Positions 1 to 64,000 of a DNA stretch of 64,000 nucleotides are shown here, piece after piece. The notes beneath the pieces were generated by a model. The model ran no database searches and was not told where the DNA came from. It saw only the letters and a list, made by a program, of their open reading frames with translations. Within the stretch, counting starts at the first letter, position 1. Each line of letters opens with the position of its first letter. This DNA is from Nevskiales bacterium (GTDB taxonomy: Bacteria > Pseudomonadota > Gammaproteobacteria > Nevskiales > JBOICV01): positions 3,959 to 67,958 of the forward strand of contig JBOICV010000176.1 of the NCBI GenBank assembly GCA_050740255.1. The letters are read 5' to 3'. The position numbers and the translations under genes were made by a program.

Positions 1-102
1 GTCTTCCTTGCAAAAGTAGCCGCCCCAGACGCCGTGGCCCCAGTGGCGCTCGTCCTCCCAGAGCCTGCGCAATTCTTCTTCGGAGCGGCCGGGCTTGATC
101 AT
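1..102 (-). CDS. hypothetical protein, first 34 codons only (gene runs off the left edge)
   Basis: ATG at 102..100 opens MIKPGRSEEELRRLWEDERHWGHGVWGGYFCKED with no stop before position 1. Too short in-window to appear in the ORF track. Family not recognised. Confidence 0.3.
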   Translation of the reverse strand, partial: MIKPGRSEEELRRLWEDERHWGHGVWGGYFCKED

Positions 103-163
103 TCGGCGTCATTCTGCGCTATGTAAACCGCTTCGACGTTGTTGCCGTAGGGATCCAGCACAG

Positions 164-310
164 TTATGGTGAGAGCGAGTCGGCAAGCGCGCGCAGAAGC
201 TTGGCGCCGTCGCCGCGCCAGGCGCTGCCGTGCATGCAGGCGAGCGTGGTGGGCTCGAGCCAAAACTTGGCTTCGCCACGGGCCACGCTACGGAGCGTCC
301 GCTTGACCAA
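164..310 (-). pseudogene. possible DUF4160-like C-terminal remnant
   Basis: The frame directly after the brnA stop reads ..SVARGEAKFWLEPTTLACMHGSAWRGDGAKLLRALADSLSP*. This resembles the GEAKFWLEP core I associate with DUF4160 proteins. There is no ATG and the N-terminal half of the family is absent. Confidence 0.25.
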
Positions 311-325
311 TGATCGGGCCTCAAC

Positions 326-628
326 TCACAACGCCTTCGCAAGTGTCTCCGCCATTCTGGTTTGCCAACCAGGGCCAGTCGCTTTCCAGCGATCAATGAC
401 GGCGGGGTCGACGCGCAGCGATAACAAGGCTTTGGCAGGTTTCTTCCCAGGGCCACGTTGCCCTGGCCGGCGTACCGTCGCCTTCGCCCAAAACGCATCG
501 ACTGCCGCGCGATCATTGGGATCGTATGGAGTATTTGGATCGCGCACGCGCTTGCGTGCACGCCCAATAGCGGCCTTTACGGCTGTTGGGCTAGAAGGAA
601 ATGAGCTTGAAGTAGTTGCGCGCTTCAT
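326..628 (-). CDS. brnA: BrnA-type antitoxin
   Basis: C-terminus KKPAKALLSLRVDPAVIDRWKATGPGWQTRMAETLAKAL matches the BrnA ribbon-helix-helix-like tail. It lies immediately downstream of a DUF497 toxin gene. Start taken at the only internal Met (628), which overlaps brnT by 38 nt, so the start is uncertain. Confidence 0.7.
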   Translation of the reverse strand: MKRATTSSSFPSSPTAVKAAIGRARKRVRDPNTPYDPNDRAAVDAFWAKATVRRPGQRGPGKKPAKALLSLRVDPAVIDRWKATGPGWQTRMAETLAKAL

Positions 629-863
629 GGGTGGTGGCCTCTCGCAAGGAAATGACGTGAATGTCGTCGCCACGCTCGGTGTAGGTCATGTGCACCACGC
701 GGCCCCAGAGCCAGCCGAGCAGATTGAGACGCTGCTCGCTATAGGCTTCGCGGTCATCCTCCGCCGTCACCACTGGGTGATCGAATACCGCATCGCAGCC
801 GATGAAATCGAGCTTGTGCCTGGCGATGTTCTCCAGCCGTTTGGCTTCGTCGAAGGTGACCAC
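591..863 (-). CDS. brnT: BrnT (DUF497) type II toxin
   Basis: 90 aa with a GTG start. FDEAKRLENIARHKLDF...EQRLNLLGWLWGRVVHMTYTERGDDIHVISLREATTHEARNY fits the DUF497 pattern. Confidence 0.8.
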   Translation of the reverse strand: MVTFDEAKRLENIARHKLDFIGCDAVFDHPVVTAEDDREAYSEQRLNLLGWLWGRVVHMTYTERGDDIHVISLREATTHEARNYFKLISF

Positions 864-871
864 GCTGAGAG

Positions 872-915
872 TGTAGCTACAAAATACTCAAAAAGCCAAG
901 TTTTTTGTAGCTACA
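872..915. promoter_or_regulatory. twin 10-bp palindromes TGTAGCTACA upstream of brnTA (putative autoregulatory operator)
   Basis: TGTAGCTACA occurs at 872..881 and 906..915. Each copy is self-complementary, and together they form a 12-bp inverted repeat (873..884 / 903..914). The first copy starts 9 bp upstream of the brnT start. Confidence 0.4.
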
Positions 916-1128
916 GCGCGGAACGCCGATTGCTGAGCCGCTCGATGCGTCACAAAGCGTTCGCAACCATCTAACAACTGGATGGAAAATTGCAAATACA
1001 TAAAAAGATGTCTTAAATCAATATGTTGAAAATTAAAGCGGTACAATTGTTTTAAAAGACGAAAAAATGGTTGCAGCAGATGACAAATAATGGCAGAATG
1101 AAGGTGGATTGAAATACTGGAGCAAAAA

Positions 1129-1728
1129 ATGGATTCATCGACAGCAAATTCTAAAGCCGCGCTTTTCGCGTTCCTGAAAAAGGCCGAGGCCACCGGGATA
1201 TACAAGGCGAACAACGCAGCCGGGCTTCGTGCCGCAGCGATCAAGCTTCTCGACGACGTGCAAGACACGGACGATGTTCGTGGTGTGGACGTCGAGCAGG
1301 CGGCGCTCCGCTATCACAACAAACATCCTAGTGAGTTGAGTTCCGGATCTCTGAAGGAATACCAGCGACGTTTGGGGCGGGTACTTGAGGAATTCGCTGC
1401 TTTCAACGAAAACCCGGCCGGATACCGCCCAAAGGGTCGGATTGCTCGGCACCCAAGCGATAAGGCGAATGGCGATACCGGGAAGAAACCCGGGCGCGAC
1501 AAGTCCACCAGACCCAACACAACAACTACGGAAGTCTTGTCACCGAAAAGTGAATCATCCGGCACCTCAAGTTCGACACTCACAAGCGTTCCGATGCTTC
1601 GGTTGAGCTACCCGATTCGCGATGACGTCTTAGCCGAAATCGCTGTACCTCGTGCAATGACGACTGACGAAGCGAGGCGACTTTGCGCGTTCGTAATGAC
1701 TCTGGCTAAAGATTTTGCGCCGACTTGA
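1129..1728 (+). CDS. hypothetical protein (two helical segments joined by a Ser/Thr/Lys-rich linker)
   Basis: 199-aa ORF preceded by a strongly AT-rich stretch (about 960..1128). No family recognised. Confidence 0.5.
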   Translation: MDSSTANSKAALFAFLKKAEATGIYKANNAAGLRAAAIKLLDDVQDTDDVRGVDVEQAALRYHNKHPSELSSGSLKEYQRRLGRVLEEFAAFNENPAGYRPKGRIARHPSDKANGDTGKKPGRDKSTRPNTTTTEVLSPKSESSGTSSSTLTSVPMLRLSYPIRDDVLAEIAVPRAMTTDEARRLCAFVMTLAKDFAPT

Positions 1729-1981
1729 AGAAAAGGGGCGGGCTACCTCGATCTTGCCGAATGGGAAAGCAACGCGGCCTCCAACCCCGCGTTCGCATGC
1801 TCGGCATCCAAGGGAAAAGCGCAGTGTCCAAAACTGTGCCCGCCCATCACCCCTCGCCGTGAGTTTACCGCGCAGCGGTGCTCGACTTGAACGTGGCTTG
1901 GACGGCGCGTAGCGCCGTCCCCCGAGAGAAGTGGGGCCACTTCTAATTGGCACGGACTAAATTTTCCGAACGGGTTGCAGG

Positions 1982-4051
<2,070 letters not shown>

Positions 4052-4214
4052 TTATTCAGAAGTCGGCGCCGATCATACCCGCGCGCGTCGCCAACGGCAT
4101 GGTGAGCCAGACCACGCCGCCCGGCGCCATGGCCAATCCCTAATTCAGGGGATGGGTCTTGGCTTGCGGCTAGCCGATGATGGCTTTCATACTCCGATGG
4201 GGGGATATGAGAGC

Positions 4215-6494
4215 ATGAAAGCAGCTGGCCGCTGGAGCGAGTGGGTCACTGCGCATCCGCGCCTCATTGCAAGTCTCGCGCTGAGTCTGACCTTGATTGC
4301 CGGAATGGGTGCGGCGCGCCTGCGGCTGGTCAGCGATTATCGAACCTATCTCGCCCCGGATGATGAAAGCACCCAGGCTTTCGCCGAGCTGGAACGGCGC
4401 TTTGGCGGCACCGATGAGTTGCTACTGGTGCTGGCGCCCGCGGATGGCGAGGCGCAAACGCCGACGGCGATCATGCGGGTGGGGAAACTCGCTGATCGGC
4501 TGCGCGAAATGCCGGGCGCGGTGCGCGCCAGTTCCATTGCGGATCTGCCCCTTGCCTTAAGCGGTGAAGCCGGCGCGACGCTCACCAGCCTTGGCGCACT
4601 CGCGCAGGCTGGAAACACGGAGCCGGCGATTTGGGCTGCGGCCAGCGCGAGCGTTGCGCGGCTCGCCACCAATACTCTGTTGGCGCGGGATGGCTCGATG
4701 ACCGCCGCTTACGTCACCGTGCGCCTGCCCAATCCCGCCGGGTTCAGCGACTCGCAACAGGTCATGGATTACGTCACCGAACTCGGGCGTGAGGCGGAAG
4801 CGGAGTTTGCGGGCGACCGCATCCTGCGCACCGGTACGGTGCCGTATTACCACGACATCATGCTGGCGGCGCTACGCGATTTGCTGATCCTATTCCCCTT
4901 ATGTCTGGCAATGGCGGCGGTGATGCTGCTGAGTCTGCTCGGCAGCGTGCGCATGGTGCTGGCCTGCGCCGTGCCGGTGCTTTGCGCCGTCGTGACCGGC
5001 GTAGGCCTCGCCGGCTGGGGCGGCGTGCAGGTTACCGCCGTGACGGTGATCGCGCCCGTGCTCATTCTGGTCGTGTCACTGGCCTATGTGGTGCACGTGG
5101 CCGACACTTACTTGCAGATACGCGCGACGGAAGCGTCCACGATTCGCGCGGTTCAACTCAGCCTCATAGAGAACCTGCGGCCGACACTGCTGACGGTCGG
5201 CACCACCGCCCTGGGTTTCTTCTCGCTCAATTTCAGCGTGGCCCCGCCCTATCAGGAACTGGGCATGGTGGTGGCGATCGGTGTCGCCATGTCGGCGGTG
5301 TTCGTGCTGACCCTGATGCCGGTGCTGTTGATCTGGCTGAACCCACCGGCGATGCGTGACAAAAGCCGGTTCCGCCGCGCGGTAGAGCGGCTGGCGGAAC
5401 GCACGCAGGCGATTGAAAATCCACGCACGCTGCTGGCGCTGGGCGTCATCACCGCCGGATTGCTGTTGTGTATCGGGCTTAATACGCTCGATGACGATCT
5501 GGCCGAGTGGTTTCTGGAAGGAACGCGTCTGCGGCAGGAGACGATGGAGATTGATCAGCGGCTGACCGGCGTGCAGCAGATTCACTTTGCCTTGCCGGCG
5601 GCGGGCGACGCCGGTGTGCACGATCCAGCCTATCTGCAGAAAGTTGACGCCTTCGCGCAATGGTTGCGCGGTCAGCCCGACGTGATGAGCGTACGCAGCC
5701 TGCCGGATGTGCTGCGTTATCTGCATGAAGCGACCGTACCGGGCGCGACAGGTTTGCCGCAAAGCCCCGCGCTGGCGGAACAGCTGCTGTGGCTGTACGA
5801 GTTCTCAGCGCCACCGGGCGATCGCCTCGGCGGGCTGCTGGACGACGAGCGCCGGGCAAGCCTGGTGCACGTCTCGATACGCCACCAGGCAGGGACTGCG
5901 TTGCAGGCTCTGGATACCGCAGCGCGTAACTGGCTGGCTGCGCAAGCGCCCGAGTTCGGCGTGCCTATGGGTTTGAGTGCGGCGATGACTTTCGCGCAGA
6001 TGGCGCTGCGCAATGCCCCGATCATGTTAATGGCCACGGGCGCGGTGATGCTGCTGTCCGCGCTCGCCATCGGCTGGTCCCTGCGTTCGGTGCGGCTGGG
6101 CTGGATTTGCGTGCCGTCGAATCTGCTGCCGCTGGGGCTCGGCTATGGTCTGTGGGGTTTGTTGTCCGGCCATGTCGGCGTTGCGCTGTCGCTCGTGGCG
6201 GGGGCGGCGCTCGGCATCATTGTGGACGACAGCATTCATATACTGCATCGCTACCGCGATGCGCGGCGCGATCTCGGCATGGATGCGACCACGGCCTGCC
6301 GCTATACCGTGCGCCGCGTGGGCGGCGCGGTGACGATCACCACCATGGTGCTGGTGGTGGGTATGCTGCAAGTGGCTTTTTCAAGCGTCCAGCCCAATCA
6401 CGAGATCGGGTTGTGGCTCGCGATGACTTTTGCCCTGGCCTGGTTCTGCGAGCTGGTGATGTTGCCGCAACTGCTGATGCGTTTTGACCGATGA
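4215..6494 (+). CDS. RND/MMPL-superfamily exporter (two 6-TM bundles, HpnN-like architecture)
   Basis: About 760 aa with two hydrophobic blocks separated by a soluble domain. Start chosen at ATG 4215 (MKAAGRWSEW) behind a GGGGA/GAGAG Shine-Dalgarno. Stop overlaps the next gene (ATGA). Confidence 0.8.
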   Translation: MKAAGRWSEWVTAHPRLIASLALSLTLIAGMGAARLRLVSDYRTYLAPDDESTQAFAELERRFGGTDELLLVLAPADGEAQTPTAIMRVGKLADRLREMPGAVRASSIADLPLALSGEAGATLTSLGALAQAGNTEPAIWAAASASVARLATNTLLARDGSMTAAYVTVRLPNPAGFSDSQQVMDYVTELGREAEAEFAGDRILRTGTVPYYHDIMLAALRDLLILFPLCLAMAAVMLLSLLGSVRMVLACAVPVLCAVVTGVGLAGWGGVQVTAVTVIAPVLILVVSLAYVVHVADTYLQIRATEASTIRAVQLSLIENLRPTLLTVGTTALGFFSLNFSVAPPYQELGMVVAIGVAMSAVFVLTLMPVLLIWLNPPAMRDKSRFRRAVERLAERTQAIENPRTLLALGVITAGLLLCIGLNTLDDDLAEWFLEGTRLRQETMEIDQRLTGVQQIHFALPAAGDAGVHDPAYLQKVDAFAQWLRGQPDVMSVRSLPDVLRYLHEATVPGATGLPQSPALAEQLLWLYEFSAPPGDRLGGLLDDERRASLVHVSIRHQAGTALQALDTAARNWLAAQAPEFGVPMGLSAAMTFAQMALRNAPIMLMATGAVMLLSALAIGWSLRSVRLGWICVPSNLLPLGLGYGLWGLLSGHVGVALSLVAGAALGIIVDDSIHILHRYRDARRDLGMDATTACRYTVRRVGGAVTITTMVLVVGMLQVAFSSVQPNHEIGLWLAMTFALAWFCELVMLPQLLMRFDR

Positions 6495-7264
6495 GAAGCT
6501 ATTGCCGCATCTTGCTTCTGCTGATCTGCCCGCTCGCTGTATTGGCGGCGGAGGTGGACTCGGTGCGCGCCAAGCTGGCGGCGCGCTACACCGGCTGGCG
6601 TGATGCCTGTTTCGTGCTGGATTTAACGGTACAGCGTCCGGACGGCGGCACCCGCGAAGGCCGCGCTGAGTTGTGCCAGCTTGTCGACGGCGCCGACCGC
6701 TACGCACGCGTGCAAGTACTGGCGCCATTGGGTGCCCGCGGCATTCAGTTCATTTCGCAGCGCGGCGCCGATGGGCGCAGCCGGCAATGGATGTATACGC
6801 CGGCCAGCAAGCGCGCGGTGGCAGTTCAGGACGGTGGCGCGGAGCGGCCGTTTCTCGGCACCGACTTCAGCTCGGCGGATCTCGAGCTTTATCAGGCCGA
6901 TCCAGCGCGCGCCAAACCCGTCGCTGACGAAAGCTGCGGCGACACGCACTGCCGTATCTATGAGCTGCCGCCATCCCAGCCGCGGACAGCGACACGGCGC
7001 ATCTGGGTGGTGCGGGACAGCGGTGCCATCCACCGGGTGGACGTACTGTCGGGGACCAAACCGATCAAGCGGCTTGATATCGTCAGCGAGCTGCGCGGCC
7101 CGGAGGGTTATTGGCTGCCTGTGCAAGCCACAATGCGTGATTTGCGTAGCAGCAGCCTTACTGTGGTGACCTGGTCGCAAGCCCGCTTCAATCGAGGTCT
7201 CAAGCGGGCAGAATTCGACGCCGAAGCGCGCTGGGGCACGGGCGTTTCACGTCCGGCCCGATAA
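6491..7264 (+). CDS. outer-membrane lipoprotein-sorting (LolA-like) family protein
   Basis: Signal peptide, then ...WMYTPASKRAVAV...PFLGTDFSSADLE, the motif typical of LolA-like partners of RND/MMPL exporters. Translationally coupled to the upstream gene. Confidence 0.65.
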   Translation: MRSYCRILLLLICPLAVLAAEVDSVRAKLAARYTGWRDACFVLDLTVQRPDGGTREGRAELCQLVDGADRYARVQVLAPLGARGIQFISQRGADGRSRQWMYTPASKRAVAVQDGGAERPFLGTDFSSADLELYQADPARAKPVADESCGDTHCRIYELPPSQPRTATRRIWVVRDSGAIHRVDVLSGTKPIKRLDIVSELRGPEGYWLPVQATMRDLRSSSLTVVTWSQARFNRGLKRAEFDAEARWGTGVSRPAR

Positions 7265-7324
7265 CTCTCCAGGCCGCGACCATTGGACGGGGTAGCGCGC
7301 GGTCGGCGACAATCATCAGTTCTT

Positions 7325-8179
7325 ATGCGCCGTCCCCTTCTGATTGTCCTGCTGGCCGTGGGCTTAAGCGCCTGCCCCGGCAGCGCCATGGATGCCGCCG
7401 CCACGCGCGTGGCCACGGGTTTGCAGGATGGCATCCTCAATCACGATGACGTCGGCGTCGTGCGCGACGCGCTGCCGGGCTATCTGTTGACCATGGACGG
7501 TCTGGTTGAGGCCAGTCCGGACAATCCCCAGATCGCGCTGGCTGCGGCGCAGATCTACAGTTTTTATGCCAGCAATTTTGTGACCGAACCGGAACGCAAG
7601 AAGCGCCTCGCGGAGCGTGGCCTGCGTTACGCCAGAGCGGCCTTGTGCATGGAGCTGGATGATTTGTGCGAAACGCTGAAAACGCCGTTTGCGGAATTCA
7701 GCGACGAGGTAGAGGAGATCGAAGACGACGAACAGGTGCCGCTGCTGTACGGCTTTACCGTTGCCTGGGCCACCTGGGTGCAGGCCAATGTGGACGACTG
7801 GAACGCTATCGCCGACGTGCCCAAGATCGAAGCGCTGCTGAACAAGATCGTCGCGCTTAAGCCGCGTCACGATAGGGGAACGCCCTATATCTACCTCGGG
7901 GTGCTGTCCTCGCAACTGCCGCCGGCCATGGGCGGCAAACCGGAAAGGGCCAAGGCATACTTCGAGCGGGCCTTGACCATTTCCGGCGAGCGCAATCTGA
8001 TGGCGCAGGTCTACTACGCCAAGCAGTACGCGCGTATGGCGTTTGACCGCAAACTGCACGACCAACTGCTGGAAGAAGTGCTCGAAGCCGACCCGCGCGA
8101 GCGTGGGCTTACGCTCAGCAACACTCTGGCCCAGCAGGAAGCCCGGGAACTACTCGCCGGGAGCAAGGATTTCTTCTGA
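7325..8179 (+). CDS. TatT-like TPR lipoprotein (TRAP-transporter accessory component family)
   Basis: Lipobox LLAVGLSAC after ATG 7325, then an all-helical TPR-like body. Sits directly upstream of a DctP-type binding protein. Confidence 0.65.
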   Translation: MRRPLLIVLLAVGLSACPGSAMDAAATRVATGLQDGILNHDDVGVVRDALPGYLLTMDGLVEASPDNPQIALAAAQIYSFYASNFVTEPERKKRLAERGLRYARAALCMELDDLCETLKTPFAEFSDEVEEIEDDEQVPLLYGFTVAWATWVQANVDDWNAIADVPKIEALLNKIVALKPRHDRGTPYIYLGVLSSQLPPAMGGKPERAKAYFERALTISGERNLMAQVYYAKQYARMAFDRKLHDQLLEEVLEADPRERGLTLSNTLAQQEARELLAGSKDFF

Positions 8180-8394
8180 TTCCGTTTGTGCTGAGGTATC
8201 GAAGCACGAACGGATTAAGAATGATTGCCCTTCGATACGCCGAAGGCGTGCCCTGTCCTGAGCGCGGCGAAGGATCAGGGCGAACGGGAACGCCGGGTTC
8301 AAAGAAGGGCCGCGTGGTAAAATTTGCCCGCTGGTAAATTACCCCGGTGAATTACCCTAACCCTCGGACGCGATTGGCTTAGCTGTTCGCGCAG

Positions 8395-9411
8395 GTGAAG
8401 ATCATGTCCTTGCCACCCCTTTCCCGCTGGCTGTGCGCGCTGACGCTATTGGCGATGAGTGCGGAGGCGCCGGCCGCTACGCTCAAAATCGCGACCATCG
8501 CGCCCGAGGGCACTTCCTGGATGAAGGAGCTGCGGACAGGCGCCACTGAAATCGAGAAACGCACCGCCGGCCGCGTGAAACTCAAGTTCTTCCCGGGCGG
8601 GGTAATGGGCAACGACAAGAGCGTGCTGCGCAAAATCCGCGCCGGCCAGTTGCAAGGTGGCGCGCTAGCCTCGACCGGCCTCACCGACTTATACAAGGAC
8701 GCGCAACTCTACAGCCTGCCGATGCTGTTCCACTCCTACGAGGAAGTGGACTATGTGCGCGCACGCATGGACCAGACGCTGCAAGCCGGGTTGGAGGAAG
8801 CGGGCCTGGTGCCGCTGGGTATCAGCGAAGGCGGCTTCACCTACCTGATGGCCCAGTCCAGTATCTCCGAGGTGGAGGAGCTGAAGGGCAAGAAAGTCTG
8901 GGTGCCGGAAGGCGATCCTGTCAGCCAGGCCGCGCTCGAATACGCCGGCGTCACGCCGGTGCCGCTGCCGTTCGCGGACGTTTACACCGCGCTGCAGACG
9001 GGATTGCTGGACACCGTGTTCTCCGTCCCGACTGGCGCCATTGCCTTCCAGTGGTATACCAAGCTCAAAAGCCTGGTGGATATGCCGGTGACCTACGTGC
9101 TGGGCGTGCTGGCGATAGACAAGCGCAGTTTTCAGGCGCTCGATCCGGCCGACCAGGCGGTGATGCGGGAAGTGATCGAGAATACTTTTACGCGGCTTAA
9201 TAAAATCAACCGCGACGATAACCAGAAGGCGCTGGCCGCGCTGAAGAAACAGGGTATCGAGATCAACACGCTGGACGCGGCGGAAGAGGAGAAGCTGCGC
9301 GGCAAGGCCGAGCGCGCGATTGAAGACTTCCGCGGCAAGGGCGTTTACACACCCGAGTTGCTGGAAGACCTGCGCGGCCATCTCACCGCTTATCGCGCCA
9401 AAACGGAGTGA
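8395..9411 (+). CDS. dctP: TRAP transporter substrate-binding protein, DctP family
   Basis: Signal peptide followed by LKIATIAPEGTSWMKEL...KLKFFPGGVMGNDKSVLRKIRAGQLQG, the DctP signature. Start is GTG 8395 or ATG 8404. Confidence 0.85.
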   Translation: MKIMSLPPLSRWLCALTLLAMSAEAPAATLKIATIAPEGTSWMKELRTGATEIEKRTAGRVKLKFFPGGVMGNDKSVLRKIRAGQLQGGALASTGLTDLYKDAQLYSLPMLFHSYEEVDYVRARMDQTLQAGLEEAGLVPLGISEGGFTYLMAQSSISEVEELKGKKVWVPEGDPVSQAALEYAGVTPVPLPFADVYTALQTGLLDTVFSVPTGAIAFQWYTKLKSLVDMPVTYVLGVLAIDKRSFQALDPADQAVMREVIENTFTRLNKINRDDNQKALAALKKQGIEINTLDAAEEEKLRGKAERAIEDFRGKGVYTPELLEDLRGHLTAYRAKTE

Positions 9412-9605
9412 TGTCCAATTTGCGTTGGTCGGTACGCAGCGCCTGGTATGTAACCCAGGGTCAAGTCGAACACCGCTTTGCGGCTGCGCCCCACTCGCGA
9501 CTCGCGTCGAGCCTAACCGCTCGACCGCTCCCCGCTCGGGGGTGTCGGAGAGGTTCACCAGCAGGCCGATCTGATCGAGCTTGCCGACCACAAACGGTAA
9601 GCCCG

Positions 9606-10595
9606 CTACTTCCTTCTTCTTCCTTTCACCATGGCGCTCTTGCGGCTCGGGATCTGCGGCGCTAGCTCCGCGATCAGATCGAACAACCAGGCCACGCCTG
9701 CATCCATCATGGCCGAGCGTGTGGTGATGGCCTGAGTCGCAAAGCGGCCTAGCGGCAGCGGCGCTTCGCAGCTCGTCAGGCCAAAGCGACGGGCTTGTGT
9801 CGCGACAAGCGACTTCGGCACCGCGGCAACGAAGTCGGTCTCGGCGAGCAGCGTCAGCTCCAACATGAAGTTGGGAATCGCCAGCGCGACACGCCGCGTC
9901 CGGCCTTTCGCCGCGAGGGCCTTGTCTACGAAGCTCTCGTTGTCGCGCGTCAACGAGACCACCAGGTGTCGCTGCTTGCAGTAGTGGTCGAGTGTCGGCG
10001 CGGCCGCGAAGGGGTGGCCGGCGCGCATCGCGATGACGAACTGCTCTTCGTAGAGATTGCGGGCGACGAACCTTGCCGGGACTTCGTCGAGCGGCAGGAT
10101 CGCGATATCCAGCGTGCGCGCCTCGATCTCCTCGAGCGCCTGCTCCCAGGGGTTGCCGCCGATCCTGCCGTGCTGAGGCGGCAGGATCTGCCGCACGCTG
10201 AGGTCGATGCCGGGCGCCAGCGTGCGCAGCTTCTTCAGGAGCGGCGGCGCCAGAACGGCCGAGATGGCGTCCGGCGCACCGATCGTAAATCCGCGCGTGG
10301 ACTTCGCCGCGACGAACGGCTCTGCGGTCGAGACGACGCTGCGCACGCGCGCGAGGATTTCGGCGATCGGTTCGGCCAGTTCCGACGCGCGCTCGGTCGG
10401 CACCACGCCGCGCGGTGTCTTGAGGAACAGGGGGTCGTTGAGCAGACGTCGCAGCCGGTTCAAGCCGTGACTCACGGCCGAGGGCGAAAGGTTCAGAGCT
10501 TCGGCGGCCCTGCCGACGTGGCGCTGCTCGCGCACCGTTTCGAACAGGACCAGCAGGTTCAGGTCGGCGCGCGATAGATCAATCTGCTTCAGCAT
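9606..10595 (-). CDS. LysR-family transcriptional regulator
   Basis: N-terminal wHTH DLNLLVLFETVREQRHVGRAAEALNLSPSAVSHGLNRLR plus a substrate-binding domain. Confidence 0.9.
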   Translation of the reverse strand: MLKQIDLSRADLNLLVLFETVREQRHVGRAAEALNLSPSAVSHGLNRLRRLLNDPLFLKTPRGVVPTERASELAEPIAEILARVRSVVSTAEPFVAAKSTRGFTIGAPDAISAVLAPPLLKKLRTLAPGIDLSVRQILPPQHGRIGGNPWEQALEEIEARTLDIAILPLDEVPARFVARNLYEEQFVIAMRAGHPFAAAPTLDHYCKQRHLVVSLTRDNESFVDKALAAKGRTRRVALAIPNFMLELTLLAETDFVAAVPKSLVATQARRFGLTSCEAPLPLGRFATQAITTRSAMMDAGVAWLFDLIAELAPQIPSRKSAMVKGRRRK

Positions 10596-10811
10596 ATTGT
10601 TGAAATCATATCACTGGATTCAGCAGCGTCCGGCCCCTAGTCTTCGCGGCCACGTCGATGCGCATCGCAATTCGCGTCGGCCGATTACGTCCACACCGGA
10701 GATTTTTCAGTGCCAACTACAGACTTTCGATCCCTATCGCCTCTGGCCTTGGCGGTTCTCGCCGCACACCAAGGCTCGCTTTCCGCTTCCGACCTTCACA
10801 GCACCGCATCC

Positions 10812-11390
10812 ATGACTCGATCGCAGACGATTCAAGCTTCCGAACAACTCACCTCGCCCGAAGCAGCCGCCGTCGTCGCCTTCTGGCAGCAGGCGGGGCC
10901 TGCAATGTGGTTCGCCAAGGATGCCGACTTCGATCGGCGCTTTCGTGAGCGTTTCCTGGCTCAGCACGAGGCGGCCGCGCGCGGCGAGCTCTTCGACTGG
11001 CGGGCGACGGCGGACGGAGCGCTTGCGCTGATGGTGCTGCTCGACCAGTTTCCGCGGAATGTCTTCCGGGGAACGCCGCGCATGTATGCCACCGACGCGC
11101 TGGCGCGCAGGCTTGCGGATGAAGCCATCCGCGCGGGGCACGACCGGGCGGTCGAACACGAGCTGCAGAAATTCTTCTACCTGCCGTTCGCGCACTCGGA
11201 AGAACTGGCCGACCAGGAACGATCGGTATCGCTCTGCAGTCGCCTCGGACAGCCGGATCTGGCGCACGCCGAACACCATCGCGACATCGTACGCCGCTTC
11301 GGACGCTTCCCGCATCGCAATCCGATCCTCGGCCGCGCGATGCGGCCGGAGGAGCAGCGGTATCTGGATGAGGGCGGATACCAGGGTTAG
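10812..11390 (+). CDS. DUF924 family protein
   Basis: FWF..D..FD..FRERF...LLDQFPRNVFRGTPRMYATD...HRDIVRRFGRFPHRNPILGR is characteristic of DUF924. Start set at ATG 10812 to give the usual length of about 190 aa. Confidence 0.8.
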   Translation: MTRSQTIQASEQLTSPEAAAVVAFWQQAGPAMWFAKDADFDRRFRERFLAQHEAAARGELFDWRATADGALALMVLLDQFPRNVFRGTPRMYATDALARRLADEAIRAGHDRAVEHELQKFFYLPFAHSEELADQERSVSLCSRLGQPDLAHAEHHRDIVRRFGRFPHRNPILGRAMRPEEQRYLDEGGYQG

Positions 11391-11554
11391 AGTGGTTCGC
11401 CAATATTCTGCCTGTCATCCCGTACCATTGCCCACTGCCGCGTGCCTCAACGGTAAACTGGCGGCCCATTACCGACGCATTGTCTCAATTTCAAGAATCG
11501 TATGTTCCAGGCAACCCGAATCGCATCTAACCAGCGGCTTAACCCAGGCGTTAA

Positions 11555-11602
11555 GCGATAAGCGCCGGAGCAAAACGTGCCTAAGCGCTCGCTTGGGGCG
11601 CT
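11555..11602. repeat. direct repeat copy 1 (duplicate of the dctQ RBS and first codons)
   Basis: GCGATAAGCGCCGGAGCAAAACGTGCCTAAGCGCTCGCTTGGGGCGCT. It matches 12137..12185 apart from a 1-nt A-tract indel and 2 substitutions. Confidence 0.85.
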
Positions 11603-11628
11603 AGTCAGAGCGGCTTATACTGCTGCCG

Positions 11629-11901
11629 ATGAACTTCGTTTGGGGCCCGACCAAGGCGGAGGCCAATCTCAAGAAGCACGGAGTCAGCTTTGAAGAAGCT
11701 AGCACCGTGTTTCTCGATGTTCTGTCGGCCACCGGCGCTGATCCAGATCATTCGATGGGAGAGGAGCGCTGGATTACCTTCGGTGTCTCAAAGGAAGGTC
11801 GCTTTTTGGTCGTGTCTCACACGGATGAGGCAGACTCTGTGAGGCTCATTAGTGCCCGTCCTGGCACTGCACGCGAACGGAAACTTTATGAAGAAGGCTA
11901 G
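11629..11901 (+). CDS. brnT: BrnT (DUF497) type II toxin, second copy
   Basis: MNFVWGPTKAEANLKKHGVSFEEASTVFLD...GEERWITFGVSKEGRFLVVSHTDEADSVRLISARPGTARERKLYEE is canonical DUF497. GC content is visibly lower than the flanks. Confidence 0.85.
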   Translation: MNFVWGPTKAEANLKKHGVSFEEASTVFLDVLSATGADPDHSMGEERWITFGVSKEGRFLVVSHTDEADSVRLISARPGTARERKLYEEG

Positions 11902-12109
11902 TGGTTCCAAAGATACGCTTCGTAGCGAATACAAGCGCTCTGATTTTCCGGGGGGCATGGTTCGCGGCAAGTACGCCGCCAGAGCTGCTGCATCCTCGAA
12001 TATCGTGGTGCTTGAGCCTGAGCTTGCGGTTGCATTTCCCAATAGCGCCGCTGTCAATGATGCTCTGCGCGTAATCCTTCGTGTCGCCAAGCATGTATCG
12101 CATCCCTAA
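11888..12109 (+). CDS. brnA: BrnA-like antitoxin partner of DUF497 toxin
   Basis: 73 aa from ATG 11888, overlapping the brnT stop by 14 nt. YKRSDFPGGMVRGKYA...VVLEPELAVAFPNSAAVNDALR is typical of the small partners found after DUF497 genes. Confidence 0.65.
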   Translation: MKKASGSKDTLRSEYKRSDFPGGMVRGKYAARAAASSNIVVLEPELAVAFPNSAAVNDALRVILRVAKHVSHP

Positions 12110-12136
12110 CGAGGCGCTGCCCCCGACCGTTTTGCA

Positions 12137-12185
12137 GCGATAAGCGCCGGAGCAAAAACGTGCCTAAGCGCTTGCTTGGGGTGCT
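12137..12185. repeat. direct repeat copy 2 (authentic dctQ RBS and start)
   Basis: GCGATAAGCGCCGGAGCAAAAACGTGCCTAAGCGCTTGCTTGGGGTGCT. It contains GGAG and the GTG start (12160) of dctQ. Confidence 0.85.
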
Positions 12186-12663
12186 GGAGCAGGTCGAGTC
12201 CGCGCTGCTGGTGCTGCTGCTCGGCAGCATGGTGGTGCTGGCCGGCACGCAAATCCTGTTGCGCAACTTCTTTGACCTGGGCCTCGTCTGGGCCGACCCG
12301 CTGCTGCGCGCGATGGTGCTGTGGGCGGCGCTGCTGGGCGGATTGGCCGCGGCGCGCGGCGGCAACCGCCACATCACGGTGGATGTGATCGCGCATTTCC
12401 TGCCGCCACGCGGCAAGGCCGCCGCCGGGTTGATCGCGGCAGCTTTTACCGCCGCGCTGTGCGCGATGCTGGCCTGGGTCTCGCTCCAGTTCGTGCTGGG
12501 TGAATACGGCTCCGGCGTCACCATCTCGGGTTTGTTGCCGGTGTGGCTGAGCGCCGCGGCGATGCCGCTGGCCTTTGCGCTCATGTCGCTGCGTTTCGCC
12601 TTGCTGTCGCTGACTCACCTGGCCGCGTTACGCGCCGGGGCCAGCGCGGAACCTCCCGCATGA
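12160..12663 (+). CDS. dctQ: TRAP transporter small permease
   Basis: 167 aa with four hydrophobic helices. GTG start; ATGA overlap with dctM. Confidence 0.85.
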   Translation: MPKRLLGVLEQVESALLVLLLGSMVVLAGTQILLRNFFDLGLVWADPLLRAMVLWAALLGGLAAARGGNRHITVDVIAHFLPPRGKAAAGLIAAAFTAALCAMLAWVSLQFVLGEYGSGVTISGLLPVWLSAAAMPLAFALMSLRFALLSLTHLAALRAGASAEPPA

Positions 12664-13943
12664 TGCTGCTGCTCGCGCTGGGCTTGGTGCTGCTCGCGCT
12701 CCTGGGCGCGCCGCTATTTGCCGTCATCGCGGCCGGCGCCTTGCTCGGGTTTCACCACGCCGATGTGGGTTTGTCGGTGTTCGCCATCGAGTTCTACCGG
12801 CTGGCGGAGATGCAGGTGCTGCTGGCCATTCCGCTGTTCACGTTTGCCGGCTATCTGCTCGGCGAGAGCGGCGCGCCGCGACGGCTGGTGCGGGTGACCA
12901 ACGCGGTGCTCGGCTGGATGCCCGGCGGTCTCGCCATCGTCGCGCTCGCGGTCTGCGCCTTCTTCACCTCCATGACCGGCGCCACCGGCGTCACGATTGT
13001 CGCGATGGGTTCGCTGCTGTATCCCGCGCTAAAGCAGGCCGGTTATCCGGAGCGCTTCAACCTCGGTCTGATCACCACTTCCGGCAGCCTTGGCCTTTTG
13101 TTCGCGCCTTCGCTGCCCTTGATTCTGTATGGCGTACTGGCGCAGCAGCTTGGCGTCGGACCGGCGATTACCATCGAGGATTTGTTTCTGGCGGGCATTC
13201 TGCCGGGCCTGCTGATGCTGGTGCTGCTCGGCGGCTATAGCATCTGGACCGCGCGCCATCTCGAGCAGAAGCTGCAAGCCTTTGCCTGGCGCGAGCTGCG
13301 CGCAGCGCTGTGGGAAGCCAAGTGGGAGATCCCGCTGCCCTTCGTCGTGCTGGGCGGCATTTATGGTGGCGTGTTCGCACCGTCGGAGGCAGCGGCAGCG
13401 ACCGCTTTCTACGTGCTGATTGTCGAAGTATTCGTGCTGCGCGAGATTCCGCTGCCCAAGTTGCCGGCCGTCATGCGTGAAAGCATGGTGCTGGTCGGCG
13501 CGATTCTGGTGATCGTGGGCGTGGCCATGGCCTTCACCAACTACATGATTGACGTGGACGTGCCGGGCCGGCTGTTCGAATGGATTCAGATGCGGGTACA
13601 CGACAAGTGGACCTTTCTGATTCTGCTAAACCTGTTCCTGCTGGTGATGGGCTCTACGCTGGAGCTATACCCGGCGCTGGTGCTGGGCGTGCCGCTGGTG
13701 GTGCCGATTGCCTACGGCTACGGCATTGATCCGGTGCATCTCGGCATCGTATTTCTGACCAATATGCAGCTCGGCTTCTTCCTGCCGCCCATCGGCATGA
13801 GCCTGGTGATTGCGAGTTATCGCTTCAACAAACCCATTCTCGAGTTGTGTCGTGCGGCACTGCCATTTTTCGCGCTCCTGCTGCTGGCCTTGCTGGTGAT
13901 CACCTACGTACCGGCCTTGAGTCTGGCTTTCTTAAGCCGATGA
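12660..13943 (+). CDS. dctM: TRAP transporter large permease
   Basis: 427 aa, polytopic, DctM-like throughout. ATG 12660 overlaps the dctQ stop. Confidence 0.9.
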   Translation: MMLLLALGLVLLALLGAPLFAVIAAGALLGFHHADVGLSVFAIEFYRLAEMQVLLAIPLFTFAGYLLGESGAPRRLVRVTNAVLGWMPGGLAIVALAVCAFFTSMTGATGVTIVAMGSLLYPALKQAGYPERFNLGLITTSGSLGLLFAPSLPLILYGVLAQQLGVGPAITIEDLFLAGILPGLLMLVLLGGYSIWTARHLEQKLQAFAWRELRAALWEAKWEIPLPFVVLGGIYGGVFAPSEAAAATAFYVLIVEVFVLREIPLPKLPAVMRESMVLVGAILVIVGVAMAFTNYMIDVDVPGRLFEWIQMRVHDKWTFLILLNLFLLVMGSTLELYPALVLGVPLVVPIAYGYGIDPVHLGIVFLTNMQLGFFLPPIGMSLVIASYRFNKPILELCRAALPFFALLLLALLVITYVPALSLAFLSR

Positions 13944-14019
13944 AACTCCAGGCCGATCAACCGGTCGAAGCAGGCGAGTGGGCCCGTATAATGCGGGCTA
14001 GAAATGTAGGAGTAGCGAT

Positions 14020-14739
14020 ATGACTCAACTTGCGCGTGTTGGCGTTTTTCTTTCGCTTCTCGCTGGCGTCTTCGGCGCTGTGCTGCAACCTGCTCTCGCT
14101 GGCACCAGTGAGGAAGACAAGGCGCAGGACGCGGCCGTGGTGCTGCGTGAGCTGGTGCGTATTCCGGAAAAAGGCATTCCACCCAAATTGCTCGAACAGG
14201 CTTACGCGATTGCGGTAATCCCCGAGGTATTGAAGGTCGGTTTCGTGTTCGGCGGCCGCCGTGGCGAAGGTCTGCTCGCGGTGCGCACCGATTCCGGCAA
14301 ATGGAGCAACCCGTCTTTTATCGCGCTGACCGGCGCCAGCATCGGCTTTCAGATCGGCGCCAGCAGCACCGATATCGTGCTGGTGTTCAAGAACCGCAAG
14401 AGCATAGACCGCATCACCAAAGGCAAGATCACGCTGGGCGGCGACGCCTCGGTGGCGGCCGGCCCGGTTGGGCGCAGCGCCGAGGCGGCCACCGATATCC
14501 GCTTCGAGTCGGAGGTTTACTCCTACTCGCGCGCGCGCGGCGTATTCGCCGGGGTCTCGGCCGAGGGCGCTGCGCTGTCGATCGACGACACCGGCAACGC
14601 CGATTTCTATGATGACCGCAATATCGGCCCGCATGAGATTTTTGCGTCCACCAACCGCAATGCGCTACCCGACGCCGGCAAGGATTTTCTGCGCACCTTG
14701 GAGAAATACGCGCCGACTCACGGTACTCCAACGCAGTAG
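14020..14739 (+). CDS. SYLF (Ysc84-like) lipid-binding domain protein, secreted
   Basis: Signal peptide, then AIAVIPEVLKVGFVFGGRRGEGLL...KWSNPSFIALTGASIGFQIGA...ITLGGDASVAAGPVGRSAEA. AGGAG Shine-Dalgarno. Confidence 0.8.
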   Translation: MTQLARVGVFLSLLAGVFGAVLQPALAGTSEEDKAQDAAVVLRELVRIPEKGIPPKLLEQAYAIAVIPEVLKVGFVFGGRRGEGLLAVRTDSGKWSNPSFIALTGASIGFQIGASSTDIVLVFKNRKSIDRITKGKITLGGDASVAAGPVGRSAEAATDIRFESEVYSYSRARGVFAGVSAEGAALSIDDTGNADFYDDRNIGPHEIFASTNRNALPDAGKDFLRTLEKYAPTHGTPTQ

Positions 14740-14753
14740 CAGTAGTCACACCG

Positions 14754-15653
14754 ATGCGCGTGCGAGTAGTACTGGCGGCACTGCTATTGGGCGCCGGTGC
14801 TTTGGCGTCGGCCGCCGATACGAAACTGCCGACCGTCAATACCTCGCCGCTGCGCTTTGCGCTGCTCAAAACGGGAACGGCAAAGTCACCGGAAGCGATG
14901 GCCGTCAGCGGCGGCCGCTGGTTCACGCAGGCCAGCTTCGTGCATTCCGCGGTCTATGTGCAGCACCCCACGGGCAGCTTTCTATACGACACCGGACTCG
15001 GCGCGCAGGTTGATGCCCAGTTCAAGGCCGAGATGCCTTGGTGGGCCAAACCCCTGATGCCGTACGAAGTAGATTCGCCCGCGCGTCAGCAGCTCGCGGA
15101 TGCGAAGCTGCCGCTGCCGGAGCGGATTTTTCTGTCGCATGGACACTGGGATCACGTCAGCGGCCTGATTGATTTCCCGGATGCCGAAATCTGGATCACG
15201 GCGGAGGAAAAGAATTTTCTGGCTACCGGCAAGCCACCCGCGGTACTGCCGTCACAGGTCAATGCACCGCAACTGCGCTGGCGGCAGTTTGAACTGCTCG
15301 GTCCAAGCTATGCCGGCTTTGCACAAAGCCTGGATGTATTCGGCGACGGCAGCGCGATACTGGTGGGCATGCCGGGCCATACGCCGGGTTCGCTCGGCCT
15401 GTTTCTGACCAGCGTGTCGGGCAAGCACTACTTCTTTATCGGCGACACCGCCTGGCATTTGCGCGGCGTGACCCACGAGTCGCCCAAATTCCCGGTGGCG
15501 CGCAAGTTGGCGGATAGCGATCCCACCGCCACCTTGGCATTGCTAAAGCAAATCCACGCGCTGCAACTGGCCAATCCGGACTTGATCGTGGTGCCGGCGC
15601 ATGATGCCGCGGTGCAGGACGCGGTCGGCTATTTCCCGAATTGGGTGGAGTAG
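14754..15653 (+). CDS. MBL-fold metallo-hydrolase, secreted
   Basis: Signal peptide; metal motif LSHGHWDHVSG; later GHTPGS and a PAHD-type motif. Confidence 0.8.
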   Translation: MRVRVVLAALLLGAGALASAADTKLPTVNTSPLRFALLKTGTAKSPEAMAVSGGRWFTQASFVHSAVYVQHPTGSFLYDTGLGAQVDAQFKAEMPWWAKPLMPYEVDSPARQQLADAKLPLPERIFLSHGHWDHVSGLIDFPDAEIWITAEEKNFLATGKPPAVLPSQVNAPQLRWRQFELLGPSYAGFAQSLDVFGDGSAILVGMPGHTPGSLGLFLTSVSGKHYFFIGDTAWHLRGVTHESPKFPVARKLADSDPTATLALLKQIHALQLANPDLIVVPAHDAAVQDAVGYFPNWVE

Positions 15654-15716
15654 CGCGCTTCTGGTTGCCGAAGCTTGGCAGTATGCTGTCCTTGTCTCGC
15701 GTAAAACGACGCCGCC

Positions 15717-16727
15717 ATGATTGTCGAAAGTCAGTTCCATCCGGTTCCATGGCTCAAGAACCGCCATCTGCAGACGATTAGTGCGGCCTCGCTACGGCCG
15801 CGTCCCGCGCTGCGTTACCGAATCGAGCGCCTCGAATTACCCGACAGCGATTTCGTGGATCTGGCTTGGACCGATCACGACCGCGAACCCGGAACCCCCA
15901 TCGTCGTCATCCTGCACGGCCTGACCGGCTCGATAGAATCCAAATACGCGCGCGGCCTGATGAATGCGGTGCATGCGCTCGGCTGGCGCGCGGTGATGAT
16001 GCAGTTCCGCGGCCAGAGCGGCGAGCCGAACCGCCTGGCGCGCAGCTACCACTCCGGTGAGACAGGCGATCTGGACTTCCTGGTGCGCGACCTCAAGCGC
16101 CGCGAGCCGCGCACGCCCTTGGCAACCGTAGGTTACTCGCTGGGCGGAAACGTCTTGCTGAAGTGGCTGGGTGAGCAGGGCGCCAACGCGCCGGTCGAAA
16201 CCGCGGTGGCGGTGTCGGTGCCCTTCGATCTGGACTTATGTGCGCGTTCGATCCGGCGCGGTTTCTCGCGCACTTACCAGACGCGGCTGCTGCGTATGAT
16301 GCGGCGCGCGGTGCGGACCAAGTTCCGCTGGATGACCGCGCCGATTCCGCTGCCGAACTTAAGCAAGCTCAACGACTTTTATGCTTTCGACAACGCCATT
16401 ACTGCGCCGCTGCACGGTTTTCGCGACGTGCAGCACTATTACGAAGCATGCAGCAGCATGAAATATCTGAAGACGATCCGCGTGCCGACCCTTATCATTC
16501 ACGCCGCGGACGATCCCTTCATGTCACCGGCGGTGGTACCCTCGCCCGAAGCTTTGTCCGACAAGATCCGATTCGAGTTGTCGGCGCACGGTGGGCACGT
16601 CGCTTTCATCGCCGCGCGTCCTGGCGGCCGACCTTATTTCTGGCTGGAAGAGCGCATCCCCGCGCATTTGCGCGAGTATTTGCCGATAGCGGACTCCTGG
16701 TCGCCGGCGCTGGCGGGCGCGGGTTGA
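15717..16727 (+). CDS. alpha/beta hydrolase, YheT/ABHD1-3-like
   Basis: PWLKNRHLQT start, HGLTGS, nucleophile elbow GYSLGGN, C-terminal HGGH. Confidence 0.8.
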   Translation: MIVESQFHPVPWLKNRHLQTISAASLRPRPALRYRIERLELPDSDFVDLAWTDHDREPGTPIVVILHGLTGSIESKYARGLMNAVHALGWRAVMMQFRGQSGEPNRLARSYHSGETGDLDFLVRDLKRREPRTPLATVGYSLGGNVLLKWLGEQGANAPVETAVAVSVPFDLDLCARSIRRGFSRTYQTRLLRMMRRAVRTKFRWMTAPIPLPNLSKLNDFYAFDNAITAPLHGFRDVQHYYEACSSMKYLKTIRVPTLIIHAADDPFMSPAVVPSPEALSDKIRFELSAHGGHVAFIAARPGGRPYFWLEERIPAHLREYLPIADSWSPALAGAG

Positions 16728-16730
16728 GCG

Positions 16731-17105
16731 ATGAGCGGCAACTGGCTGCACGAAGTATTTGAGGCGGTGGTGCCGAGCGGCCCCGGCATTACGCGGCGGC
16801 GTATGTTCGGTTTCCACTGCGCCTTCCTGAGCGGCAATCTGTTCTGCGGCCATAGTCAGCAGACCTTCATGCTGCGCCTGAGCGAAACGGATCGAGTGGG
16901 ATTGCTGGCCTTGCCGGGCAGCGCACTGTTTGAGCCAAAAGCAGGCTTCGTGATGCGCGAGTACGTGGTGCCCGCGCCGGAGTTACTGGAAGATTTGGAT
17001 CGTTTACGCAGTTGGGTTAACAAGTCGCTCAGCTACGCGGCCAGCCTGGCGCCGAAGCCGCGCAAAACGCGCCAGACCACTAGACGTCCACGGCGCGTGG
17101 CATGA
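16731..17105 (+). CDS. TfoX N-terminal domain protein
   Basis: ITRRRMFGFHCAFLSGNLFCGH...FMLRL...REYVVVP pattern. 3-nt gap from the upstream gene and ATGA overlap with the downstream gene. Confidence 0.7.
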   Translation: MSGNWLHEVFEAVVPSGPGITRRRMFGFHCAFLSGNLFCGHSQQTFMLRLSETDRVGLLALPGSALFEPKAGFVMREYVVPAPELLEDLDRLRSWVNKSLSYAASLAPKPRKTRQTTRRPRRVA

Positions 17106-18055
17106 GCGCAAGCGCTGACACGGGCAACCTGGCCCGCATACTGCAAATCCTGCTCGGCGCAGAAATCGCGCTCGCTTTGTTCATCGCCTGGCTGTGCTGG
17201 CTGTCGTTGCTACCCGGTAAGGCGATGCTGGTGTGGGCGCTGACGCCTTATGTGCTGATCCGCGCGGGAATTCTGGCGCGCGGTTTCCAGCTGGCCTATA
17301 AACACCGTTCGCCGCTCAGCGCCCAGCATCGGCCGAGCCCTTTGAGCTGGGCGCGCGTGGTGGTGGGTGAATACGTCGCCGTGCTGATGCACTACTCGGG
17401 CCTGCTGCCCTTCGAGCAGTGGCTGCTACCGTCCGCACCGCAACCGGCTTTTTCCGGCAAGGGCGTGCCGGTGGTGCTGGTGCATGGTTTCTGCAGCAAC
17501 CGGGCCTGCTGGTACTTTTTCGCACGCTGGCTGCACAAACTGGGTGTCGGGCCGATTTATGCGGTAAGCCTGGAACCGCTGCTGGGCACCATCGAGGACA
17601 ATGCGACCCGGCTGGCGCCGCTCATCGAACAGATTTGCGAGACCAGCAAGCATCCGAAAGTGATGCTGGTCGGGCACGATATCGGCGGGCTTGTTGGGCG
17701 CGCACTTGTTCACTCCAGCTTTGGTGTCAAGCGTCTGGCGCGCGTCGTCACGCTGGGCAGCCCGCATCACGGCAGCATGGTGATTGAGGGCATTCAACAA
17801 TACGGCGAAAATCTGCGACAGATCACGCTCAAGAGCAACTGGACCGAACGCATGAGCGTGTTTGAACGCGCGCCCAGCCCGGTGCCGATCACCAGCCTGA
17901 TCTCGCCGCAGGACGAGGTGATTGCGCCGCAGACCAGCGCGGTGCTGCGCTATCCCAATGCGCAGAATCTGGTGCTCAAAGGCATCGGCCACTACGAGAT
18001 GTTGCTGTCGCGCAAAGTCGTGCGCATGGTCGCCCAAGTATTGCAGCAAGTCTGA
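17102..18055 (+). CDS. membrane-anchored alpha/beta hydrolase (lipase class-2/PGAP1-like layout) with Asp at the nucleophile elbow
   Basis: Two N-terminal TM helices. PVVLVHGFCSN oxyanion strand, then VMLVGHDIGGLVG where GHSxGG would be expected. Confidence 0.7.
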   Translation: MSASADTGNLARILQILLGAEIALALFIAWLCWLSLLPGKAMLVWALTPYVLIRAGILARGFQLAYKHRSPLSAQHRPSPLSWARVVVGEYVAVLMHYSGLLPFEQWLLPSAPQPAFSGKGVPVVLVHGFCSNRACWYFFARWLHKLGVGPIYAVSLEPLLGTIEDNATRLAPLIEQICETSKHPKVMLVGHDIGGLVGRALVHSSFGVKRLARVVTLGSPHHGSMVIEGIQQYGENLRQITLKSNWTERMSVFERAPSPVPITSLISPQDEVIAPQTSAVLRYPNAQNLVLKGIGHYEMLLSRKVVRMVAQVLQQV

Positions 18056-18068
18056 TCCGGGCTGAACT

Positions 18069-19181
18069 TTGCCCGATCTCGCGGTCATTATCCCGACGCT
18101 GAACGAAGCGCGACAACTGCCGCGCCTGCTGACCCTGCTGAACCGGCAAACCGGCCTGCGGCTGAAAATCATTGTGGCCGATGGCGGTTCGAGCGATGGC
18201 ACGCCGATTCAGGCGCAGACTGCGGGGGTAATCTTGGTGCGCAGCGCAGCCGGCCGCGGACGCCAGATGAACGCCGGCGCGCAGCGCGCCAGCACGGCTT
18301 ATCTGCTATTTCTGCACGCGGACTCCTATTGCGAGGCGCCTGACACGCTGGCCCAGGCACTGGCCGCCCTGAAGCATGCGCAGCAGAACGCGAGTCAAGA
18401 GCGCATTGCCGGCCATTTTCCGCTGCGCTTCGATCGAAGTGACCCAGCGGCTCACCGATTCGGCTACCGTTACATGGAAGAAAAAAGCGCACTCAACCGG
18501 CCCTATTGCCAGAACGGCGACCAGGGTTTGCTGTTGTCATCCGGCTATTTTCGCGAGCTCGGCGGCTTTGACGAGTCGCTGCCGTTTTTCGAGGATTTAC
18601 GCATGGCCGAGCGCATTCATGCGACGGGTCGCTGGATCACGCTGCCGGGCGTGTTGCACAGCTCTGCCCGCCGCTTAGAACAAGAAGGCTGGCTCGCGCG
18701 TTACCGGCTAATGGGTTTGATGGTCGCTGCGCACGGTATGAGCTTGCAGCAGTTTTTTCAGCGCGCGCCGCAGCTTTATCAACAGCATAATCACTCCGGC
18801 CGCCTGCTGCTAAGCCCCTATTTGCGACTGTTTCGTGAGATCGCACATGAGCTTGGCGGGCGTGCAACTTGGGAACATCTGCTGCGGCTAGGACACTTCA
18901 GCCGCCGGCATTGGTGGCAGTTGTTCTTCTTGGCGGACGTAGCGCTGCGGCGCTGGCTCGGACCCGACCGTTATCCGACGCTGAAGTTTTACGACCGGGT
19001 AATTTATCCGATAACGGCCAACCGCCTGGGAGATGTCATCACAGCGGTTCTAGCGTGGCTATACGGCATGGGCTGGCTTCGCCTAAGCTTCGCGTTTCGA
19101 GAACGGCGGCTGCTAAATCACGACGTGCATAAAGAGAAAATTCCCCCTCCCCCTGCGGGAGGGGGCGAGGGGGAGGGGTAG
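18069..19181 (+). CDS. family-2 glycosyltransferase with hydrophobic C-terminal extension
   Basis: LAVIIPTLNE...IVADGGSSDGT...LLFLHADS (DxD-like). TTG start. The last 12 codons (PPPPAGGGEGEG) are encoded by a REP-like GC-tract element. Confidence 0.8.
   Translation: MPDLAVIIPTLNEARQLPRLLTLLNRQTGLRLKIIVADGGSSDGTPIQAQTAGVILVRSAAGRGRQMNAGAQRASTAYLLFLHADSYCEAPDTLAQALAALKHAQQNASQERIAGHFPLRFDRSDPAAHRFGYRYMEEKSALNRPYCQNGDQGLLLSSGYFRELGGFDESLPFFEDLRMAERIHATGRWITLPGVLHSSARRLEQEGWLARYRLMGLMVAAHGMSLQQFFQRAPQLYQQHNHSGRLLLSPYLRLFREIAHELGGRATWEHLLRLGHFSRRHWWQLFFLADVALRRWLGPDRYPTLKFYDRVIYPITANRLGDVITAVLAWLYGMGWLRLSFAFRERRLLNHDVHKEKIPPPPAGGGEGEG
19143..19178. repeat. GC-tract REP-like hairpin / G-run element
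   Basis: CCCCCTCCC (19143..19151) pairs with GGGAGGGGG (19157..19165). Four G-runs occupy 19157..19178. Confidence 0.7.
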
Positions 19182-19211
19182 TCTCGCCCAGATGCACGAG
19201 CCGGAATTGCC

Positions 19212-20396
19212 ATGCCTGTCTCTATAGGTACACCGCTGTCGCCGACGGCGACCAAAGTCCTGTTTCTCGGTTCGGGCGAACTGGGCAAGGAAGTGGTGAT
19301 CGAGCTGCAGCGCTTGGGGGTAGAGGTCATCGCGGTTGACCGCTACGCCAACGCGCCGGCGATGCAGCTTGCGCACCGCAGCCACGTCGTGAATATGCTC
19401 GACGGCCGCGCGCTGAGACGGGTGATTGAACAGGAAAAACCCGACCTGGTCGTACCGGAGATTGAGGCGATTGCCACCGACACTCTGCTCGAGCTGGAAC
19501 AGGAAGGCGTTAAGGTCATTCCCACCGCCCGTGCCGCGCGCTTAACCATGAACCGCGAAGGCATCCGCCGCCTGGCCGCGGAAGAATTGCAATTACCGAC
19601 CTCGCCCTATCGCTTCGCCGCTACGAAGGAAGAATATCTGGCGGCGATCGGACAAGTCGGCACGCCTTGTGTGGTGAAGCCCATCATGTCGTCCTCCGGC
19701 AAGGGCCAGAGCGTGGTCAAGACGACGGCTGACGCAGATAAGGCCTGGGATTACGCGCAGACGGGCGGCCGCGCCGGGCAGGGCCGGGTGATTGTCGAGG
19801 GCTTTATCCAGTTCGACTACGAAATCACCCTGCTGACGGTGCGGCACGCCGGCGGTACGAGTTTCTGTGCGCCGATCGGCCATTTGCAGATAGATGGCGA
19901 CTATCGCGAGTCCTGGCAGCCGCAGCCGATGTCGGAAAAGGCGCGGGCCGAAGCCGAGCGCATCGCGCGCGCGGTCACCGACAATCTGGGCGGCCGCGGC
20001 ATTTTCGGCGTGGAATTGTTCGTAAAGGGCCAGCAGGTCTGGTTCAGCGAAGTCTCACCGCGCCCGCATGATACCGGTCTGGTCACGCTGATCTCGCAGG
20101 ATTTATCCGAGTTCGCGCTGCATGCGCGCGCGATTCTCGGCCTGCCGATTCCGAATATCCGCCAGCATGGGCCGAGCGCCTCGGCGGCGCTGCTGGTACA
20201 TGGCAGCTCGCAGCAAGTACGTTTTCACGGGCTGGATGGCGCGCTCGCGGAAAGCGACACGCAGCTACGCTTGTTCGGCAAACCGGAAGTGCAAGGCCAC
20301 CGGCGCATGGGTGTCGCGCTGGCGCGCGGTGGCACAATCGAAGACGCACGCGCCAGGGCGATACGCGCGATGCAGGCCGTCCGCGCGGAGCTGTAG
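19212..20396 (+). CDS. purT: formate-dependent phosphoribosylglycinamide formyltransferase (GAR transformylase 2)
   Basis: 394 aa. [44 protein letters not shown] and an ATP-grasp body, collinear with PurT. Confidence 0.93.
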
Positions 20397-21116
20397 GTGC
20401 TAAAAAAAGTCCGCCTAAATTTCGACTGGGAACGCTGGCTCGGCCGGCTGGTGCTGATTCTGCTGCTCACACCGGCTTTACTGGTGGGTGCCTTGCGCTG
20501 GATCAATCCGCCGATCACGAGCTTCATGATTGGCGCCAAGTGGGACTTGACGCGGAGCGGCGAGAAGAATGCCGCCATCCGCTACCGCTGGGTGAACTAT
20601 GAACGCATCGCGCCGGCCGCACGGCTGGCCGTTATCGCGGCCGAAGATCAGAACTTCGCGACGCACCGCGGCTTCGACTGGCAGGCGATAGGCAAGGCCA
20701 TGCAGCACAACCCAAAAAGCCAGCGCATGAAGGGCGCCAGCACCATCAGCCAGCAGGTCGCCAAGAACCTGTTCCTGTGGGAGCGGCGCAGTTGGCTGCG
20801 CAAAGGTATCGAGGCCTATTTCACACTGTGGATCGAGTGGCTCTGGCCCAAGCAGCGCATTCTGGAGGTTTATCTGAATACCGCGCAGTTTGACGCGCGC
20901 ACCTTCGGCGTCGGCGCCGCGGCCCAGCGTTTTTTCGGTCGCCCCGCCGCAAGTCTGAGTTACGCGCAGGCGGCGCTGTTGGCGGCGGTGCTGCCGGCGC
21001 CCAGGCGGCTGAGCGCGGCAGAACCGTCAGACTATGTGGAAGACCGCCAGGACTGGATTCTGGGCCAGATGCGCCGGCTCGGCAGCCAGACGCTCGCGGC
21101 GGTGGAACAGGACTGA
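20397..21116 (+). CDS. mtgA: monofunctional biosynthetic peptidoglycan transglycosylase
   Basis: N-terminal TM helix, then AAEDQNFATHRGFDW and ASTISQQVAKNLFLW glycosyltransferase-51 motifs. GTG start abuts the purT stop. Confidence 0.9.
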   Translation: MLKKVRLNFDWERWLGRLVLILLLTPALLVGALRWINPPITSFMIGAKWDLTRSGEKNAAIRYRWVNYERIAPAARLAVIAAEDQNFATHRGFDWQAIGKAMQHNPKSQRMKGASTISQQVAKNLFLWERRSWLRKGIEAYFTLWIEWLWPKQRILEVYLNTAQFDARTFGVGAAAQRFFGRPAASLSYAQAALLAAVLPAPRRLSAAEPSDYVEDRQDWILGQMRRLGSQTLAAVEQD

Positions 21117-21139
21117 GTCAAGCACCTGGGTAGCCAGTG

Positions 21140-21330
21140 TCTCGGTTCGCCCCTTCGACTTCAGCCCCGTTCGTCCTGAGCCCTTCGACACGCCTGTCCT
21201 GAGCTTGTCAAAGGGGGCCCCTCCTACAAAAACGGTGTAGGAGCGGCTGTAGGAGCGGCTTCAGCCGCGATCCTTCGCATCACCAGGCAAGATCGGGGCT
21301 AAAGCCCCTCCTACAAAAGACGATGGGTTA
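21140..21330. repeat. cluster of REP-like elements (two families)
   Basis: A CCCTTCGAC..TGTCCTGAGC-type unit lies at about 21146..21216. Imperfect inverted 25-mers TGTAGGAGCGGCTTCAGCCGCGATC (21248..21272) and GATCGGGGCTAAAGCCCCTCCTACA (21291..21315) follow. Confidence 0.75.
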
Positions 21331-21405
21331 GGGGAGTGGACTCCAGGGCCGGCTAAGCGCACGCTGATTGGCTAAACTTTGTCTGAGGCTAAGCGGAGAC
21401 TCGCC

Positions 21406-22965
21406 ATGCACGCGGTCGTGAAACAAGCCAAGTTACCGCGCCGGATTGAGGCCGGCGCGGATTACATCGAAAGTCTGCGCGGACGGGGCCTTAAGGTTTA
21501 TCTGTTCGGTGAGTTGGTAGCGGAGCCAGTGGATCATCCAATGATCCGTCCCTCGATCAACGCCATCGCCGCGACTTATGATCTGGCGCGCTCCAATCCC
21601 GAGCTCGCCTCGGTGATTTCACCTTTCACCGGCGAGCGCGTGAGCCGCTTCCTGCACGTCTGCACGAGTGCGGACGACCTGGTGCTGCAGAACAAGATGC
21701 AGCGCCGGCTGGGCCAGCTCACCGGCACCTGTTTCCAGCGCTGCGTGGGCATGGATGCCTTCAACTCGCTCTACTCAGTCACTTACGAAATGGACGAAAA
21801 GCATGGCACGCCTTATCACGGCCGCATGAAGGCGTTTCTCACGCAAATGCACCGCGGCAATTTCGTGGTCGGCGGCGCGATGACCGACGTCAAGGGGGAC
21901 CGCGGTCTGCCACCGCACCAGCAGAAAGATCCGGACTTGTTCGTACACATCGCCAAGCGCGACGACAAGGGCATCTACCTCACCGGCGCCAAGGCGCATC
22001 AGACCGGCTGCATCAATTCGCACTGGATGGTGGTGATGCCCACCCTGCGTCTGGGTCCGAAGGACAAGGACTACGCGGTGGTCGGTGCGGTGCCGGTGGA
22101 TGCGCCGGGTATCACCTACGTCTACGGCCGCCAGTCCTGCGATACGCGCAGCATGGAAGGCGGCACGCTCGACGCCGGCAACGCGAACTACAGCGGTCAG
22201 GAGGCGATGGTCATACTCGACAAGGTCTTCATCCCGCACGAACTGGTATTCATGGATGGCGAAACCGACTTCGCGGCGATGCTGGTGGAGCGTTTCACCA
22301 CTTATCACCGGCGCAGTTACGTCTGCAAAACCGGCGTCGGCGACGTGCTGATCGGTGCGGCGGCGCAGGCGGCCGAGTACAACGGCGCCGATCAAGCCTC
22401 GCACGTGAAAGACAAGCTGGTGCAGATGACGCACCTCAACGAAACCATTTACGGCACCGGCATCGCCTCCAGCTACCAGGGCAAAGCGACCCGATCCGGC
22501 GCCTGGATCAACGACGAGATGCTGGCCAATGTCTGCAAACACCACGTCACCAAGATGCCCTACGAGATTGGCCGCATCGCGCAGGATCTGGGCGGCGGCC
22601 TGGTCGCGACCATGCCGTCGGAGAAGGATCTCAACCATCCGGCGATCGGCAAGCTGCTGAAGAAATACCTGAAGGGCAAGGCCGAGGTGCCGACGATGAG
22701 CCGGCTGCGGGTGCTGCGCCTGATCGAGAACATGACGCTGGGCCGCAACGCGGTGGGTTATCTCACCGAGTCCATGCACGGCGCCGGTTCGCCGCAGGCC
22801 CAGCGCATCCAGATCGCACGCGCCATGCAACTCGAATATAAAAAGCGCCTGGCACGCGTCCTCGCCGGCATCGAGGAGTGCCCCTCGCCGGACCAAACCG
22901 CTGAGGAATTGAGCGGTTATTTCGCCGAAGTCTTCAAGCTGCCGAACCAGCCGGACGCGTTGTGA
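21406..22965 (+). CDS. 4-hydroxybutyryl-CoA dehydratase / vinylacetyl-CoA isomerase family protein (HpaB-fold)
   Basis: 519 aa from ATG 21406 (GGAG Shine-Dalgarno). CFQRC (C109/C113) and HRRSYVC (H301/C307) match the Fe-S ligand layout I recall for AbfD. Confidence 0.75.
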   Translation: MHAVVKQAKLPRRIEAGADYIESLRGRGLKVYLFGELVAEPVDHPMIRPSINAIAATYDLARSNPELASVISPFTGERVSRFLHVCTSADDLVLQNKMQRRLGQLTGTCFQRCVGMDAFNSLYSVTYEMDEKHGTPYHGRMKAFLTQMHRGNFVVGGAMTDVKGDRGLPPHQQKDPDLFVHIAKRDDKGIYLTGAKAHQTGCINSHWMVVMPTLRLGPKDKDYAVVGAVPVDAPGITYVYGRQSCDTRSMEGGTLDAGNANYSGQEAMVILDKVFIPHELVFMDGETDFAAMLVERFTTYHRRSYVCKTGVGDVLIGAAAQAAEYNGADQASHVKDKLVQMTHLNETIYGTGIASSYQGKATRSGAWINDEMLANVCKHHVTKMPYEIGRIAQDLGGGLVATMPSEKDLNHPAIGKLLKKYLKGKAEVPTMSRLRVLRLIENMTLGRNAVGYLTESMHGAGSPQAQRIQIARAMQLEYKKRLARVLAGIEECPSPDQTAEELSGYFAEVFKLPNQPDAL

Positions 22966-23126
22966 TCCGGTCCATCCGCAAGATCAGCTTGATTTTTTTG
23001 CGGGTTTCCCTCGGAAAATCGAGGTTGGTCAAAATATGACCAGATTGACTTAGGCGGCAGCACGCCGTAGTTTTGCGCGGTCTGATTCCAGTTGGGGCGG
23101 ACGTATCTACTTAATGAGGAGACGAT

Positions 23127-23387
23127 ATGGCAAAGCGTAAACCGAGCGCGGCATTCATGAAGCCCATGACGCCCAGCTCATCGCTGGCGGCGGTGGTCGG
23201 GTCCAAACCCCTGCCTCGCACCGAGGTGACCAAGAAGCTGTGGGCGTACATCAAGAAGAACGGATTGCAGGACAAGAAGAACAGGCGGAACATCAATGCC
23301 GACGCCGCACTCAAGGCGGTCTTCGGCGGCAAGGGCACCGTGAACATGTTTGAGATGACCAAGCTGGTCAACAAGCACCTGAGCTAA
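23127..23387 (+). CDS. SWIB/MDM2 domain protein
   Basis: 86 aa. PSSSLAAVVGSKPLPRTEVTKKLWAYIKKNGLQDKKNRRNINADAALKAVFG is the canonical bacterial SWIB domain. Confidence 0.9.
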   Translation: MAKRKPSAAFMKPMTPSSSLAAVVGSKPLPRTEVTKKLWAYIKKNGLQDKKNRRNINADAALKAVFGGKGTVNMFEMTKLVNKHLS

Positions 23388-23427
23388 GCGCGTTCTTTAT
23401 ACTGGACGGAGGCGTGAGCCTGACGGC

Positions 23428-24297
23428 TCACGTCCTCCGGCCCAGCCACTCCAAAATCAACTGATTGACCTGCTCCGGTTTTTCCCGGTGCAGGAAATGC
23501 CCCGCCCCCTCGACGATGGCCCACTCGTAGGGCCCGACGAAAAGATCACGCTGACCTGGCAGCATTTCCCCGCGCATATCGCGTGAGCCGCACAGCACGC
23601 GCGTCGGCACGGTCACCGGCCGGTTCAGCCGGCCACGGACTTCAATCAGCGTCGGGTTGAATCTGCGCGGGTTCATCATCGCGCGGTAATAGGCCAATGT
23701 CGCTTCGAGCGCACCGGCTTGCGCCATCATCTGCTTTATCTGCGCGACATGCGCATAGTCGGCATAAGCCGGCGACCAGAGTTTCCACAGCCATTCGATA
23801 AACGCGAAATCGTTCGCGCGGCACAAGCGCTCCGGCAGCCAGGGCAGTTGAAACAAAAACCAGTGAAACGATCGGATCGCGTGCTTGGGCGATTTCTTCA
23901 GCGTGCGACGCACCTGTGCCGGATGCGGCACCGCCAGAATCACCGCGCGCCGAATCCATTCCGGATAGGCGCCGAGCACGCCGTAGCTGATCGCCGCGCC
24001 CCAGTCCTGGGCGACCAGCAGGCAGGGCTGGCCATCGTTCAAGCCCTCGATCAGGCATTTTATGTCGGTCGCGAGCGTGGCGAGATCGTAATAACCGTTC
24101 GCCGGAATCTCAGTGGGTGGATATCCGCGCAGAAATGGCGCCACCACGCGGTAGCCGGCGGCGGCCAGTGCCGGCATCTGGCGCTCCCAGGTGTAGGCAT
24201 TGTCCGGAAAACCGTGCAATAGCAACACCAGGGGGCCTTGGCCCTGTTCGAGGTAGGCGAAACGCAAACCGTTGGCGCTGATTTCGCCGCGTCGCAT
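23428..24297 (-). CDS. alpha/beta hydrolase, epoxide-hydrolase-like
   Basis: LLLHGFPDNAYTWERQ and Asp nucleophile elbow VAQDWGA. Start set at ATG 24297. Confidence 0.8.
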   Translation of the reverse strand: MRRGEISANGLRFAYLEQGQGPLVLLLHGFPDNAYTWERQMPALAAAGYRVVAPFLRGYPPTEIPANGYYDLATLATDIKCLIEGLNDGQPCLLVAQDWGAAISYGVLGAYPEWIRRAVILAVPHPAQVRRTLKKSPKHAIRSFHWFLFQLPWLPERLCRANDFAFIEWLWKLWSPAYADYAHVAQIKQMMAQAGALEATLAYYRAMMNPRRFNPTLIEVRGRLNRPVTVPTRVLCGSRDMRGEMLPGQRDLFVGPYEWAIVEGAGHFLHREKPEQVNQLILEWLGRRT

Positions 24298-24394
24298 GAG
24301 CAATCCTCTGCTGGAACATCCGCCCGCAGCATAGCCCAGCGCGCAACTATCCCTATGAGGCGCGGTCACCTATCCTGAGCAGTGAACGCCGGCC

Positions 24395-24667
24395 GTGCTG
24401 ATGATGGCGATTCTGGCCGCGGCCCTGTACGGTTTTGCCGACGCGCATGCACCGGCGGCCGCAGCGGGTGCAATGGCCGCGGGCGGCAAGCTCACGGCGG
24501 CGCAGGCGGTGGTGCCGGTACTGGCAGCTTTTACCACCAACTCGGTGACCAAGGTGCTTATCGCGCTGGCCGCCGGCGACCGCGGCTTCGCCTGGCAGGT
24601 GATTCCGGGTGTGCTGCTGATGGTCGCCGCGGCCTGGCTTGGCGCGGGACTCGCGAGCTGGATTTAA
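24395..24667 (+). pseudogene. C-terminal fragment of a DUF4010/MgtC-family membrane protein
   Basis: The 90-aa ORF ..ADAHA...AFTTNSVTKVLIALAAGDRGFA.. resembles only the last ~90 residues of ~400-aa DUF4010 proteins. The upstream sequence is occupied by an oppositely oriented gene. Confidence 0.4.
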
Positions 24668-24674
24668 GCTGCGC

Positions 24675-25436
24675 TCACTCCAGCGCGTAGGTGACGACCG
24701 GTTCGGCGATGCCTTTCACCGGCAATGGTGGCATGGCTTTCAGCGCGAAGCGCGGATCGAGTTGCTCGCGCACACTCCCGGTCAGAAGAATGTCCACATT
24801 ATGCGAACGCGTCAGCGCCTGCACACGTGCCGCCAGGTTCACCGTGCGGCCGATCACCGAATACTCGATGCGGTCGCGGCTGCCCATCAGGCCGGCCAGA
24901 CCCGGGCCGCGATGGATGCCGATGCCTACCGCGAGCCGGGGCAGGCCTTCGCGCTCCAGTTCACTGCTGTAGGCACGCATGGCATCACGCATCGCCAGCG
25001 CCGCGCGGGCCGCGTCATTGCATTGCCAGGGATTGGGTTCAAGTGCGCCGAAGTAGGCAAGAATACCGTCGCCGAGGAAGGTGCTGACGTGGCCGCGGTT
25101 GTTGGTAATGGCGTCAGCGGCACGCTGGAAATAGCCGTTCAACAGCCTGGCCAATACGGGCGCGTCAAGCTTCTCCGACAGCGCCGTGTAGCCCACGAGA
25201 TCAGCGAATAGCGCGGTGACGATTTTGCGCTCGGCTGAAGATTCGGCGCCTTCCGAGGCCAGACGCTGCACCAGTCCCGCCGGCGCCAGCCGCGCGCAGG
25301 CCTGTTGCAGCCGCTGCAATTCCGCGGCCAGTACCTCAAGCTGCGCACGCAAGCCGGCAGTCCGGTGGCGCTCGCGATACAGCAATACGGCCAGCGCGGC
25401 GAGTAGCGCCAGTGCCGCCAGTGCCAGCCAGATCAT
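24675..25436 (-). CDS. class III adenylate/guanylate cyclase with N-terminal TM helix
   Basis: TM helix plus coiled segment, then KIVTALFADLVGYTALSE...FLGDGILAYFG...GIHRGP cyclase homology domain. Confidence 0.85.
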   Translation of the reverse strand: MIWLALAALALLAALAVLLYRERHRTAGLRAQLEVLAAELQRLQQACARLAPAGLVQRLASEGAESSAERKIVTALFADLVGYTALSEKLDAPVLARLLNGYFQRAADAITNNRGHVSTFLGDGILAYFGALEPNPWQCNDAARAALAMRDAMRAYSSELEREGLPRLAVGIGIHRGPGLAGLMGSRDRIEYSVIGRTVNLAARVQALTRSHNVDILLTGSVREQLDPRFALKAMPPLPVKGIAEPVVTYALE

Positions 25437-25442
25437 CCGCCC

Positions 25443-26537
25443 TTAATCCTTCGTGGCGCTGACCGTCATCTGCAAGCGGCACAGGGCGTTGGCCAGCGAG
25501 ACCACGCCGATAGCGTCGGTGAGCTGTTCTGCATTGAGCCGCTCGCCCAGTTGGCGCGCGCGGCGCTGTAACTGCACCGGCTCATACCAGATAGTCTCAC
25601 GCGCGAACGGCAGCAGTTCGCGCTCCACCGCGTCCAGCTCCGCCGCGTCCAGATGCGCAAGGGCGTAGGACACGTGCTCCATCTCCATGCCGCAGCCGGC
25701 AAGCAGTGCGCGCGCCTCCGCTTCCGACTGGGACGCGCCGAGGCCGCGCGCCACCACCGCAAACAAAAGCGCGCGGCAGCGCTGTGTCAGCGCAGGTGCC
25801 GCCCACATTTCATCGAGTGTCCGCGCCAGCAGCGGCGCAATCGGCGAACCGTCGAAAGCCTGCACCACCTGCTTGAAGGGGCCGGCAGGCGCCGCGGGCA
25901 GGGAGACGGCGTGACCGGGTTTGCGATACAGGTCCAGCCAGCGCGCGATCAAGGGGCGCAGCCAGCGGACGTAGAGCAGCTCCGGGGTTCCCTCCATTGC
26001 CTGCGGCGGCACAGCGGCGATGGTGGAAGTGCGGTTCATCATCACGCTGGCCACCACCGCGAAGGCGATCTCGCGTACCGCGGCGGCACCGAACCCGGCG
26101 TCACGCAGCGCGCGCACATCCGCCTCGCCGATTGGCGGATTGCTGTGCGACAGGCGGCGTGCAAAGCGCACCACCGCGGCCAGCTTCGGCTCCACATCAA
26201 CGCGCGCGAGCTGCTGCTCCAGGCGCTGGATGCGCTCCTCGCTCATGCCCTGGATGCGCAGTAGCGCACGCACGGCGGCATAGCAGAACCGGCAGGAATT
26301 CTCCTGGCTTACCACCAGGCCGATCAGATCGGACAGATGCAGGTCCAGCTCCACCAGCAGGCCGTGTTCCGGCAGCCATTGGACCATCGTCCGCGCCACC
26401 CAGGGCGCACGAGCGAAATAGCGGATCGTGGGATGCGGCAGTCCAGTGTGACGCCGCGCATAGGCTTCCAGCACCGGATCATGCGTCGGCTGCAGCAGGC
26501 AGGATTCCCACTCGACATTCAGCAGCGGACTGGTCAT
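25443..26537 (-). CDS. carboxymuconolactone decarboxylase (AhpD-like) family protein, two-domain
   Basis: 364 aa, all-helical, CRFCY CxxC-type motif typical of AhpD-like proteins. Confidence 0.7.
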   Translation of the reverse strand: MTSPLLNVEWESCLLQPTHDPVLEAYARRHTGLPHPTIRYFARAPWVARTMVQWLPEHGLLVELDLHLSDLIGLVVSQENSCRFCYAAVRALLRIQGMSEERIQRLEQQLARVDVEPKLAAVVRFARRLSHSNPPIGEADVRALRDAGFGAAAVREIAFAVVASVMMNRTSTIAAVPPQAMEGTPELLYVRWLRPLIARWLDLYRKPGHAVSLPAAPAGPFKQVVQAFDGSPIAPLLARTLDEMWAAPALTQRCRALLFAVVARGLGASQSEAEARALLAGCGMEMEHVSYALAHLDAAELDAVERELLPFARETIWYEPVQLQRRARQLGERLNAEQLTDAIGVVSLANALCRLQMTVSATKD

Positions 26538-26742
26538 GCCGACACTTTAACGCGGGGTACGGGCTTCTGGCTAAGCCGTTCAGCGGCGTTGTTTTTACCG
26601 ACGCTGTGGTATTGCATCGCTTCCCTGGAGGGGGCAGGGCAGGATGGTCCTGGCGGCTCGGCTCGGCTCGGCGCGGGATTGGCCATGCTTCGGCAGTGAT
26701 CGCATATTGGGCATCAGAGCGCTGCTGCGTTATCCTTTAGCA

Positions 26743-26964
26743 ATGATTGATGCCGCCCTTATCTCGAAGGTCAAGACGCTCAGCGTCGCTGATCGCCTTG
26801 AGCTGATTGGGGCCGTGTGGGATTCTCTCGCGGCGAATGAAGCCCCAGTAACTGAATCGGAAAAGGCCTTGCTGGATGCGCGGCTGGCGGACCTCACAAA
26901 AAACCCTGCCGATCAGAGCCCCTGGTCCGAAGTTCAGGAGCGACTTCGCCGGCTCCTAGCTTGA
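26743..26964 (+). CDS. putative addiction-module antitoxin component
   Basis: 73 aa. LSVADRLELIGAVWDSL......SEKALLDARLADL pattern. Directly precedes and overlaps a ParE/RelE toxin gene. Confidence 0.75.
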   Translation: MIDAALISKVKTLSVADRLELIGAVWDSLAANEAPVTESEKALLDARLADLTKNPADQSPWSEVQERLRRLLA

Positions 26965-27260
26965 GGCACACCGTCCATGTCCGCCGGGCGGCCGAGCTTG
27001 ACGTGGCGGAAGCTCAATACTGGTATGAGAAGCAGCGGCCTGGGTTAGCCGCCGAGTTCCACGCCGAATTCGTGCAGGCCATCGGTCGCCTTACCGAGAC
27101 GCCCCTCTTATATCCCGCTGTCTACCGCGGAGTACGCCGCGCGGTTCTTCACCGCTTTCCGTTTCTCGTCTGGTATCAGGTTCACGATTCGAGCATTACG
27201 GTACTCGCGTGCACACACGGCAAGCTCAATCCCAGGAAGCTTGCTGCCCGTTTGCGGTAA
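26961..27260 (+). CDS. RelE/ParE-family type II toxin
   Basis: 99 aa. AELDVAEAQYWYEKQRPGLAAEF...YRGVRRAVLHRFPFLVWYQVHDSSITVLACTHG. TTG start in a TTGA overlap with the antitoxin stop. Confidence 0.8.
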   Translation: MRHTVHVRRAAELDVAEAQYWYEKQRPGLAAEFHAEFVQAIGRLTETPLLYPAVYRGVRRAVLHRFPFLVWYQVHDSSITVLACTHGKLNPRKLAARLR

Positions 27261-27297
27261 GTTGATGCCCAACCGGCGTTGGCGCTAATAGCTGGGT

Positions 27298-29136
27298 TTA
27301 GGCCGCCGCTTCTCTTTCCGCTTTCTTGCGGTCGTGCTCTTTCAGGTGCCGTTTGCGGATGCGGATGGATTCCGGCGTGGCCTCGACCAGCTCGTCGTCG
27401 TTGATGAACTCCAGCGCCTGTTCCAGCGCGAACTTGATGGCCGGGGTCAGGATGATGTTCTCGTCCGACCCGGCCGCGCGCATATTGGTCAGCTTCTTGC
27501 CCTTGAGCGGGTTGACCACGAGGTCGTTGTCGCGGGAATGGATGCCGACGATCTGACCTTCGTAAACTTCCTGACCGTGCTCGACCAGCATGCGGCCGCG
27601 CTCCTGCAGATTGAATAGCGAGAAGGCCAGCACCGTGCCCTGCTCGTTGGATATCAGCACGCCGTTGTGACGCTGGCCCACGTCGGTGTCGATTTTGGGG
27701 CCGTAGTGATCGAAGTTGTGGAAGATCAGGCCGGTGCCGGAAGTCATGGACATGAACTCGGTCTGAAAACCGATCAGCCCGCGCGAGGGGATTTTGTATT
27801 CCAGGCGCACGCGGCCCTTGCCGTCCGGCACCATGTTTTGCATCTTGCCGCCGCGCTCGGCCAGTCCCTGAATCACGCCCCCTTGAGTCGCTTCCTCCAC
27901 ATCCGCAATCAAGGTTTCCCAGGGTTCGCAAATCTTGCCCTCGATCTCCTTGAGGATTACATGCGGGCGCGACACCGCCAGTTCGTAACCCTCGCGGCGC
28001 ATGTTCTCGATCAGGATGCCCAGATGCAGCAGGCCACGGCCGGAGACTTTGAGCTGGTCCGCATTGCCGGTCAGCTCGACGCGCAGGGCCACATTGGTCT
28101 TGAGTTCGCGCTGCAGGCGCTCGCCAATCTGGCGTGAGGTGACAAATTTTCCTTCCTTGCCCGCGAACGGCGATTTATTGACCTCGAAGGTCATGCTCAT
28201 GGTGGGTTCATCCACCTGCAGCGTCGGCAAACCCTCCGGGCTTTTGACATCGCACACCGTTTCGCTGATGCCCAAATCCTCGATGCCGGTCAGGGCGACG
28301 ATGTCGCCCGCCTGCGCTTCCGGCACTTCGGTCTTGTCCAGCCCCATGAAGCCGAGCACCTGCAGCACGCGCCCGGTGCGCTGGGTACCGTCGCGCGCGA
28401 TGATGCTCACCGGCTGATTGGTCCGCACCCTGCCGCGTGAGATGCGGCCGGTGCCGATCACGCCGACGTAGCTGCTATACGCCAGCGAGATGACCTGCAT
28501 CTGGAACGGGCCGTCAATGTCCACATCCGGCGCCGGCACCTTGTCGATAATGGTCTGGAACAGCGGATCCATATTGCCTTCGCGCAGTTCAGCCTCGAAG
28601 CCGGCGTAGCCGTTGAGCGCGGAGGCGTAAACGATCGGGAAGTCGAGCTGCTCGTCGGTGGCGCCGAGCTTGTCGAACAAGTCGAATACCTGATCAATCG
28701 TCCAGTGCGCCCGGCTGCCGGGCCGGTCAATCTTGTTGATGACGACGATGGGTTTCAAACCCAGCGCGAAGGCTTTCTGCGTGACGAAACGGGTCTGCGG
28801 CATGGGACCGTCCACCGCATCCACCAGCAGCAGCACCGAGTCCACCATGGACAGGACGCGTTCGACCTCGCCACCGAAATCGGCATGCCCGGGGGTATCC
28901 ACGATATTGATGCGGTACTTGGTATCCGAACGGGGATCAGTCCAGCGTATGGCGGTGTTCTTGGCCAGGATGGTGATGCCGCGCTCGCGCTCCAGGTCGT
29001 TGGAGTCCATGATCCGCTCGCCCAGGTTCTCGCGCGCGTCCAGCGTGCCGGACTGGCGCAACAGCTTGTCCACAAGGGTGGTTTTGCCGTGGTCGACGTG
29101 GGCGATGATGGCGATGTTGCGAAGATTTTGAATCAC
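27298..29136 (-). CDS. typA: translational GTPase TypA/BipA
   Basis: 612 aa. [34 protein letters not shown] and NKIDR motifs; full-length collinearity with BipA. Confidence 0.95.
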
Positions 29137-29144
29137 AAATTTCT

Positions 29145-29185
29145 CCCCTCTCCCCGCGCGGCGGGGAGAGGGTCAGGGTGAGGGG
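29145..29185. repeat. GC-tract REP-like hairpin / canonical G4 motif
   Basis: CCCCTCTCCCC (29145..29155) pairs with GGGGAGAGGGT (29163..29173). GGGGAGAGGGTCAGGGTGAGGGG occupies 29163..29185. Confidence 0.7.
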
Positions 29186-29943
29186 CGGCTATTCTACGCA
29201 GCTCTGCTGCACTGCGCCATTGTCTGACCGGCTTTGCCAAAAAAGCCTCACAGCCCTTAGGCGAGATTTACCCGCTGCGGCAGCGCGGGCTCAGGTATAG
29301 AGTAAGAATCCCATCCCCGACGTCGCTATCGCTAGGACAGCCATGCCCGAGCTCAATGTGTTGGTGGTAGACGATTCCAGTACCGCTCGCTTTGCGATGC
29401 GCAAGTACCTGGAGCATCTGCACAATCTGGTGCAGACCGCAGCCAGCGCGATGGAGGCCTATGACTATCTGAAAGATCATCAGCCTGACGTGATCTTTCT
29501 GGACAATGTCATGCCGGAAATCAGCGGACTTGAAGCGCTGTATACCCTGAAGCACGATGCAAAGACCGCTGTCATCCCGGTGATCTTCTGTACCTCCATT
29601 GGGAGAACCGAGTTCATCGAGCGTGCCCGCGCCTCCGGCGCGCTACAAGTCTTGCACAAACCCCCCAGTCTGGATCAGCTTTCCAGGGTGCTCGCTGACA
29701 TCCAGGCGCAGCCGACGCCGGCGCCAGCTTCGCGGCCGGTAGCGAGCACCACGCCGGCGGCCAACGATCAACCTGAGGCGCAGGGGCCTGGAGGCCAGCG
29801 AGCGACCGCTGCCGCCGACCTGCTACCGCCTGAGGCGGCCGGTGGTCGCTATGCTGAGTTGCGCGGACAGATTGACACCGGTATGGACTGCCCACGGTCT
29901 GATAGACATTCCCGGCCTATGATTTAAGCATAGCAGGAAGTCC

Positions 29944-30228
29944 ATGAGTACCCAGCGTTTCACGCCTGAATTTAAGGAAGAAGCCGTTCGCCAGATCGTT
30001 GACCGCGGCTATTCGGTTGCAGAAGTTTCATCTCGACTCGGCGTTTCCGCGCATAGCCTTTACAAGTGGGTGAAGTCGGTCACTCCGCACAAGAGCGAGA
30101 AGCAAGCTGCGGAATTGATCGAATCAAAAAGCGAAGTATTAAAGCTGCGCGCGCAACTGCGCCGCACCGAAGAAGAGCGAGACATCCTAAAAAAAGCGGC
30201 GCGGTACTTTGCCAGGGAGCCCGAGTAA
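29944..30228 (+). CDS. IS3-family transposase OrfA (HTH)
   Basis: MSTQRFTPEFKEEAVRQIVDRGYSVAEVSSRLGVSAHSLYKWVK plus a leucine-zipper-like tail. Slippery A AAA AAA G at 30189..30196. Confidence 0.9.
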   Translation: MSTQRFTPEFKEEAVRQIVDRGYSVAEVSSRLGVSAHSLYKWVKSVTPHKSEKQAAELIESKSEVLKLRAQLRRTEEERDILKKAARYFAREPE

Positions 30229-31079
30229 AGTACCGCTTCGTCAATGAACATCGGCATGAATTCCGGATCGTCACGATGTGTCGTGTGCTGAGGGTTTCCC
30301 GCGCGGGGTTTTATCAATGGCTGCATAGGCCGTTGTCGGATCGAGCCATCGAAGACCAGCGGCTCCTCGTGCTGATTCGCGCTTCCTACTCGGCCAGCGG
30401 CAGCGTATACGGCGCGCGGCGTGTATTCGGTGATTTGCGGGAAGCCGGTGAGACCTGCGGCAAGCATCGTGTCGCTCGCATCATGCGGATGAATAAAATC
30501 AAGGCTCTGCATGGCTACAAAATACCCCGATCCATCGTCGGGCGACCGTCCATTATTGCGCCCAATCGGCTCAATCGGGAGTTCAATGTCGATGCACCTG
30601 ATCGGGTCTGGGTGACCGATATCACCTATCTGAGGACCTGGCAGGGATGGCTGTACCTGGCGGTGGTGATGGACCTCTATGCACGCAAGATCATCGGCTG
30701 GTCGATGAAGCCGACCTTGGCGCGCGAGCTGGTGCTCGACGCGCTGCTGATGGCGCTCTGGCGTCGTAAGCCGCAGCGGCCGGTGCTCGTGCATTCAGAT
30801 CAGGGCAGCCAATACGGTAGTGACGATTGGCAGCGCTTCTGCCAGACCAACAACCTGGAGCCCAGCATGAGCCGGCGCGGCAACTGCTGGGACAACGCCG
30901 TGGCCGAGTCTTTCTTCAGCAGCTTGAAGAAAGAGCGCATCCGCAAGCGCATCTACAAAACGCGCGAGTTGGCTCGTGCCGATGTCTTCGACTACATCGA
31001 GGTCTTCTACAATCGAACCCGCCGACACAGCCATATCGGTGGCGTCAGCCCCGAGGCATTTGAACGTGCCTCACTTTGA
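30195..31079 (+). CDS. IS3-family transposase OrfB (DDE integrase core), expressed by -1 frameshift as OrfAB
   Basis: Lies in the -1 frame relative to orfA with no start codon of its own near the junction. WVTDITY...VHSDQGSQY...DNAVAESFF DDE motifs. Confidence 0.88.
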   Translation, partial: SGAVLCQGARVKYRFVNEHRHEFRIVTMCRVLRVSRAGFYQWLHRPLSDRAIEDQRLLVLIRASYSASGSVYGARRVFGDLREAGETCGKHRVARIMRMNKIKALHGYKIPRSIVGRPSIIAPNRLNREFNVDAPDRVWVTDITYLRTWQGWLYLAVVMDLYARKIIGWSMKPTLARELVLDALLMALWRRKPQRPVLVHSDQGSQYGSDDWQRFCQTNNLEPSMSRRGNCWDNAVAESFFSSLKKERIRKRIYKTRELARADVFDYIEVFYNRTRRHSHIGGVSPEAFERASL

Positions 31080-31480
31080 GGCTGGGGTATGTCTACGATT
31101 CCGTGGGCAGTCCAGTATGCGCAAGCTCACCGATGAGATCTTCGTGCAGCTGTCCGAACTCAAGCAGCAGATTACCCATCTCGACCCGGCCGGTCTGACC
31201 CGACAGGAGGTTGAAGCGGTGCGCCGGATCGCACGCGAGGAGACGGACGCCCTGCATCAGGCGGTGCGAGCCGAACTGGATGCGGTGCGCACACGTCTGG
31301 AGGCGATTACGCGTATGCAGGAAGAAGAGTATCAGCGGATGCTGACAGTGGTGCGCGAGATCGCGGCCGCCGAAGCCAATTCGTTCAAGGACAGCACGCT
31401 TAAGGAGGCTACCGCGCGGATCACGGAGCGGCTGTCCCACTCAATCCTGCGTGCGCTCGGCCGCGAGGTCTGACGCGCGT

Positions 31481-32158
31481 CTAGCCGCTTTTTACCGCCG
31501 GCTCACCCAGAACGACCGCGCCGCGGTCGGCCTGCCAATGCGCCGCACCGAGAAAAATCAGCCGGATTTGCTTGATGATGCGCACCGTCAATTCCTGCTC
31601 GCGCCGGTTCTGAGCGCCTTTTTCCCGCTGCGGCAGTTGCAGGATTTCCCCGGCCTGGGTGAGGGCGGTGTTGATCACCAGATCCGCGATCATCTCGCGG
31701 TCCTCGGCGGGAAACCCGCCCATTGGCGGGAATAAGCGCAAATCCTCCGCCAGCTCGCCCACAAAGAAACGCACCTCGCGATTGATCGCTTCGCGCACGC
31801 GCGCATTGGCGCCGCCGCGCTCCTGCGCGAGGATTTCGAAAGCGCGCGGATTGGCGCGGACGAAGTCCAGAAAAATCTGCACCGAACTCTGGATCACGAA
31901 ATGCGGTGAACCAAGCGCCGTTACGCGGGCCTCGCGCAGCAAGCGCCGCAAAGTCAGCGTCACCTCATCCACCAGCGCCAGCATCAACTCGTCCATATCG
32001 CCGAAATGGCGGTAGAAAGCGGTCGGCACGACGCCGGCCTCGCGCGTTATTTCGCGCAGGCCGAGGCTCGCCAAGCTGCGTCCACCGCCGGCCAGTTTGA
32101 GGGCGGCCTGCAGCAGGCTTTGCCGGGTTTGTTGCTTGCGCTCTTCACGCAGGGTCAT
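31481..32158 (-). CDS. desT: TetR-family repressor, DesT/FabR-like
   Basis: QTRQSLLQAALKLAG..RSLASLGLREITREAGVVPTAFYRHFGDMDELMLALVDE parallels E. coli FabR. Divergent from a desCB-type pair. ATG 32158 behind GAGGAA. Confidence 0.8.
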   Translation of the reverse strand: MTLREERKQQTRQSLLQAALKLAGGGRSLASLGLREITREAGVVPTAFYRHFGDMDELMLALVDEVTLTLRRLLREARVTALGSPHFVIQSSVQIFLDFVRANPRAFEILAQERGGANARVREAINREVRFFVGELAEDLRLFPPMGGFPAEDREMIADLVINTALTQAGEILQLPQREKGAQNRREQELTVRIIKQIRLIFLGAAHWQADRGAVVLGEPAVKSG

Positions 32159-32189
32159 GTGGTTTTCCTCACCCAAAAGCATAGCATGA

Positions 32190-32321
32190 GAGAACATTTG
32201 TTCACAGAACATAAATCCAGTGAGACTATAAGTTATTGTTTGTAGAAGATATAAATAAATGAGTGAACACGTGTTGACTTATTGTTATGAGGACTGCATA
32301 CTTAGTGCACACTTGTTCACT
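32190..32321. promoter_or_regulatory. three ACA-N2-TGT-core palindromes in the desT/desC divergent promoter (putative DesT operators)
   Basis: GAACATTTGTTC (32192..32203), AGTGAACACGTGTTGACT (32262..32279) and AGTGCACACTTGTTCACT (32304..32321). The region is markedly AT-rich. Confidence 0.6.
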
Positions 32322-32326
32322 AGTGA

Positions 32327-33463
32327 GTGAATGACATGACCCAGACCCAGCCTCGCCCCAGCCCCCGTCCCAATATCCTCAAGACCGGCTTGCGCCGCGC
32401 GCTCAGCTCGCGCATTGCAGCGACGCTGACCTATCCCCACGGCGTGGACCGCTACCTGGCGCAGTTTGACCCAAACTGGTCGCTGCGCGAAGTACGCGCG
32501 GAGCTGACCGCGGTGCGCTACCAGACCGCCGGCAGCGTCACCCTGACGCTGCGCCCCAACAGCAACTGGCAGGGCTTCAAGGCCGGCCAGTATGTGCGCC
32601 TGACGGTCGAGATGGACGGCGTACGCCGCATGCGCTGCTACTCGCCCGCCAATTCGGTGCACGCCAAGGACGGCCTGATTGAACTGACCGCCAAGGCGCA
32701 CGCCGGTGGTTTTGTTTCAAAGTTCCTGCGCGACGAGGCCCAGCCCGGCATGGTGGTGACCCTGTCGCGGGCCGACGGCCAGTTCGCGCTGCCGGCACAG
32801 CGGCCGGAACGCATCCTGCTGATCAGCCGCGGCAGCGGCATCACGCCGGTGATGTCCATGCTGCGCACGCTGTGCGATGAGGGCCACCAGGGCCGCATCA
32901 CCTTCCTGCACTACGCCAATGTGGCGCAGGATCAGATCTACGCAGCGGAGCTGGCCACGATTGCGCGCTGCTATCCCAACGTCGAGCTGCTGCGCTGCTA
33001 CAACGGCCCCGGCGGCGAGCTTACGGGATTGTTCAGCCAGCAACAGTTGCAGCAGGCCGTGCCGGACTACGCGCAGGCGCAGGCTTTTCTCTGCGGGCCG
33101 CCGGGGATGATGAAGGCGGTGCAGAAAGTCTGGGCCGACGCCGGCATCAGCGAGCGCCTGTTTCTCGAACATTTCACCGTCACACCCATCGTGCTGGCCG
33201 CCGGCAATGCCGAGGGTGAGGTGCGTTTTGCGCGCAGCGAACGCCTGGCCAAGAACAGCGGCAACACGTTGCTGGATCAGGCCGAAGCTGCGGGCCTCAA
33301 GCCCGAAGCCGGTTGCCGCATGGGCATCTGCCATACCTGCACCTGCCGCAAAACTTCCGGCACGGTGAAGAACCTCCAGACCGGCCAGCTCTCCAGCGAA
33401 GCCGACGAGGAGATCCAGATCTGCATCAGCGTGCCGGTCGGCACCGTGACGCTCGACCTCTAA
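32327..33463 (+). CDS. desC: ferredoxin-NAD(P) reductase-type oxidoreductase with C-terminal 2Fe-2S domain (DesC-like)
   Basis: RCYSPANS (FAD), GSGITPVMS (NAD), CRMGICHTCTC...C (plant-type 2Fe-2S). Start is GTG 32327 or ATG 32336. Confidence 0.85.
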   Translation: MNDMTQTQPRPSPRPNILKTGLRRALSSRIAATLTYPHGVDRYLAQFDPNWSLREVRAELTAVRYQTAGSVTLTLRPNSNWQGFKAGQYVRLTVEMDGVRRMRCYSPANSVHAKDGLIELTAKAHAGGFVSKFLRDEAQPGMVVTLSRADGQFALPAQRPERILLISRGSGITPVMSMLRTLCDEGHQGRITFLHYANVAQDQIYAAELATIARCYPNVELLRCYNGPGGELTGLFSQQQLQQAVPDYAQAQAFLCGPPGMMKAVQKVWADAGISERLFLEHFTVTPIVLAAGNAEGEVRFARSERLAKNSGNTLLDQAEAAGLKPEAGCRMGICHTCTCRKTSGTVKNLQTGQLSSEADEEIQICISVPVGTVTLDL

Positions 33464-33502
33464 ACCACGCACTAAACCTTGAATCACGAAACCGAATCCG
33501 CC

Positions 33503-34621
33503 ATGACATACCACGTCCCCCAACTCAGCCCCGAGCAGTTCGAAGCCTTTGGCAAGGAACTGGATGCGGTGCGCCAGCGCGTGCTCGCCGACCGCGGCGA
33601 GCGCGACGCCAACTACATCCGCAAGATCGTGAAGGCGCAGCGCCGGATCGAAGTCGGCGGCCGCGTGATGATGATGGTCCCGCCGGCCTGGCCGCTGGGC
33701 GTGGCCGCACTGTCCGTGTCGAAGATTCTCGACAACATGGAGATCGGCCACAACATCATGCATGCCCAGTACGACTTCATGCAGGACCCGGCGTTCAACT
33801 CCAAGAAATTCGAATGGGACCACGCCTCCACCAGCAAGCAATGGCTGCATTCGCACAACTATCTGCACCACACCTTCACCAACGTCCGCGGTGTCGATCG
33901 CGACATCGGTTACGGCGTGCTGCGCATGTCGGAAGCCCAGAAGTGGCACCCGTACTATCTGCTCAACCCGGTGTGGGCGTTCCTGCTGGCCACGTTCTTC
34001 GAGTACGGCATCTCCATGCACGACCTGGAAGTGGAGAAGGTCTGGAAGGGCAAAAAGTCGCGCGCTGAAATAGCCCAGTGGTTCCGTGACACCGCGGGCA
34101 AGCTGCGCAAGCAGTTGGTCAAGGACTACGTGCTGTTCCCGGTCGTGGCCGGCCCGATGGCGCCGCTTGTCCTGGCCGGCAATTTCGCGGCCAACCGCCT
34201 GCGCGACTACTGGACCTGGGGCATCATCTTCTGTGGCCACTTCCCCGAGGGCACGCAGGAGTTCTCCAAGGACTACATCAAGAACGAGACGCGCGGCCAG
34301 TGGTACTACCGGCAACTGCTGGGCTCGGCCAACATCGAGGGCGGCAAGCTGTTCCACATCATGAACGGCAACCTCAGCTTCCAGATAGAGCATCACCTGT
34401 TCCCTGATCTGCCGGCGCACCGCTACGCGGAGCTGTCGGTCGAGGTCAGGGAGATCTGTCAGCGCTACGGGCTGCCGTACAACTCCGGCTCGTTCGTCAA
34501 GCAGTTCGGCACCGTGGTGCGCAAAATCTTCCGGCTGTCGCTGCCCTCGCGGAAGGATTTCAAGCTGAAGGGGCGGACGGCAGCGAATGATGCGGCGCAG
34601 CCGCTGCCGATGGCGGCCTGA
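33503..34621 (+). CDS. desB: membrane acyl-CoA desaturase, DesB/DesA3-type
   Basis: His boxes HNIMH, HSHNYLHH and QIEHHLFP. Hydrophobic hairpins. Immediately downstream of the reductase. Confidence 0.85.
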   Translation: MTYHVPQLSPEQFEAFGKELDAVRQRVLADRGERDANYIRKIVKAQRRIEVGGRVMMMVPPAWPLGVAALSVSKILDNMEIGHNIMHAQYDFMQDPAFNSKKFEWDHASTSKQWLHSHNYLHHTFTNVRGVDRDIGYGVLRMSEAQKWHPYYLLNPVWAFLLATFFEYGISMHDLEVEKVWKGKKSRAEIAQWFRDTAGKLRKQLVKDYVLFPVVAGPMAPLVLAGNFAANRLRDYWTWGIIFCGHFPEGTQEFSKDYIKNETRGQWYYRQLLGSANIEGGKLFHIMNGNLSFQIEHHLFPDLPAHRYAELSVEVREICQRYGLPYNSGSFVKQFGTVVRKIFRLSLPSRKDFKLKGRTAANDAAQPLPMAA

Positions 34622-34712
34622 GCGTCAGTTCGGCTCGGTCATCGGCCGCATTTTCAAGTACAGTCTGCCGACGCCCCGTGAGACGGCGGCCGCGGCTGCC
34701 TGAGGATTGGAT

Positions 34713-35099
34713 ATGCGCACCACGCTAAGCCGGCTGGAAGCCATCAAGGACCTGGTCCAGGAAGCGATAGACAAGGGCGCGACTTCGGTCGAGCAGATTC
34801 ATCGCGCCATCGCAGACTTGCCGTTTGCGGCGCTGGAGCGGGGCGGCCTGCTGCGCGAGCCTAAGCCACGCGAAGTCGTGGGTCAAAGCATCGGCGTGGT
34901 GTATGACGCGATCCGCCGCGTGAACAGCGAGGTCGGCGGGCTCGTAACCGGCTTGTTCGAATCGCTGGACGATCATGCCGACGCCCAGACCACGCTGAGC
35001 CGCAAGCAATTGAGCGAGGCGCTGGATACCGCTTTCGATAAAGAAGCCGCCACGCTTGAGCCCAAAGGAAAAAAAGCCAACAAGCGCCGCAAGTCCTGA
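34713..35099 (+). CDS. hypothetical helical protein with basic C-terminal tail
   Basis: 128 aa from ATG 34713 (GAGG Shine-Dalgarno). No family recognised. Ends KGKKANKRRKS. Embedded between desaturase module 1 and module 2. Confidence 0.55.
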   Translation: MRTTLSRLEAIKDLVQEAIDKGATSVEQIHRAIADLPFAALERGGLLREPKPREVVGQSIGVVYDAIRRVNSEVGGLVTGLFESLDDHADAQTTLSRKQLSEALDTAFDKEAATLEPKGKKANKRRKS

Positions 35100-35129
35100 G
35101 CGCATTGCGCTCTGAACGAGGAGGGGATC

Positions 35130-36245
35130 ATGCAGCCCAGTCCAATGGAATCGCCACGCTCGCTGTGGGGCCGGTTGACCGCGATCACGGATCTTTTTGC
35201 TTATCCGCTGCGAACCTCGCACTACGTCGAACTGGTCAACCCGCTGTGGACCACGCACAAACTGCAGGCGCGGGTGGTCAAGGTCTGGGACGAAACCAAG
35301 GACGCGCGCACGCTGACGCTCAAGCCCGGCCTGAACTGGCGCGGCCACCGCGCGGGGCAGCATGTGCGCGTGGGCATTCCGGTCGGCGGCATGCATTACA
35401 CGCGCACCTACACGATCTCTTCACCGCCGGAGCGTGACGACGACTGCTTTACCATCACCACGAAAGCGATTCTTGGCGGGCGCATCTCGCATCACATCGT
35501 GCGCCAGATCAAGGTGGGCGATTACCTGCCCATCGGTCTGCCGCAGGGCGATTTCTATCTGCCGGACGCACAGCCGGTGCAGCCGCTGTTCATCACCGCC
35601 GGCAGCGGCATCACGCCGGCGATGAGCATGCTGCGCAGCCTGATCGCGCAGGAGCGCCTGCCGGATAGCGTGCACATCCACTACTCGCCGCATGAGTTCG
35701 ACGTGATTTTCGGCCAGGAGCTGCGCCAGACGGCGCGCGAGCAGCCGCGCTACAAGCTGCACGAGATTCACACGCACGAGTACGGCGAGCTGAAGCAGAC
35801 CAAGGGCTATTTCAACGACGAGCAGCTAAACCGTCTATGCCCGGACTGGCGCGAGCGCGAGGTCTATGCCTGCGGGCCGCCGGGCCTGCTGGCCGCGCTG
35901 GAGAAGCACTTCGAGCAGGCCGGACGTACGCGCCATCTGCACATCGAGCGCTTCCTCGCCAGCTTCGCCGAAGTGCCCAAGGACGCCGTCGGCGGCCGCG
36001 TGCGCTTCGCCAAGAGCAATATCGAAGCGCAGGCGGACCACAAGACGCCGCTGCTGCGTGTGGCCGAGGATGCCGGCATGAATCCGCCGCATGGCTGTCG
36101 CATGGGCATCTGCCACACCTGCAACACCACGCTGGTGTCCGGCTGCGTGCGCGACTTGCGTACCGGCAAGATTCTGAACGAGGCCGGCAGCATCGTGCAG
36201 ACCTGCATCTGCGCCGCCGCCGGCGATTGCGCACTCGATCAGTAG
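35130..36245 (+). CDS. second FNR-type reductase with 2Fe-2S domain (DesC paralog)
   Basis: RTYTISSPP, GSGITPAMS, CRMGICHTCNT...C. GAGGAGG Shine-Dalgarno. Confidence 0.85.
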   Translation: MQPSPMESPRSLWGRLTAITDLFAYPLRTSHYVELVNPLWTTHKLQARVVKVWDETKDARTLTLKPGLNWRGHRAGQHVRVGIPVGGMHYTRTYTISSPPERDDDCFTITTKAILGGRISHHIVRQIKVGDYLPIGLPQGDFYLPDAQPVQPLFITAGSGITPAMSMLRSLIAQERLPDSVHIHYSPHEFDVIFGQELRQTAREQPRYKLHEIHTHEYGELKQTKGYFNDEQLNRLCPDWREREVYACGPPGLLAALEKHFEQAGRTRHLHIERFLASFAEVPKDAVGGRVRFAKSNIEAQADHKTPLLRVAEDAGMNPPHGCRMGICHTCNTTLVSGCVRDLRTGKILNEAGSIVQTCICAAAGDCALDQ

Positions 36246-36255
36246 AGATGAAGTC

Positions 36256-37413
36256 GTGACCACGAGATTCGGCGTAAACCTCAGCGACGCGCAGATCGAG
36301 GAATTCGGCCGCGAGGTGGATGCCATCCGCGACGAGGTTTTCGATAGCCGCGGCGAGCGCGACCGACAATACATCCTCAAAATCATCAGAACCCAGCGCG
36401 TACTGGCCTTGGGCGGGCGCGTGGTGATGTTCCTGAGCATCTGGCTGCTACCCGCCATCGGACTGCCTTACGCCGGCTGGCCGCAGTTGCTGGCCGTGCT
36501 CGGTCTGGGCGCGGCGCTGCTGGGTCTGGCCAAGATCATCGAGAACATGGAGATCGGCCACAACGTCATGCACGCGCAATGGGACTGGATGAAGGACCCG
36601 GAAATCCAGTCCAGCACCTGGGAGTGGGACAACGTCTGTCGCTCCGACCAGTGGATGCACAGCCATAACGTCGTGCATCACACCTGGACCAACGTCATCG
36701 GCAAGGATCCGGACGTGGGCTACGGCGTGCTGCGCGTGAGCACTGCGCAGCGCTGGCGGCCCAAGTTCCTGGCGCAGCCGCTCGTCAATATCCTGCTATG
36801 TCTGTTCTTCCAGTGGGGCGTCGGCGCGCACGACATCTTGTTCGCGCACAAGACCGGCGCCGGTTCGAAAAAGGTCCTGCTGCGGCGCTTCGCGTGGAAG
36901 GCTTGGCGACAGGTGCAGAAAGACTATCTGCTGTGGCCGGCCTTCGGCGCGCTGCTGACCGCGCTGGCCTGCTGGGCGATGGGCAAGGATGCCAGCACCG
37001 CAGCGCTGCCAGCCCTGGGCCTGCTGGTGGCCGGCAGTTTCATCGCCAATACGCTGCGCAACGTCTGGACCAACGTCATCATTTTCTGCGGGCACTTTCC
37101 GCAGGGGGTTCATCACTTCCGCAAGAAGGACGTCGAGGGCGAAACCCGTGCGCAGTGGTATGTGCGGCAGTTGCTGGGCTCCTGCAATATCGGCGGCGGC
37201 AAGCTCTTTCACATCCTCTCCGGGAATCTGAGCCACCAGATCGAACACCACCTGTACCCGGACATGTGCAGCAACCGCTATCCGGAGGTCGCGCCGCGTA
37301 TCCGCGCGCTGGCGTCCCGCTACGGCCTGCCGTACAACACCGGCTCGCTGGCCCGGCAGTACGGCACGACCACCTGGACTATCTGGCGGCTGGCGTTTCC
37401 GGGCGGCGGCTGA
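36256..37413 (+). CDS. membrane acyl-CoA desaturase, DesB-type paralog 2
   Basis: HNVMH, HSHNVVHH, QIEHHLYP. GTG start 10 nt after the reductase stop. Confidence 0.85.
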   Translation: MTTRFGVNLSDAQIEEFGREVDAIRDEVFDSRGERDRQYILKIIRTQRVLALGGRVVMFLSIWLLPAIGLPYAGWPQLLAVLGLGAALLGLAKIIENMEIGHNVMHAQWDWMKDPEIQSSTWEWDNVCRSDQWMHSHNVVHHTWTNVIGKDPDVGYGVLRVSTAQRWRPKFLAQPLVNILLCLFFQWGVGAHDILFAHKTGAGSKKVLLRRFAWKAWRQVQKDYLLWPAFGALLTALACWAMGKDASTAALPALGLLVAGSFIANTLRNVWTNVIIFCGHFPQGVHHFRKKDVEGETRAQWYVRQLLGSCNIGGGKLFHILSGNLSHQIEHHLYPDMCSNRYPEVAPRIRALASRYGLPYNTGSLARQYGTTTWTIWRLAFPGGG

Positions 37414-37451
37414 CGCGTAACTGAACGAATTGGATTTGTGAGGCAAAAATC

Positions 37452-38642
37452 ATGACCGCCGCAAGACTTCCCGCCAAATTACCAGTGGGGCTCACCGAAG
37501 CCCAGATCGAGGAGTTCGGCCGCGAGCTGGACGCGATCCGCGACGAGGTAATGGATTCGCGCGGCGAGCGCGACCGCGCCTATATCCTGAAGGTGATCAA
37601 GACCCAGCGCAGCCTGGCGGTGATCGGCCGCTTCATCATCTACGGCGGGTTGTTCCTGCTGCCGGCCTGGGGTCATGCGCTCGCCGGATGGGCGAGCAGC
37701 CTTTCGGTGATCGGGCTGGGCACCGCGATGCTGGGCATCGCCAAGATTCTGGAGAATATGGAGATCGCCCACAACATCCTGCACGCGCAATGGGACTGGA
37801 TGAAGGACCCCGAAATCCAGTCGAACACCTGGGAGTGGGACACGATGTCGCCTTCCGATCGCTGGATGCACTCGCACAACGTCGTGCATCACACCTGGAC
37901 CAATGTGCTGGAGAAGGACCTGGATGTCGGCTACGGCATCATGCGCGTCACGCCGATGCAGAAGTGGCACCCCTTTTACCTGCTGCAACCCCTGTTCTTC
38001 ATCACGCTCATGCTGTTCTTCGAAGAGGGCGTCGCCCTGCATGAACAGGCGATAGACGATCACATGAAGGGCAAGAAGACGCTGAAGGAAATCCTGCCGA
38101 CCCTGCGCCATATCGGCCGCAAGGTGCGCGGGCAGGTGCTCAAGGACTACGTGATGTGGCCCGGCGCCGCCCTGCTGGTCAGCATTCCGATCTCGTTTTA
38201 CGTGCCTGCTTCACCCTGGCTGGCGTTCGGGCTGGTGGCGGGCGCGAATGCGGTCGCCAACATCATGCGCAATATCTGGGCCTTCATGATCATCTTCTGC
38301 GGCCACTTCCCGGCCGGCGTGCACAACTTCACGCAAGATCAGGTTGAAGGCGAAACCCGCGCGCGCTGGTATCAGCGCCAGTTGCTGGGCTCCTGCAACA
38401 TCGGCGGCGGAAAACTATTCCATGTGCTGTCCGGAAATCTGAGCCACCAGATCGAGCATCACCTGTTTCCGGACATGTGCAGCAACCGTTATCCTGAGGT
38501 GGCGCCGCGGGTGCGCGCGCTGGCCGCCCGCTACGGCTTGCCTTACAACACCGGTTCACTCACGCGGCAGTTCGGCACCACCTGGCTGAAAAATCTGCGA
38601 CTGGCGTTTCCGGGCGGCGAGCTCCAACCGACGCCTGCCTGA
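37452..38642 (+). CDS. membrane acyl-CoA desaturase, DesB-type paralog 3
   Basis: HNILH, HSHNVVHH, QIEHHLFP. By eye about 60% identical to paralog 2. Confidence 0.85.
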   Translation: MTAARLPAKLPVGLTEAQIEEFGRELDAIRDEVMDSRGERDRAYILKVIKTQRSLAVIGRFIIYGGLFLLPAWGHALAGWASSLSVIGLGTAMLGIAKILENMEIAHNILHAQWDWMKDPEIQSNTWEWDTMSPSDRWMHSHNVVHHTWTNVLEKDLDVGYGIMRVTPMQKWHPFYLLQPLFFITLMLFFEEGVALHEQAIDDHMKGKKTLKEILPTLRHIGRKVRGQVLKDYVMWPGAALLVSIPISFYVPASPWLAFGLVAGANAVANIMRNIWAFMIIFCGHFPAGVHNFTQDQVEGETRARWYQRQLLGSCNIGGGKLFHVLSGNLSHQIEHHLFPDMCSNRYPEVAPRVRALAARYGLPYNTGSLTRQFGTTWLKNLRLAFPGGELQPTPA

Positions 38643-38705
38643 ACCGTCCTACGAGGCGGTGGAATCACCGCAGGCTTCCCCAGGCTTTGTGTATCATGCA
38701 GGCCC

Positions 38706-39380
38706 ATGCCTGGGCCCAAAGATCTGCTCGCCAACAATCGCAAGTGGGCTACACAGCGACGCGCGGCAAATCCTGAATTTTTCGCGCGGCTGGCGCAGGC
38801 CCAGCAACCGGACTATTTATGGATCGGCTGCTCGGATGCAAGGGTGCCGGCCAACGAATTAATCGGCCTGCCGCCCGGCGAAGTGTTCGTGCAGCGTAAT
38901 CTTGGCAACCAGTTCTTTCCGCACGACTTCAACGCGGTGGCGGTGTTGCAGTTCGCGGTGGAGGTACTCAAAGTGCGGCATGTGATCGTCTGCGGCCACT
39001 ACGGCTGCGGCGCGGTCAACGCGGCCATGCATCACGCCGCGCCGGGCCGCGGACTGGACGCCGTCAAACGCTGGATCACCGACATCCGCCGCACCCGCAT
39101 GCGCTCGCGCAAGGAATTGCTGCGCCTGGATCCCGCCGCCTGCCGGGACCGGCTGTGCGAGCTGAACGTGATTCAGCAGGTGGAGTACTTGCGCGCCTCG
39201 CCCGCCGTACGTGGCGCTTGGGCGCGTGGACAGAAGCTGTCCGTGCACGGCTGGATTTATCATCTGGAAGACGGTCTGCTGCAAGACTTGAGCGTGACCG
39301 TGAGCGGGCTCAAGGACAAGCCGCTGCGTTTCGCGCGCGAGGCAAAAACCGAAGCACCGCTCCGCCGGCGAGCGAAATAG
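38706..39380 (+). CDS. beta-class carbonic anhydrase
   Basis: LWIGCSDARVPANE...VFVQRNLGN...VIVCGHYGCGAV zinc-ligand pattern. Confidence 0.88.
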   Translation: MPGPKDLLANNRKWATQRRAANPEFFARLAQAQQPDYLWIGCSDARVPANELIGLPPGEVFVQRNLGNQFFPHDFNAVAVLQFAVEVLKVRHVIVCGHYGCGAVNAAMHHAAPGRGLDAVKRWITDIRRTRMRSRKELLRLDPAACRDRLCELNVIQQVEYLRASPAVRGAWARGQKLSVHGWIYHLEDGLLQDLSVTVSGLKDKPLRFAREAKTEAPLRRRAK

Positions 39381-39397
39381 GCGTTGAGGGATGCCCG

Positions 39398-39455
39398 TTC
39401 CCCCTAGAGGGGGAAGTCCCACCCCCACCCTGACCCCCCCCTCAAGGGGGAGGGA
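39398..39455. repeat. GC-tract REP-like palindromes between convergent genes (likely bidirectional terminator region)
   Basis: TTCCCCCTAGAGGGGGAA (39398..39415). C-runs at 39418..39441. CCCCCCTCAAGGGGG at about 39435..39450. Confidence 0.65.
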
Positions 39456-39457
39456 AC

Positions 39458-40240
39458 TTACTTCCCGGAGAATTTGCCCGGCCGGCGCTCCATGAAAGCG
39501 CGCAAGCCCTCCTGCATATCTTCGGATTTCATCAGCGGAATCAGATCGGGCAGCAGCCGCGCAAAGGCGGCATCTTCGCCCTGCCGGCGTACCAGGCGCG
39601 CGGATTTCAGCGTCGCGTAAACGCCGAGCGGCGCCTGCGCGGCGATGGTCTGGGCGATTTGTAACGCGCGTTCCAGTTGCTTACCCGGCTCCACCACTTC
39701 CTGCACCAGTCCCAGGCGCAGCGCTTCGGCCGCGTTGATTTCATCTGCCGTCAGCAGATAACGCATGGCATTGCCCCAGCCGACTTCCTGAATCAGCCGC
39801 ACGGTAGCGCCGCCGACGGGATAAATGCCGCGCTTGACCTCAATCTGGCCGAAGCGGGTATCAGACGCGGCGACGCGGATGTCGGTGGCGAGCAGCAGTT
39901 CAATGCCCAGCGTCAGACAGAGGCCTTGCACGGCCATGACCAGCGGCTTGCTGACGCGCCTGGCATCGTCGGCGCCGAGGGGATCGAGCCCGCCCGGCGG
40001 CGGATCGGGGAATTTCCCCGCGGAAAACGTCGCCGCCCATTTCGGCAGGTCGAGGCCGCCGGTGAAATGATCGCCGTGCGCGAACAACAAGCCGCAGCGC
40101 AGGTTCTGATCCTGCTCAAGCTGGCCGTAGGCCGCGCCGAGCTCCTGATACATCTCCAGATCGAAGGCGTTGCGCTTTTCGGGCCGGTTGAGGCCGATCA
40201 GCAGGACTTGACCACGGACTTCAGTAGTAACTTTGCTCAT
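39458..40240 (-). CDS. enoyl-CoA hydratase/isomerase (crotonase) family protein
   Basis: LLIGLNRPEKRNAFD...FTGGLDL...crotonase fold. Start at ATG 40240. Confidence 0.85.
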   Translation of the reverse strand: MSKVTTEVRGQVLLIGLNRPEKRNAFDLEMYQELGAAYGQLEQDQNLRCGLLFAHGDHFTGGLDLPKWAATFSAGKFPDPPPGGLDPLGADDARRVSKPLVMAVQGLCLTLGIELLLATDIRVAASDTRFGQIEVKRGIYPVGGATVRLIQEVGWGNAMRYLLTADEINAAEALRLGLVQEVVEPGKQLERALQIAQTIAAQAPLGVYATLKSARLVRRQGEDAAFARLLPDLIPLMKSEDMQEGLRAFMERRPGKFSGK

Positions 40241-40247
40241 TGATTTT

Positions 40248-41324
40248 TTACCTCGCTGGAATGGGTAGACGCGCAAACGCCGGCGCCGTCAGGCTGCCGA
40301 GATACAGGTATTCGCCGTAAGGCTCGGCGCTGGTGATGGGCGCGAAGGCGTCATGCGACGCGTCCTGCAGGTTGTGAATGACCTTGCCCTCGCTGTCGAG
40401 CGCGAGCACGAAGGCGTGATGCACTGGCTTGGGCTGCAGCACTTTGGGCAGGCGCATCATCAGCTTGCGGAGCCACGGCTTGTCGGCGGCGACATCGATC
40501 GCCGGATTGCGCGGTGTTACCAGCGCGAGCCAGAAGTTGCCGCGCTCGTCCCCGGTGATGCCATCCGGCAGACCCGGCAGGTTGGCGAAGAATACGTCGA
40601 AGCTGCCGGCCGGCTCCCCCTTCAGCCAGTAACGCAGCACATTGTAGCTGCCGGTTTGATTGACCAGCACGAAGCTTTCGTCAGCAGCGAGCGCGACGCC
40701 ATTCGCGAATTGCATCCCGGCAAGCAACACACTCGTGTTGCCGCTAGCCGGATCGTACTTCAGCAAGCGGCCGTGGCCGCCATGCTCGAGAATGTCGTCC
40801 ACTCCGACATGCGGGTGATAGCCGAACTTGCTCGATGCGTCCGAAAAATAAATCATGCCGTCGCCGGCGACTTCGACGTCGTCGGCGAACTTGATCGGAA
40901 CGCCCTCCGCTTCGGTCGCCAGCACCTTGAGCTGGCCGTCCGGCGCGATGGACAAGAGCCCGCGCACTGCATCCGCCACGATTAAATTCCCCTGCGCATC
41001 GAAGTCCAGGCCGAGCGGGCGGCCGCCGGTGTTGACGATGACCTGCGGGTTGCCGCCGTTGACGTCAAAGCGCACCAGCCGGCCGTCCTTGTAGCCGACA
41101 TAAATCTGCCCCTGCGCATCTAGCGCAACGTCCTCCGGACCGACGCCGGCATCCACACCCAAACGTTCTACCTTGGTCAAGGCGTCATTGACTGCATAAG
41201 GCCCGGCCAAAGCCGGCGCGGGTGGTGGTGTCCAGGCCACCGGTTCGATTGGCACCGGCCAGAAAAACAGGTAGGCGAGGGCGGCGATGACGACCGCGCC
41301 GATCAGCAGCAATATGTTGCGCAT
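40248..41324 (-). CDS. strictosidine-synthase-like / SMP-30-gluconolactonase-type beta-propeller with N-terminal TM anchor
   Basis: TM helix, then GPEDVALDAQGQIYVG..DGRLVRF...GRPLGLDFDAQGNLIVADA...MIYFSDAS propeller repeats. Confidence 0.8.
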   Translation of the reverse strand: MRNILLLIGAVVIAALAYLFFWPVPIEPVAWTPPPAPALAGPYAVNDALTKVERLGVDAGVGPEDVALDAQGQIYVGYKDGRLVRFDVNGGNPQVIVNTGGRPLGLDFDAQGNLIVADAVRGLLSIAPDGQLKVLATEAEGVPIKFADDVEVAGDGMIYFSDASSKFGYHPHVGVDDILEHGGHGRLLKYDPASGNTSVLLAGMQFANGVALAADESFVLVNQTGSYNVLRYWLKGEPAGSFDVFFANLPGLPDGITGDERGNFWLALVTPRNPAIDVAADKPWLRKLMMRLPKVLQPKPVHHAFVLALDSEGKVIHNLQDASHDAFAPITSAEPYGEYLYLGSLTAPAFARLPIPAR

Positions 41325-41337
41325 GGGTTCTTCGACT

Positions 41338-42411
41338 TCAAGGTTTAAGCAGGCTGGCGTCAATATCGCTCAAACGCGTACAACCTGCCAGCGCCATGGC
41401 ATCCGACAATTCCTGACGCAGAATCTCAAGCACTCGCACCACGCCGGCTTCGCCATCCACCGCCAGCCCCCACAACACCGGGCGGCCGATCAGCACCCCG
41501 CGCGCGCCGAGCGCCAGCGCCTTGAGTACATCCGCGCCGCGCCGCACACCGCCATCCACGTAAATCTCGCAGGCTCCCTGCACCGCCGATACCACATGCG
41601 GCAGCGCCGCAACCGTGGCGGGACTGGTATCCAGCTGCCGACCGCCGTGATTCGATACCATCACCGCCTGCGCGCCATGCTCAGCGCAACGGCGTGCGTC
41701 ATCGCCGCGGCAGACGCCCTTCACCACCACCGGCAGTTTGGTGGCGGCGCACAGCCATTCCAGATGCCGCCAGGACAAGGCGCCGTCGAATAGCGTATTG
41801 ACGTAGGCCGCCAAACCAGAGCCCTCGACTTTGGGGAAGTCGCCTTTGCCCGCCGGCACCACATTCTCTACCGCTAGGCCAGGCGGCAACTGGAAGCCAT
41901 TGCGGGAGTCACGCTCGCGATTACCCCAGACCGGCGCGTCCACCGTGAGTACGATCGCCTCCGCTCCGGCGGCTTCGGCACGCGCAATTAAATCGCGCGT
42001 CACGCCGCGGTCTTTATAGATGTAAAGCTGAAACCATTTGGGGCTCGCTGCTTCGCGAAACACCTCTTCCATCGCGGTGTTGGACAGTGAGCTCAGAATG
42101 AACAAAGTACCCGCTCGCCTGGCTGCGCGCGCGGCGGCAATCTCGCCCTCCTTGCAGGCGAGTTTATGAAAAGCCGTGGGCGCAATCAGAATTGGCATTG
42201 AAACCGGACGTCCGAGCACGGTCGTTTCGAGTACGCGCGGCTCGACACCGGCCAGCACGCGGTAGTAAATCGGGATGCGCTCCCAGGCCGCGCGGTTTTC
42301 GCGCAGCGTCACTTCGTCCAGTGCGGCACCGGCGTAGTACTCGTAGACCTCTTTCGACAGACGACTGCGCGCAGCTTCCGCGTAGTCCGCGAGATTCAGC
42401 ATATTGCTCAT
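41338..42411 (-). CDS. FMN-dependent alpha-hydroxy-acid oxidase/dehydrogenase (LldD/glycolate-oxidase family)
   Basis: 357 aa. ..SNHGGRQLD.. and a GADV...IGRP C-terminal FMN-phosphate motif. ATG overlaps the upstream gene stop (ATGA). Confidence 0.88.
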   Translation of the reverse strand: MSNMLNLADYAEAARSRLSKEVYEYYAGAALDEVTLRENRAAWERIPIYYRVLAGVEPRVLETTVLGRPVSMPILIAPTAFHKLACKEGEIAAARAARRAGTLFILSSLSNTAMEEVFREAASPKWFQLYIYKDRGVTRDLIARAEAAGAEAIVLTVDAPVWGNRERDSRNGFQLPPGLAVENVVPAGKGDFPKVEGSGLAAYVNTLFDGALSWRHLEWLCAATKLPVVVKGVCRGDDARRCAEHGAQAVMVSNHGGRQLDTSPATVAALPHVVSAVQGACEIYVDGGVRRGADVLKALALGARGVLIGRPVLWGLAVDGEAGVVRVLEILRQELSDAMALAGCTRLSDIDASLLKP

Positions 42412-44735
42412 ACGACTGGTGATTCCCTAGGTAGCCGCCAGCCCTGCCAGGCCAGCGGCAGCAGAATTAGCAGGCAGGCGGCGAGCAGCATAAAGCTCTG
42501 CCAGGTGTAGCGCAGATCGCTCCAGTGCTCGAACAGGCTGAAGTACTGTCCCACACAGAGTGCGCAAAGTACGGCAATACCCCAGCCGAAAGTTCTTGCT
42601 GGTGTTTGTGCGTCGGCGAGCGCCAGTGGCAGCAGAAAAATGAAATGGCAGTAATAGTTGGAAGGATAGAACAGGAAGGGAATAGTCAGCAGGCCGATAA
42701 GCGTGACCTGATGCACCTCGCGGCCGCGGCAGGCGAAAGCCGCCAGTAACAAGACGCCCGCGATAATCGTGTAGGTGAGCGGACGGCGTGCCGCGTAGGT
42801 TTGCTGCTGCGTGCGCTGCCATTCCACCCATGGCTCGGGATGATCGCGCCGCAATACATGCTTGGCGGCGAGCGCGGGATCGTAGGACATGACGTTGCGC
42901 AGGCCAACGTTATTTATGCTGGGGCCAGTTGCGTGAATTTCTATTTTTTCGAGCCAGTTACCCCAAGCGCCTTGCCAACCGAAGAGTGCCGAGCTCGCGG
43001 CGACCAAGGCAATCACCGTCGCCACCGCGCCCAGCCCGGTGCGTATCGTCGTCGCTTGCTCCTGCCACAAGCTTTCCCAGGCCGGGCAGCGCCGTGCGCG
43101 CAATTGCTGCAGACCCCACCACAGCAGCGGCAGAGCCAGAAAGAAAGTGGCCATAGCTGGGAAGGCGCGAATCAAGCCGGCATAAGCGAGCAGGCCGCCA
43201 CCCAATACCCAGCGCCGATTCTTTAGCGCGCAGGCGCCGAGACCTAGCGCGACCAGCCAGTCCTGACGCAGGGTCGAGCCCATCAGATTGCTGCCGAAAT
43301 TATAGAAGTCAGTGACGCCAAACAGGATGGCGGAGTAAAGCATCACGCGCAGCCCGAAGCTGCGATAGACCACGAAAAACAATAGTACGATCAGAGCTGG
43401 GTCAATCAGCCCCGCAAGTGACAACGTCCACTCATTGGCCGGCAGCTCATGAAATAGCAGCCATGCGCCGAGTATCCAAACCGGCGTGGCGTTGCCGCCG
43501 TGATCTTGCATGCTGCCGAGGTAATCGGCGTCGCCCATAGCGCGCTGCAGATACAGCATGTCCTGTGTGAATTCCTGCCAGCGTGTCTGTGTAAAACGGC
43601 CGCGCACAGCCAACACTTCCGCGGCGACCTCTGGCGCGTAACGCATATCGTTGGTCTTCAAGTCGCGCAAGCGCACACCATTCATTCGATCCAAGGTCGC
43701 GCCTGGCGTGTTGTCGAGATAGGCGGCAAGACTGGCGAGGTACAAACCATCGAAACGCAGTTCCGGAAAATACTTGGCTACCGGAAAGTAGTGGCGCATG
43801 TCGAAGGTATGCACCAGAGTGCGCCGACCTTTGGCCTGATCCCGGAACTGCGGCATGCCGAAGTGGTAGTAGCAGCCCACCGCCACAACCGCGAGCGTAA
43901 TCAGCAGCGCCGTCAGCATGCGCCGATCGGACTGCTGTCCGGGTCTTGCAAAAGCTTCACGCAACGCAATCGTGCCGGCGATCAGCGCGACGGCGGCGCG
44001 CAGAGCGGATTCACCTTCGAAGAACGGATAGTGTCGGAAATAGTGGTAGGCAACCCAGAGGGTCGCGGCGAGTGCGGCCGCCAGCAGTCCCCAAGTGAAT
44101 TTGCGCGGTGCGCCACGTTGCAACAGCACGAACAACACCAGCAGTGCGGTGGCCAGCGCCAGACTCGCACGGCTGGTTTCCATTTCATTCAGAAACCAGG
44201 CGCGTTTGAACGGGGCTTTCGAGCCCTCCGCCGGACATTGCTGCGCGACGCCGAACTCGGCAACGCTGTAGCGGCCGTCGCCGCCTTGGGCGCTGAGCCG
44301 CAGGTAGCGCGCAGTGACGTTAATCGTGGCGTGCCGCAGCCGCAAGCCTGCGCCAGCCACCGCAACTGCGGTCCACAGCGGCTGAAACTGCTGACCGTCG
44401 AATGAACCGGAAACCAGATACTCGTCGTTATTGTCGCCCTGCAGCCAGATGCAGCGTAGCGCGAGCGGTACACCGAGGTCATAGTCAACATAGGCCTCCG
44501 GCGAGGCCAGGTGCGCACTGTGCTCCGATAGCCAGAAAGCGCCCTCACGCGTGCCGGTGCCGTCGGTAATGCGCCCGGCGTTGGCCACACCGAAGGCCTG
44601 TGGCGGTAGCTCCGCGAGCAAGTTATTCGGACTGGGGGCAGCTTGCGCGCAAACGCTTGCAAGCAGCAGCGATATGGTGACGATGACTAGCTGTACAGGC
44701 CTGGGAATCACGTGTTCGTCTAGAATGGAACGCAA
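42408..44735 (-). CDS. large polytopic membrane protein with N-terminal periplasmic discoidin (F5/8 type C)-like domain; function unknown
   Basis: 775 aa. Signal peptide; a ~130-aa segment (ITDG...WLS...YVDYDLG...YLRLSAQGGDGRYSVAEFGV) that looks like a discoidin jelly-roll; then more than 12 predicted TM helices. Confidence 0.6.
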   Translation of the reverse strand: MRSILDEHVIPRPVQLVIVTISLLLASVCAQAAPSPNNLLAELPPQAFGVANAGRITDGTGTREGAFWLSEHSAHLASPEAYVDYDLGVPLALRCIWLQGDNNDEYLVSGSFDGQQFQPLWTAVAVAGAGLRLRHATINVTARYLRLSAQGGDGRYSVAEFGVAQQCPAEGSKAPFKRAWFLNEMETSRASLALATALLVLFVLLQRGAPRKFTWGLLAAALAATLWVAYHYFRHYPFFEGESALRAAVALIAGTIALREAFARPGQQSDRRMLTALLITLAVVAVGCYYHFGMPQFRDQAKGRRTLVHTFDMRHYFPVAKYFPELRFDGLYLASLAAYLDNTPGATLDRMNGVRLRDLKTNDMRYAPEVAAEVLAVRGRFTQTRWQEFTQDMLYLQRAMGDADYLGSMQDHGGNATPVWILGAWLLFHELPANEWTLSLAGLIDPALIVLLFFVVYRSFGLRVMLYSAILFGVTDFYNFGSNLMGSTLRQDWLVALGLGACALKNRRWVLGGGLLAYAGLIRAFPAMATFFLALPLLWWGLQQLRARRCPAWESLWQEQATTIRTGLGAVATVIALVAASSALFGWQGAWGNWLEKIEIHATGPSINNVGLRNVMSYDPALAAKHVLRRDHPEPWVEWQRTQQQTYAARRPLTYTIIAGVLLLAAFACRGREVHQVTLIGLLTIPFLFYPSNYYCHFIFLLPLALADAQTPARTFGWGIAVLCALCVGQYFSLFEHWSDLRYTWQSFMLLAACLLILLPLAWQGWRLPRESPVV

Positions 44736-44796
44736 TCAAAGTTAATGGCTTTCGTACCGTTACCGGCAACACAGAGTCCGCAGCGGCGGACTGCGT

Positions 44797-46350
44797 ATGG
44801 CTTCAACACAAAAACTCCATTTCCGGCTGCATTACCTCTTGGCGGGACTCGCGCTGGTTGTCGCGGCCGTGCTGTGGGCACAGACACCTCTGACGCTGGA
44901 CGATGCCTTCATCTCTTACCGGTATGCGCGAAACCTGGTTCAAGGTCAGGGCCTGGTCTTCAACAGCGGCGAGTTGGTCGAAGGCTACACCAATTTTCTA
45001 TGGGTACTGATCGCCGCGTTGGCGATTGCATGTAAAGCCGATCCGTTCGCGGCGACGCGGCTGTTGGGAGTGCTCTCCTACGGAATTGGAGTTCTGTTCT
45101 GCGCGCAAGCCTTGTACGCGACGGCACCACAGCGCATTTCCAGCCTGCTGCTCGTGGCATTTTTGGGTATGTTGCTGCTGCCCGATGGCTTGCTGGCCGC
45201 CGTCGGCACCGGCCTAGAAACCGCTTTCGTCGGCACGCTGGGCATTCTGCTCGGCTTAAGCCTGTTTGTTTGGTCTGAACGAATCCGCGCCGCATATCTC
45301 ATAGCCGCAGGCACAGCGCTAATCCTGCTCTTGACGCGGCTCGACGCCGTATTGCCAGTGGCCGCAGCGGGCTTGGTGTTCTGGCTTAGTCGCCTGCCAA
45401 ATGGCGTGCGCTCTGCAACTTGGCACACCGCCGTACAGTTCGCCATTCCGGCGCTGGGGCTGATTATCTATTTGCTCTGGAAAATCAGCTATTACGGCGA
45501 ACTGCTGCCCAATACCTACTACGCCAAGGGCGGCGATCTCTGGTCCTGGGAGCAAGGAAAGGCTTATCTGCGGTCGTTCCTGTCCAGTAATCCTCAAGTT
45601 GCAGCCGCTCTGCCGCTGGCGTTTCTGGCTGCTTTTGCCGCTGACGCGCCCACATGGCGCAGATTCGCTCAATATGCGTTGCTGACCGTCCTGCTGCGTT
45701 GCGCTTACGTTGGGAAAGTCGGCGGGGATTTCATGCAGTATCGCTTCATCTGGGAAACTTATCCGCTGCTTATTTGCGCTGCCGCGATCGGGCTGGGCAA
45801 GCTGGCGAGCCTAACAGAACCGCTGTGGGCCTTTGCTCTGGTATTAGTCTGCCTGGTATTGAGTGCGCAGCCCGCGACCCTGGACAATAAGTTCGGACAA
45901 CAGTGGCCGGACGAGATGGATCGCTATGCACGCGAAGGCCAGCAGGTTGGCAAAGCGCTGTACGCGGTTCTGCCAGAAAACACGGTCATTGCTACCACGC
46001 TGGTAGGCACCTTGGGTTACTACACTAACCTCAAAATCGTTGATCAGTGGGGACTCACTGACAGGTTTATAGCCCACATGCCCGTTTCTCGTATCGTGAC
46101 GCGCGGCCATGTCAAATTCGCGCCACAGGAATATCTACGTTCGCGCGGTGTCAATCTGTATATTGCTCACCCGCAACTGTGTTCCTGCAGTCAACCATGT
46201 ACCGAGGCCTTGCCCAATGTATTCATACGAGTGGAACGCGACTTGTGTGTGCGCAGCTGGTACTTCGGGCAGACGGACGATTTGACGCGTCATTTCTGCA
46301 GCCACCCCCAAAACTTCGTCCTGCATAACATCATCTGCCCGAGCTCCTGA
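44797..46350 (+). CDS. polytopic membrane protein, GT-C-fold glycosyltransferase-like (DD motif after TM1)
   Basis: 517 aa. TLDDAFISYRYARNLVQGQGLVFNSGELVEGYTNFLW after the first helix recalls the DDx loop motif of GT-C enzymes (e.g. Emb-type arabinosyltransferases). About 11 further hydrophobic helices. Confidence 0.5.
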   Translation: MASTQKLHFRLHYLLAGLALVVAAVLWAQTPLTLDDAFISYRYARNLVQGQGLVFNSGELVEGYTNFLWVLIAALAIACKADPFAATRLLGVLSYGIGVLFCAQALYATAPQRISSLLLVAFLGMLLLPDGLLAAVGTGLETAFVGTLGILLGLSLFVWSERIRAAYLIAAGTALILLLTRLDAVLPVAAAGLVFWLSRLPNGVRSATWHTAVQFAIPALGLIIYLLWKISYYGELLPNTYYAKGGDLWSWEQGKAYLRSFLSSNPQVAAALPLAFLAAFAADAPTWRRFAQYALLTVLLRCAYVGKVGGDFMQYRFIWETYPLLICAAAIGLGKLASLTEPLWAFALVLVCLVLSAQPATLDNKFGQQWPDEMDRYAREGQQVGKALYAVLPENTVIATTLVGTLGYYTNLKIVDQWGLTDRFIAHMPVSRIVTRGHVKFAPQEYLRSRGVNLYIAHPQLCSCSQPCTEALPNVFIRVERDLCVRSWYFGQTDDLTRHFCSHPQNFVLHNIICPSS

Positions 46351-46354
46351 AACC

Positions 46355-47779
46355 ATGCGTCAGACCAAAGTCGTAGCGACGCTCGGTCCCGCCACCGACC
46401 GCCCCGGCGTACTGCGCGAATTGGTCGGGGCTGGAGTAGATGTGGTGCGGTTGAATTTTTCCCATGGCGTCGCCGACGACCATAAAAAGCGCGCTGCGGC
46501 AGTGCTTGCCGCGGCCGAGGAACTGAAACGCGACGTCGGTATCCTCGGTGATTTGCAAGGCCCCAAGATCCGCATCGAATCTTTCCGCGGCGGCGGCGTG
46601 GAACTGAGCGAAGGCCAGGACTTCACGCTGGACGCGGGTCTGGCGCACGATGCGGGCAACGTCCACGTCGTGGCGACGAGTTACACCCAGTTGCCGCAAG
46701 ACGTACGCACCGGCGATGTGCTGGTGCTCAACGATGGCGCGATCAGCCTCGAGGTGCAGGAGGTGGCGGGCAGCCAGGTGCGCTGCAAGGTCGTGGTGGG
46801 CGGCCTGCTCACCAATCGCAAAGGCATCAATAAACTGGGCGGCGGCTTGTCGGCCGAGGCGCTTACCCTCAAGGATCGAGACGATATCCGGCTGGCGGCC
46901 GAAATCGGCGTGGATTTTCTGGCCGTGTCCTTCCCGCGCAGCGCGGCGGACATGCAGCTCGCGCGCCGGCTTTACAGCGAAGCTGGCGGCCGCGGCCAAC
47001 TGGTCGCGAAGATCGAGCGCACGGAAGCGGTGACTCAGCTCGACGCGCTGCTGGCAGAGAGCGATGCCGTCATGGTTGCGCGCGGCGATCTGGGCGTGGA
47101 AATCGGCGATGCCGAATTGCCCGGTGTGCAGAAACGCATCATCGCCGCGGCGCGCGAGCAGAACCGCCTGGTGATTACCGCCACGCAAATGATGGAGTCC
47201 ATGATCGCGAGTCCGGTGCCGACCCGGGCCGAGGTGCTGGACGTAGCCAATGCGGTAATGGACGGCAGCGATGCGGTGATGTTGTCGGCCGAGACTGCGG
47301 CCGGCAAGTATCCGGTGAAGGCGGTGCAGGCTATGTGTCGTGTCTGCATCGGCGCAGAGCGCCAGCAGGTGACGCAACGTTCGGCGGCACTGCTGACGCG
47401 TCATTTCGAGCGCACCGACGAAGCGATTGCCATGGCCGCGATCTACACCGCGCAGAACATGCGCGCCGGCGCCATCATCGCGCTGACCGAGTCCGGCGGC
47501 ACCGCGATCTGGATGTCCCGCGCCGCGACCACGATTCCGATTTACGCGCTGACCCGGCACGAGCATGCGCGCCGCCGGCTGGCCTTGTGCCGCGGCGTTT
47601 ACCCGGTCGAGTTCGATCCGTCCAGTCTCGACGGTGTGGTAGCGGTACGCGAGGCGATCAGCTGCCTGAAAAACAAGGGCCAGTTGCGCGACGGCGAGCG
47701 TGTGCTGATTACCAAGGGCGATTTGGACTCCATCGGCGGCACCAATGCCATGAAAGTCGTGAAAGTGGGCGAGATTTGA
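46355..47779 (+). CDS. pyk: pyruvate kinase
   Basis: MRQTKVVATLGPATD...VDVVRLNFSHG...MVARGDLGVE; 474 aa. Confidence 0.95.
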   Translation: MRQTKVVATLGPATDRPGVLRELVGAGVDVVRLNFSHGVADDHKKRAAAVLAAAEELKRDVGILGDLQGPKIRIESFRGGGVELSEGQDFTLDAGLAHDAGNVHVVATSYTQLPQDVRTGDVLVLNDGAISLEVQEVAGSQVRCKVVVGGLLTNRKGINKLGGGLSAEALTLKDRDDIRLAAEIGVDFLAVSFPRSAADMQLARRLYSEAGGRGQLVAKIERTEAVTQLDALLAESDAVMVARGDLGVEIGDAELPGVQKRIIAAAREQNRLVITATQMMESMIASPVPTRAEVLDVANAVMDGSDAVMLSAETAAGKYPVKAVQAMCRVCIGAERQQVTQRSAALLTRHFERTDEAIAMAAIYTAQNMRAGAIIALTESGGTAIWMSRAATTIPIYALTRHEHARRRLALCRGVYPVEFDPSSLDGVVAVREAISCLKNKGQLRDGERVLITKGDLDSIGGTNAMKVVKVGEI

Positions 47780-48183
47780 CCGCACGCACCGGACATTGCT
47801 TGTGTGGCGCAGTGCAATTCACCGCCAGCGGCGCACCGCACAGCGTCGGCCATTGCTGTTGCAAGATGTGCCAGACCAGCGTCGGCGCAGTAGCCGTGAC
47901 CTGGGCCACCTTCCCGGCGACGGCGGCTGAAATTCGCGGCGAGACGCTGAGTTGGTATCGCTCATCGAAGCGAGCCGAACGAGGTTTTTGCAATCGCTGC
48001 GGCGCCAGTCTCGCCTGGCGCAAGCTCGACGGTAAATACATTGACCTTACCGTCGCCTTATTCGATCAGCCAGACGATTTGCCGCCTACGTACGCCATCT
48101 GGGCCAGTCGCAAGCCGACCTGGCTCAAACTGGACGAGCACCTGCCGCAGCACGCCGAGCAGGCGCACACCGAGCCGGAGTAG
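47776..48183 (+). CDS. GFA (glutathione-dependent formaldehyde-activating / CENP-V) family protein
   Basis: GHCLCGAVQF...CCCKMCQ...FCNRCGASL zinc-Cys pattern. The only available start is TTG 47776, in a TTGA overlap with the pyk stop. Confidence 0.7.
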   Translation: MTARTGHCLCGAVQFTASGAPHSVGHCCCKMCQTSVGAVAVTWATFPATAAEIRGETLSWYRSSKRAERGFCNRCGASLAWRKLDGKYIDLTVALFDQPDDLPPTYAIWASRKPTWLKLDEHLPQHAEQAHTEPE

Positions 48184-48190
48184 CAATTTT

Positions 48191-48258
48191 GTCATTCTGA
48201 GCGCCTACAGGCGCGAAGAATCTGATTTGGCTCAGGATGACTTTGCTTGGCAAAGTCA
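48191..48258. repeat. REP-like hairpins between convergent genes
   Basis: GTCATTCTGAGC (48191..48202) pairs with GCTCAGGATGAC (48230..48241). A perfect 9-bp stem TGACTTTGC-TTG-GCAAAGTCA lies at 48238..48258. Confidence 0.7.
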
Positions 48259-49011
48259 CTTCTTCGCCGTCAGTTTGGCCACAAGCGCGTGCAGGGTTTT
48301 CTGCGCTTCTTCGCGGTAGAAAAAATCCCCCACCGAGCGCGTATCGAGTTGCGCCTGGGCGAAGGCCGCGTGCAAGTCGGCGCGCGCCACCGCCCGCATG
48401 GACAGCATGGCCTGGCGCGGCAGGGCCAGCATCCGCTGCGCCTGTGCCAGCGCCCGCGGCACGACTTCCTCAGGCGGCGCCAATTCGTTGACCAGTCCCA
48501 GACGCAGCGCCTCGGCGGCGCCAATCATTTTGCCTTCGGTCACCAGACGCTCGGCGGCGCCCGCGCCGACCAGGCGCACCAGTGCGTGATGGATGTGCGT
48601 CGGCACCATCAGACCGACTTCGACTTCATTGACGCCGATGCGAAAGTCACCCTCGGCCATTACCCGATAGTCGCAGCAGATCGACAACACCGCACCGCCT
48701 GCCGGTGAATGGCCGCTAATCGCTGCGATCACGGGAATCGGCGAACGTCCCAGCGTCTCGGTCAGCGTGAAGAACTCGGCGAGAAAGGCAGTTAACTCGG
48801 CGCGCTCGAACTTTAGCAGTGAAGGCACGTCCAGCCCGGCCGAGAAAATGCGCGGTCTGGCCGACGACAGAATGAGTGCCTGGGCGCCCTGCCCGGGAGC
48901 GGCCCTTACCGCCTCCAGCAGTCGCGCCACCAGCTCGGTGCCGAGCGCATTGACCGGCGGTCGGTTCATCCGTAGTTCCCACACCTCCCCGTGTTGAACG
49001 GTTTCCAACAT
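48256..49011 (-). CDS. enoyl-CoA hydratase/isomerase family protein
   Basis: WELRMNRPPVNALG...IFSAGLDV...ISGHSPAGG crotonase motifs. Start at ATG 49011. Confidence 0.85.
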   Translation of the reverse strand: MLETVQHGEVWELRMNRPPVNALGTELVARLLEAVRAAPGQGAQALILSSARPRIFSAGLDVPSLLKFERAELTAFLAEFFTLTETLGRSPIPVIAAISGHSPAGGAVLSICCDYRVMAEGDFRIGVNEVEVGLMVPTHIHHALVRLVGAGAAERLVTEGKMIGAAEALRLGLVNELAPPEEVVPRALAQAQRMLALPRQAMLSMRAVARADLHAAFAQAQLDTRSVGDFFYREEAQKTLHALVAKLTAKK

Positions 49012-49082
49012 GCAAGCTCTCCTGAAAGACGTCCGGCGCGCAGTATAGCCTCGGCATGAAAACTTCATGCCAGGGGGCTAGA

Positions 49083-50912
49083 ATGACCAGCAAACCCAAG
49101 GAAATTCATATGGCCGGTGATGAGGCAGGACAGAACAGCAGGCCGTTCGGTGGGCTGGCGATATTGGCCGGAATCCTGTTCGTGACGGGTGCTGTGGCCG
49201 CAGGTTTGTGGGCCTATCGCGATCAGGTGACGCCGGGCGGCACTCTTGAGGAAACGCTGGCCGTGCTGGAAGATCCCAGCGCCCAGCCCAAGCGCCGCAA
49301 ACCAAAACGTGAAACGGTGGCTGAGGAAACCGCGGCCGGGGAGCTTGGCGCGGACGCACAAGTTGCGGCCGGCGCAGAACCACCACCCGCGGCCGTACCG
49401 GCCAGCACTGGGCTTTATCCGCCGGAAGCCACGGCGGAAGCCGCCGCGCACCTGTGCTTCTTCTCGTTCAACAACCCGGTCGAATACCAGCAGTTCAAGC
49501 GCTTCATCGCCTCCATACAGCCGAATACGCCGATCAAACTCAGCGTGGCCGAGTACATCGCCAACGACGCCGATGTCGAGGACGCTTTCCTCGCGGTGCT
49601 GAACTCCGGCGTGAAATGCGACGGCGTGGTGCTGTCCGGTCACCATACCGACGAGTTTTACGGCGATCGCAGCTCCGGCGACATGGACTTCGATTTCCTC
49701 GAGGAGCAGGCCTGCAATCCGCGCCACGCGGCGTGGTTTTCACATGTGAAGGCGCTGTGGCTGCAGGGTTGCAATACCGTCAAGACCAAGATGCTCAATG
49801 ACGAGGTGGATTCGGACGAGCGCATTCACGGCTCGCCCTTGCCGATGATGACCGGCCTGATCCGCGTCAACGATCTCGAGGACGGGCTGGAAGACGCGCG
49901 TGACCTGCTGGAGGAGAATCTCAACGACGAGAATCTGGTCAACGACTATATGCGGATTTTTCCCACCGCCACGGTGTTCGGCTGGAGTTTCATGGCGCCC
50001 GGCGAGAAAGCCGGCTCGCATTACTCGATGCCTTATCACGTGGCGCAGGTGTCGCATGTGCTGAATCCCGCGGAGGAGTTTTTCGCCAATCCAATGAAGA
50101 GCGAGATTCCGGCGGCGTCCGCGCAGCATTACGCCGCGGCGCTATACGGCATGCTGACGCGCCCGGCCACTGCGGGCGCCGATCCGATTCCCGGCATGAA
50201 CGAGGACAGTTTCATCCTCGGCTGGCGGCGGCACGGCGATTTCCGTTTCAAATGGGCGCTGGACAATCCAGACCTGCGCGGCTATCACTCGCTGTTGAAC
50301 GCGGATAACGAGATCAATCGGCAGCTCAAGGGACTGAATTGCCTGCTGCAGGCGATCGACGACAAGCGAGTCAATGGCGAAAGCGTCGCGTCCGTCGCCG
50401 ATTACGCGCTCGCTCAGGAATCGCTGATACCTTTCACCAGTTACACGCTCGCCGCGCTGGCGCGGAACTCCGGCGGCAGCTTGCGCGCGCGGATGCAGGA
50501 CAACGCCACGCTAATGGGCTATCTGCAACGCGCTGCCGCGGCTGAGGGTTATCGCGGCAACGACGCCAGGAGCCTGCTGGCTTATCTGCGACCGGCGGAT
50601 GCGGATCAGGCGGTGGGCAGTGCTGCAGTATCGGAAGATGTAAGCACTGCAGCCAACGCGCCGGCCGAAGTTCCGGCGCAGCCTGCGTCGGCGGATGAAG
50701 CCGAGCCTCCGCCGGTTGATGATGCAAGCGTACCAGCGGCAGAGTCGGCTTCTGAGCCTGAGCAGGCCGCGCCGGCGCCGGTGGTAAGGCCGCCTGCCGC
50801 AAACGAGGTGAGAGCACCGCCGCGCGAGGCTACCCGCTCTGCCAAGCGCAAGCGCGTAACGCTCGCGCCGGTGCTCGGCAGCGAGGACGCCGTCTCCTAC
50901 GACGAAGATTGA
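49083..50912 (+). CDS. membrane-anchored hypothetical protein with caspase-like His/Cys arrangement and Ala/Pro/Glu-rich tail
   Basis: One TM helix (GGLAILAGILFVTGAVAAGLWAY). HLCFFSFNN strand; VVLSGHH then, 43 residues on, LWLQGCN. Start uncertain (49056, 49083 or 49110). Confidence 0.6.
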   Translation: MTSKPKEIHMAGDEAGQNSRPFGGLAILAGILFVTGAVAAGLWAYRDQVTPGGTLEETLAVLEDPSAQPKRRKPKRETVAEETAAGELGADAQVAAGAEPPPAAVPASTGLYPPEATAEAAAHLCFFSFNNPVEYQQFKRFIASIQPNTPIKLSVAEYIANDADVEDAFLAVLNSGVKCDGVVLSGHHTDEFYGDRSSGDMDFDFLEEQACNPRHAAWFSHVKALWLQGCNTVKTKMLNDEVDSDERIHGSPLPMMTGLIRVNDLEDGLEDARDLLEENLNDENLVNDYMRIFPTATVFGWSFMAPGEKAGSHYSMPYHVAQVSHVLNPAEEFFANPMKSEIPAASAQHYAAALYGMLTRPATAGADPIPGMNEDSFILGWRRHGDFRFKWALDNPDLRGYHSLLNADNEINRQLKGLNCLLQAIDDKRVNGESVASVADYALAQESLIPFTSYTLAALARNSGGSLRARMQDNATLMGYLQRAAAAEGYRGNDARSLLAYLRPADADQAVGSAAVSEDVSTAANAPAEVPAQPASADEAEPPPVDDASVPAAESASEPEQAAPAPVVRPPAANEVRAPPREATRSAKRKRVTLAPVLGSEDAVSYDED

Positions 50913-51436
50913 ATATCACCCGTGTTGCGGCCGGTTTCGGCCTGTGGTTCTCGCTCGCACTGTCTCTTGCTGTTCATGCCGCGCCGCCAATAGAAACCAA
51001 CCACGAGCCGCTGCGGGCCGATCGCGTGGTGCTGCGCAAAGCCGACCGTCTGCTGGAGCTGTACAACGGCGACGAGTTGCTGAAAAGTTACACTATCTCC
51101 CTGGGCCGCAATCCGGTCGGCCATAAGCAACAGCAGGGCGATTCGCGTACGCCGGAAGGTGAGTATGTGCTCGACTGGCGCAACCCGCGCAGCCAGTTCC
51201 ATCGCTCGCTGCACATCTCCTATCCCGACGCCGAGGACCGCGCCAGCGCCAAAAAGCGCGGCGTTGCGCCCGGGGGTGATATCTTTCTGCATGGCTCGCC
51301 CAATGGGCTCGCCGGTTCCGAGGAGCTGCTGTCCGGCATGGACTGGACTGACGGGTGCATCGCCGTGACCAATCGCGAGATCGAAGAGATCTGGCGGGCA
51401 GTGCGCGACGGCACGCCCATCACCATACTTCCCTGA
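50909..51436 (+). CDS. L,D-transpeptidase (YkuD) family protein, secreted
   Basis: Signal peptide. ...IFLHGSPNG...WTDGCIAVTN catalytic His/Cys motif. TTG start in a TTGA overlap with the upstream stop. Confidence 0.85.
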   Translation: MNITRVAAGFGLWFSLALSLAVHAAPPIETNHEPLRADRVVLRKADRLLELYNGDELLKSYTISLGRNPVGHKQQQGDSRTPEGEYVLDWRNPRSQFHRSLHISYPDAEDRASAKKRGVAPGGDIFLHGSPNGLAGSEELLSGMDWTDGCIAVTNREIEEIWRAVRDGTPITILP

Positions 51437-51466
51437 GGGTGGCCAAGCGGCTGAAATCCCCCCTCA

Positions 51467-51536
51467 CCCCCCTTTGCCAAAGGGGGGAAGTGCTTCGTTG
51501 CTGCCGGAATGTTCTGCCCCCTTTAGCAAAGGGGGC
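51467..51536. repeat. two GC-tract REP-like palindromes
   Basis: CCCCCCTTTGCCAAAGGGGGG (51467..51487) and GCCCCCTTTAGCAAAGGGGGC (51516..51536). Confidence 0.75.
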
Positions 51537-51561
51537 ACGCGCCTAGCGCGGGGGATTTTTC

Positions 51562-52884
51562 ATGCAACCGGAACGAAGGAGGGCCATTCTGGCGCTGGCG
51601 CTGCCGACCATCGGCGGCATGATGTCGCAGAACGTCCTGAACCTGATTGATACCGCGATGGTCGGCGCGCTTGGACCGGCCGCGCTGGCCGGTGTGGGTT
51701 TCGCCAGCTTCCTGAACTTCTTTGCGTTTGCCGCCATTGCCGGTCTGGCCAATGCGGTGCAGGCCATCGCCGCGCGCCGTTATGGCGAAGGCAGGTTCGA
51801 AGAAACCGCCTTGCCGCTCAACGGCGGTCTGCTGCTGGCCTTGGTCATCGGCGCGCCCTTGTCGGCGCTGCTGATTCTGACCGCGCCCTGGTACTTCCCG
51901 CTGCTCATCAATGATCCGGAAGTGGTGCGCGAAGGCTTGCCCTATCTCCAGTTGCGCCTGCTCGGCATCACCGCCATCGGCATGAACTTCGCCTTCCGCG
52001 GCTATTGGAACGCGGTCAATCAGGCGCGGGTATATATGCAGACGCTGCTGATGATGTGCGCGCTGAACATCGTGCTGAACTATCTGCTGATCTTCGGCAA
52101 GCTCGGCCTGCCGGCGCTCGGCACCACCGGCGCCGGTTTTGGCACCATGATCTCGGCCTGGCTGGGCACGGCCTATTACTTCTACCTGGCGCACCGGAAA
52201 ATCCGCTCGGGCGGATTCCTGCACCGCTGGCCCGACCGCGTGCAGATTCGCGCCTTGCTGAAACTGGGCCTGCCATCCTCCACCCAGCAGTTGTTTTTCG
52301 CCGGCGGCTTCGCGGTGATGTTCTGGATCATCGGCCAGGTCGGCACGCCGGAGCTGGCGGTCGCCAACGTGCTGGTGAACATCACCCTGGTGGCGATACT
52401 GCCCGCGCTGGGTTTTGGGCTGGCGGCGTCGTCGCTGGTCAGTCATGCGCTGGGCCGTGGCGATGCGGCGGACGCGCATCGCTGGGCCTGGGACGTGGTG
52501 AAAATCGGCGCCTTCGTGTTTATTGCACTCGGACTGCCAATGATGTTCTTCCCCAAACTCGTGCTGTCTGCATTCCTGCACGAAGCTGAATTGCTGGAGC
52601 TGGGCGAGCTGCCGCTGCAACTGGCGGGCTTCGGCATCGCGCTGGATGGCGTCGGCCTGATTCTGATGCACGCACTGCTGGGCGCCGGCGCCAGCGCCTC
52701 GGTGATGGCGGTGGCCATCATTCTGCAATGGGGTTTGTTCCTGCCCTTCGCCTGGTGGCTGGGGCCGCATCTGGGTTTTGGCCTGACCGTGATCTGGCTC
52801 GCGTTTATCGGCTACCGCGCGATTCAATCCACGCTGTTCACCCTGTTATGGGAGCGGCGCGCCTGGATGGCTATTCGGATATAA
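51562..52884 (+). CDS. MATE-family efflux transporter
   Basis: 440 aa, 12 TM. ILALALPTIGGMMSQNVLNLIDTAMVG N-terminal MATE signature. Confidence 0.9.
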   Translation: MQPERRRAILALALPTIGGMMSQNVLNLIDTAMVGALGPAALAGVGFASFLNFFAFAAIAGLANAVQAIAARRYGEGRFEETALPLNGGLLLALVIGAPLSALLILTAPWYFPLLINDPEVVREGLPYLQLRLLGITAIGMNFAFRGYWNAVNQARVYMQTLLMMCALNIVLNYLLIFGKLGLPALGTTGAGFGTMISAWLGTAYYFYLAHRKIRSGGFLHRWPDRVQIRALLKLGLPSSTQQLFFAGGFAVMFWIIGQVGTPELAVANVLVNITLVAILPALGFGLAASSLVSHALGRGDAADAHRWAWDVVKIGAFVFIALGLPMMFFPKLVLSAFLHEAELLELGELPLQLAGFGIALDGVGLILMHALLGAGASASVMAVAIILQWGLFLPFAWWLGPHLGFGLTVIWLAFIGYRAIQSTLFTLLWERRAWMAIRI

Positions 52885-52911
52885 AAAAGCCGACTTGCGT
52901 CGGCTTTTTTT
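52885..52911. terminator. bidirectional rho-independent terminator
   Basis: AAAAAGCCGAC-TTGC-GTCGGCTTTTTTT lies between the convergent MATE and desaturase genes. Confidence 0.85.
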
Positions 52912-52925
52912 GAAGATACTGCGAT

Positions 52926-54104
52926 TCACGCAGCCCGTTGCAGTTCAACGTCTTGCAGCAAACGGGTGGAAACGCTCTGCGCCAGCTTTTCGCGTGCGCG
53001 CACCACCGCCGTATCCAGCGCCGGCACGTCGGCGAACTTGCGCTTGGCGCCGGTCTTCAACTCCTCCAGCGACGGCAGGCTCGGCAGCTCGATGGACTTC
53101 AGATAAGCCTCGGCCTCCGCCACCGCGCGTTGCGCACGCAGTTTCAATTCTTCCCAGTGGTGGCTGTTGTGCCAGGCGGTCTTGACCTGTTCGACCAGCG
53201 TGTCCACCGAGAAACCCGCGGCGATATGGCCGGCGGTGCGGTCAATGATGGCGTTGGTCGGGCGCTTCTCGCTCTTGAGCACGCTCTCCGGCGGGGTCTG
53301 CACATCCCATACCAGGCCGCACTTCTCCAGCAGTTTGATCAGGTAATAAGTCACGTCATATTCGTACCAGAAAAAACCATTTCGGGCCGAACCGGGATAG
53401 TAGTGATGGTTGTTGTGCCAGCCTTCGCCCATCGCGATGATGGCCAGCAGCCAGTTATTGCGCGAGTCGTCGCCGGTCAGATAACGCTGCTTGCCGAACA
53501 CATGCGCCAGCGAGTTGATCATGAAGGTGGCGTGATACACCAGCACCGTGGACAGCACGAAGCCCACGAACAGCCCCGACCAGCCGCCGATCAGGAAGCA
53601 CACCACGCCCAGCAGAATGCCCGGCAGATACTTGTTCCTGTCGAGCCAGCGCAGTTCCGGATATTTAGCGAAATCCTGGATCAAGGACATATCCGCGTTC
53701 ATGCGCTGACGGAAGACCCAGCCCATGTGCGCGCCCCAGAAACCGTAATGGCGCGGCGAATGGGCGTCAGCGGGGGTGTCGGAATCGCGGTGATGCTCGC
53801 GGTGCTTGGCGGCCCACCACAGCGGACCGCGTTGCATGGCCATGGCGCCGCAGAGCACGATCAGAAACTGGGTAACGCGCCCCGCCTTGTAGGAGCGGTG
53901 CGAGAGCAGGCGGTGATAGCCGCCGGTGATGCCGAATACGCGCACCACATACAACACGGCGCACATCACCACGGCCTGGGTGGTGAAGCCGGTCCAGAAC
54001 ACGCCCAGCGCTGCGACGTGAAACAGGATGAAGGCGAACACGCTGGGACGAATGCTGTCGTCGTCCACCGCGGGCGCCGCCTGGGCCGATACCGTTGCCT
54101 GCAT
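52926..54104 (-). CDS. desA: Delta9-type (SCD/DesA-like) membrane fatty-acid desaturase, paralog 1
   Basis: His boxes HRLLSHRS, HREHHRDSD and GEGWHNNHH. A ~110-aa helical C-terminal extension. ATG 54104 behind GAGGAG. Confidence 0.85.
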   Translation of the reverse strand: MQATVSAQAAPAVDDDSIRPSVFAFILFHVAALGVFWTGFTTQAVVMCAVLYVVRVFGITGGYHRLLSHRSYKAGRVTQFLIVLCGAMAMQRGPLWWAAKHREHHRDSDTPADAHSPRHYGFWGAHMGWVFRQRMNADMSLIQDFAKYPELRWLDRNKYLPGILLGVVCFLIGGWSGLFVGFVLSTVLVYHATFMINSLAHVFGKQRYLTGDDSRNNWLLAIIAMGEGWHNNHHYYPGSARNGFFWYEYDVTYYLIKLLEKCGLVWDVQTPPESVLKSEKRPTNAIIDRTAGHIAAGFSVDTLVEQVKTAWHNSHHWEELKLRAQRAVAEAEAYLKSIELPSLPSLEELKTGAKRKFADVPALDTAVVRAREKLAQSVSTRLLQDVELQRAA

Positions 54105-54134
54105 TGACCTAAACTCCTCTACCGGAAGCCGCAT

Positions 54135-54172
54135 TATACACCTATATATACATTTGTCTATACACGTGTATA
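54135..54172. promoter_or_regulatory. overlapping ACA-N2-TGT-core boxes including a perfect 14-bp palindrome (putative FabR operator)
   Basis: TATACACCTATATATA (54135..54150), TATACATTTGTCTATA (54147..54162) and the perfect TATACACGTGTATA (54159..54172), all in the desA/fabR divergent promoter. Confidence 0.6.
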
Positions 54173-54212
54173 ATACGGCTGTAATAAAGCTGTATCTCGG
54201 ATAAGGATATTG

Positions 54213-54866
54213 ATGAAACCGGCTGATCTAGCCACTAGCGCAACTTCCGCCCGCAAGACCCATATCGGGCGGGAAGATTTGATTGCGGCTGCGCTGAAAC
54301 TGCTGGGCCCGCATCGCAGCGTCTCGACGCTGAGCCTGCGCGAGGTGGCACGCGCGGCCGGCATCGCCCCGAACAGCTTTTACCGGCACTTCCGCGATGT
54401 GGACGAGTTGGCGGTCGCGCTGATTGACCAGGCCGGCGCCAGCCTGCGCAAAGTCATCCGCGAGGCGCGCCTGCGCATTTCCAAGGGCGAAGGCAGCGTG
54501 ATCCGGCCTTCGGTCGAAGCCTTCATGGACCAGTTAGAGGCGGACAAAAAACTGCTGCACATCCTGATGCGTGAAGGCACGGTCGGCTCCAACGCCTTCA
54601 AGCAGGCGGTGGAGCACGAGCTGCGGCACTTTGAAGAAGAGCTGCGCGTGGACCTCATCCGCCTCTCGGCCGCCAACGGCGACCCGATTTACCGCCCGGA
54701 GCTGGTCGCACGCGCCATCACCCGCCTGACCTTCGCCGTGGGCGGCGCCGCCATGGACTTGCCGGCCGAGCAGCGCGCCCTCATCAAGGAAGACATCGTC
54801 GAGATGGTCAAAATGATCATGGCCGGCACGCAGACGCTCGCCGCCACCGAAGGTGCGCAGGCCTAG
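54213..54866 (+). CDS. fabR: TetR-family repressor FabR-like
   Basis: LSLREVARAAGIAPNSFYRHFRDVDELAVALIDQAGASLRKVIREARLRISKGEGSVIRPSVEAFM is near-collinear with E. coli FabR as I recall it. Confidence 0.82.
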   Translation: MKPADLATSATSARKTHIGREDLIAAALKLLGPHRSVSTLSLREVARAAGIAPNSFYRHFRDVDELAVALIDQAGASLRKVIREARLRISKGEGSVIRPSVEAFMDQLEADKKLLHILMREGTVGSNAFKQAVEHELRHFEEELRVDLIRLSAANGDPIYRPELVARAITRLTFAVGGAAMDLPAEQRALIKEDIVEMVKMIMAGTQTLAATEGAQA

Positions 54867-54874
54867 TTTCTGCC

Positions 54875-55013
54875 GTCATTCCCGCGCACGCGGGAATCTT
54901 ACATCGTCCCCAGAAGATACCCGCTTTCGCGGGTATGACGGAACGATCGGATACCGCCCTATCGGGCCCTCGTCATTCCCGCGCACGCGGGAATCTTGGG
55001 CCGGAATGACGGC
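54875..55013. repeat. REP-like cluster
   Basis: GTCATTCCCGCGCACGCGGGAATC occurs twice (54875..54898 and 54972..54995). ATACCCGC-TTTC-GCGGGTAT hairpin between them. CCGGAATGACGG half-unit at the end. Confidence 0.8.
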
Positions 55014-55016
55014 CTA

Positions 55017-55220
55017 TCAGGAGCCGCGCTTTCTCCGCTCCGTCACCTGCTCCCCCGCAATGCCCCAGTTGTCGGTGCTTACTTCGTCAATCACTACAAC
55101 GGTGGTGGCAGGATTCTTGTTGAGCACTTTCTGAAGCAGAGAGGTGACGCCGGCTATCAGCTCGGCCTTCTGCTCTTTAGTGGCGCCTTCATTGGTGATC
55201 TTGATATTTACGTAGGGCAT
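55017..55220 (-). CDS. 4-oxalocrotonate tautomerase family protein
   Basis: 67 aa starting MPYVNIKI (catalytic Pro1), beta-alpha-beta layout. Confidence 0.85.
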   Translation of the reverse strand: MPYVNIKITNEGATKEQKAELIAGVTSLLQKVLNKNPATTVVVIDEVSTDNWGIAGEQVTERRKRGS

Positions 55221-55260
55221 GTTTTTATCGCCTCACCGCTGCGGTTGGTCCGCATCTCGG

Positions 55261-55446
55261 CTAGAAGGGAGGGACCCCAAGATCCTTGCAGATTTTCCGA
55301 GCCAAATGATCATGAACTTCGGTGTGACGCGGAACTGCGCTCCTACGATTGAGGTTCGGGTTGTGCCACCAGGAGCGCCGACCGCCCTCGCGGAGGAGAG
55401 AGCAGCCGTGTTGCGAAAGATGCCGCAGCAGGTCGCGGCGCTTCAT
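55261..55446 (-). CDS. hicA: HicA-type mRNA interferase toxin
   Basis: 61 aa. MKRRDLLRHLSQHGCSLLREGGRRSWWHNP...VPRHTEVHDHLARKICKDLGV. Confidence 0.88.
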   Translation of the reverse strand: MKRRDLLRHLSQHGCSLLREGGRRSWWHNPNLNRRSAVPRHTEVHDHLARKICKDLGVPPF

Positions 55447-55655
55447 ACCGCGATGGGGAGTTCTTCATAGCCTTTACCCGCCGCACGGCGAGCATCTTTA
55501 CGGTTCATTTCGAGGGCCTCAGCCAACGTGACCCGGAGCGTTTCAACGAGTTCCTCGCGCGTTGACTCTTGACAGTTGACGCCCGGTACTTCCTCGATCC
55601 AGCCGATCCACCAAGGGGCCTTGTGTTTAATGACAGCGGTATAGGTCTGCTTCAT
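55443..55655 (-). CDS. hicB: HicB-type antitoxin
   Basis: MKQTYTAVIKHKAPWWIGWIEEVPGVNCQESTREELVETL.. 4-nt overlap with hicA. Start is ATG 55655 (alternatives 55664 or 55703). Confidence 0.8.
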   Translation of the reverse strand: MKQTYTAVIKHKAPWWIGWIEEVPGVNCQESTREELVETLRVTLAEALEMNRKDARRAAGKGYEELPIAV

Positions 55656-55776
55656 GACCGCCATTCTACCTTGACGACCGCCTATCCCATTATTGGGATC
55701 CAAGCAAAGTAGACGTCAAGATGACGTCCAACGTCGGACACTTATCCGATTAATCCGGTACTTCAAACACGGTAGC

Positions 55777-55814
55777 TCATAACAAAAAACCGGCTTTCGC
55801 CGGTTTTTTGTTAT
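55777..55814. terminator. bidirectional rho-independent terminator (17-bp perfect stem)
   Basis: CATAACAAAAAACCGGC-TTTC-GCCGGTTTTTTGTTATG, just downstream of the desA paralog 2 stop. Confidence 0.85.
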
Positions 55815-55825
55815 GAACATTTACC

Positions 55826-57004
55826 TTAAGCGGGCAGCTGCGCTTTCGCGTGCTCCATCAGCTTGAGCGACACCGCCTGCACCAGGCGGGCGCGGGCGCG
55901 TTCGACGGCTTCGTCGAGCGACGGCGTATTCGCGAACATCTTGCGCGCCTTCGCGCGCACTTCATCCGGGCTCGGCAGGGCGGGCAGTTCGATGGAGTGC
56001 AGATAGGTTTCTGCTTCGGCCATCGCCTGTTGCGCGCGCGCTTTGAGTTCTTCCCAATGATTGCTGTTAGCCCAGGCTTGACGTACCTGCGCCACCAGCC
56101 CGTCTACCGAGAAACCGGAAGCGATATGGCCGGCGGTCTTGTCAATGATGGCGTTGGTAGTGCGCTTCTCGCCGCTCAGCACACTCTGCGGCGGACGCTG
56201 TACTTCCCAGACGACGCCAAGTTTCTCGAACAAGCAGATCAGGTAGTAAGTCGGGTCCCACTCGTACCAGAAGAAGCCGTTGCGCGCCGAGCCGGGGTAG
56301 TAGTGGTGGTTGTTATGCCAGCCTTCACCGCCGGCGATAAAAGCCAGAAACCAGTGGTTACGCGAATCATCGCCGGTGAGATAGCGCTGTTTGCCGAGCA
56401 CGTGCGCCAGCGAGTTGATGGCGAAAGTGGAGTGGTATACGAGGATGGTCGAAAGCGTGAAGCCGGCGAACAAGCCCGGCAGGCCGTCCAGCGCAAAACA
56501 GAACAAGGCCATGAGCAGGCCGGGCGCGTACTGGTTTTCCTGCAGCCAGCGAATCTCGGGGTATTTGACGAAGTCCTGAATCAGATTCATGTCCGCCTGC
56601 AGCCGGCGCGGGCGGAAAATCCAAGTCACATGGGCGCCGAGAAAACCATAGTGGCGCGGCGAGTGGCCATCGGAGGGGGTGTCCGAATCGCGATGGTGGG
56701 CGCGGTGCTTGGCGGCCCACCACAGCACGTCGCGCTGCATGGCGGCCGTACCCCAGAAAGCCAGAAAGAACTGGAACACGCGTCCGGTCTTGAACGAGCG
56801 GTGCGAGAAGTAGCGGTGATAGCCCATGGTGATGCCGAACACGCGCAGCCAGTAGAGCGCGATGCACAGAATCACGGAAGTGGTGGTGAAGCCGGTCCAG
56901 ATTACGGCGAGCGCCGCGAGGTGAAACAGGATGAAAGGAAAGGCCGTCGGATAAAGAATATCGTCCGACAATGCCTTTTCAGCGGTGATCGTATGCGCCT
57001 GCAC
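55826..57004 (-). CDS. Delta9-type (SCD/DesA-like) membrane fatty-acid desaturase, paralog 2
   Basis: HRYFSHRS, HRAHHRDSD, GEGWHNNHH. By eye about 65-70% identical to paralog 1, including the C-terminal extension. Confidence 0.85.
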   Translation of the reverse strand: MQAHTITAEKALSDDILYPTAFPFILFHLAALAVIWTGFTTTSVILCIALYWLRVFGITMGYHRYFSHRSFKTGRVFQFFLAFWGTAAMQRDVLWWAAKHRAHHRDSDTPSDGHSPRHYGFLGAHVTWIFRPRRLQADMNLIQDFVKYPEIRWLQENQYAPGLLMALFCFALDGLPGLFAGFTLSTILVYHSTFAINSLAHVLGKQRYLTGDDSRNHWFLAFIAGGEGWHNNHHYYPGSARNGFFWYEWDPTYYLICLFEKLGVVWEVQRPPQSVLSGEKRTTNAIIDKTAGHIASGFSVDGLVAQVRQAWANSNHWEELKARAQQAMAEAETYLHSIELPALPSPDEVRAKARKMFANTPSLDEAVERARARLVQAVSLKLMEHAKAQLPA

Positions 57005-57286
57005 GTATTTCCCCCGATTTATCGCAGCACTACAATGGTCCGGTTACTTAGTCGCCGGCCGGCTTCAAAGGCAGGCTCGGATTCCTGACCATTACAACAA
57101 GACGACATTGTACTTTTTTTACACGGCCACGCCATTAAAGACTTAGGTCACCGGTAGCGGCTCAGTTTGCCGTCACACCGGCCCTTCGACTGTGCTCAGG
57201 ATAAACTCCGGCTGGTGTCTATGGTATTGAATAGACTGGATTCAGGCCTGCGCCGGAATGACGAGCACAAAGAGTAAGGGGGATTT

Positions 57287-59455
57287 ATGAGCTCACATAA
57301 CGTTCGGCTGGTGGACGACGTCGAGCGGGCCACCGACGCCATTATCGAAAAGCTGGGCAAAACCATCGTGTTAGGCATGCCGCTGGGTTTGGGCAAGCCG
57401 GCCGAGCTGGCCAACGCGCTATTCGCTCGCGCCGCTAAGGACTCTTCGCTCAAGCTCAAGATTCTGACGGCCTTGTCGCTGGAGGTGCCCACGCCCGCCA
57501 ATGGGCTGGAAGCGGCCTTTATGGGCCCTTTTTTGGAACGCGTATTCGGCGGCGTTCCCCAGCTCGATTACATCAACGCGCTGCGCAAGGGCAAGCTGCC
57601 GCCGAACGTGGAAGTCTGCGAGTTCTTCTTCAAGCCAGGCAGCTTCATGACCAACCTGCACGCGCAGCAGCACTACATCAGCAGCAATTACTCGCACGCG
57701 GCGCGCGACGTGTTCAATAACGGCTGCAATCTCACCGCCCAAATCATCTGCAAGCGCGAGACGCCGCAAGGCCCGCGTTACTCGCTGTCCTGCAACCCGG
57801 ATACCGCGCCGGAGCTGCTGGAACTGCTCAAGGCCAGCGGCCGGCCGCACCTCGCGGTCGGTCTGGTGAATCAGAGCCTGCCCTATATGTACAACGACGC
57901 GGAGGTCGGGCCGGAAGACTTCGACCTGATTATTGATCATCCGCGCTACACCACGCCGCTGTTCTCGACACCCAAGATGCCGGTGATGACGCCGGACTAC
58001 ATGATCGGCCTCAATGCCAGCGCGCTGATCAAGGACGGCGGCACCCTGCAGATCGGCATCGGCGCACTCGGCGATGCCATCGTCTATGCGGCCAAGCTGC
58101 GGCATGAGCACAACGAGGTTTATCAGCAGACGCTGCGCGCGGCCGGCGTCCTGACGCAGTCGGAAAAACTTGTTGGCGACATCGGCGGTACCGAGCCCTT
58201 TCAGCAGGGTTTATACGGCGCGACCGAGATGTTCGTGGACGGTTTGCTGCACCTGTACAAGGCCGGCATTCTCAAGCGCCGCGTCTACGACTTCTGGGCG
58301 CTGCAACAGCTCGTCAACGAAGGCCGCTGCGATCCCGACCAGCTCAAGCCCGAGGTGCTCGATGGGCTGGAGTCCCTCGGCGTACGCACGATCCGCACCC
58401 GCGATTTCGCGGTGCTGCAGCACCACGGCTTATTCAATGACCAGACGCGCTATGACCTGGGTTATATCGTCGCGCCGGACGGCGAGCGCGTGATCGGCAA
58501 TGTGGCCGAGCCGCATTCGCGCCAGGTGATCGGCGATCGCTGTCTCGGCAAAAAGCTGCGCCACGGCATCGTGCTGCACGGCGGCTTCTTCCTGGGTCCG
58601 CGCGATTTCTACGACGGTCTGCGCAACATGAGCGAGGACCAACGCCGCCAGATTTGCATGACTGGCGTGTACAAGGTCAACCAGCTCGACCACAACCCGC
58701 GGCTTTACAAGCAACAGCGGCTGCACGCGCGTTTCATCAACACCGGCATCATGGTGACGCTCTCGGGGGCGGTGTGCTCGGACGGTCTGGAGGACGGCCG
58801 CGTGGTGTCCGGCGTCGGCGGACAGTACAACTTCGTCGCGATGGCGCATCAACTGCCGACCGGCCGCTCGATCCTGATGATCCGCGCGGTGCGCGACAAG
58901 GAAGGCAAGACGACAGAGCCGTCCAGCAATATCGTGTTCAACTACGGCCACACCACGATTGCGCGCCATCTGCGCGACATCGTGATCACCGAATATGGCA
59001 TCGCCGAGCTGCGCTCGAAAACCGACAGCGAAGTGATCAAGGCTTTGCTCAACGTGGCCGATTCGCGCTTTCAGCAAGGTTTGCTGGAACGGGCGAAGAA
59101 AGCCGGCAAGCTCGAAGTTGATTACCAGATACCGGAGCAATACCGTCAGAACCTGCCGGAAAAACTCGAAGAGAAGCTGGCTGAGTGCAAGAAACAAGGA
59201 TTGTTTCCCGCGTTCCCGCTCGGCTGCGATCTGACCGAAGACGAACTCAAGCTCGGCAAGGCACTCAAGGGCGTGAAAGCGCGCGCAGCGGCCGGCAAGC
59301 TGCGCGCGATGCTGGATGCGTGGAAGGTGAAGGAAATTCCAGCCAGCGCAAAACCCTATCTGGAGCGCATGCAACTGACGCAGCCGCAAACGCTGCAGGA
59401 TAAGATCGTACAAAAGCTGCTCGTGCTGGAACTGCAGACGACCGGAGCGATTTGA
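57287..59455 (+). CDS. acetyl-CoA hydrolase/transferase family protein
   Basis: 722 aa. ..VSGVGGQYNFVAMAH.. and overall layout of long acetyl-CoA hydrolase/transferase C-terminal-domain proteins. Confidence 0.75.
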   Translation: MSSHNVRLVDDVERATDAIIEKLGKTIVLGMPLGLGKPAELANALFARAAKDSSLKLKILTALSLEVPTPANGLEAAFMGPFLERVFGGVPQLDYINALRKGKLPPNVEVCEFFFKPGSFMTNLHAQQHYISSNYSHAARDVFNNGCNLTAQIICKRETPQGPRYSLSCNPDTAPELLELLKASGRPHLAVGLVNQSLPYMYNDAEVGPEDFDLIIDHPRYTTPLFSTPKMPVMTPDYMIGLNASALIKDGGTLQIGIGALGDAIVYAAKLRHEHNEVYQQTLRAAGVLTQSEKLVGDIGGTEPFQQGLYGATEMFVDGLLHLYKAGILKRRVYDFWALQQLVNEGRCDPDQLKPEVLDGLESLGVRTIRTRDFAVLQHHGLFNDQTRYDLGYIVAPDGERVIGNVAEPHSRQVIGDRCLGKKLRHGIVLHGGFFLGPRDFYDGLRNMSEDQRRQICMTGVYKVNQLDHNPRLYKQQRLHARFINTGIMVTLSGAVCSDGLEDGRVVSGVGGQYNFVAMAHQLPTGRSILMIRAVRDKEGKTTEPSSNIVFNYGHTTIARHLRDIVITEYGIAELRSKTDSEVIKALLNVADSRFQQGLLERAKKAGKLEVDYQIPEQYRQNLPEKLEEKLAECKKQGLFPAFPLGCDLTEDELKLGKALKGVKARAAAGKLRAMLDAWKVKEIPASAKPYLERMQLTQPQTLQDKIVQKLLVLELQTTGAI

Positions 59456-59457
59456 TC

Positions 59458-59784
59458 ATGGCCAAGGCGATAACCCTGACTACTCTACAAATCGTGCCGG
59501 GCAAACGCATCGTCGAGCACTACGGCCTGGTCTGCGGCAGTACCATCCGCGCCAAACACATCGGCCGCGATCTCGCCGCCGGCTTCAAGAACATTTTCGG
59601 CGGCGAGTTGAAGGGCTATACCGAATTGCTGCAGGAGTCGCGCGACGAGGCGACCGCGCGCATGGTCGAACAGGCCGCGCAGCTCGGCGCCAATGCCGTC
59701 CTCAACGTGCAATACGGCACTTCAGCCGTGGCGCCGGGGGCAGCCGAACTATTCGCTTACGGCACCGCGGTAAAGGTGGAGTAG
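59458..59784 (+). CDS. YbjQ (UPF0145) family protein
   Basis: IVEHYGLVCGSTIRAKHIGRDLAAGFKNIFGGELKGYTELL...ANAVLNVQYGTS..AYGTAVKV. Confidence 0.88.
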   Translation: MAKAITLTTLQIVPGKRIVEHYGLVCGSTIRAKHIGRDLAAGFKNIFGGELKGYTELLQESRDEATARMVEQAAQLGANAVLNVQYGTSAVAPGAAELFAYGTAVKVE

Positions 59785-59823
59785 CGCGAGTAGCGCACGG
59801 CCGGATGCGAGCAGAGACGCCCG

Positions 59824-60288
59824 ATGGAAAACTACATTGACCTGATCGTTTTTCTAGCCTTGCTGGCGGCGGGCTATGTGTTTGGCAGCATTGCCGAGAG
59901 TCAGCATTATCGCTCGATCCGGCAGCGCGAAAAGGCTTTTCTGCGCATCGCCGCAGTACCGTCGGAAATTATCCCCTCGGGTCGCTTCGAGACCGTCGGC
60001 ATGGTCTGCGGCAATGTCGTGATCTCGGTGGACTACTTCAAGCGCTTCACCGCCGCGCTGCGGAATCTGACCGGCGGCCGGGTGAGCGCTTATGAAACCC
60101 TGCTCGACCGCGCCCGCCGCGAGGCGGTGCTGCGCATGAAGGATGCCGCGCGCCGGCAGCGCGCCGATATGGTGCTGAATATGCGTCTGGAAACCTCCGC
60201 GGTCGGCAGTCAGCAAAGCTCGCGGCAAGGCATCGCCTGTGTGGAAGTGCTGGCTTACGGCACTGCAGTAAAACGGATCAGCGTTTGA
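59824..60288 (+). CDS. YbjQ-like domain protein with N-terminal TM helix
   Basis: TM helix, then GMVCGNVVISVDYFKRFTAALRNLTGGRVSAYETLL...AYGTAVK. Confidence 0.8.
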   Translation: MENYIDLIVFLALLAAGYVFGSIAESQHYRSIRQREKAFLRIAAVPSEIIPSGRFETVGMVCGNVVISVDYFKRFTAALRNLTGGRVSAYETLLDRARREAVLRMKDAARRQRADMVLNMRLETSAVGSQQSSRQGIACVEVLAYGTAVKRISV

Positions 60289-61091
60289 GTTACGTTCCAA
60301 AACTTCCGGACGACCGCGTCAATATTCCACAGCAGCATCCGCTAATCGATCTGGCGGTGTTGCTGACCGGCGCGCTCGCGGTGGTATTGGGAATTTACTG
60401 GCTGCTCGGTGTGGCGGTGAATTATGCGGTGGACCGGCTACCCGCCGGTTTCGAACAGCGGCTGGCGGCGAAAATCGATTTTCCCGCGGACGAGGACAGC
60501 AAGCCGGATCCGCGCGAACCCGCAGCGCAGGCGGTGCTAGCCAAGCTGCTCCGCCGGTTGCCGGCAATGGCTTACCCTTTTCGCCTCAGCGTCGCGGACG
60601 ATGCGCAGGTCAATGCTTTCGCCGTCCCCGGCGGTCACATCGTGTTATTGCGCGGCTTGCTCGATGCCGTGCGTTCGGAGAATGAGCTGGCGATGGTGCT
60701 GAGTCATGAGCTCGGACACTATGCCCAGCGCGATCATCTGCGAGCGCTCGGCCGCGGTCTGGTGTTGGCGGTCTTGTCCGCCGTGTTATTGGGTCAGGAC
60801 AGCGCGCTCAGCGGAGTGGCGCAGGGTTCCTTAGGCGTGGCGCATGCGAACTATAGCCGCGGTCAGGAAGCGAGTGCGGATCGTTACGGCATCGAGTTGC
60901 TGCAAAAGACTTACGGTCATGTCGGCGGCGCAACGGATTTCTTTGAACGTCTGGCCGTCGAAGACGGCAACAAACATGGACCCACCTGGTTATCCTCACA
61001 TCCGCTGTCGGCGGCGCGGGTGCGCGAACTACGCGCCCATATACTGACCCGACGCTACCCTGAAAAAACCAAGCTGCCCTGGCCGCCGTAG
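60285..61091 (+). CDS. M48-family zinc metallopeptidase, membrane-anchored
   Basis: TM helix; HELGHY (HExxH) and a downstream E/D ligand region. TTG start in a TTGA overlap. Confidence 0.85.
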   Translation: MSYVPKLPDDRVNIPQQHPLIDLAVLLTGALAVVLGIYWLLGVAVNYAVDRLPAGFEQRLAAKIDFPADEDSKPDPREPAAQAVLAKLLRRLPAMAYPFRLSVADDAQVNAFAVPGGHIVLLRGLLDAVRSENELAMVLSHELGHYAQRDHLRALGRGLVLAVLSAVLLGQDSALSGVAQGSLGVAHANYSRGQEASADRYGIELLQKTYGHVGGATDFFERLAVEDGNKHGPTWLSSHPLSAARVRELRAHILTRRYPEKTKLPWPP

Positions 61092-61107
61092 GCTGTCTTT
61101 TTAGCGT

Positions 61108-61953
61108 TTAGTCTGCTTCCGGCTCAGACCAGTGGACGGCGTCGCCGCCGGTGCCCAGCGCTGCGAAGTCGAACAGCTCACGATCTGCAAGCTGCGAAGG
61201 CTTCACGTTTTGCAGCGCGCGGAAAATATTCTCGATGCGGCCGGGATGTTTGCGTTGCCAGTCCTGCAGCATCTGCTTGATCTGCTTGCGTTGCGCGCCT
61301 TCCTGCGAGCCGCAGAGCAGGCAGGGGATGATCGGAAACTGCCGATGCTCGGCCCAGGCGGCGATGTCTTCCTCTTCGCAGTAAGCCAGCGGCCGGATCA
61401 CGATGTGCTGGCCGTCGTCGCTTTGCAGCTTGGGCGGCATGGCCTTGAGCGCGCCGCCGTGGAACAGGTTGAGAAAAAGAGTTTCGACGATGTCGTCGCG
61501 GTGATGGCCGAGCGCGATTTTGTTAAAACCATTCTCCTGCGCGTAGCGATATAGCGCGCCGCGGCGCAAGCGCGAACACAGCCCGCATAGGGTCTTGCCT
61601 TCCGGAATCACGCGCTTGACCACCGAATAGGTGTCCTGCTCGATGACCTGATAGGGCACGCCGCGGGCTTTCAGGTAGTCCGGCAAGGCGTGGGCGGGGA
61701 AATTTGGCTGCTTCTGATCGAGGTTCACCGCCACCAGCTCGAATTCAACCGGCGCGGCCTCGCGCAGCATCAGCAGTACGTCGAGCAGGGTGTAGGAATC
61801 CTTGCCACCCGACAGACAAACCATCACGCGGTCACCGGGCGCGATCATGCGGTAGTCCTGAATGGCCTGGCCCACCAGGCGGCGCAGGCGCTTCTGCAGC
61901 TTGTTGATTTCAAGCTGGCTTTTACGGTTGAGGATTTGCGCAGGTACGGGCAT
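61108..61953 (-). CDS. ttcA: tRNA 2-thiocytidine(32) synthetase
   Basis: PP-loop [18 protein letters not shown] and CLLCGSQ cysteine motifs; 281 aa. Confidence 0.92.
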
Positions 61954-62042
61954 GGCGAACTCCAGGGGAGCGTATTGTGCCAGAGCGTATCCGCCACCCC
62001 AAAGAGCAACAAACAGCTATCGGCTCAGTATGCCGCTTAACC

Positions 62043-62125
62043 TTTGTGCTCGTCATTCCGGCGCAGGCCGGAATCCAGTCTTTTCAATCCCATGGACACC
62101 GGCCTGCGCCGGTGTGACGGCGAAC
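62043..62125. repeat. REP-like units of the GTCATTCCGGCGCAGGCCGGAATC family
   Basis: CGTCATTCCGGCGCAGGCCGGAATCCAG and a degenerate inverted partner CCGGCCTGCGCCGGTGTGACGG. A related unit lies at 57236..57268. Confidence 0.75.
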
Positions 62126-62171
62126 TAAGACACTACCAGACACCACCTCAAAGTTCGGGTTTTTGCGCGAT

Positions 62172-62202
62172 AAAAAAACCCCGAATCGTCGCCGGATCGG
62201 GG
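62172..62202 (-). terminator. rho-independent terminator of the lipoprotein gene
   Basis: The minus strand reads CCCCGATCC-GGCGAC-GATTCGGGG followed by T7. Confidence 0.75.
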
Positions 62203-62224
62203 TTGCGCCAGTTTGATCTTCCAG

Positions 62225-64000
62225 TTACGGGATCGGGATGGCGATGTCGGTGACGACCGCGCCGCCGCCGATGACGCCGGCGTTGAAGGCCTGGCCGCTG
62301 AGCAGATTCACCCGGAATAGCGTCGAGTTGGCGGTGCCATCAACACTCATCAAGGCGGCGTTATCGCTGGCGCCGACCCGCACGATGTCGAAGCCGATTT
62401 GATTGCCCAGGGTGACGCCCGTCGGTCCGACCGGCACCAGGGTGCCGTCGTTGGGCGGATTCTGCGTGGCTACCGAGTCGTCAACCGTGTTCACCACGAA
62501 TAGCGTCGTGGCCGCCACAACGCCCGAGACGCTATTGGTATAGCCGGCGCCCACGAGCTGCGGCGTGCCGGGATTAATCAGGCCGTCCGTGATCGTCAAG
62601 CAGTTGTTGTTTGTGTCAGGCGTGACGTTCACGCGCAGATTGTCGCGGTTGCTGCCCACGATCCGCAGCCGATCCGGTACCGGGTTGAAATCCAGGCTGT
62701 ACTGGGCTGTGCCGCTCAGTGCCGTAAAAGCTGGCGCGCCGGTGATATCGGCCGGGTCGGCGATCAGCGTGCAGACAAAAGTCGCTGCGCCGGTGGCAGG
62801 CACAACGGTGTACAGCCGTCCGTCGCTGGCCAGCGCGTAGAACGCGCCGGTGGCGGGGCGGAAGTCGATGCCCAGAATGCTGGGTGTGCCGGTCAGGCCC
62901 GTGATGGCGACGCCGTTGGCGCCATTGGCGACGATGCCCGGCGCGTTCGCGGCGAACTGTACCAGCCGCGGGCTGGTTCCCGCCGTGACGCCGAACACGT
63001 TGCCGGCGAAGTCAGGCGCCGCGGCCGCAGTCGTGGTGGTGAAGGTATCGCTGACACCGCCCACCGTAAGCGCGGTATTGACCGCTGCGGTCGGCGCGTT
63101 GGCGGAGCTATGACGCACGCAGACCGTTTCACTGTTATTCACGGTGCCATTGGCGCTGGTAAAGCTTGCGGTGCAGCCGATGCTGTACTCGCCGCCAGTG
63201 ACCGCAATCGGCGTCGGCGCTGAAATGCCGGTAATGGTCACGGTGTTGGAGACCTGCGGCATGTTCTGGCCGACATTGGTTCTGTCGGTGAACGTGAAGG
63301 CGTCCGGGGTGCTATCGCCGGTGGTGGAGGTAAAGGTGTCGGACACGCCGCCGACCGTTAATACCGTGTCAACCGCCGTGCTGGCCGCCGCGGCCGAGGT
63401 ATGGCGTACGCAAACCGTCTGGCCGTTGGTGATGGTGCCGGCGGTGGAAACGAAAGTAGCGGTGCAGCCGACGCTATAGGTGCCGCCCGTGACCGTGACC
63501 GGGGCCGCGGTACCGATGCCGGAAATCGTTACCGCGTTCGAAGTGCGGACGGTGTTTTGCGCAACATTGGGCTGATCAACAAACGTGAACGCGTCCGGCT
63601 GGGTGTCCGCGGTCGTGCTGGTAAAGACGTCGGAGACCGAACCTATCGTTACCGTTGTGTTGACCGGGGTATTTATGGTGGTGGCGGAAGTGTGGCGGGC
63701 GCACACGAACTGCCCACTAGTGATCGTGCCCGCGGTGCTGACGAAGGTCGAGCCGCAAGTGGTGGCGCTGCTGCCGATTGCATAAGTGCCGCCACTCACC
63801 GAGATCGGGAGCGGCACGTTGATTCCGGTAATAGCCACTGGAGCGGAAGTTTGCTGCGCATTGAGGGCGACATTGTTCAGATCAACGAACGCGAACGCGG
63901 CTGGAATATTGGCCACATCGTCGCCGACATCATCTTTACAGGCGCCCAACACCAAGGCGCTGCTAATGGCAAGCAGGCGCAGAACCAGCAACCGCGTAGT
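62225..64000 (-). CDS. secreted lipoprotein: three tandem ~100-aa repeats plus C-terminal DUF4394-like beta-propeller region (5' end at or just beyond the window edge)
   Basis: Lipobox LVLGAC. Repeats PDAFTF.D..NV...........V.ITGI....P..V.GG.Y..G......T.G.....VCVRH.S.......T.L.VGGVSDTF..TT. Tail has ILGIDFRPATG..YAL...LY and LDFNPV.DRLR motifs. The frame is open to position 64000. Confidence 0.75.
   Translation of the reverse strand, partial: TTRLLVLRLLAISSALVLGACKDDVGDDVANIPAAFAFVDLNNVALNAQQTSAPVAITGINVPLPISVSGGTYAIGSSATTCGSTFVSTAGTITSGQFVCARHTSATTINTPVNTTVTIGSVSDVFTSTTADTQPDAFTFVDQPNVAQNTVRTSNAVTISGIGTAAPVTVTGGTYSVGCTATFVSTAGTITNGQTVCVRHTSAAAASTAVDTVLTVGGVSDTFTSTTGDSTPDAFTFTDRTNVGQNMPQVSNTVTITGISAPTPIAVTGGEYSIGCTASFTSANGTVNNSETVCVRHSSANAPTAAVNTALTVGGVSDTFTTTTAAAAPDFAGNVFGVTAGTSPRLVQFAANAPGIVANGANGVAITGLTGTPSILGIDFRPATGAFYALASDGRLYTVVPATGAATFVCTLIADPADITGAPAFTALSGTAQYSLDFNPVPDRLRIVGSNRDNLRVNVTPDTNNNCLTITDGLINPGTPQLVGAGYTNSVSGVVAATTLFVVNTVDDSVATQNPPNDGTLVPVGPTGVTLGNQIGFDIVRVGASDNAALMSVDGTANSTLFRVNLLSGQAFNAGVIGGGAVVTDIAIPIP

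Follow-up and report, generated by a model that had tools for sequence, protein, structure and literature searches.

A candidate clan-CD-like cysteine hydrolase family: an exported protein with a conserved His-Cys pair encoded beside a YkuD gene

Two overlapping genes and their products

Within the window, the whole 64,000-nucleotide stretch of Nevskiales DNA analysed here, a gene for a protein with a conserved His-Cys pair is followed directly by a gene for a small YkuD-domain enzyme (Table 1). Counted from its first ATG, the upstream open reading frame spans 49056 to 50912 of the plus strand, while the NCBI model of an identical protein (P0001, 100% identity, from a Nevskiales MAG) begins at 49083 and yields 609 residues; residue numbers given here follow that model. 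Judged on the sequence, the ATG at 49110 (residue M10) is more likely to be the true start, because it carries a canonical AAGGAA Shine-Dalgarno and M10 is where close homologs begin in the alignment, in which case the protein would be 600 residues long. The overlap of its stop with the TTG start (50909-50911) of the YkuD gene had been noted from the sequence, and the TTGA junction can be read directly and is exact. This TTG is the only in-frame start codon that gives the YkuD product a signal peptide.

The downstream product fits PF03734 along the whole profile (73.7 bits, cut-off 23.4; positions 3-146 of 146) and has the active-site motif FLHGSP...DWTDGCIAV, the H-G...G-C arrangement of YkuD L,D-transpeptidases, from which it differs in being a small single-domain exported form. 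Its best NCBIfam match, to LdtF/DpaA/YafK (NF040599), is weak at 42.9 bits, below the cut-off of 365, and among solved structures 8ikr and the LD-carboxypeptidase Pgp2 come closest. Since its nearest named relatives, at low scores, are a DpaA/YafK-type amidase and Pgp2, this enzyme may trim or cleave rather than cross-link.

Table 1. Features of the two-gene locus (window coordinates; residues in the 609-residue numbering)
Feature	Residues	Nucleotides	Strand	Basis
Gene for His-Cys domain protein		49083..50912	+	609 aa (ATG 49083, NCBI) or 600 aa (ATG 49110)
Shine-Dalgarno-like AAGGAA		49098..49103	+	6-nt spacer to ATG 49110
N-terminal signal-anchor TM helix	22-48	49146..49226	+	model helix; hydrophobic window KD 2.49
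Disordered Ala/Pro/Glu-rich linker	49-111	49227..49415	+	pLDDT <50; composition
Alpha/beta catalytic-type core	112-405	49416..50297	+	predicted models (trimmed core: pLDDT 87, pTM 0.85); Foldseek
Core strands	b1 121-128, b2 152-157, b3 181-185, b4 224-228, b5 297-301, b6 398-401			models
Helical insert in core	253-292			models
Putative structural disulfide	Cys125 (49455-49457) and Cys179 (49617-49619)	49455..49619	+	jointly replaced in 2/2 sequences lacking either
Proposed general base, His187 codon (motif L-S-G-H-H)	187	49641..49643	+	conservation; just after strand 3; aligns with caspase-3 His121
Putative structural disulfide	Cys211 (49713-49715) and Cys420 (50340-50342)	49713..50342	+	4/4 sequences without Cys211 also without Cys420
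Proposed nucleophile, Cys230 codon (motif W-L-Q-G-C-N-T)	230	49770..49772	+	conservation; aligns with caspase-3 Cys163
C-terminal all-helical module, repeat-like	406-516	50298..50630	+	model helices 410-516
Disordered Ala/Pro/Glu-rich tail	517-609	50631..50909	+	pLDDT <50; A22, P15, E11 of 93
Stop TGA of His-Cys gene		50910-50912	+	sequence read
Small exported YkuD-domain enzyme	175 aa, signal peptide, H-G...D-G-C-I motif	50909..51436	+	PF03734 E 3e-20
Weak terminator-like hairpin and T-run, 3' of YkuD gene		51538..51560	+	consensus match only; 2 found vs 2.9 expected

The motifs on which the original prediction was built are all present in the upstream frame: HLCFFSFNN at residues 123-131, CDGVVLSGHHTDEF at 179-192, VKALWLQGCNTV at 223-234 and TVFGWSFMAPGE at 297-308, with 43 residues from His187 to Cys230. 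The transmembrane helix, the linker and the low-complexity Ala/Pro/Glu tail that it had described are likewise borne out by the structural model and by composition. The predicted order of parts is signal anchor, disordered linker, alpha/beta core of ~290 residues, helical repeat-like module and disordered tail, the last ending in a KRKRVTLAPVLG-acidic motif that the alignment shows to be kept in the five closest homologs.

A divergent exported family

The protein could not originally be assigned to any named family, and searches agree: there was no Pfam match at E<=1, none in NCBIfam and none in the PDB with phmmer, and no described family corresponding to the His-Cys domain was found in the literature. 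What emerged instead is a sizeable family without a name. The window protein has 23 close homologs, and representatives at E<=1e-3 make up at least 770 clusters at 50% identity, most of them from Bdellovibrionota and a few from Gammaproteobacteria. Pfam run on 23 family members at E<=10 returned no Peptidase_C14 (PF00656), CHAT (PF12770), C11, C13 or C25 match, and hmmsearch of the family profile against PDB sequences gave no chain at E<=10. Among 61 long and 10 divergent members, Pfam found HEAT-type repeats only, often at the C-terminus, with no peptidoglycan-binding or other informative domain. HEAT_2 occurs in 10 of 55 long members, and HEAT-type matches were also seen in P0018, P0023 and P0121; the window protein itself has no HEAT-repeat match (PF13646/PF02985). 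Its helical module is reiterated or extended in relatives, several of which match profile positions ~300-400 again downstream.

Conservation of the His and Cys, one of the checks invited by the original prediction, proved to be ~99% over this divergent family, with His187 kept in 154 of 155 aligned members and Cys230 in 159 of 161. Both neighbouring glycines, G186 and G229, are 100% conserved, Q228 before the G-C is 85% conserved, and Ser128, which closes strand 1, is kept in 96%, with Ala and Thr tolerated. The conservation of His187, Cys230 and the nearby glycines extends over more than 150 sequences down to ~20-25% identity, and with the two residues this nearly invariant the motifs are, on the alignment, not due to chance. 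Both members without Cys230 are also altered near the dyad, one with His187 replaced by Lys and the other with His188 replaced by Gln.

Apart from Cys230, four conserved cysteines vanish in pairs, C125 with C179 and C211 with C420, and Cys230 is the only conserved cysteine without a covarying partner. From this paired loss we infer two disulfides and one free thiol at Cys230. The bonds would stabilise the exported fold, and C211-C420 would join the core to the helical module. Export itself is read from the N-termini. A hydrophobic signal or anchor is present in 121 of 134 members, and orthologs have lipoprotein or signal peptides in place of the window protein's transmembrane anchor, with lipoboxes in P0007, P0009, P0010, P0011 and P0024. 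By these sequence signals the family members are exported, and the periplasmic location first proposed for the window protein fits an extracytoplasmic protein of this kind.

Predicted fold and likeness to caspases

The AlphaFold model is confident, with pLDDT >90 over most of residues 112-510, and its elements run b1-a-b2-a-b3-His-hairpin-a-b4-Cys-...-b5-...-b6 along the chain. Along the chain the six strands come in the sequence expected for clan CD, where the sheet has the order 2-1-3-4-5-6 with an antiparallel strand 6 and the dyad is in contact. In two models His187 lies just after strand 3 and Cys230 just after strand 4, so that the clan CD pattern of a His followed ~40-50 residues later by a Cys, at the C-terminal ends of these strands, is found here. 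The core is predicted to be a flavodoxin-like or caspase-like beta-alpha sandwich, and its conserved residues gather along the sheet's C-terminal edge, where strand 1 is followed by S128, N130 and E134, strand 2 by E157, strand 3 by G186-H187-H188, strand 4 by Q228-G229-C230-x-T232 and strand 5 by W301...A-P-G.

Structure searches with Foldseek point in the same direction without reaching significance. A first search returned caspase-3, -8, -11, -4 and CED-3 at prob 0.57-0.80, with the C11 peptidase iotapain as a weak match at prob 0.28, and trimming the model to its core improved E-values about tenfold, still short of significance. With the trimmed core, the PDB gave CED-3 at E 2.6e-2 (prob 0.93, rmsd 5.1 Å over 130 columns) and caspase-8 at prob 0.60-0.72. 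In BFVD an executioner caspase from an ascovirus came first (E 3.5e-3, prob 0.97, TM 0.35) and a caspase-domain protein from Terrestrivirus seventh. Caspases were the highest-probability matches in both libraries, but no match in either reached E<=1e-3, TM-scores were 0.25-0.36 and rmsd was often >9 Å, and flavodoxins, pyridoxal kinase and SGNH domains scored in the caspase range. The caspase-like fold originally suggested is consistent with the order of strands, His and Cys and with the top probabilities, but the E-values are sub-significant and flavodoxins score similarly.

Comparison of profiles with hhalign leads to a similar position. The family aligned with a single caspase-3 sequence at Prob 0.3%, and the full-length family profile scored 22.8 against an 18-sequence caspase profile, a value that the reversed profile exceeded (23.2) and 5 of 100 block shuffles reached. 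Only when lineage-specific insert columns had been removed, with a minimal member as master, did the resulting core profile score 29.2 against a caspase-1/3/6/7/8/9 profile (P 0.0012, Prob 19%, 171 colinear columns). This lies above all 60 of 60 block-shuffled controls (mean 17.9, sd 2.0), but the reversed caspase profile scored nearly as high, at 26.9. The alignment pairs LCFFxLNN with LCIIINN, His with His, Q-G-C with Q-A-C and A-P-[GS] with A-P-G, so that His, Q-x-C and A-P-G are in register even though the score itself is short of significance. Diversity of the caspase template was low (Neff 3.5): broadening the search gave only vertebrate caspase-3, -6 and -7. Taken together, the lines of evidence for kinship with caspases agree but stay below significance, and we regard them as suggestive.

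The likeness to caspases (Peptidase C14) extends to details of layout. The spacing from His to Cys is 43 residues here and 42 in caspase-3, whose sequence was checked against the PDB for spacing comparison; a short beta-hairpin follows the His in the model, and both have Cys in a Q-x-C context, strand 1 of the hydrophobic 'LC##x#NN' type and A-P-G following strand 5. In the minimal members P0151, P0160 and P0167, ~39 residues separate the Cys from A-P-S, as in caspase-3. The family differs in having glutamates at the positions of the P1-Asp-binding arginines, a ~40-residue helical insert between strands 4 and 5 and ~95 residues between strands 5 and 6, and in being exported, probably disulfide-bonded and fused to helical repeats, not to CARD or DED. 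The motifs also depart from those of clan CD, with L-S-G-H-H-T and W-L-Q-G-C-[RN]-T in place of H-G and Q-A-C-x-G; the glycine precedes the His where typically it follows, a His/Thr comes after the His, and the small residue before the Cys is kept. Gingipain R/K (C25), clostripain (C11) and metacaspases, with their acidic S1 pockets, resemble the family as bacterial, secreted or periplasmic enzymes with a His-Cys dyad on an alpha/beta core, and acidic residues are predicted near the nucleophile here as well, but there is no sequence or significant structural match to them. CHAT and separase/Raptor proteins similarly combine a caspase-like domain with HEAT/ARM/TPR-type repeats in one polypeptide, a likeness of architecture only, and differ in being cytoplasmic or eukaryotic. 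Of the caspase/CHAT-like cysteine peptidase first envisaged, the nearly invariant His and Cys in caspase-like places stand, whereas Pfam gave no C14 or CHAT match.

Candidate function and the YkuD linkage

By a modest lean, we think that the protein is probably a new clan-CD-like exported cysteine hydrolase. It would be a periplasmic enzyme, anchored in the inner membrane, whose domain family had not been catalogued before, with Cys230 as the thiol nucleophile activated by His187, as in clan CD peptidases (caspases, gingipains, legumain, clostripain). An exported flavodoxin-like or Rossmann-like enzyme unrelated to clan CD, whose non-proteolytic chemistry (amidase, esterase or acyl-transferase on peptidoglycan or lipid) would use Cys230/His187 or else Ser128 and a downstream His, is in our view unlikely. 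Such proteins share the three-layer alpha/beta/alpha arrangement with parallel strands, and their E-values and TM-scores equal or fall below those of the caspase matches. In the PDB the lowest E-values belong to flavodoxins and flavodoxin fusions (E 1e-3 to 4e-2), PatB and OatA, peptidoglycan O-acetyltransferases of the SGNH type, reach prob 0.38-0.51, and SGNH esterases are among the BFVD matches. The high conservation of Ser128 and the failure of the caspase profile links to clear the reversed control would also suit it. What speaks for clan CD instead is that the order of His and Cys, their spacing, their places after strands 3 and 4 and the hairpin fit caspases and not flavodoxins, that caspases hold the top Foldseek probabilities, that Ser128 tolerates replacement far more readily than the dyad does, and that FMN-binding motifs and the SGNH blocks (GDS...G...GxND...DxxH) are absent. 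Separately, an SGNH hydrolase reading was ruled out on motif order, blocks I, II, III and V being absent from the family consensus, as was a GATase/DJ-1-type reading.

The nearly invariant His, His, Cys and Glu residues grouped at the sheet's C-terminal edge could also be drawn as a metal site, as such sets are typical metal ligands. A metallohydrolase or sensor binding Zn or another metal through His187, His188, Cys230 and E134/E157 is nonetheless improbable, given that ~6% of members have Phe, Asn or Gln in place of His188, that no likeness to any metalloenzyme family was found in Pfam or the PDB and that the highest-probability structural neighbours are thiol proteases. We give still less credence to a non-catalytic scaffold or pseudo-enzyme which, like eukaryotic Raptor with its caspase-like domain and helical repeats, would organise envelope proteins through the helical module and disordered tails. 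The recurrence of an alpha/beta domain followed by HEAT-type repeats, and in the window protein the long disordered linkers and conserved C-terminal short motif, are in keeping with that role, but near-absolute conservation of His187, Cys230 and the glycines argues for selection on catalysis, as does the joint alteration of the dyad region in both sequences that lack Cys230.

For the favoured cysteine hydrolase, the substrate would probably offer a basic side chain or free amine, because the invariant E134 and E157 sit where caspases have their P1-aspartate-binding arginines, and the HEAT-like helical module probably serves to bring in a protein substrate. Should the dyad be catalytic, the family of at least 770 clusters would be an uncatalogued group of secreted cysteine hydrolases without Pfam, NCBIfam or PDB relatives, concentrated in predatory bacteria, for which the set of secreted hydrolases is only partly understood, and it would extend caspase-type active-site architecture into the oxidising periplasm on a disulfide-stabilised scaffold. 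If it is not, the result is a conserved domain of unknown function, useful for annotation and unsurprising.

It also should be considered how far the neighbouring genes inform function. YkuD adjoins or overlaps the family gene in the window and at loci L001, L003, L010, L012 and L054. At L036, in Halioglobus, the gene order is reversed and the flanks are unrelated: an ortholog of this small YkuD (phmmer E 2.4e-55) sits immediately upstream of a divergent HEAT-bearing member of 32% identity. In every linked case the intergenic distance is between -8 and +39 nt. There is no YkuD beside the gammaproteobacterial paralogs (L007, L013-L016, L055) or L040, nor at any of ~34 Bdellovibrionota loci examined. 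The adjacency first noted is thus kept in one gammaproteobacterial branch and in the rearranged Halioglobus case, but is not general to the family.

Whether the two products act together is a distinct matter, and inherited synteny without functional coupling is a serious contender, albeit one we lean slightly against. The wider flanks are conserved too in the window, L001, L003, L010 and L054, with pyruvate kinase and/or enoyl-CoA hydratase upstream and, where the contig reaches, MatE and a desaturase downstream, and YkuD does not adjoin the majority of family genes, paralogs from the same MAGs among them. The Halioglobus pairing, which involves a divergent member in an unrelated neighbourhood and in the opposite order, and the uniformly short intergenic distances are harder to reconcile with synteny alone. 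In this gammaproteobacterial lineage the family gene would be co-transcribed, and is probably translationally coupled, with the small exported YkuD enzyme, and a common envelope target, either a peptidoglycan stem peptide or a peptidoglycan-linked protein, is plausible. The YkuD operon offers a concrete, testable tie to remodelling of peptidoglycan or its attached proteins in Gammaproteobacteria.

A broader scenario, which we put forward only tentatively and think doubtful as a whole, would make this protein the founding example of a new exported clan-CD-like cysteine peptidase/transpeptidase family, expanded in predatory Bdellovibrionota (several paralogs per genome, with HEAT substrate-recognition arms) and acting on envelope or prey proteins, and in a few Gammaproteobacteria forming with YkuD a module of two cysteine enzymes for cleaving or re-attaching stem peptides or proteins linked to peptidoglycan. 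When neighbours were clustered over 44 genome loci, the one conserved partner on the Bdellovibrionota side was a CpaF-like ATPase, present in 5 loci.

Reading frame, family and localisation

The plus-strand reading frame encodes a protein identical to an NCBI entry (P0001, a 609-aa hypothetical protein from a Nevskiales MAG), and all sequence elements quoted in the original prediction were found in it, including the 43-residue spacing of His187 and Cys230. The annotated start is probably wrong and the protein 600 aa long, since a canonical Shine-Dalgarno sequence lies 6 nt upstream of the ATG at Met10 and the N-termini of close homologs begin at the position aligned to it. A sigma-70-like match would put the transcript start just before this ribosome binding site. 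The otherwise disordered tail is closed by a short basic-then-acidic motif, KRKRVTLAPVLG plus acidic residues, kept in the five closest homologs, while orthologs of a second group finish with P-W-Y-[LM]-N-E instead; both may be short linear interaction motifs.

Features of the His-Cys gene, its product and related loci (609-aa numbering; strands b1-b6, hairpin and helices from the models)
Feature	Residues	Nucleotides	Remark
517-aa polytopic membrane protein		44797-46350	no Pfam match at E<=1e-3
Reading frame (+)		49056-50912
Sigma-70-like match		49056-49084	9/12
Annotated start ATG		49083
AAGGAA		49098-49103
Proposed start ATG	Met10	49110
TM helix	~22-48
Ala/Pro/Glu-rich linker	49-111
b1	121-128		then helix
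HLCFFSFNN	123-131
b2	152-157		then helix
CDGVVLSGHHTDEF	179-192
b3	181-185		then His187
His187	187	49641-49643
Short hairpin	191-198		then helices 203-221
VKALWLQGCNTV	223-234
b4	224-228		then Cys230
Cys230	230	49770-49772
D-E-V-D	240-243	49800-49811
Helical insert	253-292
b5	297-301		then A-P-G, more helices
TVFGWSFMAPGE	297-308
b6	398-401
All-helical module	410-516
Ala/Pro/Glu-rich tail	517-609
C-terminal motif	~590-609	50850-50909
Stop TGA		50910-50912
YkuD start TTG		50909-50911
L031 (Bdellovibrionales chromosome OY843585)		4537-10655	tandem paralogs
L036 (Halioglobus sp. MAG)		2896-5544	YkuD first

The original prediction could assign no named family, and indeed the sequence libraries of Pfam, NCBIfam and PDB hold no match to the window protein, PDB none to the family profile, and Pfam none to the members searched one by one. 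A word-indexed search gave 23 relatives; when all of 1.84 billion cluster representatives were searched with an HMM, 770 passed E<=1e-3 and 200 passed E<=1e-30. Curated libraries do not contain the family, and its distribution is strikingly skewed towards predatory bacteria: among 44 loci in species-representative genomes, about 34 are in Bdellovibrionota (Bdellovibrionales, Bacteriovoracaceae, Oligoflexia), often as several paralogs per genome, nine in Gammaproteobacteria (Nevskiales, Salinisphaerales, Halioglobus, one unclassified) and one (L042) in an unclassified 'Proteobacteria' MAG. At L031 the tandem paralogs (829 and 1214 aa) overlap stop to start, and two or three dispersed copies occur in other Bdellovibrionota genomes (CBDBMJ01, OZ240230).

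Members reach 2090 aa, and HEAT-type helical repeats are the only recurrent fused domains. The C-terminal helical part (profile ~285-405; window residues ~395-510) matches again once or twice downstream at L006, L018, L031, L038 and other loci, so it is a repeat unit that runs on into the HEAT-like arrays. A hydrophobic segment precedes the domain in 121 of the 134 members with complete N-termini, and lipoboxes (LSAC, LTAC, IGC, GGC) are found in window orthologs P0007, P0009, P0010, P0011 and P0024, so the domain is extracytoplasmic; the window protein itself uses an uncleaved signal anchor rather than a lipobox.

Conserved residues and predicted core

The proposed dyad is conserved in the homologs: over ~150-168 aligned members, His187 is kept in 154/155 and Cys230 in 159/161, alongside G186 and G229 (100%), E134 (99%), E157 (98%), W301 and P306 (98-99%) and S128 and N130 (96%). 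Besides Cys230, four cysteines are 95-99% conserved and their rare losses are paired, C420 being missing in all four sequences without C211, and C179 in both without C125. Cys230 was lost twice, once with His187->Lys and once with adjacent His188->Gln. We infer from this pattern that the four cysteines form two structural disulfides, as expected for a protein outside the cytoplasm, leaving Cys230 as the one free, functional cysteine, coupled to His187. The loop just after Cys230, ordered in the model, carries a literal D-E-V-D within an acidic stretch that gammaproteobacterial orthologs conserve as N-D/E-x-V/L-D-x-D/E-D/E-R-I. The inter-subunit cleavage linker of caspases sits at the corresponding place; the D-E-V-D may be a coincidence.

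The full-length AlphaFold2 model, built with a 23-sequence alignment, has pLDDT >90 over most of residues 112-510, and a core-only model (112-405) has pLDDT 87 and pTM 0.85. The near-invariant residues all lie at strand C-terminal ends, where alpha/beta enzymes usually have their active site. In the caspase-hemoglobinase fold the dyad follows strands 3 and 4, with a hairpin after the His, and the modelled elements follow this same order along the sequence. Three minimal metagenomic members (P0151, P0160, P0167; motifs S-G-H-H-R and W-L-Q-G-C-A-T-S) do without the ~40-residue helical insert that separates strands 4 and 5; for crystallography or a comparison of structures they would be the first choice.

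Possible relation to caspases and competing readings

In element order and dyad positions the models agree with the predicted caspase-like fold, but Foldseek gave no match at E<=1e-3 in PDB or BFVD (TM-scores 0.2-0.36). Among these weak matches caspases have consistently the highest homology probabilities: caspase-3, -8, -11, -4 and CED-3 at 0.57-0.80 for the full-length model against PDB, CED-3 at 0.93 (rmsd 5.1 A over 130 columns) and caspase-8 at 0.60-0.72 for the core. The top BFVD match to the core is a Spodoptera frugiperda ascovirus executioner caspase (E 3.5e-3, prob 0.97, 257 columns), with a Terrestrivirus caspase-domain protein seventh.

For profile comparison, human caspase-3, checked against PDB (635 bits, residues 1-277), was joined with the catalytic domains of caspase-1, -6, -7, -8 and -9 and enriched with database caspases found by that alignment. 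The family scored Prob 0.3% against caspase-3 alone. Against the caspase profile the full-length family profile scored 22.8 (reversed template 23.2; 22.8 reached by 5/100 block shuffles), a non-significant alignment already in register for the catalytic residues. A core profile with P0151 as master, which drops lineage-specific insert columns, scored 29.2 (P 0.0012, Prob 19%, 171 colinear columns spanning strand 1 through the helix that follows strand 5), above all 60 block shuffles (mean 17.9, sd 2.0, max 23.4) but close to the reversed template at 26.9. It pairs LCFFxLNN with LCIIINN, L-S-G-H187 with L-L-S-H121, F-x-G with I-F-G, W-L-Q-G-C230 with I-I-Q-A-C163 and A-P-[GS] with A-P-G; the Cys to A-P-S spacing is ~39 residues in the minimal members and 38 in caspase-3. 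This sequence-level link to caspases is suggestive, not proof.

With somewhat better than an even chance, we take the window protein to be a thiol hydrolase that is exported and carries a clan-CD-like His-Cys dyad on an alpha/beta core stabilised by disulfides. Flavodoxins and their fusion proteins, pyridoxal kinase and SGNH domains (PatB, OatA) match with E-values comparable to or lower than those of caspases, so the cautious description is a predicted three-layer core of flavodoxin-like/caspase-like type to which no solved structure is closely related; a flavodoxin-like enzyme that is not a peptidase nonetheless seems unlikely to us, set beside the dyad positions. That the conserved His and Cys form a metal site is more doubtful still, and a scaffold or pseudo-enzyme, which the HEAT-type fusions favour but the near-invariant His187 and Cys230 speak against, is the least probable.

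As a thiol hydrolase, the protein would probably act on a substrate bearing a basic or amine group, recognised by a predicted acidic pocket, because the invariant E134 and E157 appear, by alignment and topology, where caspases have their P1-binding arginines; the helical module would probably recruit protein substrates. The active-site logic is of a known kind, and export, two disulfides, the G-H-H motif, the acidic pocket and HEAT fusion would be the family's distinctive features. This makes it a well-defined, testable candidate for a new enzyme family, with fold-level similarity below significance.

Gene context and the YkuD neighbour

The neighbourhood is one of housekeeping genes (517-aa membrane protein upstream of pyruvate kinase, GFA, minus-strand enoyl-CoA hydratase, His-Cys gene, YkuD, MatE, fatty-acid desaturase, TetR). 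The stop overlaps the TTG of a 175-aa ORF as predicted, and that ORF is YkuD by an end-to-end Pfam match (E 3e-20), in a small exported single-domain form; among named proteins, the DpaA/YafK-type amidase and LD-carboxypeptidase Pgp2 come closest to it, at low scores.

YkuD lies directly downstream (overlap or gap <=12 nt) in the window and at L001, L003/L011, L010, L012 and L054, where family members are 38% to 72% identical to the window protein, but has no counterpart beside the gammaproteobacterial paralogs (L007/8, L013-L016, L055), L040 or any Bdellovibrionota locus. Adjacency without functional meaning is a serious contender, if rather short of an even chance: flanking synteny is also kept at the YkuD-downstream loci. 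Against it stands the informative case of L036, where this small YkuD has an ortholog (E 2.4e-55) directly upstream, 39 nt from a Bdellovibrionota-like, HEAT-bearing member of 705 aa, only 32% identical, in an unrelated neighbourhood and reversed gene order. This arrangement suggests either that the two genes move together or that they came in jointly by horizontal transfer. In the window's lineage, co-expression with the YkuD enzyme would point to the cell envelope. Outside the gammaproteobacterial clade only one recurrent neighbour was found, an ORF that by visual reading of its N-terminal sequence is a putative CpaF/VirB11-like secretion ATPase and lies no more than 4 kb from the family gene at five Bdellovibrionota loci (L026, L032, L043, L051, L053).

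Follow-up and report, generated by a model that had tools for sequence, protein, structure and literature searches.

What accounts for two similar membrane desaturase genes lying 1.7 kb apart in the same orientation, with only one of them next to a gene for a FabR-family repressor? The question arises in a 64,000-nt window (the whole stretch of DNA analysed) of a metagenome-assembled genome from an uncultured member of the Nevskiales (Gammaproteobacteria). The best explanation overall, held here with fairly good confidence, is that des1 forms part of a FabR-controlled divergon, that des2 is a FabR-independent gene set in an older backbone, and that the two go back to an old duplication. The genes and intergenic elements concerned are the following:

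51562..52884, plus strand: MATE efflux gene at the far end of the conserved backbone (TIGR00797, 246 bits)
52886..52912: bidirectional intrinsic terminator common to the MATE gene (+) and des1 (-), AAAGCCGAC-TTGC-GTCGGCTTTTTTT
52926..54104, minus strand: des1 (clade F, FabR-linked), 392 aa, SCD1/Ole1-like membrane desaturase
54213..54866, plus strand: fabR, TetR-family repressor (ATG at 54213 preferred; the list of open reading frames has TTG at 54210)
54875..55011: cluster of REP-like palindromic units, two copies of GTCATTCCCGCGCACGCGGGAATC and one inverted variant
55017..55220, minus strand: 4-oxalocrotonate tautomerase family gene, 67 aa (Pfam Tautomerase, TIGR00013)
55261..55703, minus strand: toxin-antitoxin pair, hicA (55261-55446, Pfam HicA_toxin match) and a hicB-like gene (55443-55703)
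55781..55812: bidirectional intrinsic terminator after des2, AACAAAAAACCGGC-TTTC-GCCGGTTTTTTGTT
55826..57004, minus strand: des2 (clade A2), 392 aa, GTG start, SCD1/Ole1-like membrane desaturase
57005..57286: des2/CoA-transferase intergenic region, with conserved blocks and a degenerate REP unit
57287..59455, plus strand: ach, class I CoA-transferase/acetyl-CoA hydrolase family gene, 722 aa (Pfam AcetylCoA_hyd_C)

The desaturase pair and its setting

Both desaturase reading frames lie where a preliminary description of this DNA had put them, and both match Pfam FA_desaturase. Full-length pairwise alignment of the proteins gives 66% identity (estimated earlier, by eye, as ~65-70%) and 79% positives. 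The histidine boxes read HRLLSH / HREHH / HNNHH in des1 and HRYFSH / HRAHH / HNNHH in des2; H64, H69, H101, H104, H105, N197, H201, H230, H233 and H234 are invariant in 94 homologs, and the full set of di-iron ligands is kept in both proteins. Over the SCD1-homologous core (residues 21-273) des1 matches mouse SCD1 (4ymk) with an E value of 5.6e-34, and its fold compares with that of SCD1 at a TM score of 0.70-0.74 (Foldseek). Beyond the core (~residues 275-392) lies the shared helical C-terminal extension already remarked on, ~115 aa long and family-wide, for which AlphaFold2 predicts six helices at a pLDDT of 87-97 within the block (whole-model mean 88). By sequence and fold, des1 and des2 are desaturases of the stearoyl-CoA (SCD1/Ole1) type, presumably with delta-9 specificity and an acyl-CoA substrate. 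The "DesA-type" label first given to them is rejected in the NCBIfam sense: they score 106.6 and 104.6 bits with the DesA-family model (a family here assumed to represent the P. aeruginosa type), for which the cut-off is 400 bits. No reductase or cytochrome b5 gene adjoins the desaturases. Protein MGH8530998.1 of a Nevskiales metagenome-assembled genome, annotated "acyl-CoA desaturase", is 100% identical to des1, and MGH8531003.1 is identical to des2. The pair belongs to a set of five FA_desaturase genes, exactly the number in the whole window, that share the 26 kb between 31481 and 57004 with two FabR/DesT-type regulators, as had been counted. That such a dosage points to a lipid- or hydrocarbon-oriented lifestyle, as first suggested, is speculation.

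Each desaturase gene has its own ribosome-binding site and, as previously claimed, its own bidirectional terminator: these are real GC hairpins with flanking A and T runs, folding on both strands (-16.1 (+) and -17.5 (-) kcal/mol at 52886-52912; -27.5/-32.2 kcal/mol at 55781-55812), and a scan for consensus terminators overlooked them, as the stem takes in the A/T tracts. Equivalent terminators follow des1 and des2 in L001, the closest relative among the matches listed. The REP-like units, also real, have no counterpart cluster in the corresponding L001 spacer. The hicA and hicB-like reading frames overlap by 4 nt; none of the related loci searched (L001, L090 and L091 among them) yielded a homolog of either, and the pair appears to be a lineage-specific insertion. 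In L091 a ParE/antitoxin pair lies between the tautomerase gene and MatE, a position that differs from that of the hicA/hicB-like pair.

Backbone, phylogeny and the origin of the pair

The conserved backbone runs in the order CoA-transferase-like gene, desaturase, tautomerase, MatE, which is common to L090 and L091. Both halves of ach match the 4-hydroxybutyrate CoA-transferases 3eh7/3gk7, and 7 Nevskiales-type loci have ach in divergent orientation to a desaturase (in broader metagenome homologs, this pairing is found in 1 of the 80 loci listed). MATE homologs at the same position are 86% (L001) and 65% (L090, L091, L094) identical. The tautomerase gene between des1 and des2 belongs to the ancestral backbone, its homologs directly downstream of the backbone desaturase being 79% (L091) and 65% (L090) identical. 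Orthologs of des2 are found in L001 and in L083-85, each divergent from a CoA-transferase-like gene; in other relatives (e.g., L090, L091) the corresponding backbone position is taken by AX, a less closely related desaturase clade. In the comparison with L091, no backbone gene is as diverged as the desaturase (61%, with ach at 67%, matE at 65% and the tautomerase at 79%); relative to L001, des2 (84%) exceeds ach (80%), and matE stands at 86%.

Genes of clades A2 and AX always adjoin ach, and F-clade genes always adjoin fabR, in four different flanking contexts. The fabR-des1 module lies between the backbone tautomerase and MatE here and in L001, the only two places, among the matches listed, in which the des1 and des2 units are adjacent; in L002, L086 and L088, which provide three further genomic contexts, it has no adjoining des2 unit, and L083 has the des2 type without the module. 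Among the matches listed, no FabR homolog stands beside any of 80 outgroup desaturase loci. FabR linkage is the derived state, because it is specific to the des1 clade.

The preliminary description had proposed an old local duplication and a dN/dS check on it. Between des1 and des2, dN/dS is 0.25 with dS at ~1.1; synonymous sites are saturated, and each clade is separately conserved in relatives; the split is therefore old. Relative to the L001 orthologs, dN/dS is 0.15 for des1 and 0.10 for des2, and both genes are under purifying selection. In a phylogeny constructed by neighbour joining only, F and A2 group together in 200 of 200 bootstraps and A2 and AX in none, with F recovered in 187 and AX in 173; 6 shared-derived sites join F to A2 and 0 join A2 to AX. 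By these measures an old duplication gave rise to the des1 and des2 clades as sister lineages. The age of the proposed duplication thus stands; its locality finds no such support, the units being adjacent in L001 alone among the relatives listed. That fabR-des1 (L002, L086, L088) and the des2 type (L083) lie at separate loci elsewhere goes part of the way toward the coincidental adjacency that the same description had named as the case against its reading.

Could the backbone desaturase nevertheless have been duplicated in tandem on the spot, with one copy recruiting FabR and the resulting module moving later, by relocation or by horizontal transfer, to other Nevskiales? This alternative, which builds on the local duplication first proposed, is considered less likely. 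It has in its favour the sister relationship of the two clades (200/200), their adjacency and shared orientation both here and in L001, a (AX,(A2,F)) tree that fits speciation followed by duplication in the A2 lineage, and the presence of the module in four unrelated contexts, which fits mobility; but F is monophyletic in 187/200, including distant genomes such as Abyssibacter, with A2 outside all of it. Moreover, A2 and AX are 54-62% identical, less than the flanking ach genes (64-67%), which argues that A2 and AX are not simple orthologs. The lone des2 type of L083 and a contig on which 46 kb separates F from AX (among the matches listed, only a few contigs bear on whether F, A2 and AX occur together in one genome) also count against it, and no duplication-junction remnant was seen. 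Since AX fills the backbone slot in other relatives, des2 most likely displaced or converted a resident backbone gene, a reading to which about an even chance is given and which is the least certain step of the account, and simple tandem duplication on the spot is probably not its origin.

Three points qualify these comparisons. The placement of A2 as sister to all F could reflect rate acceleration after duplication; a tandem duplication after which the fabR-des1 module spread would yield a (AX,(A2,F)) tree as well; and the desaturase is better conserved than ach in the comparisons with L001 and L083.

The paralogs might have diverged in enzymatic function too, whether in the position of the double bond, in chain length or in the use of acyl-CoA as against a lipid-bound substrate; the presence of both would then be a matter of different products, not of different control. 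Six F-clade-specific substitutions cluster after His box 1 (residues 65-83), where F has HRLLSH..AGRVTQFLIVL and the family consensus is HRYFSH..TSRVFQF; seven A2-specific changes are scattered (e.g., N216H beside the DDSRN motif), and both copies have long been kept under purifying selection. The catalytic ligands are nevertheless all identical, as is most of the core, and functional divergence is considered rather doubtful; it would in any case be compatible with regulatory divergence, not exclusive of it.

Promoter regions of des1 and des2

The account of des1 as a FabR-controlled gene and of des2 as a FabR-independent one turns on the repressor itself and on the following elements:

54114..54118, minus strand: des1 ribosome-binding site AGGAG, 9 nt upstream of the ATG at 54104
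54133..54160, minus strand: predicted sigma-70 promoter of des1, TAGACA, 16 nt, TATAAT (11/12 matches)
54135..54172: FabR-type operators O3 (54135-54148), O2 (54147-54160) and O1 (54159-54172), in tandem with a 12-bp register
54147..54174, plus strand: predicted sigma-70 promoter of fabR, TATACA, 16 nt, TATAAT (10/12 matches)

The fabR product exceeds the cut-off of the NCBIfam FabR equivalog (179.3 bits; cut-off 151), contains the Pfam domains TetR_N and TetR_C_46, and has DesT (3lsj; E 3.5e-19) as its top PDB match; on these sequence criteria it is a true FabR-family repressor. The gene is divergent from des1 across a 105-bp spacer with three tandem TATACAnnTGTATA boxes, of which O1 is a perfect palindrome, TATACACGTGTATA, and the other two are degenerate copies. 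The operator core, TACACGTGT, is identical to that of the site given for E. coli FabR in PMC4273635. Against 0.32 boxes expected in the 64-kb window, 3 are observed, all within one 38-bp stretch of this spacer. The predicted des1 promoter places its -35 element within O2 and its -10 element over O3; the predicted fabR promoter has its -35 element within O2 and its -10 element overlapping O1, which implies autoregulation of fabR. A scan of 4.6 kb (52800-57400) gave no other sigma-70-like promoter, and both of these overlap the predicted operators. The AGGAG sequence upholds the des1 start at 54104; an alternative ATG at 54134 is rejected, since it falls within the predicted -10 box. In L001, L002, L086 and L088, fabR orthologs (60-75% identity) are likewise divergent from des1 orthologs; three of these genomes (L001, L002, L088) keep the triple array, and L086 has one box. 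Boxes overlapping promoters are kept beside des1 orthologs in 5 genomes, all five spacers carry strong boxes, and the TGTATAAT motif of the predicted des1 promoter is kept in 5/5 relatives.

As first described, only des1 shares a promoter region with fabR: the palindrome at 54159-54172 is real and has no equivalent upstream of des2. Region 57005-57286 contains neither a FabR or DesT box within 3 mismatches nor a full sigma-70 consensus match. Its conserved features are a block at 57098-57124, which includes a -10-like TACAAT on the minus strand (57107-57112), and a second block, CCATTGTAGTG, at 57028-57038; the REP unit that it also contains, at 57239-57263, is degenerate. The conserved blocks are common to L001, and TACAAT/TATAAT-like elements are found upstream in L083, L090 and L091. 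FabR/DesT boxes are likewise absent upstream of AX genes and of the des2 orthologs, and no FabR box lies beside des2-type genes in 6 genomes. Lacking such a box and placed in a different backbone, des2 is therefore predicted to be expressed independently of FabR. The regulatory asymmetry between the two genes, and with it the divergence originally proposed, is well supported at the sequence level.

The notion that both paralogs answer to FabR, with des2 under indirect control or served by a degenerate or distal operator, so that their regulation has not really diverged, is improbable. FabR regulons elsewhere do span several unlinked genes (fabA, fabB and desA; PMC4273635), and the sequence upstream of des2 includes, at ~230 nt, a weak box-like TATTCAATACCATA with 4 mismatches; this weak match is not conserved in L001, L089, L090 or L091, in contrast with the strong boxes of the des1-type spacers, and the window holds no FabR-type site within 3 mismatches outside the fabR-des1 spacer. 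That one of the two genes is redundant or decaying, with no role of its own, can hardly be credited: the occurrence of five desaturases in 26 kb, and nothing else, speaks for it, against two full-length reading frames with all His and Asn ligands, dN/dS values of 0.10-0.15 relative to orthologs, a ribosome-binding site and terminator for each, and clades conserved in several genomes.

A proposed feedback circuit

On the precedent of E. coli FabR, P. aeruginosa DesT and the fabR-desA pair of S. oneidensis, plentiful unsaturated acyl-CoA or acyl-ACP would cause FabR to occupy the operator array, shutting off des1 and fabR itself; the repression of des1 and the response to ligand are both proposed from these cases. 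The fabR-des1 circuit would then provide feedback control of aerobic unsaturated fatty-acid synthesis, while des2, monocistronic and with its own terminator, would be transcribed without FabR from a promoter that shares its layout with those of its orthologs.

A described counterpart is the Ole1-like desA of Shewanella oneidensis: FabR represses this gene, which is divergent from fabR and bears a FabR-like box at the promoter (PMC4273635). Its product is described there as being of the type to which des1 and des2 belong, and the divergent fabR-des1 pair with its boxes is similarly arranged, here as read from sequence. A FabR-wired des1 beside an unwired des2 would be an unexceptional variant of a circuit known from Shewanella.

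The desaturase pair

The products of des1 and des2, the fabR-linked desaturase gene and its neighbouring paralog, align across their full length with 66% identity and 79% similarity, in agreement with the 65-70% that a preliminary description had estimated by eye.

52926-54104, minus strand: des1, open reading frame of 392 aa, 100% identical to MGH8530998.1, annotated 'acyl-CoA desaturase'
55826-57004, minus strand: des2, open reading frame of 392 aa with a GTG start, identical to MGH8531003.1, annotated 'acyl-CoA desaturase'

Both score well above the Pfam FA_desaturase cut-off (PF00487, 29.7 bits; des1 69 bits, des2 58 bits), and both have the histidine boxes of the family: HRLLSH, HREHH and HNNHH in des1; HRYFSH, HRAHH and HNNHH in des2. 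Nine histidines and one asparagine (H64, H69, H101, H104, H105, N197, H201, H230, H233, H234) are invariant in an alignment of 94 homologs and match the di-iron ligands of the stearoyl-CoA desaturase SCD1. The des1 start originally placed at 54104 is borne out by an AGGAG at 54114-54118, the alternative ATG at 54134 lying inside the predicted -10 box. The bidirectional terminator ascribed to each paralog is also present: GC hairpins between A and T runs fold on either strand (-16 to -32 kcal/mol, by direct folding; the consensus terminator scan missed them), and L001, the locus of the closest relative, has equivalents.

The paralogs differ by a dN of 0.27 and a dS of 1.08 (omega 0.25, NG86); because dS is saturated, the duplication is not datable. 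Paired with their L001 orthologs, des1 gives an omega of 0.15 and des2 one of 0.10 (NG86). Judged from their sequences, both genes are functional and have been maintained for a long time. We infer delta-9 specificity and an acyl-CoA substrate for both enzymes; their database names ('acyl-CoA desaturase', 'stearoyl-CoA desaturase (delta-9)') are homology-based annotation. Six substitutions specific to clade F, the fabR-linked desaturases to which des1 belongs, cluster directly after histidine box 1 (des1 residues 65-83, window about 53856-53912), where clade F reads HRLLSH..AGRVTQFLIVL against the family consensus HRYFSH..TSRVFQF.LAF. This cluster hints at some enzymatic divergence and marks a candidate region for altered substrate handling.

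Residues 21-273 of des1 are homologous to mouse and human SCD1 (4ymk, E 5.6e-34, phmmer), and an AlphaFold2 model (mean pLDDT 88, pTM 0.85) matches the SCD1 structures 4zyo, 4ymk and 6wf2 (Foldseek, E 4e-11, TM(target) 0.70-0.74). The core, the fold, the histidine-box pattern and the Asn/His ligands are common to des1, des2, mammalian SCD1 (4YMK, 4ZYO, 6WF2) and yeast Ole1, but the bacterial pair lacks the cytochrome b5 domain and carries an extra helical C-terminal domain of ~115 aa. No dedicated electron donor was found fused to the pair or beside it: neither protein has a b5 domain and no reductase gene adjoins either of them, so the electron donor must be encoded elsewhere.

The preliminary description called the pair 'DesA-type', a name that holds in one sense and fails in another. 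The NCBIfam equivalog NF049918, 'DesA family fatty acid desaturase', which we take to represent the DesA of the P. aeruginosa type, gives 106.6 bits for des1 and 104.6 for des2 where its cut-off is 400, and the alignments to its profile span positions 8-287 and 10-344 of 385, which amounts to distant homology. The name stands if taken as it is used for Shewanella: the DesA of S. oneidensis is Ole1-like (E 3e-64) and only weakly similar to P. aeruginosa DesA (2e-11) (PMC4273635). "DesA" covers two desaturase families, one of the Pseudomonas type and one Ole1-like as in Shewanella, an annotation trap that is here corrected.

Predicted control of des1, of des2 and of the upstream array

fabR is divergent from des1, and the spacer between them holds a compact set of predicted control elements.

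54213-54866, plus strand: fabR, passing the FabR equivalog model NF008402 (179.3 bits, cut-off 151)
54159-54172: perfect palindrome TATACACGTGTATA in the des1-fabR spacer, predicted FabR operator
54147-54160 and 54135-54148: two degenerate copies of the palindrome in the same spacer, in a 12-bp register with TATACACGTGTATA
Spacer, toward des1: predicted promoter TAGACA-16-TATAAT, -35 and -10 within FabR-type boxes
Spacer, toward fabR: predicted promoter TATACA-16-TATAAT, -35 and -10 within FabR-type boxes

FabR has a TetR_N domain (PF00440) and a DesT/FabR-type C-terminal domain (PF21943); the equivalog model that it passes is built around E. coli FabR, and its nearest solved structure is P. 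aeruginosa DesT (73 bits). The whole window contains three matches to the box where 0.32 are expected, all three within 38 bp, and a consensus scan of 52800-57400 finds just two sigma-70-like promoters, the two back-to-back promoters of this spacer. The triple array, with TGTATAAT at each end, also lies upstream of the des1 orthologs in L001 and in the related loci L002 and L088; the Abyssibacter locus L086 has a 56-bp spacer with one box. A predicted palindromic operator of the TACACGTGTA type lies at the promoter of a gene for unsaturated fatty-acid synthesis and is kept in four other genomes, and the box core, TACACGTGT, is identical to that of the FabR site which PMC4273635 quotes for E. 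coli. There is strong support from these sequence features for the reading that FabR represses des1 and itself; by analogy with E. coli FabR and DesT, unsaturated acyl-thioesters would promote its binding. Three operators spanning two back-to-back promoters would give a lipid-sensing TetR repressor a design that is well defined and open to test.

The region upstream of des2 is differently constituted. Neither a FabR box (up to 3 mismatches) nor a DesT-type box is present in it or in the equivalent regions of five relatives. The scan of 52800-57400 yields no full sigma-70 consensus promoter there, and inspection by eye reveals no sigma-54 or other recognisable motif.

57098-57124: block upstream of des2 conserved in L001, holding a TACAAT -10-like element
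55781-55812: strong terminator directly 3' of des2

TATAAT or TACAAT elements occur at comparable positions in L083, L090 and L091, and the position of the terminator makes des2 monocistronic. The preliminary description had seen no palindrome comparable to that of des1 upstream of des2 and had proposed a regulatory asymmetry; both claims survive, the latter at the level of sequence, since FabR boxes stand beside des1 and none beside des2. That des2 lies outside FabR control is supported, insofar as operator content predicts it.

The window holds exactly five FA_desaturase genes, the number of membrane desaturases counted in that description; the hydrocarbon-oriented lifestyle that it linked to this dosage is speculative. 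Lipid-rich environmental Gammaproteobacteria commonly have several desaturase paralogs. The other three genes of the window are DesB-like, 47-62% identical to one another and devoid of BLAST similarity to des1 and des2, and are preceded upstream by two FNR-type reductase genes and a DesT-like regulator. Two DesT-type palindromes, the only such boxes in the window, separate the regulator from the first reductase-desaturase pair (32213-32326).

31481-32212: gene of the DesT-like regulator, best solved match DesT (127 bits)
32262-32279: DesT-type palindrome AGTGAACACGTGTTGACT
32304-32321: DesT-type palindrome AGTGCACACTTGTTCACT

These boxes share a ACACGTGT core with the FabR box and differ from it in their flanks, which suggests two parallel acyl-CoA-sensing circuits that would not cross-react. 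A 130-aa ORF between the first and second reductase-desaturase sets (34707-35099) has no NCBIfam match, and ORFs of 775 aa (42408-44735), 517 aa (44797-46350) and 618 aa (49056-50912) have no Pfam match.

Neighbourhood and origin of the pair

The genes around the pair belong to a backbone comprising ach (a CoA-transferase-like gene), a desaturase, a tautomerase and MatE, into which other elements are set.

57287-59455, plus strand: ach, 722-aa long form
55261-55703: hicAB-like pair, between des2 and the tautomerase
55017-55220: tautomerase gene
54875-55011, 57239-57263 and 62052-62075: REP-like palindromic units (GTCATTCCCGCGCACGCGGGAATC and variants) in intergenic spacers
51562-52884, plus strand: MatE gene

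Clade F, including its Abyssibacter member, is always divergent from a fabR ortholog (60-75% identity) and occurs in four unrelated flanking contexts. Clade A2, the des2 type, has six members found in protein database searches, and those with a readable flank (in the window, L001 and L083-85) are divergent from an ach of 722-730 aa. The same slot is filled in L089, L090 and L091/92 by a third, more distant clade, AX (P0046, P0055, P0063). L090 and L091 share the full backbone: ach, desaturase, tautomerase, an optional toxin-antitoxin pair or small ORF, and MatE. The tautomerase between the paralogs is for this reason taken to be ancestral; L001 has lost it, leaving des2 and fabR tail to tail, 63 bp apart. 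The fabR-des1 module is positioned between tautomerase and MatE.

Two additions, the hicAB-like pair and the cluster of REP units, are specific to this lineage. HicA is recognised by Pfam (HicA_toxin, 37.4 bits, cut-off 27); upstream of it, with a 4-nt overlap, an 86-aa ORF without Pfam or NCBIfam match is a putative HicB, and the pair has no homolog in the related loci searched. Three of the REP-like units sit together immediately beyond fabR; the matching spacer of L001 has none of them. Between tautomerase and MatE, L091 has a ParE/antitoxin pair and L090 a small ORF; with hicAB, these indicate that the region downstream of the backbone desaturase collects small cassettes. The 4-oxalocrotonate-tautomerase-family gene of L091 starts 8 bp past the desaturase (9203-9211), so that the two are probably co-transcribed there; the corresponding stretch of L090 is 9209-9296, and in the window a terminator and hicAB separate des2 from the tautomerase.

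Both halves of ach match 4-hydroxybutyrate CoA-transferases, its HNE motif aligning with the HTE of 3eh7. A functional coupling of des2 to ach through acyl-CoA supply has been downgraded: the ach family is widespread, with an adjacent desaturase at one of 80 metagenome loci (L094, in the order ach, desaturase, MatE). The close ach homologs of L093, L097 and L098 (63-70%) lack a desaturase anywhere in the 7-kb flank; in L093 and L098 the ORFs inspected upstream are unrelated ones. The ach-des2 adjacency is best read as lineage-specific synteny. Full-length homologs of the long form, 45-70% identical, come from many marine and soil metagenomes (L093-L172), and this widespread family is apparently uncharacterised; in the window's ach Pfam recognises the C-terminal domain alone, the N-terminal 430 aa having no family match.

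In a neighbour-joining tree (54 sequences, 390 columns, 200 bootstrap replicates) F and A2 are joined in all 200 replicates and A2 and AX in none; F itself is recovered in 187 and AX in 173. Six clade-diagnostic sites unite F with A2 and none unites A2 with AX, and they are spread along the protein with no mosaic. On tree and sites alike, the two copies are each other's closest relatives at the clade level and not a recent within-genome pair. At none of 80 outgroup desaturase loci (among the matches listed, mostly from distant phyla) does a FabR or ach homolog adjoin the desaturase, and the lack of a FabR neighbour there makes FabR linkage the derived state of clade F.

The preliminary description spoke of an 'old local duplication'. 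'Old' stands, with a saturated dS and sister clades in every replicate; 'local' does not follow, since among the loci compared the des1 and des2 units are adjacent in the window and L001 only. A2 occurs without the fabR-des1 module in L083, L002, L086 and L088 have F with no A2 close by, and on one contig F and AX are 46 kb apart. The divergence of the backbone genes bears on how des2 came to its slot. In the comparison with L091 none of them has diverged as far as the desaturase (61% identity; ach 67%, matE 65%, tautomerase 79%); against L001, des2 at 84% is more conserved than ach at 80%, with matE at 86%. This pattern is read as des2 having displaced, or anciently converted, a resident AX-type gene in the conserved backbone, a course of events to which we would give an even chance. 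A tandem duplication in place, with the fabR-des1 module spreading afterwards, agrees with the sister relation of F and A2 and is the less probable account. Recent gene conversion between the two neighbours can be rejected: there are no conversion tracts, no identical run exceeds 26 nt, third positions are 54% identical, and des2 resembles the des1 of its own genome no more closely than it does that of L001.

The C-terminal domain and known systems

Residues ~275-392 form six predicted helices (pLDDT 87-97, AlphaFold2) for which no Pfam, PDB or fold match was found, Foldseek matching the SCD1 core alone. The extension is family-wide: among the matches listed, full-length alignments reach residues 380-390 in Salinisphaera, Gemmatimonadota, Acidobacteriota, Bradyrhizobium and Nitrospirillum. 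Searched alone (window 52929-53282) against a 1.8-billion-protein library, it gives 53 weak phmmer matches, mostly of 70-250 aa and with few full-length desaturases among them; the short proteins align over almost their entire length and may be pieces of genes cut off on short contigs, or else the domain existing by itself. Among the des1/des2 homologs (P0002-P0018), -LAA or -AA ends are frequent in clade F: of 16 FabR-linked orthologs, nine end in -LAA, resembling the SsrA degradation tag, and most of 142 family members have a C-terminal alanine; des1 ends in -RAA (window 52929-52940) and des2 in -LPA (55829-55840). Like des1 and des2, Mycobacterium tuberculosis DesA3 (Rv3229c) is a bacterial membrane desaturase of the SCD type; it pairs with a dedicated adjacent oxidoreductase (Rv3230c), whereas none adjoins des1 or des2. 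A title by Chang et al. on this stearoyl-CoA desaturase is cited in PMC9861118. DesA3 is reported to carry a C-terminal degron. That the helical domain serves regulated proteolysis or the docking of a partner is, in our estimate, a long shot. Were it so, the paralogs would differ in post-translational turnover besides transcription, and membrane unsaturation would be under two-layer control, des1 being subject to FabR repression and to decay driven by a degron and des2 to neither, an arrangement for which, to our knowledge, there is no description among Gram-negative SCD-type desaturases.

Of the systems described so far, the nearest is the fabR-desA divergon of S. oneidensis, in which desA (SO0197) is divergent from fabR (SO0198), a FabR-type palindrome lies at the desA promoter (Luo et al. 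2014, PMC4273635), and FabR represses desA within unsaturated fatty-acid homeostasis (PMC4273635). The likeness, drawn from the published description of SO0197 (PMC4273635), extends to the layout and to the TACA..TGTA core of the box; the window differs in having both divergent promoters covered by a tandem row of three boxes and, 1.7 kb away, a second paralog predicted to be FabR-independent. With E. coli FabR the window's regulator shares its equivalog family and an identical operator core, but the box flanks differ (TATACA/TGTATA half-sites in the window) and the target is a desaturase, not fabA/fabB, whose operator in E. coli is AGCGTACACGTGTTCGCT (PMC4273635). Among solved structures, both TetR regulators of the window match P. 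aeruginosa DesT (3LSJ/3LSP/3LSR) best, the des1-linked regulator being the more distant (73 against 127 bits). The upstream array follows the DesT-desCB pattern (DesT-like gene, boxes, then reductase and desaturase), whereas no DesC-type reductase adjoins des1 or des2, which also show no BLAST similarity to the DesB-like genes; the logic of an acyl-CoA-sensing TetR repressor divergent from a desaturase would, by analogy, be common to both.

The placement of a FabR/DesT-type repressor beside a desaturase is already established, and the locus extends known biology to Nevskiales without changing it. Distinctive here, as predicted from sequence, are the triple operator over two promoters, the adjoining FabR-independent sister paralog and the probable displacement of a paralog in the backbone. 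The locus is a clean case in nature of membrane desaturases that, once duplicated, would have come under different control, one copy inside a compact autoregulated FabR feedback module and the other outside it.
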